DNA from: Acidobacteriota bacterium
GTDB lineage: Bacteria > Acidobacteriota > Vicinamibacteria > Marinacidobacterales > Marinacidobacteraceae
NCBI GenBank assembly: GCA_022822745.1
Contig: JAJEAO010000005.1
Coordinates: 17,831 to 81,830, forward strand
Length of the DNA stretch: 64,000 nucleotides
Reading direction: 5' to 3'
Shown here: in pieces, positions 1 to 64,000 of the stretch
Position numbering within the stretch: position 1 is the stretch's first letter
Layout: the number at the start of each line of letters is the position of its first letter
Made by a program: the position numbers and the translations under genes
The notes under the pieces: generated by a model
What the model saw: only the letters and a program-made list of their open reading frames with translations
Databases searched by the model: none
Told to the model about the DNA's origin: nothing

Positions 1-5
1 GGAAT

Positions 6-1928
6 GTGATCGCCGGCAACTCGCTCTTCGGCGTGGCTGACCGAGACTTGGTGATCTCGCCGGGGACCTTCGAGGCCGCCGGGCTCCGCCAGTGGCTTGA
101 TCTCGCGAGCGACGCCGCGGCCGAAGTTGCTGAAGGGCTTGATCGTACGAGGCAGGAGTATTCCCGAAGTGAGGCAGCCGACAAGAGCGCCAAGAGGGCT
201 CTGTCGGGGCTTGCCCGCGTGTACGACTTGTGGGCGGCGGAGTCGTTCGGCCACTTCGGCGGACGCCACCTGATCGAGCGCTACGGTGCAAGGATTGCTA
301 CGGAGACGTTGCACCCGGACCGGGAGGCGGAGATCGCGGCGGCGCAGGCCACCGCGGAGAAACACCGGTTCCTCCACTGGCCGCTGGCTTTCCCGCTCCA
401 GTTCCACCGGGACCGACCCGGATTCGACGCCGTGGTCGGGAATCCGCCATGGGAGGAGGTCACGATTGAGGAACTCGGGTTCTATGTGCTCTACCAGCCG
501 GGGCTGAACTCGATGCCGGAGGCGGAACGGGAACAGGCGATCACCGAACTTCTCCAGCGGCGGCCGGAACTAACGGAGCGCTTCGAAGACGAACAGGAGC
601 GCGTCGCAGCGGCGCGCGCCGCGCTCGCGGCTAGCGGCTATGCCTCGACCGTGGGCGACCCGGATCTCTACAAGTCCTTCTGCCAGCGCTACCGGGCGCT
701 CCTGCGGCAGGGCGGACGCCTGGGCGTGGTGCTGCCTCGGTCGGCATTCAACGCGAAGGGATCAAGGGCTTTCCGGAAGTGGCTCCATCGTGAGACCACG
801 GTCGAGCGCGTGGACTTCCTGCTGAACAAGGGGCGTTGGGCTTTCGACGCGGAGCCGCGCTATTCGGTGGGCCTCCTTGCCGCCCGAAACCAGGTGCCCG
901 CCTCGAAGCACCGCATCGAGATCGCGGGCGTGGCGGACTCTCCGGAGGCCTGGGAGGAGCAAGGGACGCTCCCGGGGGTCCGCATCCCCGACTCGGGGCT
1001 CGGGCCGGACCTCCAGATCCCGCTGCTCGAATCCCAGGCGGAAGCCGATCTTCTCGCCAAGCTGCGTCGGGGGACGCCGTTCCCGCTCGGCGGCGGCCGC
1101 TGGCGCTGCTTCGCCGTCCGGGAACTCGACGAGACGAACGACAAGCGGCTCTGGAACGCCGTCGTCCGGTCCGACGCGACGCTTCTGCCCCTGTGGAAGG
1201 GTGAGAGCTTCGATCAGTACGACCCGCACGGGGCCGGGGAGCGGCGCTGCCCGGACAGCGAGGCGCTCCAACGGAAGATCCGGAAGCCGCGTCCGGGCAG
1301 CGGCCAGCTTGTCGGCAAGAAGATAAGCCTTGCAGTGCGGCGGCGGGCGGTGCTTCGAGAACTCCAACGGGCGCGGGTGGCATTCCGGGATGTGACGAAC
1401 CGCACGAACTCACGAACGGTCCTTGCTTGCTTGGTCCCACCGCGAACGCTCCTGACGAACACGGCTCCCTATGTTGCTTTCGTGGGCGAGGAGGAGATCG
1501 CTCAGTCTGCTGCACTGGGTGTGATGAACAGTCTGACATTCGACTGGCAGGCGCGGCGATACGTCGAAATCCACATGAGCTTCTTCCTGCTGAACTCACT
1601 CACGATCCCCAACCTTGATCACGAGGACTTCGCAGCCATCGCGGAATCCGCAGCACGGCTCTCCGCGCCAGACGAGCGCTTTGCCGACTTTGCCGCTACC
1701 ACCGGGGTCGAGGTCCGCGACCTGTCCGAGGAGGAGCGACAGCGCCTCCGGGTTGACATCGACGCCCGGGTGGCGCGCGCCTGGAATCTGAACCTGGACG
1801 ACCTCGAAGTCATGCTCGACGACTTCACGGAGCGGGCCGTTCCGCCTGCCTACCGCACTGCCCTTCGCCGCAGGCTGCGAGAGCTTCGCGACGGGGCCGA
1901 TTCGGGCGCCGCCGGGAGGACTCCCTGA
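6..1928 (+). CDS. N6-adenine DNA methyltransferase, C-terminal ~640 aa (5-prime end cut by the window edge); DrmMI / PglX / type IIG-like
   Basis: ORF is open to the window start. Motif IV DAVVGNPPW (gamma-class amino-MTase) lies ~140 aa in, followed by a long C-terminal region. Its TGA stop overlaps the next ATG (TGATG). GC3 bias is weaker than in neighbouring native genes. Confidence 0.7.
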   Translation: MIAGNSLFGVADRDLVISPGTFEAAGLRQWLDLASDAAAEVAEGLDRTRQEYSRSEAADKSAKRALSGLARVYDLWAAESFGHFGGRHLIERYGARIATETLHPDREAEIAAAQATAEKHRFLHWPLAFPLQFHRDRPGFDAVVGNPPWEEVTIEELGFYVLYQPGLNSMPEAEREQAITELLQRRPELTERFEDEQERVAAARAALAASGYASTVGDPDLYKSFCQRYRALLRQGGRLGVVLPRSAFNAKGSRAFRKWLHRETTVERVDFLLNKGRWAFDAEPRYSVGLLAARNQVPASKHRIEIAGVADSPEAWEEQGTLPGVRIPDSGLGPDLQIPLLESQAEADLLAKLRRGTPFPLGGGRWRCFAVRELDETNDKRLWNAVVRSDATLLPLWKGESFDQYDPHGAGERRCPDSEALQRKIRKPRPGSGQLVGKKISLAVRRRAVLRELQRARVAFRDVTNRTNSRTVLACLVPPRTLLTNTAPYVAFVGEEEIAQSAALGVMNSLTFDWQARRYVEIHMSFFLLNSLTIPNLDHEDFAAIAESAARLSAPDERFADFAATTGVEVRDLSEEERQRLRVDIDARVARAWNLNLDDLEVMLDDFTERAVPPAYRTALRRRLRELRDGADSGAAGRTP

Positions 1929-4900
1929 TGGCTCGGCCCGAGCTCGTGGACAACCGCGGGGCGAACACTCACGCCCACGCCCTCCACGCGCTCGCGGACG
2001 ACCACGATTCACGCCACCCGCTGGCCGCGGCCACCGCGTACTTCAACCTCATCGGGCTCCACCACCTCGCGCAGGCTACGCGGGATGGGCGATCCGGGCG
2101 GCTCCTCCTCGGCACTTCCCGCCCCACTGGAGGGAAGTCCAGCACCCTCGACGTCTTCGGCGCCTGCATGGAGGAGTTTCGTCGGGATCGAGACCACGCC
2201 TCGTTCCCGCCCAGCCGCGCCTCGAAGACTCTGAGCGACGTGCTGGCCTGGCTTCAGCGCGACGACATCGAGGTCCGCCGCTATCTGAAGCAGTTCCTTC
2301 ACGGCAAGGCTTATCTTCTTGGCGAGATCGCTGACGCCCGCGCGGCGCTGGTCACCTCGGCGAACCTGACCGCCGCCGGACTCGCCCGGAACCTCGAGCT
2401 GGGCGTCGCCGACTACCAGCCCCACGTCGCCCGCAGCGCCATCGAGTGGTTCGACCGTCTGTGGGAGGAGGCGCCCGATTTCAAGGGAGACCTCATCGAA
2501 ATTCTCGGCAGCGCCCGTCTGAATCTGGAGGATCCGTGGACGGTCTTCCTCCGGGCGCTGCTCGAACTCTTCGGGGACGACGAGGAGGAGATCGCCAAGC
2601 CCGGGAAGGTGAACCTCGCGCCGTTCCAGTGGGACGGCTATCGCCGCGCTCTCAAGATCCTCCGCCGCCACCACGGCGTGGTCTTCGCCGACGGCGTGGG
2701 CACCGGCAAGACCATGATCGGCCTCGCCTTCCTCGAGGAGTACGCACTGCGCCGGGGCCAGCTCGCGATCGTCATCGCCCCCGCCCAGCTCCGCGAGCGC
2801 TGGCAGGACGACATTGCCCAGCGTGGACTGCCAGCCAAGGTGCTGAGCTACCACGAGCTGGCCTCCGACATCCAGCTCGCCCCGAAGGATGTCGCGAACC
2901 GCAAGCGCCACCTCTCCGCCGACAAGGACGCCTACCGCCTCGTCCTCGCCGACGAGGGCCACGCGTTCCGCAACCCGGGCACGACCTGGCACCGGGCGCT
3001 CTCCCGCCTGCTCGGCGGCGAGCCGAAGGATCTGGTGCTCCTCACCGCGACGCCGATCAACAACGGTCTCTGGGACCTCTACCACCTGGTCATGGCGTTC
3101 GCCCGCCACGATCGGGCCTTCGCCAACTGGCGTATCCCCTCGCTCCGGGAGCTGTTCGAGCGCGCCGGAGCGAGTGCGCGGAAGGCCGCGGATCTCGACC
3201 CCGATGTTCTCTTCGCGCTCGCGGATCTGGTGAGCGTCCGCCGTGATCGGCGTTTCCTCGTCGAGCGCTACAAGGGCGAGACTTTCCCCGATGGCACGGT
3301 CGTCCGCTTCCCCGAGCCGGAGCTGCATACCGCCCGCTACGACCTCGATTCGGCGGATCCCGGTCTCGTCCCCACGATCACCGAGGCGATCGAGGGGCTC
3401 ACCATGGCCCGTTACGTCCCGAGCCGCTATCTCGTCGCCGGGAACGAGTCGAAGCGGGAGGGGCAGCTTTCCGGGCTGCTCCGCTCCGGCATCCTGAAGC
3501 GCTTCGAGTCCTGCTGGCATGCCTGCCGGCTCACCGTGAAGAGGATGATGCGGGCGCACGAGGCCTTTCTCGTGGCCTGGGACGAGGGTTGGGTGCTCGG
3601 AGGGCAGGCGCTCAAGGAGGCGGCGGAAGGAGAGGAAGAGGTTTCGGGCCTGGCCGAGACGCTGGCCGAGGACAGCTTCGGCGACGATCGGATCCCCTCG
3701 TCCGAGTTCGATCCCTCCTACCGGAAGGACGTCGAGCGCGATCTGGCCGCGCTCCGGAAGATCGAGGCGCGGCTCGACCGGCTGACCCCGGAGGACGACC
3801 CGAAGCTGGCCTGCCTCACCGACCTGATCGAGAAATCGCCATCGCAGAAAGTCATCGTCTTTTCCACCTTCGCCGACACGATCCGATATCTCGACGAACA
3901 GCTCCCGGAGAAGATCAGGGGCCGCGAGCGCATCACCGTGATCGGCGACGAGGCGGACCCGGACCAGCGCACCGAAATGCTCTCCCGGTTCGCTCCGAAG
4001 TCCGTGATCGGTCCGGACCATCTGCCCGAGGACGGCGAGGTGGATCTGCTCCTCAGCAACGATGTCCTCTCCGAAGGTCAGAACCTCCAGCAGGCCGCCG
4101 CGGTCATCAGCTACGACATGCCGTGGAACCCGCAGCGCGTCGTTCAGCGCTACGGGCGGGTCATCCGGCTGAAGAGCGAGCACAGGCGCGTCTTCCTGAC
4201 CACCATGCTTCCCGCGCCGGGAGAACTCGAACCCATCCTGAAGCTGGAAGTCGCCATCCGACGCAAGATGGCGGCGGCGGGCGTTTACGGGATGGAGGTG
4301 GAGGTCGTCGAGGATGCGCCGGCGTCGGAAGTCCGCGCCTTCGCCGATCGCCTCCAGGCGGGAGACGCTTCGCTCCTCGACGAGGCCGCGGATGGCGACG
4401 AGGGCCAGTTGTTCAGCGGCGAGGGACTTCGCGCCGAGCTGGCCCGCTGGATCCACGAAATGGGGATCGAGAAGTTGAAGAAGCTGCCGTGGGGGACGGG
4501 AGCGGTGTTCCAACGCCAGTCCGACGACCCGCGCCGCGAGGAGGGGGGCTGGTTCTTCGCCTGCCGCACGCGAAGGGACGAGCGCTACTGGCGCTGGGTG
4601 GAGCGCGATCGTTCCACCCGACCCGAGCCCGACGCCGCCATCCTGCGCCGCATCCACCCGCGCGGTGCGGAGGGCCTGATGGACGGCGACTACCAGCCCG
4701 ACGAAGCGCTCGAAGCGGCCTGGAGCGCAGCGGCGGCCTCCATCGTCTCCGAACACAACGGACTGGTGGAGGCGGCGGAAGACGGTGATTCCATCGGTCC
4801 GCTCCAGACCTGGGCGATCCGGGACATCCTCGAGGATCCGGATGTGCGCCTGCCCGACGGGGCGAACGCTGCCGCCGAAGCGCTCGCAGTCGGACGCGGC

Positions 4901-5107
4901 ACGATCGTCCGCCGCGCGCTGGGCGCGATCCGGAAGCGCGTGGAGAGCCGGGAGATCACGAGAGACCGCGCGGCCATCGAGATCGTGGAGCTGGTGCGAA
5001 CCGAAGGGCTGCGGCCGGTGGAGGAGCTCGCGCGACTCGAACCGATCACCGAGGAGGATCTGGGCGTCGTCTGCTGGATGGAGATCCGCCCCACCGACCC
5101 GACCTGA
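1928..5107 (+). CDS. PLD/HKD-type nuclease domain fused to an SNF2-family (DEGH-box) helicase
   Basis: N-terminus has FLHGKAYLL...ALVTSANLTAAGL, which parallels the HxK...GSxN PLD/Nuc motif. Helicase motifs: GVGTGKT (I), LVLADEGHAFRN (II), LLTATPINNGLWDLYHL (III), VIVFSTF (IV), LLSNDVLSEGQNLQ and QRYGRVIRL (V/VI). Confidence 0.85.
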   Translation: MARPELVDNRGANTHAHALHALADDHDSRHPLAAATAYFNLIGLHHLAQATRDGRSGRLLLGTSRPTGGKSSTLDVFGACMEEFRRDRDHASFPPSRASKTLSDVLAWLQRDDIEVRRYLKQFLHGKAYLLGEIADARAALVTSANLTAAGLARNLELGVADYQPHVARSAIEWFDRLWEEAPDFKGDLIEILGSARLNLEDPWTVFLRALLELFGDDEEEIAKPGKVNLAPFQWDGYRRALKILRRHHGVVFADGVGTGKTMIGLAFLEEYALRRGQLAIVIAPAQLRERWQDDIAQRGLPAKVLSYHELASDIQLAPKDVANRKRHLSADKDAYRLVLADEGHAFRNPGTTWHRALSRLLGGEPKDLVLLTATPINNGLWDLYHLVMAFARHDRAFANWRIPSLRELFERAGASARKAADLDPDVLFALADLVSVRRDRRFLVERYKGETFPDGTVVRFPEPELHTARYDLDSADPGLVPTITEAIEGLTMARYVPSRYLVAGNESKREGQLSGLLRSGILKRFESCWHACRLTVKRMMRAHEAFLVAWDEGWVLGGQALKEAAEGEEEVSGLAETLAEDSFGDDRIPSSEFDPSYRKDVERDLAALRKIEARLDRLTPEDDPKLACLTDLIEKSPSQKVIVFSTFADTIRYLDEQLPEKIRGRERITVIGDEADPDQRTEMLSRFAPKSVIGPDHLPEDGEVDLLLSNDVLSEGQNLQQAAAVISYDMPWNPQRVVQRYGRVIRLKSEHRRVFLTTMLPAPGELEPILKLEVAIRRKMAAAGVYGMEVEVVEDAPASEVRAFADRLQAGDASLLDEAADGDEGQLFSGEGLRAELARWIHEMGIEKLKKLPWGTGAVFQRQSDDPRREEGGWFFACRTRRDERYWRWVERDRSTRPEPDAAILRRIHPRGAEGLMDGDYQPDEALEAAWSAAAASIVSEHNGLVEAAEDGDSIGPLQTWAIRDILEDPDVRLPDGANAAAEALAVGRGTIVRRALGAIRKRVESREITRDRAAIEIVELVRTEGLRPVEELARLEPITEEDLGVVCWMEIRPTDPT

Positions 5108-5183
5108 CCCGGTCGAGCCGGCGTCGGCGGCCTGCAAGGGTTGCCGCGGGGCTATCCTCACGCTTCCCGTCGGAAGTTCCGCG

Positions 5184-6389
5184 ATGAAGGTCCAGGTGAA
5201 TCCCGAGCTCCTTGTGTGGGCCCGGCGCACGGCGGGACTGGGGGTCGAGGAGGCGGCTCACCTGCTCCGGTTCGAGGACACCCGACGCCGAACAGCGGCG
5301 GAGCGGCTGGCCAGTCTCGAACGAGGGGCCGAGGCGCCGTCCCTTTCGGTGCTCGATCGGATGGCGCATCGCTACCACCGGCCTGTCCTCGCGTTCTACC
5401 TCGAGCACGCTCCCGAAGAAGAGGAGAGCGCCGCGCGGCTTCGTTCCGCCCCCGGAGACCTGACTCGCCGGGAGGCCGGCTTGCTGGATGCCTTTGTCCG
5501 ACGAATGCGCGAGCGCCAGCGTCTGCTGCGTGAGGCGCTCGAGGACGGTGAAGAGGGTGAGGTCGTCCCGTGGGTGGGGTCGGCGGATGTCCGCGACGGC
5601 GCGACGGCGCTCGCGGCTCGCATCCGTCGCCTTCTCGATCTGAATCTCACCGAGTTCCGCTCCCGGCGCGATGCGAGAGCAGGGTTCGAGTGGCTCCGGG
5701 GGAAGGTCGAGACCACCAGAGCGGTTGTTCTGCTCGAAGGCGACCTGGGCTCCCACCAGACGGCGCTAGAGCTCCACGTATTCCGCGGCCTCTCGCTTGC
5801 CGATCCGGTGGCGCCATTCATCGTCATCAATCCGGGGGACGCGGACGCTGCCTGGTCGTTCACGCTGCTCCACGAGCTGACGCACCTCGTTCTGGGACAG
5901 AGCGAGTTCGCGAGTCTGACGAGCGACGACCGCATCGAACGTCTTTGCAACGACGTGGCTGGGGAGCTGCTCGTGCCAGCGCGGGACCTTCAGGGACTCG
6001 GGCCGATGCGCGCACGCGATCTGGATCAGCTCCGCGACAGCATCTCGGATCTGGCCCAAGCCTGGCGCGTCAGCCGTTCGATGGTCGCCTACCGCATGTT
6101 CCGCACCGGGCTCATTCACCGCGATGAATTCCTATCGCTCCTGAGCACCTTCGAGCGGCGCTGGCAGAAAGCCAAGGAAGCTCGAAGAGCCGCGAATCGT
6201 ACGCGCCCGAGTGGTCCGGATTTCTATGCGGTGCGGCGCTATCGCTTGGGAAAGGCGATGATCCGACGGACGAAACGGTTGTGGCGGAGCGGGTCGTTGT
6301 CCACGACAGAGGCCGGGCGGATCCTCGGTGTGCGTGGCGGCAGCGTTCACGCTCTACTGGATGTCGCGAGCGAGCGAGCACGACGTTGA
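5184..6389 (+). CDS. HTH (XRE-like) + ImmA/IrrE-family zinc metallopeptidase regulator
   Basis: ATG at 5184 lies inside the longer track ORF 4785..6389, whose upstream part overlaps the helicase 3-prime end and looks non-coding. HEXXH motif in LLHELTHLVLGQSEF; helix-turn-helix-like N-terminal segment. Confidence 0.75.
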   Translation: MKVQVNPELLVWARRTAGLGVEEAAHLLRFEDTRRRTAAERLASLERGAEAPSLSVLDRMAHRYHRPVLAFYLEHAPEEEESAARLRSAPGDLTRREAGLLDAFVRRMRERQRLLREALEDGEEGEVVPWVGSADVRDGATALAARIRRLLDLNLTEFRSRRDARAGFEWLRGKVETTRAVVLLEGDLGSHQTALELHVFRGLSLADPVAPFIVINPGDADAAWSFTLLHELTHLVLGQSEFASLTSDDRIERLCNDVAGELLVPARDLQGLGPMRARDLDQLRDSISDLAQAWRVSRSMVAYRMFRTGLIHRDEFLSLLSTFERRWQKAKEARRAANRTRPSGPDFYAVRRYRLGKAMIRRTKRLWRSGSLSTTEAGRILGVRGGSVHALLDVASERARR

Positions 6390-6593
6390 TCTATCTTCTG
6401 GACGAGAACTTCGGACTGGAGGAATCCGTGACGCATGAATGGGAAGGGCTCCGCGATGACAAAGCTGATTCTGCTGTGGCGCGTCAATCAGGGTGAGACG
6501 AGCGCGACAAACAGGATAGGACGGAGTCGGACGGTCGGCGGAGTCGTGAGCCGTCGTTGAGGGGGCTCGCGACAAGGACGACCGGACGGCGCT

Positions 6594-6614
6594 GAGCCCC
6601 GGCTCGCCGGGGCT
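6594..6614 (+). terminator. GC-rich hairpin (agccccggc-tcg-ccggggct) downstream of the ImmA/IrrE gene; possible intrinsic terminator without a U-tract
   Basis: Perfect 9-bp stem seen in the sequence; no T-run follows. Confidence 0.25.
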
Positions 6615-6632
6615 TCTCCGCCGGGGTCGGGG

Positions 6633-9600
6633 GTGTGTGGCGCGCCGGGATGGGCGTGTTGGCGGGAGGGTGAAGCCGGGTTGGAGGCGGGGCGCATACC
6701 ATCGCGCCATGTCGTGGCGGCGCGGGGGGAAGCGCAGGGCGCGGATCCGCGAGAGGGCGGCTCCGTGACGCAACTCGGTGTGCGTCCGGACTCGGGCCGC
6801 AGCCGGTCCGAGCCGGCGTCATCCACCCCCGGCGTTCTGGTCCAGGAGCTGGATCGCATCGCGCGGGAAACCGGGAGAGCCCGCAAGATCCTGATCGGTC
6901 GCACGCGTGGCGAGGGGAAGGAGCTGCTGCGGCAAGTGGCGCTGCGTGGCCGCTCGTGGACGGGGTTCGAGGTCGAGACGTTACGACCCTTCGCTTCCCG
7001 AATCGCTGCGCCCCGCCTCGCCCGGGATGGCCTCGCGGTGATGGATTCGGTCGACGAGCACGCTCTCGTCGAGCGCGCCCTGGACTGCGTGATCCCGCGC
7101 TTCCCCGACTTCTCGGAACTCGCGGAGAAGACCGGGTTCCGGGAGGCGGTGCGCCACTCGGTGGCGGCGCTGCGAAACGCCGGCGTCCGGCCGGACGCCG
7201 TGGAGCCCCGTGGCGGAGATTCGCAGGGGTTCGACAAGACCTCGCTGGTGACGCAGGTTCTGGCGGCGTACGAGTCTCTGATGCGGGAGGCGAACCGAAC
7301 GGACACGGCGGGGATCCTCCGGAGGGCGACCCGGAGTCTCGACGGCGGCGAGCGCCCTCGCTGGCTCGCGGATGCCCGGATCTTCCTGCTCCCCGGGCTT
7401 CCCGACCGGGGACTCGAGAGAGGCTTTCTGGCTGCACTGCAGGGCCTCGGGGCGGAAGTTCTCCGGACCGACGCTGTGGAGGGCCTGAATGTCCCGGATG
7501 GAGTCCTCTGGGAGGCGGCGCCGCCGGAATCCTGGGGCAGTTGGCTCCACGCCGTGGATCGGTGCGAGGCGGGCGCTCGGTCCGACCGCATCGAGCTGTT
7601 CCGCGCGGCTTCGGTTTCCGACGAGTTGCGAGGTGTGCTGCGAAGGGCGCTGGACATGGGAGCCCGCTGGGATCAGGTCGAGATCGTCGCCGCCGACCCC
7701 TGGTCGTACGGGTCGGCGCTCCACGCGGTGGCTGAGGCGAAGGAGATCCCGGTCAACTTCGCGGTCGGCCTGCCGGTCGAGCGAACCCGTCCCGGAAGGG
7801 TCGTCTCGACCTGGTTCCGCTGGATCGAGAGCGGTTTCCAGGAGTCGCTCTTCCGGGCGCTCGTCGAGGCCGGCGATGTGACGCCGCCGGGGAAGACGCG
7901 ATCCAGGGGGTTGTATGGCCCGTCTCTTGCCCGGGCGCTGCGGCGGCTCCGGATCGGGTGGGGCAGGGAACGAACGCTCGAGAGGATCGAGCAGGGGCTC
8001 GAGGGCGTCAGCGCGCTTCGGCCCAAGCCCACCGAGAGCGAGGCGAAGTTCGAGGAACGCAGGAAGTGGGAGCGCAGGAAGTGGGAGCGCAGGAAGTTGA
8101 TGGCGCTGCGGGACCTTCTCCGTCCCGTGCTCGAGGCGACGCCGGCGACCGACGGTCAGGCCTCGCCGTCCGAGGTTGCGAGCGGCGTGAAGAGTCTGCT
8201 GAAGCGAGCGACAAGCGGCACCGCCACCGACGGCATGGCGAGGCAGCGGCTCCTGGGTCAACTCGATCGCATCGAGGCCACGTTGACGCGTCCCACCGAC
8301 TTCGCTTCGGCCTGCGCGATCGTCCAGGCCCGCCTCCAGATCCGCATCCCGGCGCCGGGAACGAAGGGGCTGGCGCGGTGGAGCACTGCGCCCGGCGCCA
8401 TCTACCTGACGGATCGGCGGCATGGAGGCGCCACCGGCCGCCGCTTCACCTTCATCGTCGGTCTCCATGCGCGGTCCGTGGTCGGCTCGCTCCACGAAGA
8501 TCCGCTGCTCGGCGACGAGGAACGGCGTCGCATCGGCGAGGGTGAACTGCCGCTCGCGTCTGACCGGGCGGATGAGGCCCGCTTCGACTTCGCCCAGCTC
8601 TTCGCTCGATTGCGGGGCACGGTCGTCGTCAGCTACCCGTGCTGGGATCCCGTCCAGAGCAGGAAACTGGCGCCGGCTCCCGAAATGCTTCAGGCGCTTC
8701 GGCTTCGCGAGTGCGATGCGGCCCTCGGCTTCGAGAAGCTGGAGAAGGCAATCGGCGTGGCCGAGTCGCGTGCGCCGCGTCAAGAAATCACCGCCGACCT
8801 CGACCGCAGCGATGCGTGGCTACGCGCTCTCACGAGGGAGCCAGGCCGATTCCGCGACGGACTGGCTGCCGTTTCGCGATCGTTTCCCCAGCTTGGCGCG
8901 GGCCTCGCCGTCGCTCGGGCCCTCGAGCGCGACGAGCCGTCGGTGCATACCGGTTTTCTCGGTGTCCATTCTCCGCCTCTCCCCTACCAGGATGTCTCGG
9001 GCTGGAAGTTCTCGGCGAGCGGTCTCGAGACCCTGGGTACCTGTCCCCGACGCTTTCTCTTCAAGTACATCATCAAGGCGTATCCGCCCGACGACCCCGA
9101 GTTCGATCCCGGCCGGTGGCTGAATGCGCTAAAGAAGGGAGGACTGCTTCATCGGGTGTTCGAGAAGACACTCAAAAAGGCTCGGTGCCGCGGGATCGAA
9201 CCTCTCGACTCCCAGTTTGAGATTCTTGCTCAAAAGGTGCTGGCGCTCGAGGGTCAGAAGGAGCTCCGGAACACACCTTCCCCGAGCCAGGCGGTGCACC
9301 GCTGGCAGATGGAGGAACTCCAGGAGGACGCTCGCTCCTTCGTCGAGATGATTCGCAAGCGGGAGCCGCAGTGGCTGAAGCTCGAATGGCCGTTCGGGCG
9401 GGACACGGATCTGAAGATCCAGGCCGGGCGTCGGTCCGTTCTAGTGCGCGGTTCCGTGGACCGGGTTGACGACCATGGCAGTCACCTGCTCGTGGTGGAC
9501 TACAAGACCGGCAGCGATTACAAGTACCAAGGTGAAACCAAGACCCACGACGGTGGACGGCGCCTGCAGCACTTCCTGTACGCCCGCGTGGTGGCCGACG

Positions 9601-9932
9601 AAATGGATCCTGTGGACGCCATGGAGTACCACTTTCCCACCGTCAAGGGCGAGAATCGGATCCGGCGCTACGAGGCCTCGCAACTCCACACAGGTGGCGA
9701 CCTCGTCGAAACTCTCCTGGAGGGCGTGGAGGAGGGATCGTTTCCCGCCACGGATGCCCATGAGGACTGCAGGTTCTGCGACTACAAGGAGAGCTGCGGC
9801 GTTCAGACCGACAAGCGGGGTAATGCGGTTGGCGGCATCCCCGATTGGACGAAACGCAACAAGACATCCGTCGCCGCGCTGGAGCGGTTGCGGAACGTGC
9901 GCGACTGGGACAAGAAGAAGACAGCTTCGTGA
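6633..9932 (+). CDS. addB: AddB-like helicase-nuclease subunit (RecB-type PD-(D/E)xK nuclease with C-terminal Cys cluster)
   Basis: 1099 aa. Degenerate P-loop-like GRTRGEGKE near the N-terminus. C-terminus has VDRVDDHG...LLVVDYKTGSDYKY...EDCRFCDYKESCG. Exact start uncertain: GTG at 6633, or GTG near 6765. Confidence 0.7.
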   Translation: MCGAPGWACWREGEAGLEAGRIPSRHVVAARGEAQGADPREGGSVTQLGVRPDSGRSRSEPASSTPGVLVQELDRIARETGRARKILIGRTRGEGKELLRQVALRGRSWTGFEVETLRPFASRIAAPRLARDGLAVMDSVDEHALVERALDCVIPRFPDFSELAEKTGFREAVRHSVAALRNAGVRPDAVEPRGGDSQGFDKTSLVTQVLAAYESLMREANRTDTAGILRRATRSLDGGERPRWLADARIFLLPGLPDRGLERGFLAALQGLGAEVLRTDAVEGLNVPDGVLWEAAPPESWGSWLHAVDRCEAGARSDRIELFRAASVSDELRGVLRRALDMGARWDQVEIVAADPWSYGSALHAVAEAKEIPVNFAVGLPVERTRPGRVVSTWFRWIESGFQESLFRALVEAGDVTPPGKTRSRGLYGPSLARALRRLRIGWGRERTLERIEQGLEGVSALRPKPTESEAKFEERRKWERRKWERRKLMALRDLLRPVLEATPATDGQASPSEVASGVKSLLKRATSGTATDGMARQRLLGQLDRIEATLTRPTDFASACAIVQARLQIRIPAPGTKGLARWSTAPGAIYLTDRRHGGATGRRFTFIVGLHARSVVGSLHEDPLLGDEERRRIGEGELPLASDRADEARFDFAQLFARLRGTVVVSYPCWDPVQSRKLAPAPEMLQALRLRECDAALGFEKLEKAIGVAESRAPRQEITADLDRSDAWLRALTREPGRFRDGLAAVSRSFPQLGAGLAVARALERDEPSVHTGFLGVHSPPLPYQDVSGWKFSASGLETLGTCPRRFLFKYIIKAYPPDDPEFDPGRWLNALKKGGLLHRVFEKTLKKARCRGIEPLDSQFEILAQKVLALEGQKELRNTPSPSQAVHRWQMEELQEDARSFVEMIRKREPQWLKLEWPFGRDTDLKIQAGRRSVLVRGSVDRVDDHGSHLLVVDYKTGSDYKYQGETKTHDGGRRLQHFLYARVVADEMDPVDAMEYHFPTVKGENRIRRYEASQLHTGGDLVETLLEGVEEGSFPATDAHEDCRFCDYKESCGVQTDKRGNAVGGIPDWTKRNKTSVAALERLRNVRDWDKKKTAS
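8058..8102 (+). repeat. In-frame tandem 15-bp repeat (cgcaggaagtgggag, 2 full copies + 1 partial) encoding ERRKWERRKWERRKL inside the addB-like gene
   Basis: Direct tandem copies read from the sequence. Confidence 0.6.
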
Positions 9933-12900
9933 GCGACGAGCGATCCGGACTCCGGTCGGTGACTGAGCGGTCCGTCACGCCTCGACGCCCAACGGCCCGG
10001 TACAGCGAACCCGGTGAGTCTCGCACCGACGTAGTCCCGGATGGGGAGGCGCGACGGCGCATCCGCAAGAACCTGGAGCGCAACTTCCTCGTGGAGGCGG
10101 GGGCGGGCTCAGGCAAGACGAAGTCGCTGGTGGACCGCATGGTGGCTCTGGTGAGCAGCGGCGCCTGTCAGGTGGAGGACATCGCAGCGGTTACCTTCAC
10201 GCGCATGGCTGCAGCGGAACTCCGCCAGCGCTTCCAGGAGGAACTGGAGAAGAAAATCGAGTGCGCGCACAAGCGCTCCCAAGCGGATGATCGGAAGCGC
10301 CTCGAACGAGCGCTCCGGAACATCCACCAGGCGTTTCTCGGAACCATCCACGCCTTCTGCGCCAGGCTGCTGCGCGAGCGACTGGTGGAGGCAGGGCTGG
10401 CTCCGGATTTCCGGGAACTGGAGGAGACCGAAGCGGAGCGCTCGAAGCAGGTGTTCTGGAACGACTTCCTGGAGAAGCTGGCGGTGAATGAGGATCCCGT
10501 TCTGCTCAAGCTCAAGCGCTTGGGGATCCGCCCCAGCACGCTTCAGGGAGCCTTCGGCAGCTTGGTCGAGAATCCGGACGTGGATTTCGTCGCCGAGAGG
10601 GTCGAGCGGCCGGATCCGGATGATGTCGCGGCGCTACGGGCCGAATTCGATGCTCTCCTCTACCGGGCAGAGGTGATGATGGAGGGCCTGCAGCCCAAGG
10701 AAGGGTGGAAGTCCCTTGGACAGGGATTCCGCACGGCGCTGTATTGGCACCGGTCGCCGAACTGGAAGGATCCGGCGGTCTTCTTTGAGGTCGTTGCCAA
10801 GTTTCACAGGATCAGAGAGAAGGAGACTGGGAAAATCCTGACGCTGAAACGGTGGGCCCGCACTCGCTCCGGCCAAAAAGAGGCGAAGAAGCTGGCCGAG
10901 GATTCCCAGGCCTTCGGGTGTAAGGCGGACAAACTGCTACGACAGTGGTGGGCTTACCGATATCCGGTGGCGGTGGATCTGGCCGGCAGGGCGGCGGAAG
11001 AGTACGCGTACGAGCGGAAGGCTCGGGGCGAGGTCACGTTCGACGATTTGCTCGTTTTCTCCACCGAGCTGCTTCGCAAGAACGACGAGGCGCGCCGCGA
11101 TCTGGGGCGCCGCTACCCGCGGATCCTCGTGGACGAGTTCCAGGACACCGATCCGCTGCAGGCCGAGATCCTGCTTCTCCTGTCCAGCGACCCCGAGTCG
11201 GGTGACGACTGGAGGAGAGTCACTCCCCGGCCCGGTTCGCTCTTCGTCGTCGGTGATCCCAAGCAGAGCATCTACCGATTCCGCCGCGCCGACATCTCGC
11301 TCTACGAGATGGTGAAGCGCCGCTTCAAGAAGTTCGGCGAGGTCCTGCGCCTCGAAGCGAACTTCCGCTCGCTGCCGGACTTCGAGAAACTGGTGGAGGG
11401 CGTCTTCAACGATGGGCAGCACTTCCCGAGCGCGAGTTCAGACCGCCAGGCCTCGTTTGCGCCGCTGCGGGCCCAGATGCAAGGGCGCGGTCTGCTGGCC
11501 GCCTACCGGGTTCAGGGCGCGAACCAGGACGATGTCGCCGAGGACGATGCCGCCCGCATCGCCTCTGAGATTTCGCGGCGGGTTCGATCGGGAGAGCGTC
11601 GGCCCGGCGCGTTCATGATCCTGACCGGGCGACGCAAGTTCCTGTCGGTTTATGTTCGAGCGCTCGAGAGGCGCAACCTCCCGGTCGAGGTGTCGGGCGC
11701 GGGCGTGGGTTTCGAGGACGAGTCGCGGGCGTTTCTGACGCTCTTCCGGTGTCTGGCGGACCCCCAGCACGAAGTGCACGTTCTTTCGGTGTTGACTGGG
11801 CCCTTCTTTGGCATGACCCTCGACCGCATCGTGCGGTACAGGGACAGCGGTGGCTCGCTTGTCGCCGATTGCCGGCCGGAGGGCGACTGCGAGGTCGCAG
11901 AGGCGATCGGGAGTCTCCACCGGTGGTGGTGTCTTGCGCGCCGCGAGCCCGCGGACATCACGGCCGAGAGGCTCGTGGAGAAGATCGGCCTCTTCCCCCT
12001 CGCGGCGGCGGCGCCCTTGGGAGGGATGCGTGCCGGGACTCTGGCGTACCTGCTGGACGCCGTGCGGGACCGGGCGCGAGCGGGCGATTCCTCGCTCGCG
12101 GGCGCCGTGGACGCCATGGAGACAGCGCTCGAAAACAAGGAAGCCGAACCGTCGTTGATCCCGACGCAGCCCGATTGCGTGCGCGTCCTGAATCTGCACC
12201 GCGCCAAGGGTCTCGAAGCTGACGTGGTCTTCCTGGCCGCGCCGTTTGGCGCCTCCGATCCCGATCCGCGGATGCACGTGTCGCGCCGTGAAAAGGGCAG
12301 CCCCGAAGGCCATCTGGCCGTCGGACTCAAGGTCCGATTTTCGTGGGAGACCATCGCGCAGCCCCTCGACTGGGAGGAGAAGAAGCGCAAGGAGGTGGAG
12401 TTCGCGAAGGCGGAACAGATCCGGCTGCTCTATGTCGCGGCGACGCGCGCAAGGCACGAACTCTGGATCGCGTGCCGCCCCGCCGAGATGTCCTGGCAGT
12501 CGAGGCCGTCACCGTGGGCGGATGTGGAGGAATGGGTGGTGGAGAGGGCCGGCAAGGACCGAGAGGCGGACTCGTCGTGCCACTGCGTTGTCCTGGACGA
12601 ACTGCCGAAGGACTGCGTGCCCAAGCCGGCCCGCCTGGAACCCGGGGAGGGTCTCACCGGGAGGATCAGGGCTGCCAAGGCGGGGGTGCGTCGGAGCCGC
12701 AAGGCGACCTACGCCGTGGAGAAGGTCACGGACCTGGCGAAACAGAACCGGCCGGAGGGAGAGGTCAACGTCTCCACGGAGCCGAGGGAGGCCGATACGG
12801 ACGACAAGGCTCACGCGCCGCTCGATCCCGGAACCAGGGGACGCGAATGGGGCACCGTAGTGCACGAGGTGCTTGCCGAGGCGGGCGAGGGGGTCGAAAG

Positions 12901-13333
12901 GGAAGCGCTGGAAGCGTTCGCCCGCGCCCGCCTCGTCGAGCGCGAGCGCCCGCTGGATCGGACCGGAGCGCCGACCGAGCTGGCCGCCCTCCTGGATCTG
13001 GTGGAGCGGGTGCGCGAGATGGACATTTGGAAGCGCGCCATGGCCAGCAAGGAACGCCACACCGAAATGCCCTTCGCCGTGCACCGGCCGCGCCCCGATG
13101 GCGGCCCCGGGGTTCTCGAAGGCGTGATCGACCTCGTCTTCCGGGAAGGGGACCACTGGGTGGTGGCCGACTACAAGACCGACCGTGGCGACGACCCCGG
13201 TTTTCTCGCCAGGACGGGCAGGCACCGCGCGCAGGTGGACCTCTACGCGGAATGCTGGGAACAACTCACCGGCGAAGTCGTCGGCGAGCGGGCGCTGGTT
13301 TACACCTCGCAGGGAAGGACCAGCACCTGGTGA
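9929..13333 (+). CDS. addA: AddA-like UvrD-family helicase with C-terminal RecB-type nuclease domain
   Basis: Walker A GAGSGKT, motif II ILVDEFQDTDPLQ, C-terminal VIDLVFREGDHWVVADYKTD (PD-(D/E)xK). Proposed GTG start overlaps the addB-like stop (GTGA). The track ORF opens at 9845, but that would overlap addB by 88 nt. Confidence 0.75.
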   Translation: MSDERSGLRSVTERSVTPRRPTARYSEPGESRTDVVPDGEARRRIRKNLERNFLVEAGAGSGKTKSLVDRMVALVSSGACQVEDIAAVTFTRMAAAELRQRFQEELEKKIECAHKRSQADDRKRLERALRNIHQAFLGTIHAFCARLLRERLVEAGLAPDFRELEETEAERSKQVFWNDFLEKLAVNEDPVLLKLKRLGIRPSTLQGAFGSLVENPDVDFVAERVERPDPDDVAALRAEFDALLYRAEVMMEGLQPKEGWKSLGQGFRTALYWHRSPNWKDPAVFFEVVAKFHRIREKETGKILTLKRWARTRSGQKEAKKLAEDSQAFGCKADKLLRQWWAYRYPVAVDLAGRAAEEYAYERKARGEVTFDDLLVFSTELLRKNDEARRDLGRRYPRILVDEFQDTDPLQAEILLLLSSDPESGDDWRRVTPRPGSLFVVGDPKQSIYRFRRADISLYEMVKRRFKKFGEVLRLEANFRSLPDFEKLVEGVFNDGQHFPSASSDRQASFAPLRAQMQGRGLLAAYRVQGANQDDVAEDDAARIASEISRRVRSGERRPGAFMILTGRRKFLSVYVRALERRNLPVEVSGAGVGFEDESRAFLTLFRCLADPQHEVHVLSVLTGPFFGMTLDRIVRYRDSGGSLVADCRPEGDCEVAEAIGSLHRWWCLARREPADITAERLVEKIGLFPLAAAAPLGGMRAGTLAYLLDAVRDRARAGDSSLAGAVDAMETALENKEAEPSLIPTQPDCVRVLNLHRAKGLEADVVFLAAPFGASDPDPRMHVSRREKGSPEGHLAVGLKVRFSWETIAQPLDWEEKKRKEVEFAKAEQIRLLYVAATRARHELWIACRPAEMSWQSRPSPWADVEEWVVERAGKDREADSSCHCVVLDELPKDCVPKPARLEPGEGLTGRIRAAKAGVRRSRKATYAVEKVTDLAKQNRPEGEVNVSTEPREADTDDKAHAPLDPGTRGREWGTVVHEVLAEAGEGVEREALEAFARARLVERERPLDRTGAPTELAALLDLVERVREMDIWKRAMASKERHTEMPFAVHRPRPDGGPGVLEGVIDLVFREGDHWVVADYKTDRGDDPGFLARTGRHRAQVDLYAECWEQLTGEVVGERALVYTSQGRTSTW

Positions 13334-13421
13334 AGCGAAGGCGTACGCGCCCGATCCTCCGACGCTCCTCGCCTCTCGCCGCTCGCCACCGATCCGGGCG
13401 GCGCCCCGGGAGGAGGCCGGA

Positions 13422-13943
13422 ATGAGGCGCTGTCTCGAAGCCTGCGGCGGAACACCGGTGCTTGGCGCGACCGGAGTCGCGACCCTGATCCTTCTCGTGG
13501 TCGGGTTTCCGGCCCTGCCGATCGGCGGAGAGATGCTCGATGTCCGGGGGGCCTACACCCATTCGGAGGCGCTCGCTGCGCTCGAAGGCTACGGCGAGGC
13601 CGGTCGGCGCGTCTATTTCTGGGCGAGCGTGACCCTGGACACGCTGCTCCCGGTCCTCTACGCCAGCTTCCTGGCCGGACTCCTCTACCGGTTCCGGCCC
13701 GTGGAACGGCTGTGGGGCCTCGCCTTCCTTCCGGTCGCGGCGGGACTGGTTGACCTGGGCGAGAACATCCAGATCCTCCTCATGCTTGCCCGGTATCCCG
13801 ACATCTCGGCGGGACAGGTGGCCGTCGCATCGCTCTTCACCTCGGCCAAGGGGGCCGCGGTGCTGGTCTGCCTGGGGCTCGCGCTCGCGTTCGCGCTCGT
13901 CGCAGGCGTTCGCCGGCTGCGGGCCGGAAGCCGGGGTTCGTAA
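13422..13943 (+). CDS. small integral membrane protein, unknown function
   Basis: ATG preceded by AGGAGG at the right spacing; ~4 hydrophobic segments. The in-frame upstream extension from 13185 is judged non-coding. Confidence 0.5.
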   Translation: MRRCLEACGGTPVLGATGVATLILLVVGFPALPIGGEMLDVRGAYTHSEALAALEGYGEAGRRVYFWASVTLDTLLPVLYASFLAGLLYRFRPVERLWGLAFLPVAAGLVDLGENIQILLMLARYPDISAGQVAVASLFTSAKGAAVLVCLGLALAFALVAGVRRLRAGSRGS

Positions 13944-14081
13944 CCGTGGTCGCGTGCCGGGCAGGGCCGCTACCGGGAGAACCGGCCCGGCGCGCCGGCA
14001 GGGGCCGCGCTGGCGGCGGCGGGAGGAACGCGATGCCGGGTGGGGGGCCCGCGGGTGGACCGACCAGAGCCGCACCGGCGG

Positions 14082-14510
14082 CTACCCCTCCCCGACGACC
14101 GCTTCCGCTTCGATTTCGACCAGATACTCCTCGCCGATGAGATGGGCGAAGACGAGGGTGCACGCGGGACGGGTCGCCGCGAAGGCCTCGCCGTGGACCC
14201 GGGCGACAGCTTCCCAGTCGGCGCCCGGCTTGACGTAGATCCGGGTGCGGACGACATCCTCGAGCGTGCCGCCGAGGGCTTCGATCGCGGCCCGAACCTT
14301 CCCGAGGGCGTAGCGGGCCTGGGCGCCGGCGTCGCCGAGGTGAACCGGGCCATCGGGGCCGGTGGCCGTCGTGCCGGAAACGAGGATGCGGTTTCCGGCG
14401 CGCACGGCGCGGGAGTAGGCGAAGTCGTCCTCCCAGGACACGCCGCTTCCCACCCGACGGCGCTCGGCATGGCGCTCTGTCATCGCTTCCTCCTGGAGGA
14501 TCTGCTTCAT
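14082..14510 (-). CDS. RidA/YjgF-family reactive-intermediate deaminase
   Basis: 142 aa with Rid-family blocks (ILVSGTTA, RTRIYV). ATGA overlap with the stop of the upstream gene. Confidence 0.8.
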   Translation of the reverse strand: MKQILQEEAMTERHAERRRVGSGVSWEDDFAYSRAVRAGNRILVSGTTATGPDGPVHLGDAGAQARYALGKVRAAIEALGGTLEDVVRTRIYVKPGADWEAVARVHGEAFAATRPACTLVFAHLIGEEYLVEIEAEAVVGEG

Positions 14511-15541
14511 CGGCGCTCCGCTCCCGGGTGCTGGCTCAGGTCCCCGGTCGCGGTCAGGTAGGGCGGCCGCCGGTACTCGTCGCCGCAGTCCCCCGGGATC
14601 GGGTCGAGTTCAGAGGCGGCGTCCTCGAGTTCGGCGAGCGCTCTCCTGTCGAGCCGCAGCGACGCGAGCCGCCGGTTGTCGTGGAGGTGATCGGATCTGC
14701 CCGGCCGCGCTCCCAAGATGACGCCGGCGACGCCGGGCTGTTCGAGCGGGAAGCGCGCCGCCACGTTCGCGATCGACAGGCCGCGCCGGTCGGCCACCTG
14801 CCGGGCGACGCGGAGCACTCCCTGAAACCGCTCCCAGCCGCCGGCGACGGCGATGAACCGCCGGTACTTCGCCTGCGACCAGGTGAGCCCGTACGTCAGA
14901 CGCGGGTCGAAGGCGCACAGCCACCGGTCGGTGAGCAGGCCACCGGCGAGCGAACCGTAGGCGAGGAGCCGGACGCCGTGGGTCTCGCAGACCAGACGCA
15001 TCGCTCCGGCCGCGCGACGGTCGAGCAGCGAGAACGAGACCTGGTTCGAGACCAGCGGAAATCCGGACCGGAGCGCGAGGTCGAAGTGGGCGGCGTCGAA
15101 GTTCGTGACCCCGAGCTGGCCGATCAGCCCGTCGTCCCGCAGGCGCGTCAGGTGTTCGAGGCACTTGCGCCACGCCGGATCCTCGTAGCGCCAGGCGTGG
15201 AATTGCAGGAGGTCCAGCCGGTCGGTCCCGATCCGCTCGCGGGACCGATCCACTGCCGCTCGCACCGCGTCCATCGAGGAAACGCCGGGGTCCGCGACCC
15301 ACTTGGTCAGGATCCGCGCCTCGGGATGGCGACGGAGCACTCTCCCCGCGATGATCTCGGCGCTCCCGTAGTGGTCGGCGACATCGAAGGTCGTGAATCC
15401 CGCCTCCACCATCGGTTCGAGGGCATCGGCAGCCCGCTCCGGATCCAGCAGAGCGCCGTCCTTTTCCTGATCGGCGACCTGCCAGAGCCCAGTCAGGATC
15501 CGCGAGATCCGCAGCTCCGGCGCCAGTTCGATCGTCTCCAC
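14507..15541 (-). CDS. aldo/keto reductase family oxidoreductase
   Basis: TTFDVADHYGSAEIIAGRVL and the overall AKR pattern. GTG at 15541 is preferred over ATG at 15586, which would overlap the permease gene by 37 nt. Confidence 0.8.
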   Translation of the reverse strand: METIELAPELRISRILTGLWQVADQEKDGALLDPERAADALEPMVEAGFTTFDVADHYGSAEIIAGRVLRRHPEARILTKWVADPGVSSMDAVRAAVDRSRERIGTDRLDLLQFHAWRYEDPAWRKCLEHLTRLRDDGLIGQLGVTNFDAAHFDLALRSGFPLVSNQVSFSLLDRRAAGAMRLVCETHGVRLLAYGSLAGGLLTDRWLCAFDPRLTYGLTWSQAKYRRFIAVAGGWERFQGVLRVARQVADRRGLSIANVAARFPLEQPGVAGVILGARPGRSDHLHDNRRLASLRLDRRALAELEDAASELDPIPGDCGDEYRRPPYLTATGDLSQHPGAERR

Positions 15542-15548
15542 CGGCGCG

Positions 15549-17039
15549 TCACCCCGGGGGCAGGGTGGAGAACAACTTCTCGGCATCCACGCGCTGCCGA
15601 AGCCGGCGGTAGCGGGTGAAGAAGATGGACGAGGCCACCCCCATGACCAGCAGCCAGACCCAGGTGGAGTGGAAGTACCAGGCGGGAACCTCGGAGTTCA
15701 GGTCGCGCACGGTGTGAAGCACGAGGAAGAGTCCGAGGAGAGCGGCCCCGGCCCCGGCCACGAGCCGCTGGACCGGGGGTGACAGGAGCGTCATCCGCTG
15801 GGCGAGCGCCGGGTTGCGGCGGGGCAGCCAGAGCACGGAGAGGCACATCAGGCCGAAGTTGACCAGCATCGAGGTCACGAGGATGTCGATGCCGAGGAAG
15901 AAGTCGCCGGCGAGATGGCTCCCGAGGATCCCCACCGTGGCCATCCCGCCGCTCGCGAGGATGGCGACCCAGGGCGTCGCGAAGCGGGGGTGGATCGCGG
16001 CGGCGCTACGGGGGAACACGCCGTCCTCGGCCCAGGCGAACATGAGCCGCGAGACGGCGAGCAGCATCGCCGGGAGGTCGTTGATGAGCGCGACCGCCGC
16101 CGCGAGCACGATGGCCGCGGTCCCCACCGGAGGAAGGAGCACGCCGAGCAGCCCGGGGGCGGTCACGTCGCGGACCTGCGCCTCCGCCGCGACGTACTGC
16201 CAGGGGACGGCGTGGAAGACGGCCGCGGTGAACAGCATGTAGAAGCCGCCCACCGAGACGATGGCGATCCCGATGGCGAGCGGAATGTTGCGGCGCGGGT
16301 TCTTTGCCTCGCCGCCGGCCTGTGCGATGGAATCGAACCCGATGAATGTGGCGAACAGCAGCACCGAGGCGGCGAGCAGGGGGACGAGCCCCAGCGGTGT
16401 CTCGGGCGTCGCGGGAACGGCGCCGCCGCCGGTGGAACCCAGCGCGGCAGCGAAGTCGGCGTGATCGAACGCGAACCCGGCGACGATCACGACCCCGCCC
16501 AGCAGGAACATCAGCGCCATCATCGGGAGGAGCGTCCGCTCGTAGAGCTTCAGTCCCCGGATGTTCACGAGGACGAAGGTCCAGAGGAAGGCGAGCGAGA
16601 TCGTGAGGCGCACCGCCCCGGTCTCGAGCAGCGCGGCCAGTCCGTCCATGCCGAGCGTCAGGACGAAGTCGCGAAGGAACGGGACGATGAGATACGAGAC
16701 GACTCCGATGGCGATGGAGAGGCCGAACCACTGCGAGAAGCTGGCCGCGAAACCCCAGAACGGGCTCAGTGCCCGGCTCGCGTACACGTAGCTGCCGCCC
16801 GCGCGGGGCATCGCCGCGCCGAGGGAGGCGTAGGCGAGCGCGGCGAGGAGCGCCGGGACCGCCGCGAGCGCGTAGGCGCCGAGGACATGGGGGCCGATCC
16901 CGGGAACGCTGCGACTGAGCGTGAACGGCATCACGTTGATCGCGGCCCCGAGCATGGAACAGATGCCGGTGGCCGCCAGCCCGGCGAGGCCGAGCGTCCG
17001 GGTGAGGCCGGATCGGTTCGCGGGATCGGAGGTCATCAA
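15549..17039 (-). CDS. APC-superfamily amino acid permease
   Basis: 496 aa, ~12 predicted TM segments, N-terminal GLAGLAATGICSMLGAAINVMPF block. Confidence 0.85.
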   Translation of the reverse strand: MMTSDPANRSGLTRTLGLAGLAATGICSMLGAAINVMPFTLSRSVPGIGPHVLGAYALAAVPALLAALAYASLGAAMPRAGGSYVYASRALSPFWGFAASFSQWFGLSIAIGVVSYLIVPFLRDFVLTLGMDGLAALLETGAVRLTISLAFLWTFVLVNIRGLKLYERTLLPMMALMFLLGGVVIVAGFAFDHADFAAALGSTGGGAVPATPETPLGLVPLLAASVLLFATFIGFDSIAQAGGEAKNPRRNIPLAIGIAIVSVGGFYMLFTAAVFHAVPWQYVAAEAQVRDVTAPGLLGVLLPPVGTAAIVLAAAVALINDLPAMLLAVSRLMFAWAEDGVFPRSAAAIHPRFATPWVAILASGGMATVGILGSHLAGDFFLGIDILVTSMLVNFGLMCLSVLWLPRRNPALAQRMTLLSPPVQRLVAGAGAALLGLFLVLHTVRDLNSEVPAWYFHSTWVWLLVMGVASSIFFTRYRRLRQRVDAEKLFSTLPPG

Positions 17040-17282
17040 AGGAGGGGGGGAGGCTGTGGCAGGGCTCGACTCGGGCGAGTGCCCGGGCGATTATCCCCGT
17101 CCTCGGATCTCCGCGTCGGGGGCCGCATCCGCTTCGGCGACGGCGGCACCGGGTCAGATGGATCGAGTGAGGATGATCGTTGAGCGCCAGGATCCGGGCG
17201 CGGCGCGTAAGCCAGAAGAGGCTCGATCCGCTTGGAGGATCCACGGCTCCGCAAACTGGCGTGAGCCTGCTCCGCGGGAGCT

Positions 17283-17324
17283 TGAGGTTGCAGGGACATA
17301 GCGGATACGCTATAAATCGTCGGT
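17283..17324 (+). promoter_or_regulatory. Candidate sigma-70-type promoter (TTGCAG-N17-TATAAA) with an embedded palindrome TAGCG-GATA-CGCTA (17299..17312) just upstream of the higB-like GTG. Probable autoregulatory operator and possibly a leaderless transcript.
   Basis: Hexamers and the perfect 5+4+5 palindrome read directly from the sequence; it is an AT-rich island in GC-rich context. Confidence 0.4.
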
Positions 17325-17646
17325 GAGCTGGACTGTCGAGACCGTGCCTGCCGTCGTTTCCGAACTCGAGGCCTTGCCAACTGCGTTGCGCGCCAAGATG
17401 GTTCGGCTGTTCGAAGTGGTGGAGAATGTCGGAATCGAGGGCCTGCGCGCACCGCATGCCCGGCACCTCGAAGGCAGGCTGTGGGAAGTTCGGGTGCGGG
17501 CCGACCGGGCCATCGCACGAGGAATCTACGTGACGGCAGCAGGCCGACGGTTGGTCGTGCTGCACGTCTTCGCGAAGAAATCGCGCAAGACGCCGCTCCG
17601 TGCGCTTGTAACCGCCCGGCAGCGAATGAGGCAGGTGACGACATGA
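17323..17646 (+). CDS. higB: type II toxin, RelE/ParE superfamily, Gp49-like HigB
   Basis: 107 aa with conserved W-x-V...ELEALP...RAK...LHVFAKKSRKTP. Stop overlaps the antitoxin start (ATGA). Confidence 0.7.
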   Translation: MSWTVETVPAVVSELEALPTALRAKMVRLFEVVENVGIEGLRAPHARHLEGRLWEVRVRADRAIARGIYVTAAGRRLVVLHVFAKKSRKTPLRALVTARQRMRQVTT

Positions 17647-17927
17647 CGAAACTGAGAGATCTGAAGGAGCGCTTCATGCGGGACCCTGAGTTCCGCGAGG
17701 AGTATGCGCGCGCCGACGAGGACTACACGCTCGTCGAGGCCCTCGTCCGGGCTCGCCAGGCGGCGAACCTGACGCAGGCAGCTCTGGCTCGACGCCTGGG
17801 CACGACCCAGTCGGCGGTCGCGCGACTCGAGGGGGGCAGGGTATCGCCTTCCGTTGCCACGCTTCGCCGCTACGCCGAGGCAACGGACACTCGGCTGATT
17901 GTGGATTTCGTGTCGCGCGGCGGCTGA
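17643..17927 (+). CDS. higA: HTH XRE-family antitoxin (HigA-like)
   Basis: 94 aa; HTH LTQAALARRLGTTQSAVARLEGG; 4-nt overlap with the toxin gene. Confidence 0.75.
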   Translation: MTKLRDLKERFMRDPEFREEYARADEDYTLVEALVRARQAANLTQAALARRLGTTQSAVARLEGGRVSPSVATLRRYAEATDTRLIVDFVSRGG

Positions 17928-17997
17928 TTCTCGCCGGGGGGCGCCGGCAAGTGGCGCGCCGGCCGGGGGGAGCGCCGGCAAGTGGCGCGCCCGGAGG

Positions 17998-18309
17998 TCA
18001 GACGGTGGCGGTGGCCTTGGCGAGTCTCCGGGCGAGGTGTTCCTCGACCGCCGCGCAGGGGACGAACATCGGCTTATGATCGAGCTCGATGCGAATGGAG
18101 CAGCCCCCGCTCCCGGTCTCCGCGATCTCCCAGATCCCGGCGAACTCGCCGAGCGGCGTCGGCAACGAGAACTCCCCGAATCCGGGCCCCGCGCCGGGAC
18201 CAACGTCCCCGGTGATCGTGCCCCCGAATCGTGCGAAGTCGGCGCGGAGCGCGGGAAGGAGTCGGTCCGGCGTCACCGAGAGCCGGAAGTCGAATTCGCA
18301 CGCAGCCAT
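17998..18309 (-). CDS. hypothetical protein
   Basis: 103-aa ORF with strong GC3 bias, 18 bp downstream of the M20 peptidase gene on the same strand. No recognisable motif. Confidence 0.4.
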   Translation of the reverse strand: MAACEFDFRLSVTPDRLLPALRADFARFGGTITGDVGPGAGPGFGEFSLPTPLGEFAGIWEIAETGSGGCSIRIELDHKPMFVPCAAVEEHLARRLAKATATV

Positions 18310-18327
18310 GGAACGGGAACCGGTGCG

Positions 18328-19629
18328 CTACGGGGCCTGCGGCTCGAAGCCGGCTTCGGCGAGGATCAGGAGCATCGCCTTCTGGATTCCGAGATGCCCG
18401 TCCCGGTTCGCCCACCACTCGTGGAGCGAGTGGGCGCCGAACCCCTCGCCGCCGCTCCCGATCGTGGTGGCGGGAATGCCGAGCGAGATCGCCACGTTGG
18501 AGTCGGTGGAGCCCATGCTCAGCTCGGGCTGGGCGCCGACCGCCCGGGTCGCGGCGAATGCCCGCTGGATGAGCGGAGTGTCCACCGGGACGATGCCCGA
18601 CGGGCGGTTTCCGATCATCTCGATATCCACGGTCAGCTCCTGGCCGTCGCGACGGAGCTCGTTCTGCTCGGCGAGGGCGTCGCGCATCGCCGTCTGGAAG
18701 ATGGCGTCTATCTCGTCGAGGCGGCCCGGCTCCATGGAGCGCATGTCCACCTCCATCCAGTTCTCGGCAGGGATCGAGTTGATCGAGGTGCCGCCTCCGA
18801 TGCGGCCGATGTTGTAGGTCGTCTTCGCCCCGGAGGTCACGTACTCGCCGGCGCGGTCATCGAAGAGCTTGATCGCCCGGGCCATCGCGTGGGCCGGGTT
18901 GCCGAGCCCGAACGCGCCCCAGGAATGTCCGCCGGGCCCGCGGAAGCTCACCCGGTAGCGGTGCGAGCCGATCGCGTGGTTCAGGACCCGGGTGTTGCTC
19001 GTGCCGTCTATGGCGATGAAGGCGTGGATCTCGGGCGCCCCTTCCCGGAACAGGTGCTTCACGCCGCGGAGATCGCCGAGCCCTTCTTCGCCGACCGACC
19101 CGACGAACAGCACATCGTCGCTGGTCTCGAGACCGTGGCGGTCCATCAGCTCCATGATCGTGAGCATCGTGACCAGGCCGCGCGTGTCGTCGGCGATCCC
19201 CGGAGCCATGAGCTTGTCGCCCTCGCGGCGGACGGTCACATCGGTCCCCTTCGGGAACACCGTGTCGAGGTGAGCCACCACTGCCACGGTGCGGGCGCCA
19301 CCGGAACCGGCGCGCCGCGCGATCACGTTGCCGACGCCGTCGAGATCGGCTTCGAGCCCCAGACCGCGGATCATGCCGCGGTAGTGCGCGGCCCGTTCCT
19401 CCTCCATGAACGGCGGCGCCTCGATCTCGGTGAGCTCGATCAGCCGCCGCTCGTTCTCCGGGTCCATGGCGAGGACATCGTCGAGCGCGGCGCCCACCCT
19501 CGGGTCGGCGCGGATCGCATCCAGCTCCGCCTGGTACTGCGGCAGGATCTCGATGCCCTGCGCCGAGGCGTCCATCGGGATCACGGCGCAGGCGAAGAGG
19601 AGAATCGGGAGGACGCGGCGCTTGGGCAT
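18328..19629 (-). CDS. M20-family metallopeptidase (ArgE/DapE/peptidase T-like), secreted
   Basis: Signal peptide LLFACAVIPMDASAQG. HLDTV, GIADDTRG and VGSVGEEGLGDLRG metal-binding blocks. Confidence 0.85.
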   Translation of the reverse strand: MPKRRVLPILLFACAVIPMDASAQGIEILPQYQAELDAIRADPRVGAALDDVLAMDPENERRLIELTEIEAPPFMEEERAAHYRGMIRGLGLEADLDGVGNVIARRAGSGGARTVAVVAHLDTVFPKGTDVTVRREGDKLMAPGIADDTRGLVTMLTIMELMDRHGLETSDDVLFVGSVGEEGLGDLRGVKHLFREGAPEIHAFIAIDGTSNTRVLNHAIGSHRYRVSFRGPGGHSWGAFGLGNPAHAMARAIKLFDDRAGEYVTSGAKTTYNIGRIGGGTSINSIPAENWMEVDMRSMEPGRLDEIDAIFQTAMRDALAEQNELRRDGQELTVDIEMIGNRPSGIVPVDTPLIQRAFAATRAVGAQPELSMGSTDSNVAISLGIPATTIGSGGEGFGAHSLHEWWANRDGHLGIQKAMLLILAEAGFEPQAP

Positions 19630-19775
19630 GGGCGCCGAATGCTATCCGAGGGTCCGTTCGCTTCCGCGCTTCGAACGGTCCTCTCCGCGGGGCCCCGGCG
19701 AGGGCGTGGGGCCGTCACGCGCGGCCCGAAGGCCTCCGAGGCTGACGCGCGGTTCACCGGCCGCAGAATAGGGAC

Positions 19776-22700
19776 ATGAATGGATCGTCCCGCCCCCGGA
19801 TCCCGAAGCCCGTCCGGCCGCGCCGGAAGTCGGAGGGTCTGTCGCTGCCCGCGCTCCTCGCCGCCACCGGACTGATCGCCGGCTCCGCCTTCGCCGGCGC
19901 CCGGGAACCGCTCGCGCTGCTGCCGCCCCTGGAGTGGCGCTCGATCGGGCCGGATCGCGGGGGCCGTTCGATCGCGGTCGCCGGCCATGCCGACCGGCCC
20001 TTCGAGTACTACTTCGGGGCGACCGGCGGCGGGTTGTTCAAGACCACGGACGGGGGGATCACCTGGGCGCCGGTCACCGACGGACAGATCGGGAGCGCCT
20101 CGGTGGGGGCCGTCGCCATGGCGCCCTCCGACCCCGACATCGTGTACATCGGCATGGGCGAGGTCCAGCTTCGGGCGAACGTCCTCCAGGGAGACGGCGT
20201 GTACCGCTCGGACGATGGCGGCGGAACCTGGCGGCATCTCGGTCTCGCCGAGACCCAGGCGATCGGGCGCATCCGCATCCATCCGACGGACCCGGACCGG
20301 GTGTGGGTGGCGGCGCTCGGCCACCCGTTCGGATCGAATCCGGAGCGGGGCGTCTTCCGGACCGGAGACGGCGGAGCCACCTGGGAGCGGGTGCTCTTCC
20401 GCGACGAGCGCACCGGCGCCGCGGATCTGATCCTGAGTCCGACCGATCCGGAGATCCTCTACGCGACGCTGTGGGAGGTTCATCGGCGGCCGTGGCATCT
20501 CTCGAGCGGAGGCGTGGGATCCGGGATCTTCAAGTCGAACGACGGCGGCGACACCTGGCGGGAGATCACGCGCAACCCGGGCCTTCCCGGGGGCCTGCTC
20601 GGCAAGATCACGGTGGCTGTCTCGGGCGCCGATCCGGACCGGGTCTGGGCCAATCTTGAGGCCGAGCGGGGCGGGCTCTACCGATCCGACGACGGGGGCG
20701 CGTCGTGGGAGTTCGTGAACGGCCACCGGGACATCTGGCAGCGCGCCTTCTACTTCCAGCGCCTCGTGGCCGATCCGGTGGAGCGCGACACCCTCTACAT
20801 CCTGAACTTCCGCCTGATGCGCTCCACGGACGGCGGCAGGACGCTCGAAAGCGTGCCCGAGACCCACGCCGACCACCACGACCTCTGGATCGATCCGACG
20901 AACCCGCGACGCATGATCAACGGCAACGACGGGGGAGGGGTGGTCACGGTGAACGGGGGCCGCACCTGGACCTCGATGCGCTATCCGACGGCGCAGATCT
21001 ACCGGCTTTCCACGACCCCTGACTTCCCGTACCACGTCTGCGGGGCACAGCAGGACAACACGACCGTGTGCGTCTCTTCCGAGGCCTCCCCGATGCGGAA
21101 TCCCCGCAGCCCGCCCACGGAATGGATGTACGCGGTGGGCGGCGGCGAGAGCGGTTACGTCACCCCGCACCCGTCGCAGCCGGGGATCTTCTACGCGGGC
21201 GCGACGAACACGCTCACGCGCTACGACCGGGCGACCGGCCGGATCGCCGACATCCAGCCGTGGCCGCGCATCGTCATGGGCGAGCCCGCCCGCGGGATGC
21301 CCGAGCGGTGGAACTGGACCTACCCGATCGCGGTCGCGCCGGACCCGCCGCACGCGCTCTACGTCGGGTCCCAGCACCTGTGGCGGTCCGCCGACGAGGG
21401 CGCCTCGTGGGTCCGGATCAGCCCGGATCTGACCCGCGCCGAACCCGAGACGCTCGACGACTCCGGCGGACCCATCGTGAAGGACCAGGACGGGCCGGAG
21501 ATCTACGGCACGCTCTACTCGATCGGGCTCTCTCCCCACGACCCGCAGACGATCTGGACCGGATCGGATGACGGCCTCGTCCACCTCTCCCGCGACGGCG
21601 GCGGGGTCTGGCGGGATGTCACGCCTCCCGACCTGCCGCCCCACACCCGCGTCATGAGCGTGGAGGCGTCCCCGCACGATCCGGCCGGGGCGCTGGTGGC
21701 CGGGATCCGCTACGAGATGGACGACCGCTCGCCGTACGCATGGAAGACCGAGGACTACGGCGCGACCTGGACGCGGATCGGGGACGCCATCCCGGATGGC
21801 GCCTTCGTGCGCGTCCTCCGGGAGGACCCGGCCCGCGCCGGGCTCCTCTACGCCGGAACCGAGCGCGGCGTGTTCGTCTCCTTCGACGCGGGTTCGCACT
21901 GGAGCGACCTCTCCCTCCGGCTGCCCGACACGCCGGTCACCGGGATCGTCGTGGAGGAGCGCGACCTGGTCATCAGCACCCACGGGCGCTCGTTCTGGGT
22001 GCTCGACGACATCGAGACGCTGCGCCAGCTCGACGAGGGAGTCGCCGCCGCCGAGGCGCACCTCTTCCGGCCCGCCGCCGCCGTCCGGCGATCGGTTCCC
22101 GCGGTGCTGGATTTCCACCTGGGCGGCTCCGGGGGTCCGGCGCGGCTCGAGATCCTCACCGAGGACGGCGAGCCGGTGCGAACGCTGGTGGACGAACGGC
22201 TCGAGGGGGGCGTCCATCGGGCCCGCTGGAATCTCCGCTATCCGGGCGCCGTGACCTTCGACGGGATCGTGCTGGAGGGCGGCAATCCGGCGGTGGGGCC
22301 GTGGGCGCCGCCGGGGCGCTACCGGGCGCGGCTTACCGCGGCCGGGGTCACCCGGGAGCAGGTCTTCGAGGTTCGACGCGACCCCGCTCTCGCGGATCTG
22401 CCGGAGGCCGCGTTCACCGATCAGTTCCGACTCGCGATTGCGATCCGGGACGCCGAAAGCCGGGCGAACGAGGCCGTCGTTCTGGCGCGGGACCTGAGCT
22501 GGCAGATCGAGCGGGTTCTCGCCCGGACCGGGCGGGAGGAGCTCGGGGCGGAGGCGTCCCGCTTCGCCGCCGAGGTCGAGGCGGTCGCGGGGGAGCTCTA
22601 CCAGCTCCGGAACCAGAGCCCCAAGGACAAGATCGCGTTCCCGATCCAGCTCAACGACCGGCTCACCGGCCTCCGCAGCCACCTGGAGCGGGGCGACGGA

Positions 22701-22877
22701 ACCCCGCTCGCTGCCTACCGCGCGGTCTTCGAGGAGCTCTCGGTCGAGCTGGACGCCCACCTCGGCCGCATGGGTCGCCTGCTCGGGGAGGATCTGCCGC
22801 GTCTGAACCGTCGGCTTGCCGCGGCGGGGCTCCCTTCCGTCCGGATCGAGCGCCTGTCTCCGGACCCCGGTGGGTAA
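19776..22877 (+). CDS. secreted BNR/Asp-box repeat protein (sortilin/VPS10-like, GH74-like fold)
   Basis: 1033 aa; signal peptide. Many S/T-x-D-G-G-x-T-W Asp-boxes (TTDGGITW, SDDGGGTW, TGDGGATW, SNDGGDTW, SDDGGASW, STDGGRTW). Confidence 0.8.
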   Translation: MNGSSRPRIPKPVRPRRKSEGLSLPALLAATGLIAGSAFAGAREPLALLPPLEWRSIGPDRGGRSIAVAGHADRPFEYYFGATGGGLFKTTDGGITWAPVTDGQIGSASVGAVAMAPSDPDIVYIGMGEVQLRANVLQGDGVYRSDDGGGTWRHLGLAETQAIGRIRIHPTDPDRVWVAALGHPFGSNPERGVFRTGDGGATWERVLFRDERTGAADLILSPTDPEILYATLWEVHRRPWHLSSGGVGSGIFKSNDGGDTWREITRNPGLPGGLLGKITVAVSGADPDRVWANLEAERGGLYRSDDGGASWEFVNGHRDIWQRAFYFQRLVADPVERDTLYILNFRLMRSTDGGRTLESVPETHADHHDLWIDPTNPRRMINGNDGGGVVTVNGGRTWTSMRYPTAQIYRLSTTPDFPYHVCGAQQDNTTVCVSSEASPMRNPRSPPTEWMYAVGGGESGYVTPHPSQPGIFYAGATNTLTRYDRATGRIADIQPWPRIVMGEPARGMPERWNWTYPIAVAPDPPHALYVGSQHLWRSADEGASWVRISPDLTRAEPETLDDSGGPIVKDQDGPEIYGTLYSIGLSPHDPQTIWTGSDDGLVHLSRDGGGVWRDVTPPDLPPHTRVMSVEASPHDPAGALVAGIRYEMDDRSPYAWKTEDYGATWTRIGDAIPDGAFVRVLREDPARAGLLYAGTERGVFVSFDAGSHWSDLSLRLPDTPVTGIVVEERDLVISTHGRSFWVLDDIETLRQLDEGVAAAEAHLFRPAAAVRRSVPAVLDFHLGGSGGPARLEILTEDGEPVRTLVDERLEGGVHRARWNLRYPGAVTFDGIVLEGGNPAVGPWAPPGRYRARLTAAGVTREQVFEVRRDPALADLPEAAFTDQFRLAIAIRDAESRANEAVVLARDLSWQIERVLARTGREELGAEASRFAAEVEAVAGELYQLRNQSPKDKIAFPIQLNDRLTGLRSHLERGDGTPLAAYRAVFEELSVELDAHLGRMGRLLGEDLPRLNRRLAAAGLPSVRIERLSPDPGG

Positions 22878-22887
22878 TCTCGCCGCC

Positions 22888-25023
22888 ATGCGCCTTCCGG
22901 GTTCCGTTCCTCTTCTCCTCCCGCTCTTTCTCGCGCTCGCTCCGCCGACCGTCCTGGCGGGGCAGGGGAGGGCGCCCGGCCCGGAGCGGGTCATGGTGCT
23001 CGGGTTCGACGGCGCCGACCCGGACACGATCGCGGCCATGATCGCCGACGGAGAGCTGCCTCACCTCGCCGCCCTCGGCGCGCAGGGGACGCTGGCGCCG
23101 CTCGAGACGACGAGGCCCTCGGAGTCCCCGGTGGCCTGGGCCACCTTCGCCACCGGCATGAACCCGGGGCGCACCCGGATCTTCGACTTCCTCGAGCGGG
23201 GAGAGGGGGGGTACGCGCCGCGGATCGCGCTCGTGCGGCAGGGGACGCTGCGTCTTCCGGGAATGCTCACGCGCGTCGCGCTGCTCGGGCTCCTTGCAGC
23301 GCTCGCCGCGGTGGTCGGGGGTCGGCTCGCGGGGAACCGCTTCGGTGCGGCTCGGGTGCGGGCCGTCGCCGGCCTCCTCGTCCTCGGGATCCTCGGTCCG
23401 GTCGCGATCTTCCTGCCCGACGCGGCGCCGCAGGCGGTCCGGGCCCGGCAGGGGCCGGCGTTCTGGGCGGTCGCCGGCGCTGCCGGCGTGCCTGCCGTCG
23501 CGCTCATGGCGCCCATGGAGTTTCCGGTGACCGAATCGCCCGGCGCCCGGATCCTCGCGGGGTTCGGGACTCCCGACGTCCGCAAGTCGTTCGGCCTCTG
23601 GTCCGTGTACACGACCGACCTGCTCGATGAGGAGTCCACCGAGACCGGAGGGACGCGTTTTCCGATCCGGTTCGAGGATGGAGTCGCCCGCAGCATCGTC
23701 CGCGGCCCGCGGGATTTCACGGAGTCCCCCGACGAGCGGGAGCAGTCCGAGGTCGAGATCCCCGTCGTCTTTCGCCGGAGCGGGGAAACGCTCTCGATCG
23801 AGGTGAGCGGGACCACGGTCGGGCTGGCGGTCGGGGAGTGGTCCGACTTCGTTCCGGTCTCCTTCGCCCTGAACCCGATGGTCCGGGTGTACGGGCTGAC
23901 CCGCTTCCGGTTGCTCGCGCTGGAACCGAACACGACGGTTTACATGGAGCCGATCAACTTCGACCCCGAGCGACTGCCGCCGATCGTGGATCTGTCGTGG
24001 CCTCCGGGGTTCGCCGGAGACCTCGCGGAGCGCTCCGGACGCTACGAGACGATCGGCTGGAAGATCGTGACGAATCCACTTCGCGACGGAGATCTCGACT
24101 TCGAGGCCTTCCTCGAGGACACCCGTTTCGCCCGGGAGACGAACGAGCGGCTGCTCCTGGATGCGATCCGGGAGGAGGACTGGAAGCTGCTGGTCTCGGT
24201 GTTCCTGTTCCCCGACCGGGTCCAGCACATGATGTTCCGGTTCGCCGACGAGGAGCATCCGAACCACGACCACGAGCTCGCCGAGCTCTACGGCGGCGAG
24301 ATCGCAGAGGCCTACCGGGACATGGACCGCATCGTGGGCGAAGCCGTCGCCGCGGCGCCGCCGGGAACCCGCTTCCTCGTCGTCTCGGACCACGGCTTCC
24401 ACTCGTTTCGCAAGCAGTTCAACGTGAACACCTGGCTGGCGCAGAACGGCTATCTCCGGCCGCCCGCCGAGTCGGAGGAGAGGAGACTCGAGGACCTGTT
24501 CGACCCGGATGCGCTGTTCTTCCCCGGAGTCGAATGGAGCCGGAGCGAGGCGTTCGCGCTGGGGTTGTCGGGGATCTACTTCAACCAGCGGGGGCGCGAG
24601 CCGCAGGGCGTCGTCGAGCCGGGGGCGGGCCGGGATGATCTTGCCGAGCGGCTGATCCGGGACCTCCTCGCCTTCCGTGATCCCGAGACCGGAGAGCCGG
24701 TGGTGCGCGTCGTCCACCGGCGGGAGGACATCTACGAAGGAGAGTTCGTCGAGGAGGCGCCCGATCTGATCCTCGGGCTGGAGCCGGGTTACCGCATCGG
24801 CTGGCAGAGCACGCTTGGGGGTTTCCCGGAGGCGGCGATCACGCCGAACCTGGACGACTGGAGCGGCGACCACTGTTCCATGGAGGACACCGCGGGCGTG
24901 CTGGTGTCGGACCTGCCTCTCGCCGCCCCCGCCGCGCTCCGGGACATCGCCCCCACGGTGCTGGATCTGCTCGGCGTCCCGCCGCCGCCGGACACCGACG
25001 GCCGGTCCCTGTTCGGTCCATGA
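22888..25023 (+). CDS. alkaline-phosphatase-superfamily type I phosphodiesterase / nucleotide pyrophosphatase-like protein
   Basis: ATG at 22888 (the track ORF opens at 22816). LGFDGADPD and SESPVAWATFATGMNPG metal-site blocks; N-terminal signal peptide. Confidence 0.7.
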   Translation: MRLPGSVPLLLPLFLALAPPTVLAGQGRAPGPERVMVLGFDGADPDTIAAMIADGELPHLAALGAQGTLAPLETTRPSESPVAWATFATGMNPGRTRIFDFLERGEGGYAPRIALVRQGTLRLPGMLTRVALLGLLAALAAVVGGRLAGNRFGAARVRAVAGLLVLGILGPVAIFLPDAAPQAVRARQGPAFWAVAGAAGVPAVALMAPMEFPVTESPGARILAGFGTPDVRKSFGLWSVYTTDLLDEESTETGGTRFPIRFEDGVARSIVRGPRDFTESPDEREQSEVEIPVVFRRSGETLSIEVSGTTVGLAVGEWSDFVPVSFALNPMVRVYGLTRFRLLALEPNTTVYMEPINFDPERLPPIVDLSWPPGFAGDLAERSGRYETIGWKIVTNPLRDGDLDFEAFLEDTRFARETNERLLLDAIREEDWKLLVSVFLFPDRVQHMMFRFADEEHPNHDHELAELYGGEIAEAYRDMDRIVGEAVAAAPPGTRFLVVSDHGFHSFRKQFNVNTWLAQNGYLRPPAESEERRLEDLFDPDALFFPGVEWSRSEAFALGLSGIYFNQRGREPQGVVEPGAGRDDLAERLIRDLLAFRDPETGEPVVRVVHRREDIYEGEFVEEAPDLILGLEPGYRIGWQSTLGGFPEAAITPNLDDWSGDHCSMEDTAGVLVSDLPLAAPAALRDIAPTVLDLLGVPPPPDTDGRSLFGP

Positions 25024-25070
25024 AGCCGGCGCCTTCGGGGCGCTACACTGACAGGGAGGAACCACAACTC

Positions 25071-25379
25071 ATGGAAGTTGCGAAGCAGGCGACCGGCGCG
25101 GCGGCCGCTGACCCACTCGCCCGGGAGAGGGCCTTCCTCCAGGCGAACGTGGAGGATCTTGCGGCCCGATATCCGGGCCGCTATCTCCTGATCCAGGGTG
25201 AGCGAGTGTACGGAGCGTTCGAGACATTCAACGCCGGAGTGGACGCGGGACTCGATCGTTTTCCCACGAGCGATTTTCTCGTGCGCTCTGTGCTGGAGCC
25301 CGACGATCCGCCACCCTTGAACATCCCGGCTCTGTCGCTCGGGTTTCCTCTCGTTGCCGATCCTCAACAGTCGCGTTGA
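25071..25379 (+). CDS. small hypothetical protein
   Basis: ATG with AGGGAGGA 12 nt upstream; 102 aa. 3-prime end overlaps the next gene by ~26 nt. Confidence 0.45.
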   Translation: MEVAKQATGAAAADPLARERAFLQANVEDLAARYPGRYLLIQGERVYGAFETFNAGVDAGLDRFPTSDFLVRSVLEPDDPPPLNIPALSLGFPLVADPQQSR

Positions 25380-25812
25380 GGCAGAAGGCGGCGGGCGCGC
25401 CGCCGCCCTGACTCACGTCGGTCCCCGTTGCCAGATTGCGCTGCGGCCCGCGGAAGCGCAGGTTCGATCCCTGACGAAGCGCGGCCTGCCCGTACCGGCT
25501 CCGGTGACCGGATGGGCCATGATCGACACGGGGGCCGCCTTCACCTGCGTTGACGTGGAGGCGGCGGAGTGGGCGGGTCTTCGCACGGTCGATACCGGCC
25601 GGATCACGTCGGCAACGCATGAGGGTGAGCCGACCCCCATCTATGCCTGTCGTCTCGAATTCGTCGGCTGGGACATCAGCCTGACGAAACACCGCGCCTA
25701 CGGGGCGAGACTGGCTCCCCAGGATCTGGTCGCTCTGATCGGGCGAGATGTGCTCTCCCAGTGCGTCCTGATTTATAACGGCGCGGACGGCGCGTTCTCC
25801 CTGGCGCTCTGA
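25354..25812 (+). CDS. retropepsin-like (clan AA) aspartic protease
   Basis: AMIDTGAAFTCVD (D-T-G-A catalytic loop) and C-terminal LIGRDVL...LIYNG..GAFSL region typical of retropepsin dimers. Confidence 0.65.
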   Translation: MPILNSRVEAEGGGRAAALTHVGPRCQIALRPAEAQVRSLTKRGLPVPAPVTGWAMIDTGAAFTCVDVEAAEWAGLRTVDTGRITSATHEGEPTPIYACRLEFVGWDISLTKHRAYGARLAPQDLVALIGRDVLSQCVLIYNGADGAFSLAL

Positions 25813-25938
25813 TCGGATCCGAGCCTCCGCTGGCCGGCCGACCAGCGCCCCTGCCGTCGCGGGTCGGCGTCCGCCGCCGACGAAGACTGTGGCGCCGACG
25901 AGGGTTGCGGTCTCGACGGTGATCCGGTCTCGACCGGA

Positions 25939-27117
25939 TCAGGGGCGCGGCGTCCCGCCGGCGGCGATTCGTCGCACGTACGAGATGAAGCTCGGGATCC
26001 CGGGCTCCCAGCCGGCCGCGCTTCGCCACAGGACGCCGAGGTCGGAGAGGGTCTCCAGGAGCCGCGACGGGTCGCCGGGGGGTGTGGTTTCGGCAGCGAG
26101 TTCGCGCATGAGCGGTCCGACTTCCAGCGCCGACAGAGGGCGGCCGCCGCGACGGTGGAATCGCGCGGCCAGTGACGGCAGAACGGACTCGACCGCTCGG
26201 GAGCGAGCCTCGTCGAGCCGCTCCTCGTAGAGCTCCCCGATTTCCGGCGCGACGGCCGCGATGCCCGCTTCCGCGTGTTCGGGCGCGATCCGTCCCGTTC
26301 CCGATCGGGCGGCGGTGTCCCACGCGGCGCGGCCCAGGAGCTGAACGAAGAACGGGTAGTCCCGGGATTCGGCCGCCAGTCGCCCGGCGGCGCGGTCTTC
26401 GAGGGGGCGCCCGCTGTTCCGGGCCGGTTCGACGAGAGCGCGAAGGGTCTCCGGCCTGGCGAGACGACCGATGCCCACGCGCTGGAGCATCCGCTCGGTG
26501 AACGCGCCGCAGGCGCGGATTCGGCGGGGCGCATCGGGAGTGCCGGCGGCAATCAGGAGGAACGGCAGCTCGCGGGCCGTCGCGCGCTGGACGGCGCGGA
26601 AGAAGGCGCCGCCCGCCTCCGGATGGATGACGTGCGCCTCGTCCAGCAGGAGAACCAGAGGAGAGCTATCGAGTTCGATCCAGCGCAGCAGCATCTCGGG
26701 GATGTCCGGGGTCGGCTCGGAAAGCGCCGTGGAGATGCCGAAGCCTGCGACCTGTGCTCCTGTGATGCGCTCCTCCGCCAACCCGGCGCGTTCGCGCAGG
26801 CATCGAACGAGTTCTCCCTTCGACTCGATGCATTCCGCGGGAAGTTCCTCGGCTCTCATGCCCCGCCGACGGGCCTGATGGGCGATGTGGACCAGCAGAG
26901 TCGTCTTTCCGTTCCCCCGGGGACCGAACAGGAGGAGGCCGCGGGGCGGGCGGCGTCCGGTGGCGAGGAGATCGAGGGCCTCCCGGGCCAGCGCCAGTTC
27001 CCGGTCGCGACCGGCGAGGACCGGCGGGAGCGCTCCGGCGCCGGGCTGGAACGGATTCGCCGAGGGCGCCAGGGAGTCTGGTCGCGGGATCCCGCGACCG
27101 CGGGGGGGACCGGGCAG
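25939..27117 (-). CDS. AAA+ ATPase (archaeal-ATPase / DUF234-like)
   Basis: Walker A LLLFGPRGNGKTTLL, Walker B LVLLLDEAH. There is no ATG/GTG/TTG in frame between the upstream permease stop (27120) and Walker A. Start is uncertain; the only candidate is CTG at 27117. Confidence 0.6.
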   Translation of the reverse strand: MPGPPRGRGIPRPDSLAPSANPFQPGAGALPPVLAGRDRELALAREALDLLATGRRPPRGLLLFGPRGNGKTTLLVHIAHQARRRGMRAEELPAECIESKGELVRCLRERAGLAEERITGAQVAGFGISTALSEPTPDIPEMLLRWIELDSSPLVLLLDEAHVIHPEAGGAFFRAVQRATARELPFLLIAAGTPDAPRRIRACGAFTERMLQRVGIGRLARPETLRALVEPARNSGRPLEDRAAGRLAAESRDYPFFVQLLGRAAWDTAARSGTGRIAPEHAEAGIAAVAPEIGELYEERLDEARSRAVESVLPSLAARFHRRGGRPLSALEVGPLMRELAAETTPPGDPSRLLETLSDLGVLWRSAAGWEPGIPSFISYVRRIAAGGTPRP

Positions 27118-27119
27118 AG

Positions 27120-28895
27120 TTACCGGTTCGGCCGCTGGTGGCGGGCGATCCAGATCGCGGCGCCGACGAAGATGGCGACGACGACGACGGTCCCGGCGTT
27201 GATCAGGCCGCGGGTCGCGGACCAGAGGATCGAGTAGCCGAGCGCGCCGGGCAGCAGCGCGTAGTAAACGAACGGAACCAGCGTGCGGCGGATCACCGCG
27301 CCTTCCCGCCCGATCAGCCCGACGACGGCGGAGGCGGCGACCACGTTGTGGACGCAGATCATGTTGCCCGCCGCGCCCCCGACCGCCTGGAGCGCGACCA
27401 CCCAGCCCGGGTCCACGCCGAGCCGCTCGCCGACCCCGAACTGGAACAGCGAGAACATCATGTTGCTCACCGTGTTGCTGCCCGCGACGAAGGCGCCGAG
27501 GCCTCCGATGAACGTGGAGAAGAAGGGCCACGCCGACCCGGCGATCTGCGCCGCGCCCTCGGCCAGCGCGATGGGCATGGAGGCGAAGCCCGCCGTTCCG
27601 TTCCCGGTGTTCAGGAAGACCTGGACCATGGGCACGGTGAAGACGAGCGCCACCGAGGCGAGCCCGGTGCTGGAGAGCGAGTGCGAGAGGGCGCTTCCGA
27701 ACTGCGCGCCGCGCATCCGATGGAAGACGACGGCGAACAGCGAGGCGACGACGAAGGTCGTTCCCGGGAGGAAGAACGGGGCGGCGCTGGCGCTGATCCC
27801 GCTGCCGAGAATGTCGGGCCAGCCGACCACGATCCCGGAGAGCCAGCTTCGGAGCGGCAGGGCCGGGAGCCGCGTGATGACGAGGAGCAGCCCGACGACG
27901 GCGTAGGGCATCCAGGCCGCGACCGGCGAGATGGGACGGCTCGGAACACCATCGGCCATCGTGGTCTCCCGGTCGGCGGTCCAGTCAGCCTCCCACGCGT
28001 TGCGGGGCGGGAACTCGAAGTGGTCCTCCGGAGGCGGCATGAAAAGACCCCGCCGGGCCCCGGTCACCACGATGCCGAGACCGATCAGGCCGCCGAGCAG
28101 GGAGGGGAACTCCGGACCGAGTACGACCGCCAGGATCAGGTAGGGGACCGTCATCGCGAGGGCGGCGAACAGCGCGAACCGCCAGACCCGCAGACCTTCG
28201 GTGAAGCTGCGGCGCTCCCCGAAGAACCGGGTCATCGTGGCCACCACGATCAGCGGGACGAGTGTGCCGGCGACGGCATGCAGAATGCCGATGCGGATGC
28301 CGATGAAGTGGAGGAACGCGGTCCAGTCGCTGTAGCCGAGGCTCTCCGCGTAGGCCATCACCGCCTCCGAGCCGCTCAGACCGGTCGAGACGCCGATCAG
28401 GATCGGGGTCCCCGCGGCGCCGAAGGAGACGGAGGTGGACTGGATCAGCATCCCGGCCACGACCGCGGAGAGCGGAGGGAAGCCGAGGCCCACGAGCAGC
28501 GGCACGCAGACGGCGGCCGGGGTGCCGAACCCGGCGGAGCCCTCGATGAAGGCGCCGAAGAGCCACGCGATCAGGAGAACCTGGATCCGGCGGTCCGGGG
28601 TGATGCCGATGAAGCCCTGCCGGATCACCGCGAGAGCGCCGCTCTCCCGCAGGGTGTGGAGGAGCAGAAGCGCTCCGAAGATGATGTAGAGGAGCGTCGC
28701 CGCGACCCAGAGGCCGTTGATCGAGGCGGCGGCGATCCGGGTGCCGGTGACGCCCCAGACCCCCCACGCCAGCACGACGGCGGCGAGCCAGCTCAGCGGC
28801 ATGGCCCGCGAGGCGGGCCACCTCAGGCCCACGAGGAAGACGGCGACGACCAGGATCGGAGTCAGCGCTACGGCTGCGAGTCCCAGGGTGCCCAT
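27120..28895 (-). CDS. lctP: L-lactate permease (LctP family)
   Basis: 591 aa, multi-TM, LctP-like N-terminal blocks. Confidence 0.8.
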
Positions 28896-28933
28896 GGCGG
28901 CTCTCCTTCCCCGCGCTGACTAGACTCCCGCGG

Positions 28934-30235
28934 ATGCCGCGAGCCTCTTTCACCTCGCTGGGTTGTCGTCTCAACCACACCGAAGCCGCCGTGTGGGCGG
29001 GCCAATTTTCCGCGAAAGGCTACACGATCGCCCGGTGGGGCGAACCCACCGATGTCGCGGTCATCAACACCTGTTCCGTGACCCACCGGGCCGAGGCGAG
29101 CTGCCGGAACATGGTCCGGCGCACGCTGCGGCGCTCGCCGGAAGCCTTCGTCGTGGTGGCGGGTTGCTACGCCCAGTCGGGACTCGATGCGATCCGCGAG
29201 ATCCCCGGCGTGGACATGATCGTCGGGACCGAGTTCAAGGACACGTTCGCGGACTACCTGCTGCGGCCGCGGAAGCTGCCCGAGCCGGTCGTCCTCCACT
29301 CGGCCCGGATCTCCCGCCACGAGTTCGAAGTGCCTTCCACCGGGCGCTACGACGCCACCCGCGCGAACCTGAAGGTCCAGGACGGCTGCGACTTCTTCTG
29401 CTCGTTCTGCATCATCCCCTACACCCGGGGGCGCGAGCGGAGCCGCCGGTTCGAGGACATCCACCGCGAGGCCGACGAGCTGGCGGCGGGGGGCTACCGG
29501 GAACTGGTCCTGACCGGAGTGAACATCGGCCGCTACCGGAGCGGAGGGCGCACTCTCGCGGACGTGGCCGACGATCTCGAGACCATCGCGGGCGTCGAGC
29601 GGATCCGGATCACCTCGATCGAACCGACGACGGTCGAGGATCGGCTCTTGGAAGGCATGGCGGCCGGGCGCGCGCTCTGCCCGTACCTCCACCTGCCGAT
29701 CCAGTCGGGGGACGACGAGGTTCTCGAGCGCATGGGTCGGCGCTACACCACGAAGGACTACCGCGATTTCGTGGAGCGCGCCGCGGCCGGGATCCCCGGA
29801 CTCGGGCTCGGAACCGACGTGATCGTGGGTTATCCGGGCGAGACCGACGAGGCGTTCGACCGGACCTGCCGGTTCCTCGACGAGCTGCCGTTCGCCTACT
29901 ACCACGTGTTCAGCTACTCGAAGCGCGCGGGGACGCGGGCGGTCGGCCTGCCGGGACACCTTCCGCCCCAGGTCATCGCCGAGCGGAGCCGCGAGCTGCG
30001 GGCGCGTTCGGACCGGAGGCGCCGGGAGTTCGCGCGCCGGCACCGGGGTCAGACTGTGGATGTCCTGTTCGAGCAGCAGGACGCCACCGGGCGGTGGACC
30101 GGGCTGACGCCGAACTACCTGCGGGTCGCCGCCGTCTCGGAGGCGCCGCTCGCGAACCGGATCCGCCCGGTGCGGGTCACCGGCGCCGACCCCGGGGTTC
30201 CCGGACTCGCGACCGGAGCGCTCCTCCCCGAATAG
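28934..30235 (+). CDS. radical-SAM methylthiotransferase, MtaB-like (MiaB/RimO family)
   Basis: MTTase N-domain (SLGCRLNHTE, INTCSVT), radical-SAM CDFFCSFC, C-terminal TRAM-like segment. Confidence 0.85.
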   Translation: MPRASFTSLGCRLNHTEAAVWAGQFSAKGYTIARWGEPTDVAVINTCSVTHRAEASCRNMVRRTLRRSPEAFVVVAGCYAQSGLDAIREIPGVDMIVGTEFKDTFADYLLRPRKLPEPVVLHSARISRHEFEVPSTGRYDATRANLKVQDGCDFFCSFCIIPYTRGRERSRRFEDIHREADELAAGGYRELVLTGVNIGRYRSGGRTLADVADDLETIAGVERIRITSIEPTTVEDRLLEGMAAGRALCPYLHLPIQSGDDEVLERMGRRYTTKDYRDFVERAAAGIPGLGLGTDVIVGYPGETDEAFDRTCRFLDELPFAYYHVFSYSKRAGTRAVGLPGHLPPQVIAERSRELRARSDRRRREFARRHRGQTVDVLFEQQDATGRWTGLTPNYLRVAAVSEAPLANRIRPVRVTGADPGVPGLATGALLPE

Positions 30236-30276
30236 TCCGCTTGCGGACTGGAATCCGGCATACGGAGGCTCTCCTC

Positions 30277-30561
30277 ATGGCCACTTTCGATGTGCGTGAA
30301 GCCCGGACGCACCTCTCCCGTCTCCTGCTGGACGCCGAGAGGGGAAGGGAAGTCGTGATCGCCCGGAACGGCAGACCCATCGCCCGGCTCGTTCCGCTCC
30401 GGCCCCGGGGGAGGCGGCAGTTCGGCGCCCTCCGCGGTCAGGTCCGGGTTCCGGACCGCTTCTTCGATCCGCTTCCCGAGAGCGAGCTGGAGCGGTGGGA
30501 GGAAGAGGTCGGCGCGGCTCCTGCCGGACACTCCCGCGTGGCTGGAGTGGCTGACGAGTAG
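30277..30561 (+). CDS. Phd/YefM-type antitoxin (VapB-like), apparently orphan
   Basis: MATFDVREARTHLSRLL...VVIARNGRPIARLVPL; C-terminus FFDPLPESELERWEE. No PIN-domain ORF is adjacent. Confidence 0.65.
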   Translation: MATFDVREARTHLSRLLLDAERGREVVIARNGRPIARLVPLRPRGRRQFGALRGQVRVPDRFFDPLPESELERWEEEVGAAPAGHSRVAGVADE

Positions 30562-30651
30562 CCGCAATCTCTCCCCGGAGGCCGCGCCGCGATCCCGGAC
30601 TGGTCCAGCGGGGGGCGTCCAGCGGGGGAGCCCGGCGTGCGCCCGCGGGAG

Positions 30652-31563
30652 TCAGTCGCTGAAGCGGAGGGCCGGGAGCGGCGAACCGGTGAGGCGCTCG
30701 TAGATCGAGAGGTACCGCTCGGTCGTGCCGCGGACCACCCGGTCGGGCAGGTGCGGCGGGGGCGGCTCCTTGTTCCAGTCGAGCGTGTCGAGGTAGTCCC
30801 GCACGTACTGCTTGTCGAAGCTGGCCTGAAGTCGCCCGGGGGCGTAGTCGTCGGCGGGCCAGAACCGCGAGGAATCCGGCGTGAGCACCTCGTCGATGAG
30901 ATGGAGCTCGCCGTCCTCGTCGAGGCCGAACTCGAACTTCGTGTCCGCGATGATGATGCCCCGCTCGGCGGCCCATTCCACCCCGCTCTCGTAGATGTCC
31001 CGCGAGACCCGGTGGAGGCGCTCGGTCAGCTCGCGACCGAGTTCGTTCGCCATGTACTCCTCGCTGACGTTGATGTCGTGCCCTTCGGTGGCCTTGGTGG
31101 CGGGCGTGAACAGCGACTCGGGGAACCGTTCGGCGAGCTGCATCCCCTTCGGGAGCTCGATGCCGCACACGCCGCCCTCCCGCTGGTACTCCCTCCATCC
31201 GGAGCCGTAGAGGAACCCCCGCATCACGCACTCGAACGGCACCGGGCTGAGCTTCCGGACCAGCATGGAGCGACCCTCGAGCACCGCCTTCCCCGGCGCC
31301 AGCGCATCGGGGTATTCCCCGACGTCGTCCGAGATCAGGTGGTTGCTGACGATTCCGGCGGTCTTGCGCAGCCAGAACCCGCTGATGCTGTTCAGCACCC
31401 GGCCCTTGTCCGGGATGCCCTCGGGGAGCACGACATCGAAGGCCGAGACCCGGTCGGTCGTGACGAGCAGGAGGTTGCCTTCCACCTCGTAGATGTCGCG
31501 GACCTTGCCGCGATTGAGGAGGGTGGCGCCCTCGAGGTCGGTGTGGCGAATGGCTTGGGACAT
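30652..31563 (-). CDS. purC: phosphoribosylaminoimidazole-succinocarboxamide synthase
   Basis: Starts MSQAIRHTDLEG...GKVRDIYEV; SAICAR synthetase blocks throughout. The track ORF extends upstream to 31647 as low-complexity read-through. Confidence 0.9.
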   Translation of the reverse strand: MSQAIRHTDLEGATLLNRGKVRDIYEVEGNLLLVTTDRVSAFDVVLPEGIPDKGRVLNSISGFWLRKTAGIVSNHLISDDVGEYPDALAPGKAVLEGRSMLVRKLSPVPFECVMRGFLYGSGWREYQREGGVCGIELPKGMQLAERFPESLFTPATKATEGHDINVSEEYMANELGRELTERLHRVSRDIYESGVEWAAERGIIIADTKFEFGLDEDGELHLIDEVLTPDSSRFWPADDYAPGRLQASFDKQYVRDYLDTLDWNKEPPPPHLPDRVVRGTTERYLSIYERLTGSPLPALRFSD

Positions 31564-31573
31564 CAACCGAATT

Positions 31574-32518
31574 CTACGGTCTGCGGCGGCCGGCGCCGCG
31601 CCGCGCCTCCCCGTCCTCGCCGCTGCGGCGATCCAGACGGGCTTCATGGCCCGACCCGGGCCGGAGCAGCACGCGGGCGGCGGGGCCCTCGCCGAATTCG
31701 GCGAACCGGACCGCAGCGCGCTCTTCCCAGTCGTCTCCGTTCCCCGTCTCCTCGTCCTCGTCGGGCTCGCCCGCGGCCGAGACCAGGGCGGCGGCCTCGG
31801 CGGGAAGCGTCAGGCGCACCGAGCCGTCCGCCGATCGGAGTTCCCAGACGCCCCGGGGAGCGGGCGCCGCGGCGGACCGAGCCGTCACCGTGACCCGGCC
31901 GTCGCCCGAGACCGCCCGAACCTGCTGGAGCCGACCGGCGAGGCCGATTCTTCCGTCCGCCGTCTCCGCGACGAAGCGACCCTCGAGATCCTTCCCGTCG
32001 ATCCGTCCGTCTCCGGTTCGGAGTTGCGCCGGGGAGGCCCCGGCGCGAAGCGACTCGGCTTCGATCGGCCCGCTCGCCGTCACCGCCTCCACCGGGCCGG
32101 TCAGCCCGGACAGCTCGATGCGTCCATCCCCGGTCCACGCCTTGATTGCCGTTCCCGGGGCGGTGCGGATCGTGAGCCGCAGCCCGACGGACTCCCCGAG
32201 CCGGAAGGCGCCGCCGAGCAGGTTCCGGCCGCGGATCCGGAGCGTTTCCGCATCCTCCCCGTCGGTCTGGACGACGATCGCCGGAAGGGCGGAGGCTGCC
32301 GCCTCGCGCGAAAGCGCCCTCGACCACCGCTCGACTTCGATCTCCACTTCGGGGAGCGCGTGCTCCCGGATCTCGAGATCCCCCTGATCGAGTCGGATCT
32401 CGATCGAGGGAGCGGCGGGAAGCCGCCGGATCTCCACCGATGTCTCGACGACTGGTTCGACGCACCCCGCGGTCAGCGAGAGCGCCACGGCGGGCGTCGT
32501 GAGCCAGCGACAGCTCAT
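31574..32518 (-). CDS. DUF4097-like beta-strand-repeat lipoprotein
   Basis: Lipobox LSLTAGC; repeated short G-D-G-R/S-I/V beta-strand units. ATGA overlap with the upstream stop. Confidence 0.6.
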   Translation of the reverse strand: MSCRWLTTPAVALSLTAGCVEPVVETSVEIRRLPAAPSIEIRLDQGDLEIREHALPEVEIEVERWSRALSREAAASALPAIVVQTDGEDAETLRIRGRNLLGGAFRLGESVGLRLTIRTAPGTAIKAWTGDGRIELSGLTGPVEAVTASGPIEAESLRAGASPAQLRTGDGRIDGKDLEGRFVAETADGRIGLAGRLQQVRAVSGDGRVTVTARSAAAPAPRGVWELRSADGSVRLTLPAEAAALVSAAGEPDEDEETGNGDDWEERAAVRFAEFGEGPAARVLLRPGSGHEARLDRRSGEDGEARRGAGRRRP

Positions 32519-34347
32519 GGCTTCTCCTGCGGGTCTTCGGGAGTCGTGATCCGGCCAGACGAGGCGCCCCGGGGGGGCTCTCCTCCCGAAATCCCCACGA
32601 CCAGGATCTCGCCCCCCTCGGTGGTCGCGAGAACCGGAGGGCCCCCGCCGCCGACCGAGGCGACGAGCCTGGAGTCATCCGCGGACGATTCGAGCTCGAA
32701 GTGGCTCGTCACGTCCTCCGGCTCGGCGCGCACTGCGAGCTGGAAGGACCCCGCCGTCGGCAGTTCGAGGTGGATGTCTCCGCCGCGGCTCGAAACCGAG
32801 ATGCTCCCTCCGACTCCCGAAGTCGAGACCCGCAGGTCTCCATCGCCGCCGGAGAGGCGCAGCGCGCGAGCGAAGGTCTCGACCGACGCCATCCCGTCAC
32901 CGACCGAGAGGACTGCGGCGCCGCCGAGCCCGCGGGCGAAGAGGTCGCCCCCGCCGGTCACGACGGTGAGCGCGCCGGCTACCTGCTCGACGATCACATC
33001 CCCCGATCCCGCATCGAGGTCCACCGCTCCTTCGGCGTCTCGCACCTCGATCAGGGCGCGTTCGCTTCGGATCTCCACCGGCCCGAGGACGCGTTCCACG
33101 ACCACCGGGCCGAAACTGGCGGCCACCTTCGCCGCCCCGCCGATCCGCCGCAGCGTCACGGGGAGGAACCGGCTGTTGACCTGGACCGCCTTCGCCGCGT
33201 CCTCGATCGCGATCACGCCGGTCGGGCCGACAGCCTCGACGGCGACGACCCCGGCCGCTCCGGCGATCCGCACCGGGCCTCCATGGGAATCCACCGAGAC
33301 CGCGTCGCCGGCGGCGGCCACATCCACGACCGCCCGGTGCGCCCGCACCGTGACCGCGCCCGCGATGTCGTCGGCGACGATGGCCCCGTCCCGGCCGGCG
33401 AGATGGGCGGCGCCGGCGGCGCCCCGAACCTCGACCGGGCCGTGCGAGCCCTCGGCGGTCACCGCGGCGAAGGCGCCCTCGACGCGGACCGGCCCCCGGC
33501 CGGTGACCGCCGAGACGCTCACGTCGGGCGGAACCTCGAGGACGAGGTCGAAAGCGGCGTCCGACTCGCCCTCGTCCACGACGGTGACGCGGAGCCGGCG
33601 GCCTTCCCGTGAGTCTTCCGTCCGATCTCCCCCGGGGGAGACGACCAGGCGCGCCTCGTCGGCGCGCCGCTCGGCGAGCGCCGGCGTCGCCGCCCAGATC
33701 CGCTTTCTCAGCGTGATCCGTGCGACTCGCGGCGCCTCTTCGACCTCGCGCGTCTCGAGGTTGGTCGCCGAAGCGTCCGCGCCCCCAGCCTCGGTCTCCG
33801 AGGCCTCCGCCCGGGGCGGCGAAGAGGCCTCGACCACGATGCCTCCGGCATCCAGCTCCACGACGAGATCCGTGATTTCCGGGGGCAGGGGCGCCTCGAG
33901 CTCCGTCGCGAAGGCGTGCTGCGGAACCGGGTTGACCTGCTCGCGCACCCAGCGATGGACCTCGTGGACCCGGTCCGCGACGCCCCAGCGCTCCACGATC
34001 TGGCGGCCGAGGCTGAGCCCCAGTCCGACGAACAGGACGAAGAGCAGCAGCAGGATCTCGAAGAACCCGAAACGCGCCCTGCCGGTCACGAATCGCTGAA
34101 CGATCTTGCCGAGCCCCCACGCGATCAGGACGACCGGCCACCAGACCGAGGCCACCGGGATCAGGTCCACCAGGACGACGAGGAGACGGGCGCCGTGGAC
34201 ATTGACGGCCAGGGCGAGCGCGCCGACGAGGATCAGGACGATGCCGAGCGCGGTGGCGCATCCGGAGCCCCGCCGCGGCTTCTCTTCCGGCGCCGGATCG
34301 GACGCCGCTTCGGTCGGACGCGCTGCTGGCGTCGTCGTATCGCTCAT
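32515..34347 (-). CDS. membrane protein: LiaF-like N-terminal TM region + DUF4097-like beta-helical repeats (YvlB-like)
   Basis: N-terminus ALGIVLILVGALALAVN...WWPVVLIAWGLG; long Gly/Val/Asp repeat region (GPVEV, GDVIV, GPVRI...). Confidence 0.6.
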   Translation of the reverse strand: MSDTTTPAARPTEAASDPAPEEKPRRGSGCATALGIVLILVGALALAVNVHGARLLVVLVDLIPVASVWWPVVLIAWGLGKIVQRFVTGRARFGFFEILLLLFVLFVGLGLSLGRQIVERWGVADRVHEVHRWVREQVNPVPQHAFATELEAPLPPEITDLVVELDAGGIVVEASSPPRAEASETEAGGADASATNLETREVEEAPRVARITLRKRIWAATPALAERRADEARLVVSPGGDRTEDSREGRRLRVTVVDEGESDAAFDLVLEVPPDVSVSAVTGRGPVRVEGAFAAVTAEGSHGPVEVRGAAGAAHLAGRDGAIVADDIAGAVTVRAHRAVVDVAAAGDAVSVDSHGGPVRIAGAAGVVAVEAVGPTGVIAIEDAAKAVQVNSRFLPVTLRRIGGAAKVAASFGPVVVERVLGPVEIRSERALIEVRDAEGAVDLDAGSGDVIVEQVAGALTVVTGGGDLFARGLGGAAVLSVGDGMASVETFARALRLSGGDGDLRVSTSGVGGSISVSSRGGDIHLELPTAGSFQLAVRAEPEDVTSHFELESSADDSRLVASVGGGGPPVLATTEGGEILVVGISGGEPPRGASSGRITTPEDPQEKP

Positions 34348-34372
34348 GGGCTCGGTGGGCGGGTGGCGCGGC

Positions 34373-34603
34373 TCAGGTGGAGGGTGGCGGCTCGGGCGGT
34401 TGCGGCGCCCGGGGGCGAGGCCGGCGGCTGTCGCTCACCATCTTCACGCCGATGGCAATGAGGATCAGCGGCCACCAGTCCCGCAGGGAACGGAGGATGT
34501 CGCGGATGTCGAAGAGGTCCAGGCTGTTCGCGAGAAACACGGCGCCGATGACGATCAGCACGATGCCGGGCGTCGCGGCGCTGCGACGGGACCGATGGCT
34601 CAT
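34373..34603 (-). CDS. small membrane protein with LiaF/LiaI-like TM hairpin
   Basis: PGIVLIVIGAVFLANSL...WWPLILIAIGV; ATGA overlap with the upstream gene. Confidence 0.5.
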   Translation of the reverse strand: MSHRSRRSAATPGIVLIVIGAVFLANSLDLFDIRDILRSLRDWWPLILIAIGVKMVSDSRRPRPRAPQPPEPPPST

Positions 34604-35157
34604 GAGGTCCTTTCTCCTTCCGCGGTCGAGCCGCGATCCGGGTCGGCGCCGTTCGCCTCGATTTCGATGTCTTCATCCGGCGCCGGCGGGGGAGGGGGGG
34701 CTTCCGGCGCCGGTCGTCGGTTCACCAGCCCGGCGAACGCGGAGCCGTCGGGCACGATGGGCTGGCCGCGCAGCATCTGCACCCCGGCCCACACGAGGGC
34801 CAGCGGCCACAGGTGGATCACCCACGCGAACTCCTCCACCAGCGACAGCACGCCGACGGTTCCGGCGAACACGAGCCCCAGCGCCCACCGCCGGTCGAAC
34901 CCGATGTCCGGCTCCTCGCCGGCGGCCCGGGCGCGGACGCTCGCCTCGGTGACCCGGATCGCGTCCACGATCCCGAACAGCCAGACGAGCAGGAGGGCGG
35001 GCGCGGCGATGTTGGTGGCGTGGTGCACCGCTCCCTGCAGGAAGGCGAGGAAGCCCCCGGCGAGGGCGAAGCCGCGAGCCGTGGCCCCGGCGTAGAAGTG
35101 CCCCAGTCCGGGAAAGACAACCGAGAGGATCCCGGCGATGCCCGGAGAACGGTTCAT
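34600..35157 (-). CDS. integral membrane protein, unknown function
   Basis: 185 aa, 3-4 TM segments, Pro-rich acidic C-terminal tail. ATGA overlap with the anti-sigma stop. Confidence 0.5.
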   Translation of the reverse strand: MNRSPGIAGILSVVFPGLGHFYAGATARGFALAGGFLAFLQGAVHHATNIAAPALLLVWLFGIVDAIRVTEASVRARAAGEEPDIGFDRRWALGLVFAGTVGVLSLVEEFAWVIHLWPLALVWAGVQMLRGQPIVPDGSAFAGLVNRRPAPEAPPPPPAPDEDIEIEANGADPDRGSTAEGERTS

Positions 35158-35744
35158 GGCGCCACTCCTTCCACCGGAGGATTCGCAGGGTCGGGAGGAG
35201 TCTGCCGGGGGTCGTCCGGTGACGCCGGCCCCCGGGTCGCGCGCTCGAAGTCGCGAACGCGATCCTCGAACTCGACGATGCCTCCCTCGATGGCGACTCC
35301 CAGCGAGGCGCGAAGCAGCTCGAAGTCGTAGCGCGCCCGGTCGCTCTGCTGCGCCGCGATCTGACGCAGCCCGGCGATCGCGGCGGAGGCCTGCGGGAAC
35401 GCGGCGGCGAGATCCTTCACCGGGCCCGGCTGGAGGATCCCCACGACGAGCATCGCGGCGGCCGCCGCCGCCCAGGTCGGCCAGTAGGCGGTCCGCCGCC
35501 CGTAGAGCCTGCGGAATCGGGGCAGCGTGGCCGCGAGGATCCGCGCATCGAGGCCCGGCGCCGGCCGGGGGGCGGTGTCCCCGAAGTCGGCGAGCGCGCG
35601 ATGGATCCCCCGCATCTCTCCGTAGAGGCGGGCGAGGCGGGGGTTCGACGCCAGCTCCCCTCGCAGCGCCGCGGCGTCCTCGCTGCTCAGCTCCCCCGCG
35701 GCGAGAGCCGTCACCCGCGCTTCGGTGAACGGGTCGGTGGTCAT
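35154..35744 (-). CDS. anti-sigma factor (single TM)
   Basis: N-terminus MTTDPFTEARVTALAAGELSSEDAAALRGELASNP; one TM (AAAAAAMLVVGIL). ATGA overlap with the sigma-factor stop. Confidence 0.6.
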   Translation of the reverse strand: MTTDPFTEARVTALAAGELSSEDAAALRGELASNPRLARLYGEMRGIHRALADFGDTAPRPAPGLDARILAATLPRFRRLYGRRTAYWPTWAAAAAAMLVVGILQPGPVKDLAAAFPQASAAIAGLRQIAAQQSDRARYDFELLRASLGVAIEGGIVEFEDRVRDFERATRGPASPDDPRQTPPDPANPPVEGVAP

Positions 35745-36342
35745 CGGATCGCCCTCCGGCGGCGCGACGCGGCGCGGCCCGGTTTCGGGTGTTTCCCGGC
35801 GGCGACGGCCCGGCGCGCCCGGACCAGGGCGCGGCGCCCCCGGTGGATGCGGGACTTCACCGTCCCGAGGGGGATGCCCAGGCGCTCGGCGATCTCCGGG
35901 TAGCTGAAGTCCATCATGTCCCGGAGCAGGACCGGCTCGGCGAGCTCGGGCTGGATCTGGTCGAGGAGCCCCCGGACCAGCGCGGCTTCCTCGCGTCGCT
36001 CCGCGATGGACTCCGGACTCCACCACACCGGAACGCGGGTCTCGGGCGCGTCCTCCTCGGGGATCGTCAGTGGAGTCCGCGCCCGCTTGCGGTAGTGATC
36101 GATCCCGGCGTTCGTCGCCACCCGGCGGATCCACGCGCCCAGGGCGCCTCCGGAGGGCCGGTACGCCGGAAGGACAGTCAGGAGGCGCATGAAGATGTCC
36201 TGGGTGAGTTCGTCGGCGTCGTCGGGCGTGGCGGTGAAGCGATAGGCGATATGCCAGATGGGTTGTCGAAAGCGGCCCACGAACTCGCGCCAGGCCTCGG
36301 CGTTCCCGGCGAGACACTGGCTGGCGAGTTCGGCATCGGAGA
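35741..36342 (-). CDS. ECF-type (sigma-70 family) RNA polymerase sigma factor
   Basis: Region 2 (DADELTQDIFMRL; AWIRRVATNAGIDHYRKR) and region 4 HTH (DFSYPEIAERLGIPLGTVKSRIHRGRRAL). N-terminal boundary uncertain: there is no canonical in-frame start between the nrdR stop (36437) and region 2.1. Confidence 0.8.
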
Positions 36343-36436
36343 GTCCTCCGGTCGGGAAGTGTGGTGGCGCTTTCTGGTTCCCCCGGTGGCGCTTTCCCTT
36401 ACGCGACTTGCGCCGCAGCGGTTCTCGGTGGGGGGC

Positions 36437-36922
36437 TCAGCCGTCGTCCGGAGGCCCGGCGCCCGCCGGCGCGCGGCGGTGGAGCAGGGAGCGGATCTCG
36501 GTGACGAAGTCGTCCGTGTCCTGGAAGTCCCGGTACACCGAGGCGAACCGGACGTAGGACACGTGGTCCTCACGCTTGAGCGCTTCCATCACGAGCTCGC
36601 CGATCTCGGCCGTCGAGAGCTCGCGCTCCGGGCTCCGGCTCACCCTGCGCCGGATCGAGGCGGCGATCGCCTCGATCGTGGCCTCCGCGATTCGGGTTCC
36701 GCAGGCGCGGCGGATGCCGGTGAGCACCTTCTCCCGGTCGAAGGGCTCGCGGGCGCCGTCCTTCTTCACGACGACGAGCGGCACTTCCTCGACCGTCTCG
36801 TAGCTGGTGAAGCGGCGCGAGCAGCGGGCGCACTGCCGGCGGCGGCGAATCACCGCCCCTTCGCGGCTCTCGCGCGAATCCACGACCCGATTCTCGCCGC
36901 TGCCGCACCACGGACACCTCAC
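36437..36922 (-). CDS. nrdR: transcriptional repressor NrdR
   Basis: Zinc ribbon (CPWCG...CARC) plus ATP-cone. GTG at 36922 gives a GTGA overlap with the upstream stop. The track ORF opens at 36961. Confidence 0.9.
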   Translation of the reverse strand: MRCPWCGSGENRVVDSRESREGAVIRRRRQCARCSRRFTSYETVEEVPLVVVKKDGAREPFDREKVLTGIRRACGTRIAEATIEAIAASIRRRVSRSPERELSTAEIGELVMEALKREDHVSYVRFASVYRDFQDTDDFVTEIRSLLHRRAPAGAGPPDDG

Positions 36923-37857
36923 GTCGCAGCCCTCACGAGGGCAGGGTACAACGGCGCACAACGGCCTTGCCCGGCGGCGAGAGCCGATTCGACGGTGCGC
37001 GGCGGCCCCGCCAGCCCCAGATCTCGCTCCATTCCCGGCCAGGTCGCCGCGGCCGGGATCAGCCCCACGATCTCCGAGCTCCGGACGCCGGCCCCCCGCC
37101 GCCTCGCCTCGGCCTCGACCCGGTCGAAGGCCTCCTTCACCGAGGTCCGGCGGAAGTCGAGGAGGTTCATGGAGACCTGAACTTCCCCGGGGGCGGCGAG
37201 CCGCACTCCGATGGCGCGGAGCGAGGGGCGGGGGTCGTCCGGGCGGTTCCGGATCCGGGCCGCGATGCGGCGGGCCACCCGCAGCCCGCCACCCTCGAGA
37301 TTCACGTTGAACGCGATCAGGAAGTCCCGCGCTCCGACGACGACCGCTCCGGCGGTGGGGTGGAGGCGACCCGGCCCGTAGTCCGGGGTCATCTCGCCGC
37401 GGGCGACCCGTCGAGCCAGTCCGGCCGGACCGCCGCGCCGGATCCGCGGCAGGGCTTCCCGGGTCGGGGAAGCGTGGCCGTAGAGGAAGACCGGGAGGTC
37501 GCCGGTCGCTGCGAGCTCGGCGCCGATCCGCCGGGCGAGGCGGGCGGCGTCCTCCAGGCTCGCCGTCCCCAGCGGAACGACGGGGAGGACGTCGAGCGCG
37601 CCGACCCTCGGATGTTCGCCGCGATGGCGCCGGAGGTCTATGCGTTCCATGGCGGTCCGGAGGAGCGCGCGGCTGGCGACGGCGAGCTGCCCGCCCCGTC
37701 CGGCGAGGGTCAGGACCGCCCGGTGGTGCGCGGCGTCGTGATGGAGGTCGAGGAGGAGATCCCCGGCCGCCTCCGCGAGAGCGGCGAGGGTCTCGGGAGA
37801 GCGCCCTTCGCTGAAGTTGGGAACGGCTTCGAAGCGAAGGGGCGGGTCCGGGTTCAC
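36919..37857 (-). CDS. glutamate formimidoyltransferase-like protein (FTCD N-terminal domain)
   Basis: N-terminus PPLRFEAVPNFSEGR; ~312 aa; GTG start at 37857. The track ORF 36919..38730 includes an upstream shadow extension. Confidence 0.7.
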   Translation of the reverse strand: MNPDPPLRFEAVPNFSEGRSPETLAALAEAAGDLLLDLHHDAAHHRAVLTLAGRGGQLAVASRALLRTAMERIDLRRHRGEHPRVGALDVLPVVPLGTASLEDAARLARRIGAELAATGDLPVFLYGHASPTREALPRIRRGGPAGLARRVARGEMTPDYGPGRLHPTAGAVVVGARDFLIAFNVNLEGGGLRVARRIAARIRNRPDDPRPSLRAIGVRLAAPGEVQVSMNLLDFRRTSVKEAFDRVEAEARRRGAGVRSSEIVGLIPAAATWPGMERDLGLAGPPRTVESALAAGQGRCAPLYPALVRAAT

Positions 37858-38035
37858 GGGTCCAGGGCTCGTTGATTTGCGACAGGGATCGAGGCGAACA
37901 CCGCCTCCTGGAGAGGGCGCGCCGCCGCGCCGGCCCCGGTTATAGTGTCCCGGTTTCGCCCGTGCCGGTTCCCTCCTCGCGTTTCGCCGCGCCCGCGCTC
38001 GCCTCGCCGGCTCCCCCGGCAGGAGGCTCGCCCCG

Positions 38036-39061
38036 TTGACCGAACCGGAGCGCCGCGATTCCGGCTCGCCGGGCCCGGCCCCGTCGAGACCGGCGCCGGA
38101 GCGATCGAAGGGCGAAGCAGAAGACCCGCGCGCGGCGGCTCGCGCCCGGATCGAACAGGCGCTGAACCGGGCGCGGCCGCGGCCGGTTCCTTCCGATCCG
38201 GGCCCGGGAGGGGCCACGCGCTCCGGTGCGCCGGCGACGCCGCCGGCGCACCACTGGAGCCAGGCGATCCGCCAGCGGGTCTCGGATCCGGCGCCCGGAT
38301 CCGCTTCCGCCTCGACTCCGCCCGAACCCTCCGGGAGCGCGGTCCCGGAGACCCCGCCGGCCGAAGCGGACGGCGAGTCCGGCGAGAGCGCGCGGGACCG
38401 GATCCGCCAGCGCATCGAGGCCCGGCTCACGGAGGCGGACGCCCGCCGCCGGGAGCCTCCCCCGGAGGAGCCGAAACCTGCGGCCGAGGAACGCCGCGCC
38501 TCCCCGGAGGAGGGCGACGGGAGCGGGACGAGCGAGGCCGGGGAGACGGCCGACGAGCCCCCGGATGAGGGCTGGTCGCTTCCGGACAACCCGCCGGCGG
38601 GGCGTCCGCTCCGACGGCGGAGGCGGTCGCGCCTCGCCGAGCTCGTCGCGACCTGCCTGCTCGTCGGGCGCTCGCCCGTCGCTCCGGGGACGATCGGCGC
38701 GCTCCTCGGCCTGTTCGCCTTCGCGGTCACCCGGGGACTGTCCGCTCCGGTTCAGATCGGACTCTTCGTCGCCGTGGCCCTCTTCGGAGGATGGGCCGCC
38801 CATCGCCACGCCCATGACCTGAACGCCCACGATCCGCGCTCCGTCGTCGTGGACGAATTCGTCGGGATGTGGCTGGCGCTCATCGCCCTGGATCCGTCGT
38901 GGATCGGCGTCGTGGGCGCCTTCCTCGCGTTCCGCGCGCTCGACATCCTCAAGCCGCCGCCGGTGAGCTGGGCGGAGCGGCTGCCCAACGGGTTCGGGAT
39001 CATGGGCGACGACCTGGTCGCCGGGGGTCTCGTGCGCCTCGCCTTCTACTTCATCGGCTGA
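38036..39061 (+). CDS. pgpA: phosphatidylglycerophosphatase A, with a ~185-aa Pro/Ala/Glu/Arg-rich N-terminal extension
   Basis: C-terminal 155 aa has PgpA blocks (PGTIGALLG, VVDEFVGMWLAL, FRALDILKP, GFGIMGDDLVAG). No internal start before the domain, so the extension may be real or the true start is non-canonical. Confidence 0.7.
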   Translation: MTEPERRDSGSPGPAPSRPAPERSKGEAEDPRAAARARIEQALNRARPRPVPSDPGPGGATRSGAPATPPAHHWSQAIRQRVSDPAPGSASASTPPEPSGSAVPETPPAEADGESGESARDRIRQRIEARLTEADARRREPPPEEPKPAAEERRASPEEGDGSGTSEAGETADEPPDEGWSLPDNPPAGRPLRRRRRSRLAELVATCLLVGRSPVAPGTIGALLGLFAFAVTRGLSAPVQIGLFVAVALFGGWAAHRHAHDLNAHDPRSVVVDEFVGMWLALIALDPSWIGVVGAFLAFRALDILKPPPVSWAERLPNGFGIMGDDLVAGGLVRLAFYFIG

Positions 39062-39077
39062 GGCGGGCCCCCGGCGC

Positions 39078-40409
39078 TTGCCTCCCGCCCCGCTTCCGAT
39101 CTCGGGGGCGGCTGTCGTCGCGGTCGGCGCCGAGCTGCTGGCGCCGGACCGTGAGGATCGGAACACTCCGGCGCTGAAGCGGCTCCTCGCCGAGCTGGGG
39201 ATTCCGGTCGAGTTCGCCGCCGTCGCTCCCGACGGGGAGACGGCGCTGGTCGAGACGCTGCGCCTCGCGATGCGCCGCGCGCCGCTGGCCTTCGCCGCCG
39301 GCGGGCTCGGGCCCACGACGGACGACCGGACCCGGTTCGCGGCGGCTCGGGCGCTCGGCGTGGAGCTCCGCGAGCACGCGCCGTCGGTCGAGGCGATTCG
39401 CGCGCGTTTCGAGCGCCGCGGTCTGCCCATGCCGGAGGTGAACCGCCTCCAGGCGCTCCTGCCCGAGGGAGCGGAGGCGCTGCCCAACCCGGCCGGGACC
39501 GCCCCCGGCGTGCTGGCGCGCGCCGGCGGGTCGGCTCTCGTGCTGCTCCCCGGTCCGCCGCGGGAACTCGAAGCGATGTTCGCGGCCGAGGTGGCTCCCC
39601 GGCTCCGCGCCTCCGGTGCGGGGGCCGCCGGTCGCGTGACCGAGACGCTGCTCGTCGCCGGGCTCACCGAGTCCTCTCTCCAGGAGCGCATCCTCGATCT
39701 GACGCCGGCCGCCGCGGCGGCCGAGGACCTCGCGATCCTCGCGCACGGGGGCGAGATCGAACTCCGGGTCGTCGGCCCCGCCGCCCGGGCGGGGGCGGTG
39801 CGAGGGCTGGCGGACCGGATCGCGGCCCGGCTGGGGGCCGCGGTCTTCAGCCGCTCCCCCGGAGAGGGCCTCGAACACGCCGTGGGACGGCTGCTGACGG
39901 AGCGCGGGGAGCGGGTCGCGGTCGCCGAATCGCTGACCGGCGGCCGGATCGGGGACCGGATCACCCGGGTGCCCGGCTCGTCGGGCTGGTTCGACGTCGC
40001 CGTCGCGACCTACGCCAACCAGGCGAAGGAAGCGGTGCTCGGCGTCCCGCGCCCTACGCTCGCCTCGGTCGGCGCGGTGAGCCGGGAGACCGCGATCGCG
40101 ATGGCCACCGGGGTCCGGCGGCTCGCCGAGGACCGGGTCGGAAGCCCGGCGGGGCGGACCTGGGGGCTCGCCGTGACCGGCATCGCCGGCCCCACCGGCG
40201 GGAGCGCACAGAAACCGGTGGGCCTCGTCTGGATCGCGGTGTCGGGCCCCCGGGACGCGGCGCGGCGCTTCGTGTTTCCGGGGGACCGGGACCTGATCCG
40301 GCAACTCGCCTCGGCGGCGGCGCTGAACCTGCTGCGGCGCACCGTCGAGAGCCATCGCCAGGGCGCCGGCGGCGTGGAGCCGCTCGGTTTCGAGACTCCG
40401 ACGCGGTGA
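39078..40409 (+). CDS. cinA: competence/damage-inducible protein CinA (MoCF-like domain + CinA C-terminal deamidase domain)
   Basis: VAVAESLTGGRIGDRI C-domain block; N-terminal MoCF-type domain. Confidence 0.85.
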   Translation: MPPAPLPISGAAVVAVGAELLAPDREDRNTPALKRLLAELGIPVEFAAVAPDGETALVETLRLAMRRAPLAFAAGGLGPTTDDRTRFAAARALGVELREHAPSVEAIRARFERRGLPMPEVNRLQALLPEGAEALPNPAGTAPGVLARAGGSALVLLPGPPRELEAMFAAEVAPRLRASGAGAAGRVTETLLVAGLTESSLQERILDLTPAAAAAEDLAILAHGGEIELRVVGPAARAGAVRGLADRIAARLGAAVFSRSPGEGLEHAVGRLLTERGERVAVAESLTGGRIGDRITRVPGSSGWFDVAVATYANQAKEAVLGVPRPTLASVGAVSRETAIAMATGVRRLAEDRVGSPAGRTWGLAVTGIAGPTGGSAQKPVGLVWIAVSGPRDAARRFVFPGDRDLIRQLASAAALNLLRRTVESHRQGAGGVEPLGFETPTR

Positions 40410-40981
40410 CCGAGCCCCGACTCTTCGTCGCCCTGCCGTTCCCGGGCGCCGCGCGTCGGGCGCTGGCGCGGGTGGGGGCGGATCTGGCCGCTCGGTGGAA
40501 GCCCGGGCGCTCCCGCGTCGTCCCCGAGGAACAGATCCACCTGACCCTGCGCTTCTTCGGCCCCGGCCCCGACCCGGAGCGGATGGAGGAGCGTCTCCGG
40601 GCGGCGCTCCCGGTCGGACCCGACCCGATGCGGCTCGCCGTCACCGGGCTGGGGGCGTTCCCGTCACCTCGCCGCGCCCGGGTCGCGTTCGCGGCCGTCG
40701 CGGAAAGGGACGGAGATCGCCTCCCGAACCTCCACGCGGCCTGCGAGCGGGTCGCGAGGGAGGCCGGCCTACCCGCTGCGAGGCGGCGCTTCGCGCCCCA
40801 CGTCACCCTGGTTCGCCTGCGGCGCCCGCTCGCGCTTCGCCGGGCCGTCCGGGAGGAGGCGGCGCGCGGGCTGCCGCGAGAGGAGATCCCGGTTCCGGAG
40901 GCGCGGCTCGTCGCGAGCACGCTCACGCCCGCCGGCGCGATCCATCGGCTGGTGGCCCGCTTCCCGCTCGCAACTCCCTGA
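40406..40981 (+). CDS. thpR: RNA 2-prime,3-prime-cyclic phosphodiesterase (2H phosphoesterase, LigT/ThpR)
   Basis: Two H-x-T/S-x motifs (HLTLRF, HVTLVR); ATGA-type overlap with cinA. Confidence 0.85.
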   Translation: MTEPRLFVALPFPGAARRALARVGADLAARWKPGRSRVVPEEQIHLTLRFFGPGPDPERMEERLRAALPVGPDPMRLAVTGLGAFPSPRRARVAFAAVAERDGDRLPNLHAACERVAREAGLPAARRRFAPHVTLVRLRRPLALRRAVREEAARGLPREEIPVPEARLVASTLTPAGAIHRLVARFPLATP

Positions 40982-40994
40982 CCGGCCGCCGGAC

Positions 40995-41612
40995 TCAGGA
41001 TCCCGGCGGGAGTCGGCCGAGCGAGGCCGCCGCCTGCGCGACGTACTTCGCCAGGATGTCGTACTCGATGTTGATCCGGCCGCCGGAGCGAAGGCTTCCC
41101 AGCGTGGTGACCTCGCGGGTGTGCGGGATGAGCATGACCTCGAAGCGTCGCCGGGCCGGCTGCGCCGCAGCCACGGTGAGGCTCACGCCGTCGAGCGCGA
41201 CCGAACCCTTCTCCACGATCCAGCGGGGTTCGGGATGCGAGACCACGAGGCGGTAGTCCTCGTCGGTCCCCCCGGCGTCGAGGATCTCCCCGACGGCGTC
41301 CACGTGGCCTTGCACGAAGTGCCCCCCCAGTCGGTCGCCGGCGCGAAGCGGCAGCTCGAGATTCACGCCGGCGCCGGGACGGAGCGCCTCGAGCGTCGAG
41401 CGGGCGAGCGTCTCCGCCGCCAGGTCGAAGTGGGCGAGGCGTCCGGCTTCGGCGCGCGAGACCGCGGTCAGGCAGACGCCGGAGACCGCCACGCTGTCCC
41501 CGGGTCGGGTCTCGCTCAGGAGCTCGGCGCGCACGGCGATGCGGCGCACGCCGTTCGCGACCCGCTCGACTTCGGTGATTTCCCCGAGGGCGGCGACGAG
41601 GCCGGTGAACAT
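40995..41612 (-). CDS. ribE: riboflavin synthase
   Basis: Starts MFTGLV...; two lumazine-binding repeats (GDSVAVSGVCLT / GSVALDGVSLT). The track ORF extends to 41915 as read-through. Confidence 0.85.
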   Translation of the reverse strand: MFTGLVAALGEITEVERVANGVRRIAVRAELLSETRPGDSVAVSGVCLTAVSRAEAGRLAHFDLAAETLARSTLEALRPGAGVNLELPLRAGDRLGGHFVQGHVDAVGEILDAGGTDEDYRLVVSHPEPRWIVEKGSVALDGVSLTVAAAQPARRRFEVMLIPHTREVTTLGSLRSGGRINIEYDILAKYVAQAAASLGRLPPGS

Positions 41613-41680
41613 GAGGGAAAGCCTGCCCGCGGGCGCGCCCCGGCGCAACCCCTGGCGCATCCCCCGTAGGATGGCGTTCC

Positions 41681-42874
41681 GTGGACGCACGCTTCCTGCG
41701 CCGCGCGCTCGAGCTCGCCGAGCTCGGCCGCTACACCGCGCCGCCCAATCCGGCTGTCGGCGCGGTTCTGGTGCGGCGGGGCCGGGTGCTCGCCCAGGCC
41801 TTCCATGCCCGCACCGGCGGGCCGCACGCCGAGGCGCAGGTGCTCGCCGCCTCGCCGCCCGAGGACTCGACCCTCTACGTGAACCTCGAGCCGTGCTGCC
41901 ACACCGGCCGGACACCCCCCTGCGTCGAGCGCATCATCGCCTCGGGGGTGCGCCGCGTCGTCGCCGCCCATCCGGACCCCGACCCGCGGGTCCGGGGCGG
42001 GGGATTCCGGCGCCTCGCGGCCGCCGGGGTCGAGGTGCGAACCGGCGTCCTCCGGGAGGAGGCCGAGGCCCTCAACGCGCCGTTCTTCCGGTACCACCGG
42101 ACCGGCCGACCGTGGGTCACCGTGAAGGCGGCCATCTCCGCCGACGGCGTCATGGCGCCGCCCGGCGTCCGCTGGATCACGAGGCCCGAGTCGCGCCGGC
42201 ACGGGCGGGTCCTGCGCCGCGAGAACGACGCTCTGCTGACCGGAATCGCCACGGTCGTCGCCGATGATCCCCGCATGACGGCCCGGCCGCATCGGGAGGC
42301 GCGCCCGCTGCTCCGCGTGGTTCTCGACCCGCGGCTGCGGTTTCCGGCGGCGGCGAGGCTCCTCGAGAACCGGGACCGGGATCCCCTGCTCATTCTCACC
42401 TCGCCGCGGTCGTCTCGCGCTGCGCGCCGACGGCTCGAACGGCGCGGCGTGGAGGTCGTCGTCTCGCCGCTCGCCGGCCCGGCGCCACCGGGAGTCCCGA
42501 GCGCGCTGGCGCTGCCTGCCGCGCTCGCCGAGCTGGGCCGGCGGGGGGTCCACACCCTGCTCGTCGAGGCCGGACCGCGGTTGACGTCGGCGTTTCTCGA
42601 AGAAGGTCTCGCCGACCGCCTGGTGCTCTACATGGCGCCGCGGTTCCTGGGCCGGGGCGACGGCACCGGCCTCTTCGATCCGGCGCGCGCCGCCCGCCCT
42701 CCGGGCGCCGGCCGCGCGGTTCTCCCGGCGTGCCAGCCCGATCGGAGAGCGGCGCGCTACGCCTGCCTCGGGCGCGACCTGCTCGCGGAGTTCCGCCTGC
42801 GGACCCCGGCGGACCGGGCGCGATTCGGACGCTCTCCCCGGTCCGATACGACTCGGACGCGGGGCGGGGCATGA
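41681..42874 (+). CDS. ribD: bifunctional riboflavin biosynthesis protein RibD (deaminase + reductase)
   Basis: CMP/dCMP-type deaminase HAE...PCCHTGRTPPC, then the reductase domain. Confidence 0.9.
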   Translation: MDARFLRRALELAELGRYTAPPNPAVGAVLVRRGRVLAQAFHARTGGPHAEAQVLAASPPEDSTLYVNLEPCCHTGRTPPCVERIIASGVRRVVAAHPDPDPRVRGGGFRRLAAAGVEVRTGVLREEAEALNAPFFRYHRTGRPWVTVKAAISADGVMAPPGVRWITRPESRRHGRVLRRENDALLTGIATVVADDPRMTARPHREARPLLRVVLDPRLRFPAAARLLENRDRDPLLILTSPRSSRAARRRLERRGVEVVVSPLAGPAPPGVPSALALPAALAELGRRGVHTLLVEAGPRLTSAFLEEGLADRLVLYMAPRFLGRGDGTGLFDPARAARPPGAGRAVLPACQPDRRAARYACLGRDLLAEFRLRTPADRARFGRSPRSDTTRTRGGA

Positions 42875-42945
42875 GGACTCCGGGCTAGACTCCGCTGTTC
42901 TCTCCCGGGTCGGACCGCGGAAAACCTCCGGGAGACGGGGACAAC

Positions 42946-44211
42946 TTGCCGGAGACCCGACAGCCGATGGATCGAGACGAAGGTCGGGCAGGAAGCCGTC
43001 CGCCGACCCCGCCGATGCTCGGCGTCGGGCAGGCGGTGGCCGAGATCGCCGCCGGCCGGATGGTGATCGTCGTGGACGACGAGGATCGCGAGAACGAGGG
43101 GGATCTCACGATCGCGGCCGAGAAGGTGACGCCGGAAGCGATCAATTTCATGGCCACGCACGGGCGCGGTCTGATCTGCATGCCGATGACCGGGAATCGG
43201 CTGGACGAGCTCCAGATCCCGCTCATGGTTCAGGAGAACACCTCGAGCCTCGAGACAGCGTTCTGCGTGTCCGTGGAGGCCCGGCGCGGCGTGACCACCG
43301 GGATCTCGGCGGCCGACCGGGCGCGGACGATCCGGGTCGCCATCTCTCCCGAAGCGCGGCCTGCGGATCTGGCGCGGCCGGGCCACGTGTTCCCCCTGCG
43401 GGCCCGTCCCGGCGGCGTGCTGCAGCGGGCCGGACAGACCGAGGCGGGGGTGGACCTCGCTCGCATCGCCGGCCTCTATCCGGCGGCGGTGATCTGCGAA
43501 GTGATGAACGAGGACGGCTCCATGGCCCGTCTGCCCGATCTGGTCGCCTTCGCCGAGACGCACGGAATGGGGATCGTGAGCGTCGCCGACCTGATCAGGC
43601 ATCGGCTCCGCCACGAGTCGCTCGTCCGGCGGCTCGCAGAGACCGTGCTTCCCACGGAGTTCGGCATCTTCCGCACCCTGGCCTACGAGAACACCCTGGA
43701 TGGCTCGAACCACCTGGTTCTTCAGTTGGGGAAGGCCGCGCCGGAGCGTCCGGTGCTGGTCCGGGTCCACAGCCAGTGCCTCACCGGAGAGGTGTTCGGT
43801 TCCATGCGGTGCGACTGCGGGCCCCAGCTTCGGGCGGCGCTCGCGGCCATCGGCGAGGAGGGCAACGGAGTTCTGCTCTACCTGAACCAGGAGGGTCGGG
43901 GCATCGGCCTCGTGAACAAGCTGCGCGCCTACGCCATGCAGGACACCGGGCTCGACACGGTGGACGCCAACACGCATCTCGGTTTCCGGGCCGATCAGCG
44001 CGAGTACGGGGTCGGCGCGCAGATCCTCCGTCACCTCGGGGTCGGGCGGATCCGGCTGCTCACGAACAACCCGCGCAAGTTCGTCGGGCTCGAGGCGCAC
44101 GGCCTCCACATCGAGGAACGGGTTTCCATCGAGGTTCCCGCCAACGAGCATTCCCGCGCCTACCTGCGAACCAAGAAGGAGCGGATGGGGCACTTGCTCA
44201 CGGAGGTATGA
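42946..44211 (+). CDS. ribBA: bifunctional 3,4-dihydroxy-2-butanone-4-phosphate synthase / GTP cyclohydrolase II
   Basis: [17 protein letters not shown] (DHBP synthase) and [16 protein letters not shown] (GTP cyclohydrolase II zinc site). Start is 42946 or ATG ~43015. Confidence 0.9.
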
Positions 44212-44220
44212 CAGCGCCCC

Positions 44221-44720
44221 TCTATGGAGCGCCGGTCTCCAGACCGGCACCGCAATGGAATCCGGCTGGAGTCGAGAATTGCCACTCTGGAGAGTGGCGC
44301 TCCATAGGAACGGCGCTGCGCACTGCCGGCGCGCCGGGCCGGTTCTCGCGGTAGCGGCCCCGCCCGGCAGTGCGTACGATGGCGATGCCGAGAGGTAGCG
44401 CGAATTGCCGCTCTGGAGAACCCCTACCGGGAGAACCGGGGCGCTCCACACGAAAGCACCTGCTGCATGACACGCGGTGCCGCTCTGGAGAACCCCTACC
44501 GGGAGAACCGGGGCGCTCCATAGGAACGGCGCTGCGCACTGCCGGCGCGCCGGGCCGGTTCTCGCGGTAGCGGCCCCGCCCGGCACGCACGAACTGCCGG
44601 CCTCCGCCGGCTCTCCCGGTACCGGCCCTGCCCGGCACGTTGCCGGCGCGCCGGGCTCCCGCCCGGCACGATGACGCCGGCGGCGGGGCGCCACCCTGAC
44701 TGGCCGCGGCCGACTGGTAC
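44221..44720. repeat. Cluster of nested direct and inverted GC-rich repeats / stem-loops in the ribBA-efp intergenic region
   Basis: A ~72-bp unit (cgctccataggaacggcgctgcgcactgccggcgcgccgggccggttctcgcggtagcggccccgcccggca) occurs at ~44298 and ~44514. A 41-bp unit (ccgctctggagaacccctaccgggagaaccggggcgctcca) occurs at ~44408 and ~44479. A shorter variant (gccactctggagagtggcgctcca) is at ~44281, and an inverted copy (tatggagcgccggtctccagaccgg) at ~44222. The palindromic core tgccggcgcgccgggc appears 3 times, and the cccggcac motif is reiterated up to ~44670. Confidence 0.7.
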
Positions 44721-44744
44721 GATCGCCCAACAAGGAGTCTCCGC

Positions 44745-45317
44745 TTGGCCATCACCTACGCGACGAACGAATTCCGGACCGGACTCAAGGTTCTCCTCGA
44801 CGGCGACCCCTGCGTTCTCGTCAAGTGCGAGTTCGTGAAGCCGGGAAAGGGGCAGGCGTTCACCCGCATCCAGTACCGGAACCTGAAGACGGGCCGCGTC
44901 CTGGACAAGACGCTGCGTTCCGGCGACAAGGTGGAGGCCGCCGACGTCGTGGACACCGAGATGCAGTACCTCTACAGCGACGCCTCCGAGTGGCACTTCA
45001 TGGATCCGAACACCTACGAGCAGTACTCCGCCACCCGGGAGGCGTTCGGGGGGTCGGAGAAGTGGCTGCAGCAGGGCGTCAACTGCGGCGTGACCCTCTA
45101 CAACGGCGCCGTCCTCCTCGTCGCCCCGCCCCACTTCGTGGAACTTCGGGTCGTCGAGACCGAGCCGGGGATTCGCGGCGACACCGCGACCGGAGGCTCC
45201 AAGAACGCCACGCTCGAGACCGGCGCAGTGGTCCGGGTGCCGCTCTTCATCGAGGCCGATGAGACGCTCCGGATCGACACCCGGACCGGCGAGTACGTCT
45301 CCCGGGTGAAGAGCTGA
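44745..45317 (+). CDS. efp: elongation factor P
   Basis: 190 aa with a KPGKGQAF loop (the modified Lys); TTG start. Confidence 0.95.
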   Translation: MAITYATNEFRTGLKVLLDGDPCVLVKCEFVKPGKGQAFTRIQYRNLKTGRVLDKTLRSGDKVEAADVVDTEMQYLYSDASEWHFMDPNTYEQYSATREAFGGSEKWLQQGVNCGVTLYNGAVLLVAPPHFVELRVVETEPGIRGDTATGGSKNATLETGAVVRVPLFIEADETLRIDTRTGEYVSRVKS

Positions 45318-46270
45318 GCCGTCCGCCCCGCTCGGGGCCGACCACGGACTGGCGCCCGTCGGCGCCCCTCGCGAACCTGCGGGAGCGCGCCCGCATCGTC
45401 GCCCGGCTCCGACGTTTCCTCGCCGCCCGCGGCTATCTCGAGGTCGAGACTCCCCTTCTCGGCCCCTTCCCGACGCCCGACCGCCACCTCGAGTCGGTTC
45501 CGGCGGGGGGCGGCTTTCTCCACACCTCGCCCGAGTTCGCGCTCAAGCGGCTGCTGGCGGCGGGCAGCGGTCCGGTGTTCTCCATCGTCAAGGCCTTTCG
45601 CGGCGGCGAAATCGGACCGCGTCACGGCGTCGAGTTCACGATCGCGGAGTGGTACCGGCTCGGGCCGCTCGCCGGACTGCTCCGGGAGATGGATCTCCTG
45701 CTCGGCGACCTGGCGGCCGCTCCCCGCGCCCGGGTGCGTCCCTACGCCGAGCTGTTCCGCGAAGCGGTGGGGGCGGATCCGCTCGCCGCGCCCGACGACC
45801 TCCTCTTCCGGCTCGCGGAAGCGCACGGGCATCCGGGCCCTCCGGACGACCGGGCGGGCGCTCTCGACTTCCTGTTCACCCGGCTCGTGGAGCCCGGTCT
45901 CGCGCACGGGCCGCCCACGCTCGTGACCCGGTACCCGGCGCCGCTCGCCGCACTCGCCCGGCTGGCGGATGACGATCCCCGGACCGCCGAGAGGTTCGAG
46001 CTCTTCTGGAAGGGACTCGAGCTCGCGAACGGCTACGACGAGCTCCAGGATGCCGCCGAGCACCGCCGCCGGTTCGCCCGCGAGAACGAGGTCCGGGCGC
46101 GTCTCGGACTGCCGCCCGCCACTGCGGACCCGAGGCTTCTCGCCGCGCTCGAAGGCCCGGGACTGCCCCGGTGCTCCGGAGTGGCGCTCGGCGTGGATCG
46201 GCTCGTCATGGCGATCCTCGATGCGGAGACGCTCGACGAGGTCGTCGTCTTCCGCGAGGGCTCGCGCTGA
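45314..46270 (+). CDS. epmA: EF-P--(R)-beta-lysine ligase EpmA (truncated class II LysRS paralog)
   Basis: DWRPSAPLANLRERARIVARLRRFLAARGYLEVETP aligns with the EpmA N-terminus; FTIAEWYR and GVALGVDRL class II motifs. The frame is open from 45263 with no ATG/GTG/TTG upstream of these blocks. The only candidate start is CTG at 45314, overlapping the efp TGA. Confidence 0.8.
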   Translation: MSRPPRSGPTTDWRPSAPLANLRERARIVARLRRFLAARGYLEVETPLLGPFPTPDRHLESVPAGGGFLHTSPEFALKRLLAAGSGPVFSIVKAFRGGEIGPRHGVEFTIAEWYRLGPLAGLLREMDLLLGDLAAAPRARVRPYAELFREAVGADPLAAPDDLLFRLAEAHGHPGPPDDRAGALDFLFTRLVEPGLAHGPPTLVTRYPAPLAALARLADDDPRTAERFELFWKGLELANGYDELQDAAEHRRRFARENEVRARLGLPPATADPRLLAALEGPGLPRCSGVALGVDRLVMAILDAETLDEVVVFREGSR

Positions 46271-46326
46271 CCGGCCCCGGTAAACTTGCCGGTTCGTTTG
46301 CCCCCCAGCATCCGGAGGTCCGCCCA

Positions 46327-49300
46327 ATGAGAACCGTCGCGCCGTTCGCGCTCGTGGTCGCACTGCTTCCCGCATTCGCCCTCGCCCAGGGCAGTCACCG
46401 GGACTACGACGAGCACTTCGATGAGGCCAACGTCACCGTCCCGTCGGAATACACCGAAGGGCTCCGATTCCGCAACGTCGGGTTCACGCGGGGAGGACGC
46501 TCCACCGCTGTGGCTGGAGTCGTGGGGGATCCGCTGACCTACTACTTCGGGGGAACCGGGGGCGGTGTCTTCAAGACGACCGACGCCGGCCATTCGTGGC
46601 ACAACGTGAGCGACGGGTTCTTCGGCGTGGGCTCGGTGGGTTCCATCCGGGTCGCCCGTTCGGACACGAACGTCATCTATGTGGGCACCGGCTCGGCCTC
46701 GCCGCGCGGAAACATCTCGGTCGGTGACGGCATGTACCGCTCCGACGACGCGGGCAGGACCTGGGCGCATGTGGGACTCCGGCACGCCGGACAGATCGGC
46801 GCCCTGGCGATCCATCCGGACGATCCCGACCTCGTCTATGCGGCTGCGCTGGGGTACATCTTCGGCCCCAACGACGAACGGGGCATCTACCGGACGAAGG
46901 ACGGCGGCGAGACCTGGGAGCAGGTGCTCCATGTCTCCGACCGCACCGGCTTCGTGGAGATCCAGATGGATCCGAACAACCCGCGGATTCTCTACGCCGG
47001 AGCGTGGCGCGCCGAGCGGAAGCCGTGGACCATGATCTCCGGCAGTGAGGACGGCGGGATCTTCCGCAGCCGCGACGGTGGGGACACCTGGGAGCGCCTC
47101 GACGAGAACGGGCTGCCCCCCGGCATGATCGGCAAGACGGCGGTCGCCATTTCTCCAGCGAACTCCGACCGCATCTGGGTTCTCCTCGAAGCCGAGGGCG
47201 AGCGCGGGGGGCTGTACCGGTCGGATGACGGCGGAGAATCCTTCACGCGCATCAACGGCGACGCGGCTCTCCGGCAGCGTCCCTGGTACTACATCCACCT
47301 CTACGCTGATCCCCAGGACGAGAACACGGTGTACGTGCTGAACGTGCAGTTCCACAAATCCATAGACGGCGGCCGCACCTTCCCCGAGCGCATCCGGGTG
47401 CCCCACGGCGACAACCACGACCTGTGGATCAATCCCGACAACCGGATGAACATGATCAATTCCAACGACGGCGGCGCCAACGTCAGCTTCGACGGCGGGA
47501 AGAGCTGGACCGATCTGATGGGACAGGAGACCTCCGAGATGTACCGGGTCTATGTGGACGACCAGTGGCCCTATCGCATCTACGGATCCCAACAGGACAA
47601 CAGCACGATCTCGGTGCCCTCCCGCTCCGGATTCGGGGTGGTACCCGACTGGTATCAGGTCGGCGGCTGCGAGAGCGGCCACATCGCCGTGGATCCGCGC
47701 GATCCCGACATCATCTACGCCGGTTGCTACGGCGGCTCGATCACTCGGGTCAACCGCAAGACCGGCGAGGTCCGCCAGATCCTCCACTACCCGCAGCTCC
47801 AGCTCGGGCAGGCGGCCCGCGATCTCGACTACCGGTTCCAGTGGAACGCGCCCATCCGGCTTTCGCCCCACGATCCGGACATCCTCTACCACGCCTCGCA
47901 GGTGGTCCACATGTCGGGGGACGAGGGACAGAGCTGGCGGATCATCAGCCCCGACCTCACCACCAACAACCCGGAGCAACAGGACTACGCGGGCGGCCCG
48001 ATCACCCAGGACGGCACCGGAGTCGAGGTGTACAACACGATCTTCTCCTTCGAGGAGTCGCCGCACACTCCGCGGGAGCTGTGGGCCGGCAGCGACGACG
48101 GCCGGATGCATATCTCCCGCGACCGTGGCGAGACCTGGTCCGAGATCACGCCCGAGGACATGCCCGAGGGCGGCACCGTCAACGCGATCGAGATCTCGTC
48201 GCATGACCCGGCGCGAGTCTTCATCGCGGTGTACCGCTACCGCGAGAACGATTTCCGGCCGTACATCTTCCGCACCAACAACTCCGGGGAGGACTGGGAC
48301 CTGCTCACCGACGGGACCAACGGGATTCCGCCGACCCACCCCACCCGGGCCATCCGCGAGGATCCGGACCGGAAGGGGCTGCTCTACGCGGGCACCGAGT
48401 TCGGCCTCTACGTCTCTTTCGACGACGGCGCCCACTGGCAGCGCTTCCAGAACAACCTCCCCGTGACCCCGATCACCGACCTCCAGGTCCACCGCCAGGA
48501 TCTGGTCATCGCCACCCAGGGCCGTTCCTTCTGGGTGCTCGATGACCTCACGCCGCTGCACCAGATCACCGACGAGGTGATGGCCGCCGATTCGTGGCTC
48601 TACGCTCCGCGCACGGCGTACCGCGGCGGTTTTCTGACCGGCGCCGACATCCGGTATCACCTCAGGGAGGAGCCGGAGTCGGCCATCACGCTGGAGATCC
48701 GGGATTCGGAGGGGAACACCGTGCGGCAGGTCACGGGCCAGCCCGGTGACGCCGCGCCCACCGGTCCGACCTCTCCCTTCGCCTTCTTCTTCGGCGGGGG
48801 CGGAGGCGCCCGGCTGCCGGCGACCGCCGGCCTGAACTCCTTCCGCTGGAACCTCCGGGAGGAGGGCATCCAGCGGCCGGCCGGGGTGGTGCATTGGGGC
48901 GGGACGCCCGGACTCAGTGTCGTCCCGGGAACCTACGAGGTCCGGCTCACCGTGGGGGACGAGACCCGCACCCAGGAGCTCGAGGTGGGCATCCGGCCGA
49001 ACCTCTCGATCGAGGCGGACGACCTCCAGAAGCAGTACGACCTGGGCCAGGAGGTGGCCGGCGAGGTCACGAAGCTCTTCGACGCGCTCAACCGGGTCCG
49101 TGACGTGAAGACCCAGGCGAGCGACATCGTGTCCCGGCTGAACAAGGCGAACCGCGGCGACGAGGATCTGGCTGCGCTCGCGAAGGCGCTCGGCGACCGG
49201 CTGACCGAGATCGAGGAGACGATCACCCAGACCCGGAGCAAGTCGTCGCAGGATCCGATCAACTTCCCGCCTCAGATCGACAATCAGCTCGTGACGCTCT

Positions 49301-49497
49301 ACGGCTACATCGTCCAGGGCAACGACGAGCCCACGGCAGGCGCCTTCGAGCGCTTCAACGACCTGAAGCCCGATCTGGACCAGATCCACAGCGACCTCGA
49401 CGCCGCGATCGCCGAGCATCTGACTCCGTTCAACGCCCGCGTCGCCGAGCTCGACATTCCCGCGATCATCCTCTCGGCGGAAACCTCCGGCTCCTGA
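46327..49497 (+). CDS. secreted BNR/Asp-box repeat protein (sortilin/VPS10-like), paralog of 19776..22877
   Basis: ATG at 46327 with signal peptide (the track ORF opens at 46171). Asp-boxes TTDAGHSW, SDDAGRTW, TKDGGETW, SRDGGDTW, SDDGGESF. ~45-50% identity to the first paralog over the alignable region. Confidence 0.8.
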   Translation: MRTVAPFALVVALLPAFALAQGSHRDYDEHFDEANVTVPSEYTEGLRFRNVGFTRGGRSTAVAGVVGDPLTYYFGGTGGGVFKTTDAGHSWHNVSDGFFGVGSVGSIRVARSDTNVIYVGTGSASPRGNISVGDGMYRSDDAGRTWAHVGLRHAGQIGALAIHPDDPDLVYAAALGYIFGPNDERGIYRTKDGGETWEQVLHVSDRTGFVEIQMDPNNPRILYAGAWRAERKPWTMISGSEDGGIFRSRDGGDTWERLDENGLPPGMIGKTAVAISPANSDRIWVLLEAEGERGGLYRSDDGGESFTRINGDAALRQRPWYYIHLYADPQDENTVYVLNVQFHKSIDGGRTFPERIRVPHGDNHDLWINPDNRMNMINSNDGGANVSFDGGKSWTDLMGQETSEMYRVYVDDQWPYRIYGSQQDNSTISVPSRSGFGVVPDWYQVGGCESGHIAVDPRDPDIIYAGCYGGSITRVNRKTGEVRQILHYPQLQLGQAARDLDYRFQWNAPIRLSPHDPDILYHASQVVHMSGDEGQSWRIISPDLTTNNPEQQDYAGGPITQDGTGVEVYNTIFSFEESPHTPRELWAGSDDGRMHISRDRGETWSEITPEDMPEGGTVNAIEISSHDPARVFIAVYRYRENDFRPYIFRTNNSGEDWDLLTDGTNGIPPTHPTRAIREDPDRKGLLYAGTEFGLYVSFDDGAHWQRFQNNLPVTPITDLQVHRQDLVIATQGRSFWVLDDLTPLHQITDEVMAADSWLYAPRTAYRGGFLTGADIRYHLREEPESAITLEIRDSEGNTVRQVTGQPGDAAPTGPTSPFAFFFGGGGGARLPATAGLNSFRWNLREEGIQRPAGVVHWGGTPGLSVVPGTYEVRLTVGDETRTQELEVGIRPNLSIEADDLQKQYDLGQEVAGEVTKLFDALNRVRDVKTQASDIVSRLNKANRGDEDLAALAKALGDRLTEIEETITQTRSKSSQDPINFPPQIDNQLVTLYGYIVQGNDEPTAGAFERFNDLKPDLDQIHSDLDAAIAEHLTPFNARVAELDIPAIILSAETSGS

Positions 49498-49719
49498 CTT
49501 CCCTCCGGGCGCCCTGGTCCTCGGACCGGCGCGCCCGGCCTCGGTTCCGTCGCGATGGACTCCCGGTGGCTGCGCACCCGGGCGGCGCCGGTCTGCTCTC
49601 CCGCTGTCCCGGACTCGAGGCGACCGCCCGCGCGACTCGACCGCCGCGCGCGTCATGGGATCTCCGGGCTGGACTCCCGTTCCACTGGATTCACTCGGCG
49701 TCGAAGGAGGCTCGGTGTC

Positions 49720-50067
49720 ATGCCGACCGAGCAGCGCGTCGCCCCGGTCCGGGGCGCCCACCGCCTGAGCCCGGAGTTCTGGGCCATCATCGGGATCGGG
49801 GTCACCGTCCTGATCGGCCTGGGGGCCGGGCAGATGGGCATCCGGGACGAGTTTCGGGGCGAGATCAAGGGCGTCCGGGGGGAGATCCAGGGCGTCCGGG
49901 GGGAGGTTCAGAGTCTCCGGGACGATCACCGCGAAGACTTCATGCTGCTCCTTCAGGAGATCAGGGAAGTGAGAGAGTTGGTCGTCGCCAACGGGAAGGT
50001 GCTCGCCCGCATCGAGCAGGCGCTCTTCGGTCCCCCCGCGAAAGTCACGCCCGCTGACCGGGAATAG
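49720..50067 (+). CDS. small membrane-anchored coiled-coil protein
   Basis: AAGGAGG 8 nt upstream of the ATG; one TM (FWAIIGIGVTVLIGLGAG), then heptad repeats GEIKGVR-GEIQGVR-GEVQSLR. Confidence 0.5.
   Translation: MPTEQRVAPVRGAHRLSPEFWAIIGIGVTVLIGLGAGQMGIRDEFRGEIKGVRGEIQGVRGEVQSLRDDHREDFMLLLQEIREVRELVVANGKVLARIEQALFGPPAKVTPADRE
49861..49923 (+). repeat. three tandem 21-bp units (gagatcaagggcgtccggggg and variants) encoding the heptad repeats
   Basis: Direct repeat read from the sequence. Confidence 0.6.
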
Positions 50068-50205
50068 GCCTCGGCGCACCGCGGGCCACGGCGCGGTGTT
50101 TCCGCGCCGGCTCGCGAAGGCCGCAGCTCTCGGCTGAATGCGCCACGGCGCCGTGGCGCGTGGTGGTAGCGTCCCGCCCGGCTTCACGAGGGGGCGGCTG
50201 AATCG

Positions 50206-50940
50206 GTGGACGGGATCCAGGACGGCGACGCGCCGCTGCTCGAACTCGACCGGGTCACGAAGCGGTTCCCGCAGGCGGACGGCTCCCGGCTGACGGTCCT
50301 GCGGGAGGCCTCGCTCACGCTCCGCAGCGGGGCGACCTGCGCGGTGGCCGGTCGCTCCGGCAGCGGCAAGAGCACGCTCCTGCATCTCGCCGCGGGTATC
50401 GAGACCCCGAGCGAGGGCGCGGTGCGGCTCGCGGGACGCGATCTGGGAGCGCTCTCCGATCGGGCCCGCAGCCGCCTGCGCGGCCGGATGGTGGGGCTGG
50501 TCTTCCAGTCCTTCCACCTCCTTCCCTACCTCACCGTGCGGGAGAACGTGCTCCTGCCCGCGCGCATCCACGGCGTGCGCGAAGTCGTCGGGGCGCCGGA
50601 GGGTCGCGCCGACCCCGGCGCCGCCGCCGATCGCCTGCTCCAGGAGGTGGGCCTCCGGGACCGGAGCGGCGAACCGGCCCGAACCCTCTCCGGGGGCGAG
50701 ATGCAGCGGACCGCGATCGCCCGCGCCCTCCTCCTCGGACCGCCGCTGGTCCTCGCCGACGAACCGACGGGCAGCCTCGACGCCGCCTCGGCGCACGCCG
50801 TGACCGACCTCCTGTTCCGGCTCGTCGGCGAGCGTCGCATAGGTCTGATCCTCGCCACGCACGCCCCCGAACTCGCGGCGCGCTGCGCGATCCGGCTCCG
50901 GCTCCTCGCCGGACGCCTCCTGCCCGGACCGGCGGATTGA
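50206..50940 (+). CDS. ABC transporter ATP-binding protein (MacB/LolD-like)
   Basis: Walker A GRSGSGKST, signature LSGGEMQR, Walker B LVLADEPTGSLD. Confidence 0.85.
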   Translation: MDGIQDGDAPLLELDRVTKRFPQADGSRLTVLREASLTLRSGATCAVAGRSGSGKSTLLHLAAGIETPSEGAVRLAGRDLGALSDRARSRLRGRMVGLVFQSFHLLPYLTVRENVLLPARIHGVREVVGAPEGRADPGAAADRLLQEVGLRDRSGEPARTLSGGEMQRTAIARALLLGPPLVLADEPTGSLDAASAHAVTDLLFRLVGERRIGLILATHAPELAARCAIRLRLLAGRLLPGPAD

Positions 50941-53528
50941 TCCGCCTCGCCCTCCGGACGGCGGCGGCCCGGTTCCGCGCCGCCCCGGCGCTGACGGCGC
51001 TCACGGTGGTCGCGATCGCTCTCGGATCGGCGGCGGTGCTCTCGGTCCAGCTCCTGAACCGGGCGTCGCTCGCAGCCCTCGACGCGAGTCTCGAAGCCGT
51101 TTCTCCGGGCGCCGACCTCCGCCTGGAGGCGGTCACGACGGGCGAGGGGATGCTGCCCGACGAGGCCTGGCTCCATGCTCTCGCGCTCCCGGGCGTCGAG
51201 AGCGCGTCGCCGATCGTGCGTCTCCGCCGGGTCGCGGTGAGCGCGGGCGAGGCCTCGCCCGAGGTCCCGCTCGAGATCCCGCTCGAGATCCCTGTCGTCG
51301 GCGTGGATCTGATGTCGGCCGGCTTCGCCTTCGCAGCGGCGCCGGGCGAGGCGGCAACCGCGTTTTCCGCCGACTCCTTCCTCACCGGCGGCGTCACGCT
51401 GCCACGATCCGCGGCGGACCGATTGGGAGTCGTTCCGGGCGAGGAGGTTCGTCTGGACCATCGCGGCCGCATTCGGAGTGTCCCGGTCGCGGGGATCCAC
51501 GGGACGGCGGACGGGGAGGAGACGGCGGGCGAGGCCGCATTCCTGGATCTCGCATGGGCGCAGGCGCTTCGCGGCGCTCCCGGGCTCGACCGGATCGAAA
51601 TCGCGATCCGGGGCGGCGCGGACGCCGCCGCGGTCACGGACGGCCTCGAAACCGCGATCCCGGGGGCGCGGGCCACATCGGGAGCAGCACTCCGGGAAGA
51701 GGGAGCGGATCTCTTCGCCGCGTTCCGACTGACCCTGACGGCGCTCTCGACGGTGAGTCTGCTCGTCGGTTCGTTTCTGGTGTATGCGAGCGTGCGGGCC
51801 GGGCTCGCGGCGCGCCGACGGGAGATCGGCCTCTACCGGTCGCTCGGCGCTCCGGTGCGCTCCGTGGGCGGGCTTCTCGCCGCCGAGGTCGCGCTCACCG
51901 CGCTCGTCGGCGGAGGGATCGGGGTCCCTCTCGGCGCCGCGGCGGCCGGGCTGTCCCTCGGACGGGTCGAGTCCGTGCTCACGAGCTTCTACCTGCTGGA
52001 TCGCATCGGGCAGGTGGGCGTCACGCCGGGCGTCGCGCTGGCATCCGTAGGCCTCGCCCTCGGCGCGGCGCTCCTCGGGGCGCTCCCGGAGATCGTCTCC
52101 GCCGCCCGCCGCCCCCCGGCCGCGCTGCTCGCACCGGGGCGCTCCGTCGCGCTGCGCCTCCGGAAATCGAGTCGGCGGTGGCCGACCTGGGTCGGCGCGG
52201 CGCTCGCGGTCTTCGGCATCTCGGCGCTCGCGCCGGAGTCGTGGCCGTGGCTTCCGGCGTCGCTCGGAGGAGGGTTCGCGGCGGCTGGCGCTGTCCTGCT
52301 GGGGGCCGCCATCCTGTGTCGTCCGGCGCTCGCGCTCCTCTCCCGGCTGTCGGCCCGTCTCGAGGGCCGCTCGCCCTTCGCGCGGGGTCTCCGGGCCGCG
52401 GTGCGGGAGCCCGGCGCCACCGCCCCTCCGGCCACGGCTCTCCTGATCGCAGTGGCCATGCTCGTCGGCGTCTCCTCCATGATCGCGAGTTTCCGCACGA
52501 CGCTGGAGGTGTGGCTCGACGAGACGCTGGTGGCCGACCTCTATGTGGCGCGGCCCGGGCGCTTCGGCGAACCCGGCGGCGTCCCGCTCCCGCTTGCTCC
52601 GGAGAGCGTGGAGATTCTCGCCGGCGATCCGGCGGTGGCCCACCACGACACCCTGCGGGCGCTGCGCGTCCGGCTCGATGGCCGGCTGACCTCGGTCGCG
52701 GGCGTCCGGACGGAGATCCCGGGGGCCGGGGAGCGGTTCTCGTTTCTCGGCGATCGGGACGCGGCTCTCGCCGGTCTGCTCCGCGGGGATGCGCTGGTGT
52801 CCGAACCACTGGCCCGCCGCCTCGAGCTGTCCCCCGGAGCCACGCTCCTCCTGCCGACTCCCGGAGGCGCGAGGCCGGTGCGGGTCGCCGGGGTCTATCG
52901 GGACTACGGCAACGAGGGAGGCGGCGTCATCCTCGATCGGGCCCGGGTGAACGCCCTGTTTCCGACGCCCGGGCCGCCTCCGGTCCACGGCGTGGCGCTG
53001 ACCCTGCGCCCGGAAGCGGAGCCGGCCGCCGTCGCCGCCGGCCTGCGGGAGCGCCTCCCGGTCGCCCTGGACATCGTCGAGAACGATGCGCTGCGAGCTC
53101 GGGCCCTCGTCATCTTCGACGAGACCATGGCGGTCACCGGGCTGCTCCGCCGGTTCGCGCTGTTCATCGCGGCGCTCGGGGTCGCCCTCCTGCTGTGGGC
53201 GCTGGCGCGGGAGCGGGCGGCGGAGACCGCGCTGCTCCGGGCGCTGGGCGCCAGTCGCGCTCAGGCCGCCGGGGAGTTCTTCGGGCGGGGCGCCGTCGTC
53301 TCGCTGGTTGCGCTGGGCCTCGGCGGCGCCGCCGGCGCGGCGCTCTCGGCTCTTCTGGCGCTCGTGGTGAATCCCGCGTGGTTCGGCTGGACGGTGGATC
53401 TCCACTGGCCGATCGGGGCGTTTGCCGGGCAGGCGGCGGTCGTGCTCGTCGCGGGACTTCTCGCCGCCGCCCTGCCGGCTCGCCTCGCCGCGCGGGTCAG
53501 CGCGACCTCCCTGGTGCGCGAACTGTGA
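50937..53528 (+). CDS. ABC transporter permease with duplicated FtsX domains (MacB-like, ~860 aa)
   Basis: TTG start overlapping the ATPase stop (TTGA). Two 4-TM FtsX modules separated by large extracytoplasmic domains. Confidence 0.85.
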   Translation: MIRLALRTAAARFRAAPALTALTVVAIALGSAAVLSVQLLNRASLAALDASLEAVSPGADLRLEAVTTGEGMLPDEAWLHALALPGVESASPIVRLRRVAVSAGEASPEVPLEIPLEIPVVGVDLMSAGFAFAAAPGEAATAFSADSFLTGGVTLPRSAADRLGVVPGEEVRLDHRGRIRSVPVAGIHGTADGEETAGEAAFLDLAWAQALRGAPGLDRIEIAIRGGADAAAVTDGLETAIPGARATSGAALREEGADLFAAFRLTLTALSTVSLLVGSFLVYASVRAGLAARRREIGLYRSLGAPVRSVGGLLAAEVALTALVGGGIGVPLGAAAAGLSLGRVESVLTSFYLLDRIGQVGVTPGVALASVGLALGAALLGALPEIVSAARRPPAALLAPGRSVALRLRKSSRRWPTWVGAALAVFGISALAPESWPWLPASLGGGFAAAGAVLLGAAILCRPALALLSRLSARLEGRSPFARGLRAAVREPGATAPPATALLIAVAMLVGVSSMIASFRTTLEVWLDETLVADLYVARPGRFGEPGGVPLPLAPESVEILAGDPAVAHHDTLRALRVRLDGRLTSVAGVRTEIPGAGERFSFLGDRDAALAGLLRGDALVSEPLARRLELSPGATLLLPTPGGARPVRVAGVYRDYGNEGGGVILDRARVNALFPTPGPPPVHGVALTLRPEAEPAAVAAGLRERLPVALDIVENDALRARALVIFDETMAVTGLLRRFALFIAALGVALLLWALARERAAETALLRALGASRAQAAGEFFGRGAVVSLVALGLGGAAGAALSALLALVVNPAWFGWTVDLHWPIGAFAGQAAVVLVAGLLAAALPARLAARVSATSLVREL

Positions 53529-54712
53529 TGCCGGCTCGGTCACCCGTCGCGCTCGTGCTCGCGACGGCGATCTTCGTCGCGGCTGTCCCGCTCGCCGGCC
53601 AGGAGCCGCAGGAACCCGCGTTCCGGCCCACCGATCCCGGCCACGTGTGGCAGTTTCCGCGCGATCACTGGTTCCACGACGGCTACCGAACCGAGTGGTG
53701 GTACTTCGTCGGATTCCTGTCTGCGGACGACGGAAGCCGCCGCTTCGCCTGGCAGCTCACGCTCTTCCGCAGCGGCCTCCCTCCGGCGGACGGCTCGCCG
53801 GCCCCGTCCCGGTGGGCGGCGAGGAGCACGGCCATGGGGCACCTCGCCCTCGCCGACCTCGATTCGGGAGAGCGCGAGTTCGTCCAGGTGGTGTACCGCG
53901 AGGCGCCGGGGCTCGCCGCCTTCCATCCCTTCCCGGGTGGAGCTGGGGGCGAGATCGCTCGAACCCCGGGTCCGCCGGGCACGGCGTCGCGGTGGGAGCT
54001 GGCCTTCGACCCGGACCGGCGGGCATTCACGATGGCGGCGGCGGACGGTGCCGCCGGAGTCGGTCTGGAGCTGACCGCCCGCATCACCGCTTCGCCGCTC
54101 TTCCACGGTCCCCGCGGCTACCACGAGAAGTCTCCCGGCGGGGGGGCGAGCCTCTACTACAGCCACACCCGGCTCGAGGTCTCGGGCCGGGTTCGCCTCG
54201 GCGGCGCGATGATCGCGGGCTCGGGGACCGGCTGGCTGGACCGCGAATTCGGCTCGTCGTGGCTCGCAGCGGAACAGATCGGCTGGGACTGGTTCGGCCT
54301 CACGCTCGATGACGGCCGGGATCTGATGGTCTATCTCCTCCGCCGCGAGGACGGCTCCGTCTCCTGGGCCAGCGGCACCCTGCGCGACCCGGCGGGAGAC
54401 ACGATCGAGCTGGAGGGCCCGGAAGTCGAGGCTCTCGGGGAGTTCCGTCCGGAGGATCTGGAGGAGGGCGGCCGGCCCTATCCCGCCGGATGGCGCCTCC
54501 GGGTCCGGTCCGAAGAGCTCGACCTGCGCGTGCTGCCGCTCCTCGCCGATCAGGAAAACCGCCTCGGGGCAGGGGAGTCGGGACCCGACATCCCCTACTG
54601 GGAGGGCGCCGCCGAGGTGCTCTCGTGGGACCGGGGGGCCGTTCTCGGTCGGGGCTTCGTCGAGCTCACCGGCTACCGCACACCGATCCCGGCTCTTCTC
54701 GGCGGCCAATAG
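53528..54712 (+). CDS. AttH-like secreted protein (lipocalin-like / CrtC hydroxyneurosporene-synthase-like domain)
   Basis: ATG overlaps the permease stop (TGATG); signal peptide; HWFHDGYRTEWWYFVG block typical of the AttH/CrtC family. The track ORF 51554..54712 is mostly a shadow of the permease. Confidence 0.65.
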   Translation: MPARSPVALVLATAIFVAAVPLAGQEPQEPAFRPTDPGHVWQFPRDHWFHDGYRTEWWYFVGFLSADDGSRRFAWQLTLFRSGLPPADGSPAPSRWAARSTAMGHLALADLDSGEREFVQVVYREAPGLAAFHPFPGGAGGEIARTPGPPGTASRWELAFDPDRRAFTMAAADGAAGVGLELTARITASPLFHGPRGYHEKSPGGGASLYYSHTRLEVSGRVRLGGAMIAGSGTGWLDREFGSSWLAAEQIGWDWFGLTLDDGRDLMVYLLRREDGSVSWASGTLRDPAGDTIELEGPEVEALGEFRPEDLEEGGRPYPAGWRLRVRSEELDLRVLPLLADQENRLGAGESGPDIPYWEGAAEVLSWDRGAVLGRGFVELTGYRTPIPALLGGQ

Positions 54713-54756
54713 AATCGTCGCCGGGCGGCCCCAGCCGACTCCCACCGAGCAGCGCC

Positions 54757-55971
54757 ATGAGGATCGAGAGCATCGAGCTCCGCAACTACCGGGTCTTTCG
54801 TCGGGCGCGGCTCGATCACCTGCCCCGGATGGCGGTCGTCGTCGGGGCCAACGGCTCGGGAAAGAGCACGCTGTTCGATGCCTTCAGCTTCCTGAAGGAT
54901 GCCCTCCAGGACAACGCCCGGGTGGCGGTCGCCCGGCGGGGAGGGTTCCGGGAACTCGTGAGTCGGGGCGAAAGGGGCCCGATCGCCGTGATTCTCAAGT
55001 TTCGGGAGAGCGGAGGTCGGCTGGCCACCTACTCGCTCGAGGTCGGCGAGGCGGGCGGGAGAGTCGTCGTCGAGCGCGAGATCCTGCGCTACCGGCGCGG
55101 CCAGAAGGGCAAGCCGTGGCACTTCGTGGACTTCCGTCGAGGGGAGGGGACCGCCATCACGAACGAGGCTCTCTATGGGCAGACGGGTGTGGAAGAGGAG
55201 CGTGAGGAGTTCTCCCTGGAAGACCCGAGCATCCTCGCGATCAAGGGCCTCGGCCAGTTCCGCAGTTTCCCCGTCGTCGCCGAGTTTCGGAACCTGATCG
55301 AGAACTGGCACATTTCCGACTTCCGGATCGCCGATGCTCGGGTGAGTTCCGAGGCGGGATTCGCGAATCATCTGTCGGCGCGAGGCGACAACGTGGCGCT
55401 TGTAGCCCAGCATCTCCACGAATCGCACCCGGACCGATTCGAGGCGGTCCTTCGAGCGATGCGGCTGCGGGTTCCCGGAGTGCGGGATGTCGAAGTCCGA
55501 TCCACCGAGGATGGCCGGATGGTGCTGCGGTTCCGCGACGGGGAGTTCAAGGACCCGTTCATCGCCCGATACGTCTCCGACGGGACGATCAAGATGTTCG
55601 CGTACCTGGTTCTGCTCCACGATCCCAAGCCGCATCCCTGCCTGGCGGTGGAGGAGCCGGAGAACCACCTGTATCCGGTGTTGCTCCGCGAGCTTTGCGA
55701 GGAGTTCCGCGACTACGCCGGCGGCGGAGGACAGGTGTTCGTGTCAACCCACTCGCCCGAATTCCTGAACGCGGTGGAGCTCGACGAGATCTACTGGATG
55801 GGAAGACGCGGTGGGTTTTCGATGGTGCGTAGAGCCTCCGAAGACGAGATCCTCCGGAACCTGATCGAGGCGGGCGATGTTCCGGGCGACCTCTGGCGAC
55901 GGGGCTGCTTCGACGATGTCCGTGCCTGGCAGGGCGCATCGCCGGTCGTTCCATGGGCCGAGGTGACGTGA
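54757..55971 (+). CDS. AAA_21/OLD-family-like ATPase (SMC/RecF-type ABC ATPase fold), no partner gene
   Basis: Walker A VVVGANGSGKSTLFDAF; D-loop/Walker B LAVEEPENHLYP; H-loop STHSPEFL. Stop overlaps the ldcA ATG (TGATG). Confidence 0.7.
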   Translation: MRIESIELRNYRVFRRARLDHLPRMAVVVGANGSGKSTLFDAFSFLKDALQDNARVAVARRGGFRELVSRGERGPIAVILKFRESGGRLATYSLEVGEAGGRVVVEREILRYRRGQKGKPWHFVDFRRGEGTAITNEALYGQTGVEEEREEFSLEDPSILAIKGLGQFRSFPVVAEFRNLIENWHISDFRIADARVSSEAGFANHLSARGDNVALVAQHLHESHPDRFEAVLRAMRLRVPGVRDVEVRSTEDGRMVLRFRDGEFKDPFIARYVSDGTIKMFAYLVLLHDPKPHPCLAVEEPENHLYPVLLRELCEEFRDYAGGGGQVFVSTHSPEFLNAVELDEIYWMGRRGGFSMVRRASEDEILRNLIEAGDVPGDLWRRGCFDDVRAWQGASPVVPWAEVT

Positions 55972-56990
55972 TGACCCGACGTTCTCTGCTTGCTCTCGTT
56001 GGCTCCATCGGGCTCGGTTGGAGCCGAGGCACAGCAGCTCAGCTTCCCGGCACGCTCACGCGTCCGCCACGGCTTCGCGACGGGGACGTGATCGGGTTGA
56101 CCAGTCCGGCGACGGCGGCCTGGGAGACAGACCCGATGGAGGTGTTCATGGACGCCTTCCGCGAGATCGGCCTCGAACCGCGGCTCGGGCCGAACTTCTA
56201 CGGGAGGCGCGGCTACTTCGCGGGGACCGACGAGCAGCGGGCGTCCGACATCATGGGCTTCTTCGAGGATCCCGGAGTGCGGGGCATCTTCGCCCGCGGC
56301 GGCTGGGGCTCGGCGCGCGTCCTCCCGCTCCTCGACTACGACGTGATCCGGGCGAACCCGAAGGTGCTCCTCGGCTACTCCGACGCCACCGCCCTCATCA
56401 CCGGCGTCCATGCGAAGACGGGCCTGATCACGATGCACGGTCCCGGCCCCGGAAACCGGTTCTCCACCCAGCACTTCCAGAGTGTGCTGATGGAAGGAGA
56501 CGCGGATCTGCTGGTGAACCTGGCCGCCGACCCGGGCGACCACATCGTGAACCGCGAGCACCGCACTCGCACGATCACGCCTGGCGTCGCGCGGGGCCGG
56601 CTCGTCGGCGGCAACCTGACCGTCCTCTCCGCGATCGTGGGCTCGGACTACCTGCCCGACTTCACCGGGGCCATCCTGTTCCTCGAAGATGTGGACGAAG
56701 CGGTGTACCGGGTGGATCGGATGCTCACGACGCTCCGCCTCGCGGGCCTCCTCGACCGAATCGCAGGCTTCGTCTTCGGTCGCTGCACCAACTGCGACCC
56801 GTCTTCGGGCTTCGGCTCGCTGACGCTCGAAGAGGTCCTCGCGGACCACATCGCTTCGCTCGGCATCCCCGCCTTCCGGGGCAGCATGATCGGCCACATC
56901 CCCGAGCAGTTCACCCTCCCCATCGGCGGCCTCGCCGAAGTGGATGCCGACGCCGGAACGATCCGCCTTCTCGAACCCGCCGTCATCTGA
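55971..56990 (+). CDS. ldcA: LD-carboxypeptidase (peptidase S66)
   Basis: Tat/Sec-like signal MTRRSLLALVGS; nucleophile block LLGYSDATALI; catalytic His region near the C-terminus. Confidence 0.8.
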   Translation: MTRRSLLALVGSIGLGWSRGTAAQLPGTLTRPPRLRDGDVIGLTSPATAAWETDPMEVFMDAFREIGLEPRLGPNFYGRRGYFAGTDEQRASDIMGFFEDPGVRGIFARGGWGSARVLPLLDYDVIRANPKVLLGYSDATALITGVHAKTGLITMHGPGPGNRFSTQHFQSVLMEGDADLLVNLAADPGDHIVNREHRTRTITPGVARGRLVGGNLTVLSAIVGSDYLPDFTGAILFLEDVDEAVYRVDRMLTTLRLAGLLDRIAGFVFGRCTNCDPSSGFGSLTLEEVLADHIASLGIPAFRGSMIGHIPEQFTLPIGGLAEVDADAGTIRLLEPAVI

Positions 56991-57020
56991 CCGATCTCTC
57001 CACCCGATGCCGATTGCCAT

Positions 57021-58757
57021 TTGGGCCGAGCGCTTACGATCCCTGCTTCTCGCTCCGAATCCCCCCAGCCGATCGTGACCAGCCCGCAAGGTTCCAATTC
57101 GGCTTCGTCAGGCGACGCCGTGACGGAGGCGGTGCTCGCGGTCCGCGATGGCCTTGAGCGAGAGATCTACCAGCGCAGGTCCGACGTTGCCAGCGCGGTG
57201 GGCCGGCTCCTTACGGCGCTTGGATGGGATGTCTTCGATCCGAGGCAGGTGAGTCGCAACTACCCGACCGGCAACCAGCGGCTCGATTTCGCACTCTTCC
57301 CTACCGCGGATCGGCCCCTCGTGGTCATCGACACCAGGAAGGGCACCGGTCCGCGAGTTGGCGGCGCCACGATCCTGCTCGAGTTCTGTCGCGGCCAGGA
57401 CATTCCGCTTGCTGTGCTCACGAATGCCCGCAGGTGGCTCCTCTACTCCGCGAGTGGCAGCGCCGGGAATGGTGACGGCTGCTTCCTCCAGCTCGATCTT
57501 CTCGACGAGGCACCGCCGGATGTCGCTCAGCACTTGACACGCCATCTCGCACGGAGTCAAGTGGAGTCTGGCCGCGCACAGGCCGCGGCCGAGGCAGCCC
57601 TGGAAGAGATCCGCGGGCAGAGCCGAGCTGCCCGCTCCTTCGAGCCGGTCCTCAGGACGATGGTGGAGGGGCCGGACGACTCTCTAGTCGATCTGTTCTG
57701 TGCGCGCGTGGAAGAGACGAGCGGAGCTCGGCCCGCTCGCGACGCTGCGTCCGTGTTCCTCGCGCGGACACTCGACGTCACAACCTCGTCCTCAAGGTCG
57801 CAAACAGAGACACGCTCTGCGAAGTCCGCTCCGCCGTCATCAGACGGATCGCGAAGTCCGGAGCTGACCATGTTCGGCCGGACGTCTCATCCGTCATCCG
57901 GTAAGGACCTTCTGGTCGATGTGTTCGCCGAGCTGGCGCGGCGCGACGAGGGCTTCTGTCACCGGTTTGCGTCGGCGCACCGGGGTCGGACCCGGCGTTA
58001 CTTGGCGCGCGCCCGAGCTCGGCTCTACCCGGGGAATCCCGAGTTCGCCAGGAAGTTTGCAGAAGAGCTACCGGGCGGCTGGTGGATCGCAACCCAGAAC
58101 AGTAATCGAGGAAAGCGCCAACTCATTCAGAAGGCGTGCGCGGTGGCGGGCGTCGGATTCGGAACCGACGTCATCGTTCGGCTCCCGACGATTCGGCGAA
58201 GCGCGGGGAGCAGAAGTAGTCGGGGATCGAAGGTCGCGACACCGCCGGCGTCTGGAGGAGGAGGCGTCGCCCCCAAGTCTCCGCAGCCTGGTCAGATCAG
58301 ACCGACGGGGACCGGCCGTTTCGTGCTCACTCTCGAAGGAAGTGTCCGACGATTCCCGAGCGGAGTGGCAGCCCTGGTGGCCGCGTTCGAGTGGTTCGCA
58401 TCCCGGGATGCCGGATTCCTGGAGCGGTTCGCCCGTGAAGTCCGAGGGACTTCCGTCCACTACGTGGCGCGCGATCGAATGCGGATGTACCTGAGCCGAC
58501 CGAAGGCAGGGCCGAAGAACTCGGCGGCCCTGTCCCGTGGCTGGTGGATCGCCACGCAGAACAGCAGTGCCCAGAAGAAGAGTCTGATCCGACGCGCCTG
58601 CGAACTGGCGGGCCTGAAGTGGGGACAGGACGTTCTCGTGGATTTCCCGGCCCATCACCGCTATCGCAAGAAAAAGGGCCCTACCGCCAAGCACTCCTCC
58701 AACGAATCCGCCGAGGCGATTCTCGAGGCTCTCCGTTCGCGCCGCAGCGTCCGCTGA
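57021..58757 (+). CDS. HsdR_N-like PD-(D/E)xK nuclease-fold protein with a tandemly duplicated C-terminal domain of unknown function
   Basis: N-terminal block RLDFALF...LVVIDTRKG...LAVLTNARRWLLY matches the type I HsdR N-terminal / Mrr-like PD-(D/E)xK pattern. Two ~105-aa repeats share F.RFA...Y.AR.R.YL...GWWIATQNS..K..LI..AC..AG. Start uncertain (TTG 57021, or GTG 57072 / 57117). GC3 clearly lower than in native genes. Confidence 0.6.
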   Translation: MGRALTIPASRSESPQPIVTSPQGSNSASSGDAVTEAVLAVRDGLEREIYQRRSDVASAVGRLLTALGWDVFDPRQVSRNYPTGNQRLDFALFPTADRPLVVIDTRKGTGPRVGGATILLEFCRGQDIPLAVLTNARRWLLYSASGSAGNGDGCFLQLDLLDEAPPDVAQHLTRHLARSQVESGRAQAAAEAALEEIRGQSRAARSFEPVLRTMVEGPDDSLVDLFCARVEETSGARPARDAASVFLARTLDVTTSSSRSQTETRSAKSAPPSSDGSRSPELTMFGRTSHPSSGKDLLVDVFAELARRDEGFCHRFASAHRGRTRRYLARARARLYPGNPEFARKFAEELPGGWWIATQNSNRGKRQLIQKACAVAGVGFGTDVIVRLPTIRRSAGSRSSRGSKVATPPASGGGGVAPKSPQPGQIRPTGTGRFVLTLEGSVRRFPSGVAALVAAFEWFASRDAGFLERFAREVRGTSVHYVARDRMRMYLSRPKAGPKNSAALSRGWWIATQNSSAQKKSLIRRACELAGLKWGQDVLVDFPAHHRYRKKKGPTAKHSSNESAEAILEALRSRRSVR

Positions 58758-58775
58758 TTGACGCGAGGAGCTCGC

Positions 58776-61238
58776 ATGCAAGCACAGCACATTGACTTTC
58801 TTGAACTCCTGGATGGGAAGGTGCACTATGTCGTGCCCCGATGGCAGCGTCGCTACCGATGGGGCTACACCGACATCGAGCGCCTCGTGGAGGATCTGGT
58901 AACGATCGCTGCCGTGGATCGTCCCCACGCGGCGCACTATGGGGGGACGCTTCTCACGTTCACGGAAACAGGGGCTGCGGGCGTGGTCAAGACCATCAGA
59001 GTCGTGGACGGCCAGCAGCGCCTCACGACGGTGAGCCTGCTTCTGGACTGTATTTCGGATGCGATCGGCCCGGACGGGAGCATTGGCGAGTGGACTGCGG
59101 CAGAGATTCGTGACTGCCTGTTCAACCCCAAGGTCAAGCGCGGTCCCAAGCGTCTCAAGCTGAGGCTGCAGACGGGGGACGCCGAGGAGTATCGACGCTG
59201 CCTCAACGGAGATCGGAATGGGCCCGGGACGGTGGCGGCAGCGTGGAGGATCGCCCGCAGGTTGTTGGTGCGCAAGAGGGGCGCGGCGTCAGTGCTTCGC
59301 GGACTCCAGCGGTTTCGGGTCGTCAGCATCGGGCTCGAATCGCCCGAGGATCCACAACAGATCTTCGAGAGTCTGAATGCCACCGGCCGTCCGCTGACCG
59401 AGACCGAGAAAATCAAGAACTGGATCCTCATGGGCCTGTCGGACGTGGAGCAGGAGGAGGTGCACGATGACTCGTGGTTGGCCTTCGAGCGGCGCCTCGG
59501 GGCCCGGCATACGACGGAGCCCTCTGACCTGTTCTTCCGCGACTTCCTGCGGTGGAAGACCGGGCAGGTTCGCGGGACGAGCCGAGTCTACGAGGACTTC
59601 CGGCGATGGGCGGTCGGCCGGCAGCTCGACCGGAGCAGGCCAGCGCTCTGTCGGAGACTGGCACGGCTCGCCGGACTCTACGGGAAACTCACGGGGGCCA
59701 ACGGGTCGTACGCGGACGATGGCGTGGAGAAGCAGCTCGTTCACCTGCGTGACATGGGGTTGCATGTCCACCGACCGATGACCCTGCGGCTCCTCCACGA
59801 TGCGTCACAGAACGCGGGCCCGGTCTTGACCGGTGACGAGCTGGCTGCCGTGCTCGCCGGGGTCGGCACCTGGCTCACGCGCCTCTGGCTTGCGGATCGG
59901 CCGTTGAATGCCGTAAACCGCGCCGCGACCCACCTCGCCAAGGCGGGGGGGCCGGGAGAGAGTGACGCGCCGGTGGAATACTGGCTGGAGCGGATTCGCC
60001 GCCTGCAAAACACCCGAGCGGAAGTTCCGGATGACGACGCCGTGCGTCAGGGGATCCGTACTCGGAAGGCGTACGGAGGCAGGTCGACTGGCTCTGCGTC
60101 CGCGGTCTTGTGGGCGCTCGTGGACCACGAGCACGGAAAGGAGCGCCTGTCACGGCAAGGCATAACGATCGAGCACGTGATGCCGCAGAGACTCACGGCG
60201 GGCTGGCGGCGCGACCTAGGACCGACCGCCGAGGAGGTTCACGGTCTCTACCGGGATCGGCTGGCGAATCTGACGCTGACGGGCTACAACCCGGAGCTTG
60301 GCGCGCAGCAGTTCGAGTCGAAGCGGGCGCTGTATGAGAAGAGTGCCATCCACATGACGCGGCGCGTGGCGCGCTCCGACCAGTGGGGCAGAAACGAGAT
60401 GGAGCAGCGCGCGGAAGATCTGACCGAGCGAGCCCTGAAACTATGGAGATGGAGTGGGCCGGGGCACGAGCGCTCCCCGGACTCCTCCGCACTGCGCTGG
60501 AGGATCGATCAGGAGCCGTGGAGGACCGAAATGGCCGCCAGTCAGATGGTGCTGAACGTGGTGTCCGCCTTGCTGACCATGGATCCGGCGAACGCGCAGA
60601 AGCTCACTGGACCCGCAGTCACGGTGGACCTGCATTCGGCCGGTGATCTGCCCAAGGGGCATAGCCAGACCCTTCGTTCCGTGCCGGGACATGCGGGCTA
60701 CGTTCTGTATCCCTACGACCAGAACCACCCGCAGAGTGCGAGGCGTTGTGAGGAGTTCGGCCAGCGGTGCGATGTTCGGGTCGAAGTGGAGCATCGCAGA
60801 CAGAGTCATCCGGAGAGCCTCTGGCAATTCATCAAGAGGCGAACCGGCAGACTGCCTGGGCAGAAGGACACCTGGAAGGGCCCCTCCCAGTGGACTGGAC
60901 CTTACGAGCCACTCGGGGACTGGATTCTCGTGTACGTAGGGAACCCCGATTGGATCTGGTTGTTCATCCGCGCCGATGAGGGCGAGGCAACCCCTGAGCG
61001 ATCAGCGAGAATGCTGCGCTATTCGCGAGCGATCCGTTCCGAGATGGGAGACCAGACTCCGGGATGGGAGACGCAGGAAAAGGGGGCAGCGCACGGACGC
61101 TCTCTATCGGTCAGGCGGGCTTGGGATCGGGATGACCGGGATGCCTGGCCTGAAGCCGTGGACTGGCTCGCCGAACAGCTCGGACGCATGCGACAAATCC
61201 TGGAGCGGATTGGGGCGGCGGCGGACCGAGCCGAGTGA
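58776..61238 (+). CDS. GmrSD-family type IV (modification-dependent) restriction endonuclease, DUF262 + DUF1524
   Basis: GAGGAG 6 nt upstream of the ATG. DUF262 motif VVDGQQRLTTV; C-terminal His-Me finger region ITIEHVMPQ (DUF1524). 820 aa; lower GC3. Confidence 0.85.
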   Translation: MQAQHIDFLELLDGKVHYVVPRWQRRYRWGYTDIERLVEDLVTIAAVDRPHAAHYGGTLLTFTETGAAGVVKTIRVVDGQQRLTTVSLLLDCISDAIGPDGSIGEWTAAEIRDCLFNPKVKRGPKRLKLRLQTGDAEEYRRCLNGDRNGPGTVAAAWRIARRLLVRKRGAASVLRGLQRFRVVSIGLESPEDPQQIFESLNATGRPLTETEKIKNWILMGLSDVEQEEVHDDSWLAFERRLGARHTTEPSDLFFRDFLRWKTGQVRGTSRVYEDFRRWAVGRQLDRSRPALCRRLARLAGLYGKLTGANGSYADDGVEKQLVHLRDMGLHVHRPMTLRLLHDASQNAGPVLTGDELAAVLAGVGTWLTRLWLADRPLNAVNRAATHLAKAGGPGESDAPVEYWLERIRRLQNTRAEVPDDDAVRQGIRTRKAYGGRSTGSASAVLWALVDHEHGKERLSRQGITIEHVMPQRLTAGWRRDLGPTAEEVHGLYRDRLANLTLTGYNPELGAQQFESKRALYEKSAIHMTRRVARSDQWGRNEMEQRAEDLTERALKLWRWSGPGHERSPDSSALRWRIDQEPWRTEMAASQMVLNVVSALLTMDPANAQKLTGPAVTVDLHSAGDLPKGHSQTLRSVPGHAGYVLYPYDQNHPQSARRCEEFGQRCDVRVEVEHRRQSHPESLWQFIKRRTGRLPGQKDTWKGPSQWTGPYEPLGDWILVYVGNPDWIWLFIRADEGEATPERSARMLRYSRAIRSEMGDQTPGWETQEKGAAHGRSLSVRRAWDRDDRDAWPEAVDWLAEQLGRMRQILERIGAAADRAE

Positions 61239-61283
61239 ATTGGCCATGCGTGAGGCGGACGCATCGGCGCCGCTTGATACCGG

Positions 61284-61565
61284 TCAGGGCCGAGATGGTG
61301 TTCGGGGGCGGGCCCGGCTCGAGTCGTAGGAGGCCTGCCGTCGGAGCCAGAAGGCCGTGTTGGACCACCCGGCCCTCTCCAGACGCGCCGCCACATCCGG
61401 TGAAATGGCGGCGTGGCCACCCAGGATCCGCGAGAGTGCGTCGCGGGCGACGCCGAGCATCTGCGCCGCTTCGTCCACGCTGAGACCCATGGCGTCCATG
61501 CAGTTCTCGCGGATACTCCGACCGGGGTGGGGTGGGTGGCGCATGGTGATGGCCGGTTGCCTCAC
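61284..61565 (-). CDS. HigA-family HTH antitoxin
   Basis: MRHPPHPGRSIRENCMDAMGLSVDEAAQMLGVARDALSRILGG...FWL matches the HigA (antidote) family. First ATG gives an ATGA overlap with the upstream ORF; an alternative ATG lies 21 nt downstream. Confidence 0.7.
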   Translation of the reverse strand: MRQPAITMRHPPHPGRSIRENCMDAMGLSVDEAAQMLGVARDALSRILGGHAAISPDVAARLERAGWSNTAFWLRRQASYDSSRARPRTPSRP

Positions 61566-61810
61566 TTCTTCCAGACCTTGGCCACATCGGGCTTCACGGT
61601 GACGTATGCCGCCAGCTTGCGTCCGTCGGCGATCTGAGCCGAAGCGTTCGGAGGACCAGCCAGTGCGGCGATGCGAGCAGCGTTCGTGCCTGCTTCCATG
61701 ATGTCCCGATCGAAGAGCGTTCCGTACAACTGCTCGTGCGCCGTCTTGTGGCCGGCCGGTGCGGAGCGTCGCATCGTTTGGAACTTGGTGACGAGGTCTG
61801 ATTCGGTCAT
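61562..61810 (-). CDS. hypothetical 82-aa protein, candidate toxin partner of the HigA-like gene
   Basis: Position and 4-nt overlap only. The sequence does not resemble canonical HigB/RelE. Confidence 0.35.
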   Translation of the reverse strand: MTESDLVTKFQTMRRSAPAGHKTAHEQLYGTLFDRDIMEAGTNAARIAALAGPPNASAQIADGRKLAAYVTVKPDVAKVWKK

Positions 61811-62171
61811 CGGTAGAGTCTCCGGGGTCGCGGCGAGGTGGTCGTGGCCGGAGTTCGCCGACTCTTTCCGGCTGGCGTTCCGCTGTGGCTCTGGTCGTAC
61901 AGCTCCGTACCGGGCGATGTCATCCTCTTCGAACAGAGCTCGTGTCTTGTCGATGTTCCGGCGCGGGCCGGAGCCGACCGGCGGCCCGTCGAGCGGCCCG
62001 TCCCAGTGGGAGCAATGGAGGAAGTGTACTGCGCGCCGTGGCGAATCAGTGCGTCATTCCGGCCGTGACGCGGCTTTCGGGGGCACCTCGCGCCGCCGTC
62101 TGGTTCCCGCTTTCGGGGGCGTCTCAGGGTGAGTGGATGCGGTTGGCCGCTCGATCCCGGAGACGGCTCGT

Positions 62172-62675
62172 TCAGCTCGGGTCCGGGTCGTGCAGCGTGT
62201 GGAGGAAGCGCTCGAACCGCTGCAGGTCGCGCAGGACGAGAGGGTGGACCTGATGGAGCTTGGCGATCAGGAAGTCCATGCGATCCCAGTCGTACTCCAT
62301 CTCGAAGTAGTAGCGCTTGAAGTGCCGGAAACGCAGCAGTTCCAGGAGCAGCGGCAGCGCCTCGTCCGACACCGCCGCCACGCGGACGCCCTCGATCTCG
62401 AGGTTCATTCGCTCGAGAAGATCGCGATGCCAACGCTCAGGCCGAAGCCGGTTCTCGAAGTGCTGCGAGATGCGCACGAAGGCAGTTTCCAGGCAGGTGT
62501 AGTAGTTCTCCAGGAGGCTTGCGGCAATCAGGGCCGAGACCGGTGTCCTTCCGAGGCGCGGAATCTCGTCGGCGAGGGCGCTCTCGAGCGCGTCGCGGAC
62601 CTGGTCGAGCCGTCGCCGGTGGAGCCGGACCTGGGCGAGCAGCTCAGCCGTCGCCGCGTTCATGGACCAGCGCAC
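62172..62675 (-). CDS. HEPN-like nucleotidyltransferase substrate-binding protein (HI0074-like)
   Basis: 167 aa, all-helical. Putative R-x(4-6)-H in ELLRFRHFKRYY. Overlaps the upstream MNT gene by 32 nt. Confidence 0.6.
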   Translation of the reverse strand: MRWSMNAATAELLAQVRLHRRRLDQVRDALESALADEIPRLGRTPVSALIAASLLENYYTCLETAFVRISQHFENRLRPERWHRDLLERMNLEIEGVRVAAVSDEALPLLLELLRFRHFKRYYFEMEYDWDRMDFLIAKLHQVHPLVLRDLQRFERFLHTLHDPDPS

Positions 62676-63033
62676 CTCGGGTGCGGATCTGTTCGGCGAT
62701 TTCCTTCGGCACCTTCTCCATCTCGATCACGTCCACCGGGAGGGTCGTGCCGTCCATCGCGATCCCGAGCACGCGGAAGAACTCGGCGGGGCCAGAGAGT
62801 CCCTCGACGGCGAGATCGATATCCGAGATCTCGCTGAAACGCGACCGATCGAGGAGCGATCCCCACTGGTAGATGCGGCGCGGGTTCACCTCCTCGACGA
62901 TCGCTGCGATGATCTCTTTCGCATCCCGGTTCGCCCGCTCGAAACGGGCCTCGATCCGGGCTTGGCGCCGTTCCTCCTTGCGTGCGAGGAAGGCTCGCGC
63001 CTGATCGAGATCAATGCCGAACTCGCTGTTCAC
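62644..63033 (-). CDS. minimal nucleotidyltransferase (MNT, Pol-beta superfamily)
   Basis: GS...D.D motif in YQWGSLLDRSRFSEISDIDLAVEG. Confidence 0.75.
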   Translation of the reverse strand: MNSEFGIDLDQARAFLARKEERRQARIEARFERANRDAKEIIAAIVEEVNPRRIYQWGSLLDRSRFSEISDIDLAVEGLSGPAEFFRVLGIAMDGTTLPVDVIEMEKVPKEIAEQIRTRGALVHERGDG

Positions 63034-63049
63034 GGCCGGCTCGGCCCGA

Positions 63050-64000
63050 TCAGACGATCCGGCTACGGAGCGCCTTCAGGCCGCCGAGGGCGCGCTGGAT
63101 GTGCTCCTCGGTGTTGTAGATGTGCGGCGACAGCCGGAAGCCGCCGGAAGTGGAGCCGGCGATGCCGTGGTCGTCGTACATCCGCGAGAAGACCTCGCGC
63201 TGGTTGTCCGGGTTCACTTCGATGATGACGACGCCGCCGGAGAGGTCGTCGGCCATCGGGGTGACGAGCGGGATGCCCATGTCCCGGATGCCTTCCTTGA
63301 GGCTGCGGGCGAGCTGGAGGACGCGCTGTTCGACGCGCTTCGGCGTGATCTCGGCGTGGAAGGCCGCGGTCGTCTCCATCGCGGCGAGGCACGGATCGTC
63401 GCGCTGTCCCATGGACTCGAACTTCCTCGCTCCGGTCGGGTCGGGATCGGCGTCACCGCCCCAGCCGGGGGCGACTTCGGCGGGCCAGATCCTCGGGATG
63501 TGCTCGGCTCGGACGGCGAGGACGCCGCACTCCTTGGGCCCGCAGTACCACTTGTGGGAGCTGGACGAATAGGTGTCGGCGCCGAGGGCGGGCAGGTCGA
63601 TCACGATTGCGCCGAGGCTCTGCGCGCCGTCGAGGTGGAGGTGGACGTCGCGCCCGGCGAGTCCGTCGGCGATCCGTCGCACCGGGAGTCGGATGCCGGA
63701 GACGTTCGAGACGTGGGTGATGGCGAGCACTTTGGTCTGCGGCGTGATTGCCTCGAGGAAGGGAGCGGCGAGCGCTTCTTCGCTCTCGGCGCGCTTCGGG
63801 GTCGCGACCTTCTTCACCGAGAACCCGTAGCGGGCGGCGCGAACTTCCCACGCCACGTGGTTCGTGGGGTGGTTCTGGTCCCACAGGACGACCTCGTCGC
63901 CGGGGCCGAGCGGCACGCCCGCGTTCACGATGTTGTTCGCTTCGCTGGTGTTGCGGACGAGGGCGACTTCATCGGGGGTCACGCCGAGCTGGGAGGCGAC
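63050..64000 (-). CDS. class V aminotransferase / cysteine desulfurase-like PLP enzyme (N-terminus lies beyond the window)
   Basis: PLP-lysine region YSSSSHKWYCGPKECG; the ORF continues in frame to the window end. Confidence 0.75.
   Translation of the reverse strand, partial: VASQLGVTPDEVALVRNTSEANNIVNAGVPLGPGDEVVLWDQNHPTNHVAWEVRAARYGFSVKKVATPKRAESEEALAAPFLEAITPQTKVLAITHVSNVSGIRLPVRRIADGLAGRDVHLHLDGAQSLGAIVIDLPALGADTYSSSSHKWYCGPKECGVLAVRAEHIPRIWPAEVAPGWGGDADPDPTGARKFESMGQRDDPCLAAMETTAAFHAEITPKRVEQRVLQLARSLKEGIRDMGIPLVTPMADDLSGGVVIIEVNPDNQREVFSRMYDDHGIAGSTSGGFRLSPHIYNTEEHIQRALGGLKALRSRIV

Follow-up and report, generated by a model that had tools for sequence, protein, structure and literature searches.

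A strain-variable island in an Acidobacteriota genome carries a GmrSD-family gene and a SeqA-like-domain gene that do not form a conserved pair

Introduction

Several described systems lie close to the two genes studied here. Single-chain enzymes such as GmrSD, Eco94GmrSD and BrxU combine a DUF262 and a DUF1524 domain; according to published work (PMC4619093), homologues of GmrSD can carry DUF4268 as an additional domain, and restriction genes are generally over-represented around GmrSD genes. DpnI and MspJI are solitary enzymes in which a PD-(D/E)xK nuclease is tethered to a reader of the winged helix or SRA type, with no methyltransferase adjacent. Nuclease domains are also found at the N-terminus of HsdR and in type IIG/IIL enzymes (BpuSI, DrdV), along with helicase/translocase or methyltransferase modules. 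In the wake of the replication fork, SeqA proper binds to hemimethylated GATC sites (PMC4738411, PMC12707154). Iyer, Zhang and Aravind 2016 (PMC4738411) describe fusions of SeqA domains, RAMA-SeqA among them, and what they state on these gives a precedent for a SeqA domain acting as an m6A discriminator in proteins of restriction-modification type.

In the window, by which we mean the whole 64,000-nucleotide stretch of contig JAJEAO010000005.1 that was analysed, an earlier note had described a low-GC island of two genes, in which a nuclease-fold protein with a duplicated domain (gene A) would be the dedicated upstream partner of a GmrSD enzyme (gene B). Here we compare both genes and their locus with relatives and with the systems above.

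Organization of the gene pair

The two same-strand open reading frames that had been reported are both present, on the + strand and 18 bp apart. The longest ORF of gene A covers 57021-58757 (TTG start, 578 aa), and the GTG at 57120 is the start in the identical public protein P0001, in agreement with the family alignments; gene A is thus placed at 57120-58757 (+, 545 aa, TGA at 58755-58757) and encodes a degenerate HsdR_N-like domain that a helical linker connects to two SeqA-C-like domains. For gene B, the longest ORF begins with TTG 58758 (826 aa), the real start being ATG 58776, and the gene (58776-61238, +) encodes an 820-aa single-chain type IV restriction enzyme of the GmrSD family. Since the short gap contains a Shine-Dalgarno motif, GAGGAG, read from the sequence at 58765-58770 (+), and no terminator-like site was found between the genes, they are probably on a shared transcript. 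The GC3 is 0.74 in gene A and 0.78 in gene B, against about 0.86 in the window; over the 39 other window genes (heuristic calls) the mean is 0.854 with an sd of 0.062, which puts gene A, the lowest of the local genes, at about -1.9 sd and gene B at about -1.25 sd. The GC3 described as markedly lower is therefore lower in both genes, but it is not extreme.

Strain comparison outweighs composition as evidence that the segment is a strain-variable island. The contig of a near-identical strain, L008, is 98.2% identical to window positions 50000-56993 in blastn; the homology ends at the stop codon of the LD-carboxypeptidase gene and returns only at 61203-61975, with 80% identity. In a four-way DNA alignment conservation is likewise gone directly past this stop codon, which is the left bound of the variable cassette (56994-61202, no strand assigned). 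Between the two strains, genes A and B are swapped together as a single block, and the proposed island holds by this comparison. No flanking repeats or tRNA were found at the cassette. Moreover, the identical gene pair is also present in independent metagenome assemblies.

Domains of genes A and B

The assignment of the second gene to the GmrSD type IV enzymes stands, with Pfam matches to GmrSD_N (E=8e-25) and GmrSD_C (E=1.6e-21), both above thresholds. The translation shows DGQQR in the GmrSD_N domain (DUF262, PF03235; 58803-59426, +, residues 16-223 of the 826-aa ORF) and EHVMPQ in the His-Me finger of the GmrSD_C domain (DUF1524, PF07510; 60027-60428, +, residues 424-557). A C-terminal extension of about 255 aa (60465-61235, +), which has weak similarity to DUF4268 (Pfam E=0.0015-0.0034, under the gathering score), is kept full-length across the subfamily. 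In PADLOC, gene B matches Orf5 PDLC02693 (3.7e-93), HEC-06, SspE and mREase_IV; the solved structures nearest to it are distant DUF262 proteins only. It has more than 2400 homologues, and the best 120 of these are 53-67% identical over 96-100% of the length (mostly 99%). Judged by sequence, gene B is a canonical GmrSD of a widespread subfamily of about 820 aa, alike to GmrSD, Eco94GmrSD and BrxU in both domains, both motifs, the single-chain fusion and the DUF4268-like add-on, and different from them in nothing essential.

In gene A, the presence of two copies of a domain of about 105 aa was confirmed. Copy 1 (57858-58187, +, aa 247-356; GRTR and WWIATQNS), recognized by Pfam, PDB profile search and Foldseek, and copy 2 (58317-58649, +, aa 400-510), recognized by Pfam SeqA and by its similarity to copy 1, align without gaps and are identical at 48 of 108 positions (44%, BLASTP E=3e-29). 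The gene A protein scores 35.6 bits against Pfam SeqA PF03925 (gathering score 25.5; best stretch aa 468-527 of the 578-aa ORF), and either copy by itself also matches this family. A PDB search with the repeat-domain profile gave only SeqA chains (the five best, E=3e-4 to 0.015), and Foldseek matched the repeat to 1lrr_A and 3sk7_A (prob 1.0, rmsd 1.8-2.4 A), the top match being 1lrr_A, a complex of SeqA with hemimethylated DNA. Because these profile and fold searches concur, the repeat of about 110 aa is classed as a SeqA C-terminal-like domain; the earlier suggestion of a modified-base reader fits this well, as SeqA reads hemimethylated Gm6ATC. Gene A as a SeqA orthologue was ruled out, since the NCBIfam SeqA equivalog NF008389 (2.2e-6) gives 27.8 bits, far under the cut-off of 185. 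With the C-terminal domain of SeqA from E. coli and V. cholerae the repeat has the fold and the motifs (G-R-T-R; W-x-x-T-N/Q-x-S...K) in common. It differs in that the N-terminal oligomerisation domain of SeqA is missing from gene A, where a nuclease domain of restriction type stands instead, with a helical linker, and in that the DNA-binding domain is duplicated. The residues N150 and N152 of E. coli SeqA reportedly read the methylated base pair (Guarne et al. 2002). The aligned positions are Q/N/H and S in the A family, and Q and S in gene A, so the specificity of the family may be different from GATC, or from methylation altogether.

The N-terminal domain (57120-57509, +, aa 1-130) has the HsdR_N-type PD-(D/E)xK fold according to the family consensus alignment and to Foldseek, which matched HsdR 3h1t, DrdV 7lvv, BpuSI 3s1s and 2w00. 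The fold is that of the HsdR N-terminal and type IIG/IIL nuclease domains, but gene A has no helicase/translocase or methyltransferase module. The consensus of 155 A-family sequences reads E20, D56, E71-V-K73, Q85...Y89, D102-G103 and R120, residues near-invariant among close relatives, whereas gene A has R20, D56, D71-T72-R73, I85...F89, N102-A103 and G120 (E20R, E71D, K73R, Q85I, Y89F and D102N among the substitutions), and eight or more near-invariant residues are gone from its nuclease core. The block LDFALF...VIDTRKG is thus homologous to HsdR_N-like PD-(D/E)xK domains, as had been claimed, but degenerate, with D...D-T-R and not D...E-V-K. Canonical family members match HSDR_N and HSDR_N_2 and exceed the Pfam HSDR_N gathering score, while a Pfam HSDR_N search of the gene A protein gave no match at any score. 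Furthermore, the nuclease domain of gene A is 35-44% identical to those of its relatives, which are 63-66% identical among themselves; for the linker and SeqA-like domains the values are 33-54% and 33-60%, so that both SeqA-like domains are conserved to the degree usual in the family. Since the catalytic residues are replaced, the divergence is domain-specific and HSDR_N is not matched, gene A appears catalytically degenerate and is probably nuclease-dead here, and the supposed upstream nuclease partner is without nearly every catalytic residue of its family. Conceivably, D71 and R73, with the adjoining K74, could still support catalysis. The long linker (57510-57797, +, aa 131-226; helices 132-226 by DSSP on the AF2 model) can be aligned across the family, and the AF2 model (mean pLDDT 75.5) shows well-folded domains with disordered linkers between them.

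Genomic context and distribution

Five syntenic loci, the window included, have ABC_tran-MacB/FtsX-AttH-AAA_21-LD-carboxypeptidase in common and then diverge; this comparison rests on four or five relatives. Past the LD-carboxypeptidase gene, the window has A and GmrSD, L093 an intact two-copy A alone, L001 a one-copy A with AbiEi/AbiEii, and L008 only a fragment of A, which lacks the nuclease domain and forms a fusion with AlbA_2; in L009, GmrSD (67% aa identity) follows directly, without A. At this locus, A is therefore found without GmrSD three times and GmrSD without A once. There is no A-like neighbour at the GmrSD homologues L009-L012 (four loci, three proteins), and no GmrSD beside the A homologues L002-L007. 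Among 80 A-family loci elsewhere, from many phyla, one has an adjacent GmrSD (L054) and two more give weaker signals, with no GmrSD within 6 kb in 77-79 of the 80. L054 is a Latescibacterota genome, where the A homologue is canonical and exceeds the HSDR_N threshold. Thus, the claim of a dedicated partner is not supported and the pair is not conserved across genomes: A routinely occurs without a GmrSD neighbour, and genes A and B are co-residents. The first and second neighbours across the 80 loci are mostly housekeeping genes (heuristic gene calls), and no conserved partner family stands at these positions among the 25 commonest families. Recurrence is limited to lineage-specific synteny; in Rhodothermales, for example, DNA polymerase I is a neighbour at 5 of 67 loci. 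Mismatch-repair genes and methyltransferases are not conserved at these positions.

The A family comprises 1436 cluster representatives at 50% identity (E<=1e-30), and 339 pattern-matched relatives were found in 185,579 species-representative genomes of many phyla. In its architecture, an HsdR_N-type PD-(D/E)xK nuclease is followed by a helical linker, then by a proline-rich tether and 1-5 SeqA-C-like domains; 140 of the 155 top members have the SeqA-like domain, 123 in one copy, 16 in two and one in five. There is no member in plasmid and phage collections, one match in 2.9 million viral contigs and none in PADLOC, and a literature search for an HsdR_N and SeqA-like family found no paper describing it. 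The family is large, cross-phylum, mostly chromosomal and uncharacterised. In RAMA-SeqA, as far as the cited statements go, the partner of SeqA is RAMA, while here it is an HsdR_N-type nuclease. By its predicted domains and neighbourhoods the family resembles DpnI and MspJI in the PD-(D/E)xK nuclease with a tethered reader, in being solitary and in having no adjacent methyltransferase, but its reader is SeqA-like, and gene A itself has lost the catalytic residues.

Discussion

We consider it likely that the two genes are independent of each other, that each is a modification-sensing gene, and that they lie in a hotspot where cassettes are swapped, gene A being probably nuclease-dead. The segment 56994-61202 would be an exchangeable cassette within this hotspot of defence and toxin-antitoxin genes, immediately downstream of the conserved LD-carboxypeptidase gene, and its two genes would have separate origins and form no dedicated system. 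Gene B, with a DUF262 NTPase/sensor, a DUF1524 His-Me nuclease and a DUF4268-like C-terminal domain, would by its family membership cut modified foreign DNA alone, as its characterised relatives do.

It seems unlikely that gene A is merely a functionless, decaying pseudogene-like relic, whose ORF is open only through the rarity of stop codons at 70% GC. The losses in the nuclease core, the low GC3, the spurious ORFs of more than 300 aa that are common within the window, and the finding that at the same site A is deleted in L009 and truncated in L008 are consistent with decay, but only the nuclease domain has fallen in identity, the reading frame is free of frameshifts and internal stops, AF2 folds all three domains confidently, and the identical pair recurs in independent assemblies. 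A housekeeping role of the family tied to methylation state, such as telling the strands apart in the manner of MutH, or nicking hemimethylated sites once they have been replicated, is rather improbable: the behaviour of SeqA proper, the housekeeping and DNA polymerase I neighbours, and the near absence from mobile-element collections and absence from PADLOC would suit it, but the distribution is patchy, the expected neighbours are not conserved, and in the clade of the window A lies in the variable hotspot and is freely lost, truncated or inactivated. We give little credence to gene A as a dedicated sensor/adaptor whose SeqA-like domains find modified DNA and recruit or license GmrSD in a two-component type IV system, since the close spacing, the exchange as one block, the dead nuclease with conserved readers and the second, unrelated adjacency in L054 are set against the separate occurrence of each gene at the same locus, a GmrSD subfamily of thousands with an A-like gene at 0 of 4 inspected homologue loci, the rarity of GmrSD near A-family genes, the canonical form of the L054 homologue, and the occasional adjacency that is to be expected where GmrSD neighbourhoods are rich in restriction genes.

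Returning to two independent genes, we assume that the A family most likely consists of endonucleases that act alone and depend on the modification state of the DNA, much like DpnI or MspJI. Their SeqA-like domain would read a short site, probably one with methylated adenine, and the nuclease tethered to it would cut nearby. The gene A of the window would then most likely be a protein that binds DNA but has a dead nuclease, or else a half-decayed remnant of such an enzyme, rather than an active partner nuclease for GmrSD.

Organization and composition of the two-gene segment

Positions 57021-61238 of the window are filled by two ORFs on the + strand, referred to here as genes A and B. The longest ORF of gene A begins with a TTG at 57021, and the preferred start is the GTG at 57120, which is the start of an identical public protein (P0001, 545 aa) and is backed by the family alignment; its stop codon is the TGA at 58755-58757. 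Gene B begins 18 bp further on with an ATG at 58776, is preceded by a Shine-Dalgarno sequence (GAGGAG, 58765-58770) and encodes a protein that matches the public protein P0010 (820 aa). Because a simple scan of the gap between the genes found neither a promoter-like nor a terminator-like site, they are likely to be co-transcribed on a shared mRNA. With GC3 values of 0.74 (A) and 0.78 (B), both genes lie below the mean of 0.854 (sd 0.062) for the remaining 39 genes of the window, called heuristically, which confirms the two-ORF segment of lower GC3 described in the earlier note, the difference being only about 1.3-1.9 sd.

Gene B encodes a GmrSD-family enzyme

The previous assignment of gene B as a GmrSD enzyme is borne out by both Pfam domains, which score above their cut-offs, and by both motifs. 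The N-terminal DUF262/GmrSD_N domain (PF03235, E=8.2e-25; 88.5 bits, cut-off 33.2) contains DGQQR, present in the translation as VVDGQQRLTT, and the C-terminal DUF1524/GmrSD_C His-Me finger (PF07510, E=1.6e-21; 77.1 bits, cut-off 23) contains EHVMPQ, present as ITIEHVMPQ. In Pfam, the last 255 residues gave a weak match to DUF4268, which accompanies DUF262 plus DUF1524 more often than any other add-on domain (Machnicka et al. 2015, PMC4619093), and the PADLOC matches were Orf5 (3.7e-93), HEC-06, SspE and mREase_IV. Homologues of B number more than 2400. The top 120 have lengths of about 810-870 aa and share 53-67% identity with B over 96-100% (mostly 99%) of the length; since they align over the full length, the whole architecture, including the C-terminal extension, represents a common stand-alone subfamily. 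Judged by these matches, the product of gene B is predicted to be an ordinary, already known GmrSD type IV restriction enzyme. As a member of this family, it would sense modified DNA and hydrolyse NTP through the DUF262 domain, cut through the His-Me domain, and work alone.

The repeat of gene A resembles the DNA-binding domain of SeqA

The two copies of the repeat in gene A, each of about 110 aa (nt 57858-58187 and 58317-58649), are 44% identical without gaps (E=3e-29). The full A protein matches the Pfam SeqA C-terminal domain PF03925 with 35.6 bits (cut-off 25.5), and each copy taken singly gives about 20 bits. Moreover, the five best PDB matches of an eight-sequence profile of the domain are all SeqA structures (3sk7, 1j3e, 1iu3, 1lrr and 3fmt; E=3e-4 to 0.015), covering positions 8-96 of 109, while a phmmer search of the PDB with full-length A gave only noise-level matches, with SeqA at E=0.51. 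The AlphaFold2 model of A has a mean pLDDT of 75.5, with confident domains and disordered linkers. Its top Foldseek match in the PDB is the complex of E. coli SeqA with hemimethylated DNA (1lrr_A, prob 1.0, rmsd 2.4 A), and V. cholerae SeqA (3sk7_A) was matched with prob 1.0, rmsd 1.8 A and a target TM of 0.65, the target TM values for the two structures being 0.60-0.65. The SRA, EVE, YTH and winged-helix folds, which had been named earlier as candidates for the repeat, were rejected, as neither Pfam nor the fold search returned any of them.

The A protein is nevertheless different from SeqA itself: the NCBIfam SeqA model NF008389 gives only 27.8 bits (cut-off 185), in a match confined to the C-terminal region, and the N-terminal oligomerisation domain of SeqA is missing, an HsdR_N-like N-terminus being present instead. 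Guarne and co-workers are said to have described in 2002 that R116, T117, N150 and N152 of SeqA make the base contacts with hemimethylated GATC. Copy 1 of A retains G-R-T-R (SeqA residues 115-118) and copy 2 has G-T-S-V, and where SeqA has N150 and N152 in the alignment, the window protein has Q and S and the family has N/H and S. DNA binding by these domains, as predicted from alignment and model, is thus well supported; that they would recognize methylated GATC is no more than a lead.

The nuclease domain of gene A has lost its active site

The family to which A belongs combines an HsdR_N-type PD-(D/E)xK nuclease domain with one to five SeqA-like domains, and the catalytic residues are strongly conserved across the 155 members compared: E20 (145 members), D56 (149), E71 (147), K73 (144), Q85 (145), Y89 (145), D102 (125), G103 (151) and R120 (141), in the numbering of A, with V at position 72 (E-V-K). 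Only D56 is kept in the window protein, which has R20, D71, T72, R73, I85, F89, N102, A103 and G120 at the other positions. Thus, with R20, D56, D71-T-R73 and I85...F89, the E...D...(D/E)xK plus QxxxY pattern is broken. All of these residues are intact in the closest relatives, among them P0131/P0279, an orthologue with two copies that shares 45% identity and the C-terminal helix with the window protein.

The N-terminal domain itself gave no match to HSDR_N even at E<=10, and its relationship is seen from its identity of 35-44% to relatives that score above the Pfam HSDR_N threshold and from Foldseek, which returned the nuclease domains of HsdR (3h1t, 2w00), DrdV (7lvv) and BpuSI (3s1s). Among themselves, the relatives share 63-66% identity in this domain, against the 35-44% of the window protein; for the linker and the two SeqA-like domains, the values are similar, with 34-54% between the window protein and the relatives and 33-60% among the relatives. 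The divergence is therefore confined to the nuclease domain, which argues for loss of catalysis with retention of DNA binding and against the uniform decay of a pseudogene. Of the earlier description of A, the HsdR_N-type fold and homology and the reader-like nature of the repeat, now SeqA-like, are retained; the catalytic motif is not, as it has been lost in the window copy. We consider the window protein, on alignment grounds, to be a degenerate member of the nuclease-SeqA-like family, most likely a bivalent DNA-binding protein with a dead nuclease, or else a relic that is being lost.

A large family of putative nuclease-SeqA-like proteins

A word-indexed search recovered just nine relatives of A, and this apparently tiny family was corrected by an exhaustive profile search, which collected 8714 proteins with E<=0.001; at the stricter limit of E<=1e-30, there were 1436 cluster representatives. 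Nearly all of the top 150 members are 350-385 aa long and match the profile from end to end, and canonical members, in which the catalytic residues are kept, score 33-36 bits with Pfam HSDR_N (threshold 25.1). According to hmmalign to the domain HMM, the SeqA-like domain is detectable in 140 of 155 members, with one copy in 123, two copies in 16 and five copies in one. As two-copy members occur 16 times, duplication of the reader domain is recurrent and the window protein is not unique in this respect; in several of them, such as P0166, the two copies hardly differ, suggesting recent and independent duplications. In the search of representatives, P0135 (874 aa) carries five SeqA-like domains after the nuclease domain. 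A genome scan found 339 relatives in Bacteroidota/Rhodothermales, Proteobacteria, Gemmatimonadota, Chloroflexota, Acidobacteriota, Cyanobacteria and other phyla. A tblastn search of plasmid and phage collections with P0131 gave no matches, a canonical Rhizobium member found only distant N-terminal-domain matches in plasmids, and one match was obtained in IMG/VR (2.9 million viral contigs); the family is thus not typically borne by mobile elements and is all but missing from plasmids and phages.

The sole label carried by members is 'HsdR N-terminal domain protein'. PADLOC returned nothing meaningful for the family, with only marginal matches of the N-terminal domain (E ~1e-3) to type I/IIG R-M models, and no description of the family was found in literature on SeqA together with nuclease, HsdR or type IV. 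The nearest precedent, in the passages on SeqA of Iyer, Zhang and Aravind 2016 (PMC4738411), is a SeqA domain fused to RAMA in restriction-modification contexts. The neighbourhoods of 80 further A-family loci, tallied from heuristic gene calls for the 25 commonest families each, showed no recurrent partner among 68 immediate upstream, 67 immediate downstream and 111 second neighbours. The commonest neighbour was DNA polymerase I (5 of 67), owing to Rhodothermales synteny, the remainder were mostly housekeeping genes, and the only DNA methyltransferase in these tallies was one of the MmeI type. Within these tallies, the family is thus a fusion of a putative nuclease with a modified-DNA-reader-like domain without an adjoining cognate methyltransferase, the solitary arrangement that marks type IV/IIM enzymes.

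From this architecture, the most economical reading is that canonical members would be DpnI/MspJI-like endonucleases dependent on the modification state of DNA, in which a SeqA-like reader is linked to a solitary PD-(D/E)xK nuclease whose catalytic residues are conserved, and the one or two reader domains would engage one or two sites, as SeqA dimers do. A MutH-like housekeeping role is the alternative, kept in play because the neighbourhoods consist mostly of housekeeping genes. That these HsdR_N plus SeqA-like proteins (more than 1400 clusters in many phyla) form an undescribed class of m6A-state-dependent endonucleases is put forward tentatively, as a proposal with somewhat less than an even chance of being right.

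Gene A and GmrSD are not consistently paired

The earlier note had taken A as the dedicated partner of GmrSD in a two-gene variant of type IV restriction, and the distribution of the two genes among relatives speaks against this. A stands without B at loci L093, L001, L008 and L002-L007, the last six being A homologue loci in which no GmrSD was found, and B stands without A at L009-L012, of which L010-L012, loci of close GmrSD homologues, have no A-like neighbour. When six-frame translations of the 80 A-family loci were searched with a GmrSD-family HMM, one adjacent GmrSD (L054) and two weaker signals within 6 kb were obtained. With adjacency in one of 80 loci, A occurs routinely without GmrSD neighbours, an outcome which had been set beforehand as speaking against the pairing, and the proposed two-gene system does not hold up. 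The adjacency at L054 (5998-8919, Latescibacterota), the only other one among the 80 loci, consists of a canonical one-copy A-family gene followed 114 nt downstream on the same strand by a 573-aa GmrSD confirmed by Pfam.

Since the A and B block moved as a unit relative to L008, and the adjacency at L054 is independent, a facultative interaction between A and GmrSD keeps a small chance. Slimmer still is the chance that the nuclease-dead A has taken on a new role as a bivalent, SeqA-like sensor of DNA methylation state, co-expressed with GmrSD and gating or targeting it; if true, an m6A-type reader and a GmrSD effector would together make up a two-component type IV system. The undescribed m6A-dependent family is a weaker novelty but more probable than an A-gated GmrSD. 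A role of A in a type I system was rejected, as no HsdM, HsdS or helicase genes are present nearby. In addition, loci L003-L007 of one metagenomic lineage (e.g. L003, 8001-11921) carry an A homologue with a paralogous HSDR_N-domain gene (341-352 aa) and a 542-546-aa gene without a Pfam match directly behind it, which may be a separate conserved arrangement.

A variable site downstream of the LD-carboxypeptidase gene

Five contigs have a common left flank, ABC_tran-MacB/FtsX-AttH-AAA_21-LD-carboxypeptidase, and what follows it is different in each. In the window there are A and GmrSD, then HTH_3/HTH_73, HepT/MNT and an aminotransferase gene; in L093, a complete 3.88-Mb genome, an intact two-copy A without GmrSD, then HTH_3/HigB and PIN/RHH; in L001 a one-copy A, then AbiEi/AbiEii; in L008 a nuclease-less A fragment joined to SLFN_AlbA_2, followed by a 108-aa gene and one encoding Ion_trans-AlbA_2; and in L009 a GmrSD (67% aa and 69.6% nt identity) directly 3' of LD-carboxypeptidase, without A and with the same right flank as the window. 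In the L008 cassette (8001-10832), the end of the A linker and one SeqA-like domain are joined to SLFN_AlbA_2, so that the SeqA-like module is reused without the nuclease. Up to 56993, the window and L008 share 98.2% identity, and homology returns at 61203 with just 80%; in the window, L009, L001 and L008 alike, DNA similarity is lost exactly at the LD-carboxypeptidase stop. As neither direct or inverted repeats nor a tRNA were found at the cassette flanks, the cassettes are probably exchanged by flanking homology. The defence hotspot is caught in motion, with one site in five related genomes at which the gene is intact, duplicated, truncated and fused, point-inactivated or deleted. At the GmrSD-containing loci A is inactivated (window) or absent (L009), and the two loci with an intact A have no GmrSD; this inverse occurrence fits replacement or redundancy, and is anecdotal, the sample of five being far too small.

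The pairs directly right of the cassette are HTH_3/Xre-like plus HTH_73 (61284-61810, - strand) and a HepT-like plus MNT (Polbeta nucleotidyltransferase) toxin-antitoxin pair (62172-63033, - strand). In the former pair, identity to L008, the strain that matches the left flank at 98%, is down to 80%, and the variable zone therefore reaches past gene B. In L093 (11475-15641), the module of AttH fragment, AAA_21 fragment and LD-carboxypeptidase is locally duplicated, and so is a PIN/RHH pair, which suggests repeated recombination at the hotspot. On the left flank, the AAA_21/AAA_15 ATPase of the window (54757-55971, + strand; PADLOC HEC-01B, 1.6e-166) is followed in L001 by a DUF4276 gene that is missing in the window, and it has shrunk to an 86-aa fragment in L009 and L093. 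This HEC-01B-like locus looks like a second defence module decaying in the clade.

Implications

The value for follow-up lies in the nuclease-SeqA-like family rather than in the window locus. As far as its sequences indicate, the family is a large, cross-phylum and unannotated union of a restriction-type nuclease with one to five SeqA-like domains. To our knowledge, few enzymes read the adenine methylation state and cut DNA, DpnI being the textbook case. If canonical members cut in the manner of DpnI, they would open up a new source of nucleases that depend on m6A, and would represent a second biological use of the SeqA fold, beyond the control of replication in Gammaproteobacteria.

Follow-up and report, generated by a model that had tools for sequence, protein, structure and literature searches.

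What does a protein recognise that carries the same domain twice behind a restriction-type N-terminus, and does it still cut DNA? This question is raised by a forward-strand gene within a 64-kb stretch of acidobacterial DNA (64,000 nucleotides, hereafter the window), for which an initial annotation made from the sequence had described an internal tandem duplication of an unrecognised domain of about 105 residues with the signature GWWIATQNS. Taken as a whole, the observations are explained best, with slightly better than even probability, by a divergent member of a modification-dependent restriction family that has turned into a non-cutting bivalent DNA binder.

Gene layout and the internal repeat

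The open reading frame extends without interruption from a TTG at 57021 to 58757 on the forward strand (578 aa), and its annotated start is the GTG at 57120, which yields the 545-aa protein P0001 (57120..58757) to which all residue numbers of repeats and motifs given here refer. Homologues begin at an equivalent position and the 545-aa annotation is identical in two independent assemblies. The protein comprises an N-terminal alpha/beta domain of the HsdR_N type (aa 1-130, 57120..57509), an all-helical spacer (aa 131-216, 57510..57767; helices at 132-216 in the AF2 model) that is found family-wide and lies within the family N-terminal HMM, two SeqA-C-like repeats, R1 (aa 247-360, 57858..58199) and R2 (aa 397-518, 58308..58673), and a short C-terminal helix (58704..58745, residues 529-542 in AF2) that is preceded by a basic disordered tail, all on the forward strand. 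R1 and R2 are joined by a Ser/Gly/Pro-rich, disordered linker of ~36-40 residues (58200..58307; AF2 pLDDT below 50 for aa 358-395), and the inter-domain geometry of the AF2 model is not confident (pTM 0.40). The related protein P0132 ends in a comparable tail (...AMKRRSRVR versus ...EALRSRRSVR in the window protein).

The duplication is real, as the two segments aligned over 101 gapless residues with 46% identity and 58% positives (BLASTP E=2e-27), and the repeat is present in exactly two copies, each with its GWWIATQNS (nt 58077-58103 in R1 and 58539-58565 in R2). The Smith-Waterman score of the repeat was 221, compared to 28.5 ± 5.3 (maximum 69) in 2000 shuffles (z=36.6), ruling out the low-complexity or compositional similarity that the initial annotation had named as its refuter. 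The unit is slightly longer than the proposed ~105 residues, because a beta-hairpin opens it ~12 residues earlier. No further family members were found within the 64-kb window. At the nucleotide level R1 and R2 are 53% identical, and identity at third codon positions is only 39%, indicating that the duplication is old. The 27-nt stretches encoding GWWIATQNS differ at just three synonymous sites, which is unremarkable given the Trp codons and the GC-biased codon use; we do not claim gene conversion for this stretch, as identity in the flanks falls off immediately.

The repeats have the fold of the SeqA C-terminal domain

[quoted passage not shown] With the Pfam model of this domain (PF03925) the whole protein scored 35.6 bits (E=1.1e-8) over two stretches, above the gathering threshold of 25.5 bits; the repeats taken singly scored 20.7 and 21.8 bits, both under the threshold, with E=4.5e-4 for R1. 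Both repeats are modelled by AF2 at high confidence and have the three-dimensional fold of SeqA-C at a low sequence identity to SeqA (9-19%). A single-sequence phmmer search of the PDB returned SeqA marginally (E=0.54) and ranked it under spurious linker matches, and a 128-sequence profile was required for the PDB search to pick it up. Among Pfam models SeqA was the sole match of the repeats, and neither repeat matched RAMA (PF18755, a predicted m6A reader) even at E<=10. We regard the repeat and its SeqA-C fold as practically certain.

The window protein is nevertheless not a SeqA. Its score with the NCBIfam SeqA equivalog model NF008389 was 27.8 bits against a cutoff of 185, and the N-terminal oligomerisation domain of SeqA (residues 1-35 in E. 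coli) is absent, an HsdR_N-like domain and the helical spacer being present instead. Compared to SeqA-C of E. coli and V. cholerae (1LRR, 1IU3, 3FMT, 3SK7; PF03925), the window repeats carry an extra N-terminal beta-hairpin and are fused to a restriction-type nuclease domain, and bivalency would come from tandem duplication within one chain in a protein that lacks the SeqA oligomerisation domain.

SeqA-C recognises hemimethylated GATC (PMC2691817), which it contacts through R116, T117, R118, N150 and N152 (PMC6225831). Across 291 family domains the equivalents of R116-R118 read G-R-(K/T)-R, with Arg at the R118 equivalent in 249 of the 291, and the N150-N152 region reads T-(N/H)-x-S, Ser being the N152 equivalent in most members. 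R1 (GRTR/TQNS) has a canonical contact loop (nt 57984-58001) and thus keeps R, T and R at the five contact positions, with Q and S at those of N150 and N152, whereas R2 (GTSV/TQNS) has a divergent loop (nt 58446-58463) and shows T, S, V, Q and S, so that none of the five is kept and both arginines are gone. The Gln at the N150 equivalent of both window repeats occurs in just 6 of the 291 family domains; together with the Ser at the N152 equivalent, it implies that the target may be other than GATC, or the mark not m6A. That methyl-adenine is what the window protein reads, as the likeness to SeqA would suggest, is in our view tentative and somewhat short of an even chance. With the Arg-Thr-Arg loop kept in R1 and neither arginine left in R2, it is probably R1 that reads specifically, and R2 probably assists or has a different specificity. 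The arginine loss could also deprive R2 of specific DNA binding, and a model with two sites would then be weaker. The proposal of a duplicated modified-DNA reader is plausible in view of the homology to SeqA-C (PMC2691817), but the copies are not equivalent.

The initial annotation had suggested either a two-fold symmetric target, with modified bases on both strands, or a bipartite one. In the former case, both copies would engage a single fully modified site, one per strand, and confer specificity for both-strand modification, a reading with which the identical GWWIATQNS recognition-loop sequence of the two copies is consistent, as is the preference of DpnI-type and most winged-helix 6mA-dependent enzymes for fully methylated GATC (PMC11037411). 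In SeqA, however, each C-domain covers one whole GATC site and the domains of a dimer occupy two separate sites (PMC2691817), and two domains of this type would be sterically unlikely to fit at one 4-bp site. The long disordered linker suits spaced sites, the absence of both loop arginines from R2 makes the readers asymmetric, and family members with five copies exceed a two-fold symmetry. We therefore consider a shared symmetric site improbable and favour the bipartite target, as two-site reading fits better, albeit with an R2 devoid of both contact-loop arginines. Stable binding of SeqA takes two separate sites, high affinity arising from two domains on flexible linkers and the linker setting the spacing tolerance (PMC2691817), and cleavage by 6mA-dependent winged-helix fusion nucleases is improved by two modified sites in tandem (PMC11037411). 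By analogy, the likely benefit of two readers on a flexible ~36-40-residue tether is multivalent binding: a single domain would grip one site weakly, and the tethered pair would hold two nearby marked sites tightly while tolerating variable spacing. Such two-site avidity is, in our estimate, evenly balanced between true and false.

Reader duplication recurs in a family of predicted modification-dependent nucleases

The window protein belongs, as a divergent member, to a widespread family with 1445 representative clusters (E<=1e-3), whose members are predicted to be modification-dependent (type IV-like) restriction enzymes. From N- to C-terminus, the family architecture is made up of an HsdR_N-type PD-(D/E)xK nuclease, a helical spacer and a SeqA-like reader, the latter mostly single, within ~360-400 aa; the 39 genome loci, from more than 10 phyla, encode mostly such single-reader proteins of ~360-400 aa with the N-terminal domain. 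The distribution is patchy and includes an archaeon. The reader is also found fused to HNH, Mrr_N and AlbA_2, some members carry the JGI label "predicted type IV restriction endonuclease", and COG2810 (cf. the family) has been placed with HSDR_N (PMC3424549). At the level of the family, this architecture fits a type IV system, that is a nuclease with a modified-DNA reader and without a cognate methyltransferase, the nuclease motifs of the window protein itself being degenerate. No biochemical data on any member were found in the searched literature; we consider it fairly probable that the family consists of modification-dependent nucleases, with the activity being predicted.

The single-reader relatives (E down to 2e-76) share the order of N-terminal domain, spacer and reader with the window protein, but possess one reader and an intact D..ExK..QxxxY in place of the doubled reader and degenerate motifs of the window protein. 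Homologues are mostly of this single-reader kind, and among the best 150 of the 1445 clusters two copies occur in at least 18 representatives and five in one protein, such that the two-copy architecture is already present in public databases. Within single proteins, R1 and R2 are between 26% and 100% identical to each other. In a neighbour-joining tree, own-repeat pairs group at 99-100% bootstrap in P0135, P0137, P0138 and P0143, whereas R2 of the window protein forms a clade with R2 of P0132 and with P0008 (92% bootstrap) and its R1 and R2 come out as sisters at 0% bootstrap. Reader duplications have arisen independently many times, up to five copies, and the duplication in the window protein is an old one that is common to at least one syntenic relative (P0132). 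Tandem gene arrays of paralogues occur at one further locus (L006). The repeated duplication suggests selection for multivalent binding. Since the divergent R2 loop also occurs in P0132, whose nuclease is intact, and in P0008, the change in the R2 loop is older than the changes in the nuclease. A homologue search with an alignment of two-copy proteins returned just three proteins and nothing new, P0001 alone found no relative in species-representative genomes, and a viral contig scan, which was limited by its search patterns, revealed no relatives.

The nuclease domain has diverged and its motifs are degenerate

The N-terminal domain had been called HsdR_N-like, and this assignment is borne out. 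Its AF2 model (pLDDT mostly above 90) matches the nuclease domain of DrdV, V. vulnificus HsdR (3h1t), BpuSI and EcoR124I by Foldseek (probability 0.8-1.0), the family N-terminal HMM matches the window protein with E=4e-57, and the homologues P0002-P0009 match PF04313 (HSDR_N), a model that gave no match with the window protein itself. The condition of the nuclease motifs was not part of the initial annotation. On the basis of alignments, they lie at 57279..57428 (forward strand) and read RLDFAL, IDTRK, ILLEF and LTNA: D56 is kept, the family E-x-K is replaced by D71-T72-R73, leaving the catalytic D...(D/E)-x-K triad incomplete, the family QxxxY (QLF(E/Q)Y) by I85...F89, which departs from the RecB-like motif that follows motif III, and LTDG by LTNA. 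Nearly all relatives have D..ExK/QxxxY where the window protein has D..DTR/ILLEF, and the six nearly invariant positions of the N-domain (E, K, Q, Y, D and G) are all changed, the sole such case among ten two-copy proteins. The window nuclease domain is 28-45% identical to those of relatives that are themselves 51-66% identical to one another, whereas in spacer and R1 the window protein resembles the relatives as closely as these resemble each other. Rapid divergence is thus confined to the nuclease domain.

Because the catalytic positions are replaced and the nuclease domain alone, not the reader, has diverged fast, we consider it quite probable that the window protein has lost cleavage. The roles of the QxxxY and PD-(D/E)xK motifs have been worked out in EcoR124I, where a Q179A/Y183A double mutant fails to cut DNA (PMC2475608). 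That the Lys-to-Arg and QxxxY changes are inactivating here is a prediction from sequence, and K74, which follows R73, makes residual activity possible. Were the protein still a working modification-dependent endonuclease, the doubled reader would only tune its site requirement; D56, the acidic D71 at the second position and the adjoining K74 would be in keeping with this, as would an N-domain predicted to be well folded, an intact reading frame that recurs unchanged in independent assemblies, and the intact motifs of P0131 and P0132, the nearest relatives with two copies. We nevertheless deem continued activity rather unlikely, given the joint alteration of all six positions, the acceleration in the nuclease domain alone and the cleavage-dead QxxxY mutant of EcoR124I (PMC2475608), and since K74, on a beta-strand, would point away from D71.

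Loss of cleavage might instead reflect decay, in which case an inactivated restriction gene would be drifting towards a pseudogene with R2 and the degenerate motifs functionless. The missing catalytic motifs and R2 arginines would agree with such a remnant, and the syntenic relative P0008 has lost both the nuclease domain and R1. Against this, the frame of 545 codons is unbroken, spacer and R1 are conserved to the level of homologues with only the nuclease domain accelerated, the R2 loop predates the nuclease changes (being common to P0008 and to P0132 with its intact nuclease), and both repeats model at high confidence, all of which makes decay improbable.

Genomic neighbourhood

Eighteen nucleotides past the stop codon of the window gene lies a GmrSD-family gene (58776..61238, forward strand, 820 aa) with a GAGGAG Shine-Dalgarno sequence. 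No terminator-like site was seen between the two, in a promoter/terminator scan that was uninformative, and the GmrSD gene is a possible operon partner. It is a neighbour at this locus only, with none of the 4 syntenic relatives having GmrSD there. The neighbours of defence type comprise AAA_21/HEC-01, GmrSD, HigBA-like and HepT/MNT genes. Related genomes, five in all, use the same slot after an LD-carboxypeptidase gene with varying downstream cargo, and the architecture differs among close relatives, which have one or two readers and an intact, degenerate or absent nuclease. PADLOC has no model for the window protein. In a crude motif search of the 64-kb window, no methyltransferase of the DPPY type that also carries a SAM motif came up, and no methyltransferase is among the neighbours at locus L001. 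GATC occurs 645 times in the window versus 636 expected from a Markov model, hence neither avoided nor enriched, a count that is silent on host methylation.

These surroundings bear on whether the protein might instead serve the host, by organising the chromosome in the manner of SeqA, by replication sequestration or by discriminating strands as MutH does, reading the host's own hemimethylated DNA. The stable chromosomal slot in five related genomes, the abundance of unavoided GATC (645 sites) and the housekeeping role of SeqA, whose fold the reader has (PMC2691817), would be compatible with such a function. By contrast, the patchy presence in an archaeon and over 10 bacterial and other phyla, the reader's fusions with Mrr_N and with nucleases of the restriction type (HsdR_N, HNH), the defence and toxin-antitoxin neighbours, and an architecture that varies strongly among close relatives, as is typical of conflict systems, speak against it; the window protein also lacks the SeqA oligomerisation domain, and the crude search of the window revealed no DPPY-type methyltransferase. 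We hence assign a housekeeping role little probability.

Discussion

The non-cleaving protein that we favour would use its two readers to bind or sense DNA that bears a mark and is probably foreign, and may do so together with the GmrSD encoded 18 nt downstream. The furthest-reaching version is speculative and has, in our judgement, a low probability: a dead bivalent sensor of methyl-adenine, possibly in hemimethylated foreign DNA that has replicated once, would have been recruited as the specificity or targeting subunit of GmrSD, and the SeqA-like family would consist of hemimethylation-reading restriction enzymes that, in a host without the methylase, detect Dam-type-methylated invaders once these have been copied for the first time.

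Several known systems combine parts of this design. DpnI and the winged-helix-fusion 6mA-dependent type IV/IIM endonucleases (HhiV4I, FcyTI and others), which are biochemically proven and mostly favour fully methylated GATC (PMC11037411), resemble the window protein in fusing a nuclease domain to a separate methyl-adenine sensor. Their sensor is a winged helix, that of the window protein a SeqA-C domain. McrBC needs two modified sites for productive engagement and is similar in this two-site concept, but is a GTP-driven AAA+ translocase of separate subunits, whereas two readers tethered passively in one chain make up the window protein. MutH, a PD-(D/E)xK nuclease working at hemimethylated GATC, recognises its site through the nuclease domain and functions in repair in connection with Dam, MutS and MutL; the window protein has no sequence or fold match to it beyond the generic nuclease fold.

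SeqA-C, the classic reader of hemimethylated GATC, turns up again in at least 1445 protein clusters from many phyla, as a module attached to restriction-type nucleases. Should the inferred specificity be correct, these proteins would add to the winged-helix class a second structural class of adenine-methylation-dependent restriction enzymes, and might tell hemimethylated from fully methylated DNA, providing a reagent for mapping the state of replication or methylation. The independent doublings of the reader, to between two and five copies or as tandem genes, amount to a natural experiment in which valence matters for sparse DNA marks. Within this family, the window protein, with a nuclease predicted to be dead, two non-equivalent readers and an adjoining GmrSD, suggests a route from restriction enzyme to pure sensor.

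A genuine internal duplication of a SeqA-like domain

The duplication lies in an ORF on the + strand (57021..58757 by ORF scan), in which the annotated gene extends from a GTG start at 57120 to 58757 (+) and encodes a 545-aa protein (P0001, the window protein) with an N-terminal HsdR_N-like domain; the same product is annotated in two independent assemblies, and homologues of P0001 start at the position equivalent to this GTG. The two segments singled out in the initial annotation, which described a ~105-aa GWWIATQNS duplication at nt 57880-58700, align ungapped over 101 residues with 46% identity (BLASTP, E=2e-27). The Smith-Waterman score between repeats 1 and 2 (R1 and R2) is 221 versus 28.5 ± 5.3 (maximum 69) when one repeat is shuffled 2000 times (z=36.6), excluding mere low-complexity similarity, the alternative raised with the original observation, as the source of the match. 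The repeat unit starts ~12 residues before the position first described, with a beta-hairpin; R1 spans aa 247-360 (nt 57858-58199, +) and R2 aa 397-518 (nt 58308-58673, +). The window protein contains exactly two copies, and no additional family member was found elsewhere in the 64-kb window. The repeats share 53% nucleotide identity and 39% at third codon positions, showing that the duplication is old.

The repeated domain, previously left unrecognised, is a homologue of the SeqA C-terminal DNA-binding domain (SeqA-C). The whole window protein matches Pfam PF03925 with 35.6 bits (cutoff 25.5), R1 and R2 each match it alone at E about 2-4e-4, and the best NCBIfam match is the SeqA model (sub-threshold). 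A profile of 128 domain sequences recovered all five PDB SeqA sequence groups at E=0.003-0.01, and its only other PDB matches were three NDUFB10 sequence groups (E>=0.15), in which no single stretch was above threshold by itself. RAMA, another predicted m6A reader, gave no match to the repeats.

According to the accounts in PMC6225831 (citing Fujikawa et al. 2004) and PMC2691817, SeqA-C binds hemimethylated GATC, contacting it through R116, T117, R118, N150 and N152. Aligning E. coli SeqA with 291 family domains revealed a conserved G-R-(K/T)-R in the first contact loop, with Arg at the R118 equivalent in 249 of the 291, and W-W-x-x-T-(N/H)-x-S in the second, usually with Ser at the N152 equivalent; it is to this second loop that the GWWIATQNS signature corresponds. 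R1 carries GRTR/TQNS and R2 GTSV/TQNS, so the Arg-Thr-Arg of SeqA is kept in R1 and both arginines are gone from R2. At the N150 position both repeats have Gln, a residue rare in the family (6/291). Taken with the SeqA-C fold, these loops point to a domain that reads a short site in the major groove, one that probably contains methyl-adenine. In the window, GATC occurs about as often as a Markov model predicts (645 observed, 636 expected), with neither avoidance nor enrichment; TCGA, which like GATC is very frequent, also fits the model. CTAG is strongly under-represented (7 observed, 40 expected by a second-order model) and TTAA does not occur at all; the window GC is about 65-77% overall.

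A degenerate nuclease domain joined to two readers

The full-length model of the window protein (pLDDT 79.7, pTM 0.40), in which the inter-domain geometry is undefined, comprises an alpha/beta domain (aa 1-130), a helical region (132-216), a disordered stretch (220-244), R1 (modelled as 248-357), a disordered linker (358-395), R2 (401-511) and a short C-terminal helix (529-542). The N-domain resembles the nuclease domains of DrdV, a V. vulnificus HsdR fragment, BpuSI and EcoR124I, and homologues match Pfam HSDR_N. Whether they have one reader (SeqA-C-like domain) or two, nearly all members keep D...E-x-K, QLF(E/Q)Y (a RecB-like QxxxY motif) and LTDG. At these places the window protein has D56...D71-T72-R73, I85-L-L-E-F89 and LTNA. 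When ten two-copy proteins are aligned, six positions of the N-domain are nearly invariant, and the window protein alone departs from the consensus at every one of them. In EcoR124I, cleavage is absent in the Q179A/Y183A double mutant (PMC2475608). Compared with four relatives (P0132, P0131, P0002 and P0145), the window protein shows 28-45% identity in the nuclease domain (51-66% among the four), 37-47% in the helical spacer (34-40%) and 45-53% in R1 (43-61%). Its accelerated divergence is limited to the nuclease domain, which argues for lost catalysis with the reading function retained, rather than general decay.

Reader duplication recurs in a large family

Searching 1.84 billion representatives with a domain profile gave 1445 clusters at E<=1e-3, of which 795 reach E<=1e-10. 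Species-representative genomes carry the family at 39 loci in Proteobacteria, Acidobacteriota, Bacteroidota, Gemmatimonadota, Planctomycetota, Nitrospirota, Chloroflexota, Verrucomicrobiota, Myxococcota and one archaeon, almost always as a ~360-400 aa product with the same N-terminal domain, a spacer and one reader. In JGI annotation, the label "predicted type IV restriction endonuclease" is attached to some members and "negative regulator of replication initiation" to a few, and a PD-(D/E)xK survey places COG2810 with HSDR_N (PMC3424549). Fusions of the reader to HNH, Mrr_N and AlbA_2 also occur, as is usual for a module that reads modifications, and earlier work has noted SeqA-domain fusions in restriction-modification settings (PMC4738411). 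Within this large family of predicted modification-dependent restriction enzymes, the window protein is a variant with two readers and a nuclease that is probably dead. We found no experimental study of the family in the literature and, as far as could be found, no published description of the two-reader architecture, which is already present in databases.

Two full readers are present in at least 18 of the best 150 of the 1445 representatives, in proteins of ~440-660 aa. P0130 (874 aa, on an 11.9-kb metagenome contig) has five in tandem, the first two 100% identical, which indicates a very recent expansion; repeats of one protein are between 26% and 100% identical. A neighbour-joining tree pairs the repeats of P0135, P0137, P0138 and P0143 each with their own partner (99-100% bootstrap), so these duplications arose independently. 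The clade holding window R2 also contains P0132 R2 and P0008's only reader (92%), and window R1 is never the sister of window R2 (0%), so this duplication predates the split from P0132. Across the family, the reader has been duplicated repeatedly. The divergent R2 loop is common to P0132, whose nuclease is intact, and is therefore older than the nuclease changes.

Neighbouring genes at two other loci, L006 and L049, reach the multi-reader outcome at the gene level. L006 (6845-11921) holds four paralogues in tandem. In the first, the nuclease motif is degenerate (..VEIES..); the second and third are intact, single-reader and overlap at stop and start codons; in the fourth (546 aa) the reader match is full at aa 417-546 but short and partial at 196-241. 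At L049, two-reader P0147 (6001-7542), whose nuclease motif is degenerate (ELR), has a paralogue 1.4 kb away on the opposite strand (8957-10255; 432 aa, intact, one reader), with a PIN/RHH pair in between. Intact paralogues adjoin two of the three other degenerate-motif members checked. Degenerate-nuclease P0167 (L050, 5912-8304) adjoins a Fic protein and an opposite-strand N6_N4 DNA methyltransferase.

A shared chromosomal slot with variable cargo

In five related genomes (the window, L003, L004, L047 and L048) the gene lies directly 3' of an LD-carboxypeptidase gene. A conserved upstream set, an ABC transporter, MacB/FtsX and AttH, is seen in four of the five, the exception being L047 on a short contig, and the window and L048 also have downstream housekeeping genes in common. 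The resident protein and downstream cargo differ: single-reader, nuclease-intact P0002 with DUF6088 (L003); two-reader, nuclease-intact P0131 without cargo (L048); two-reader, nuclease-intact P0132 with HigBA-like and PIN/RHH genes (L047); single-reader P0008, without a nuclease domain and with AlbA_2 added, followed by a small ORF and Ion_trans + AlbA_2 (L004); and the two-reader, degenerate-nuclease window protein with GmrSD, HigBA-like and HepT/MNT genes. In P0008 (L004, 8001-9266) the nuclease domain and R1 are gone, an R2-type reader remains and a C-terminal AlbA_2 (Schlafen-type) domain has been gained; the second AlbA_2 protein downstream is fused to an ion-channel domain.

The GmrSD-family gene (DUF262 + DUF1524; PADLOC Orf5/HEC-06-like; 58776-61238, +) starts 18 nt past the stop of the SeqA-like gene behind a GAGGAG Shine-Dalgarno, with no terminator-like site between them, and its product has a C-terminal extension of ~260 aa that is weakly DUF4268-like (E=0.0034, below cutoff). 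GmrSD is missing at all four syntenic relatives. Among the syntenic proteins, the one whose nuclease is probably dead is also the only one with another nuclease downstream, a pairing that is suggestive but a single case. Upstream lies an AAA_21 ATPase (54757-55971, +) that matches HEC-01B, listed by PADLOC as a candidate component of defence (E=1e-164), and, below cutoff, NCBIfam MADS3; its DUF4276 partner, located between the ATPase and LD-carboxypeptidase genes in L003, is missing in the window and L004. Two likely toxin-antitoxin pairs follow on the - strand: an HTH_3/Xre-like gene and its small partner (61284-61810), HigBA-like by analogy with L047, and overlapping HepT-like_2/Polbeta (MNT) genes (62172-63033). 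A crude motif search of the window showed no methyltransferase motif of the DPPY type together with a SAM motif.

Two readers may bind two sites

The duplication had been taken to suggest a two-fold symmetric or bipartite target, such as modified bases on both strands. A lone SeqA C-domain binds weakly, and the two flexibly linked domains of the dimer engage two sites (PMC2691817); in the winged-helix class of 6mA-dependent nucleases, too, cleavage improves when two modified sites stand in tandem (PMC11037411). These precedents favour two-site avidity over reading of both strands at one symmetric site. We infer that the window protein is specific for methyl-adenine, binds two sites, no longer cleaves and serves in defence: its two non-equivalent SeqA-like domains would read marked DNA bivalently, driven by avidity, and the protein might only bind, or also signal, perhaps to GmrSD.
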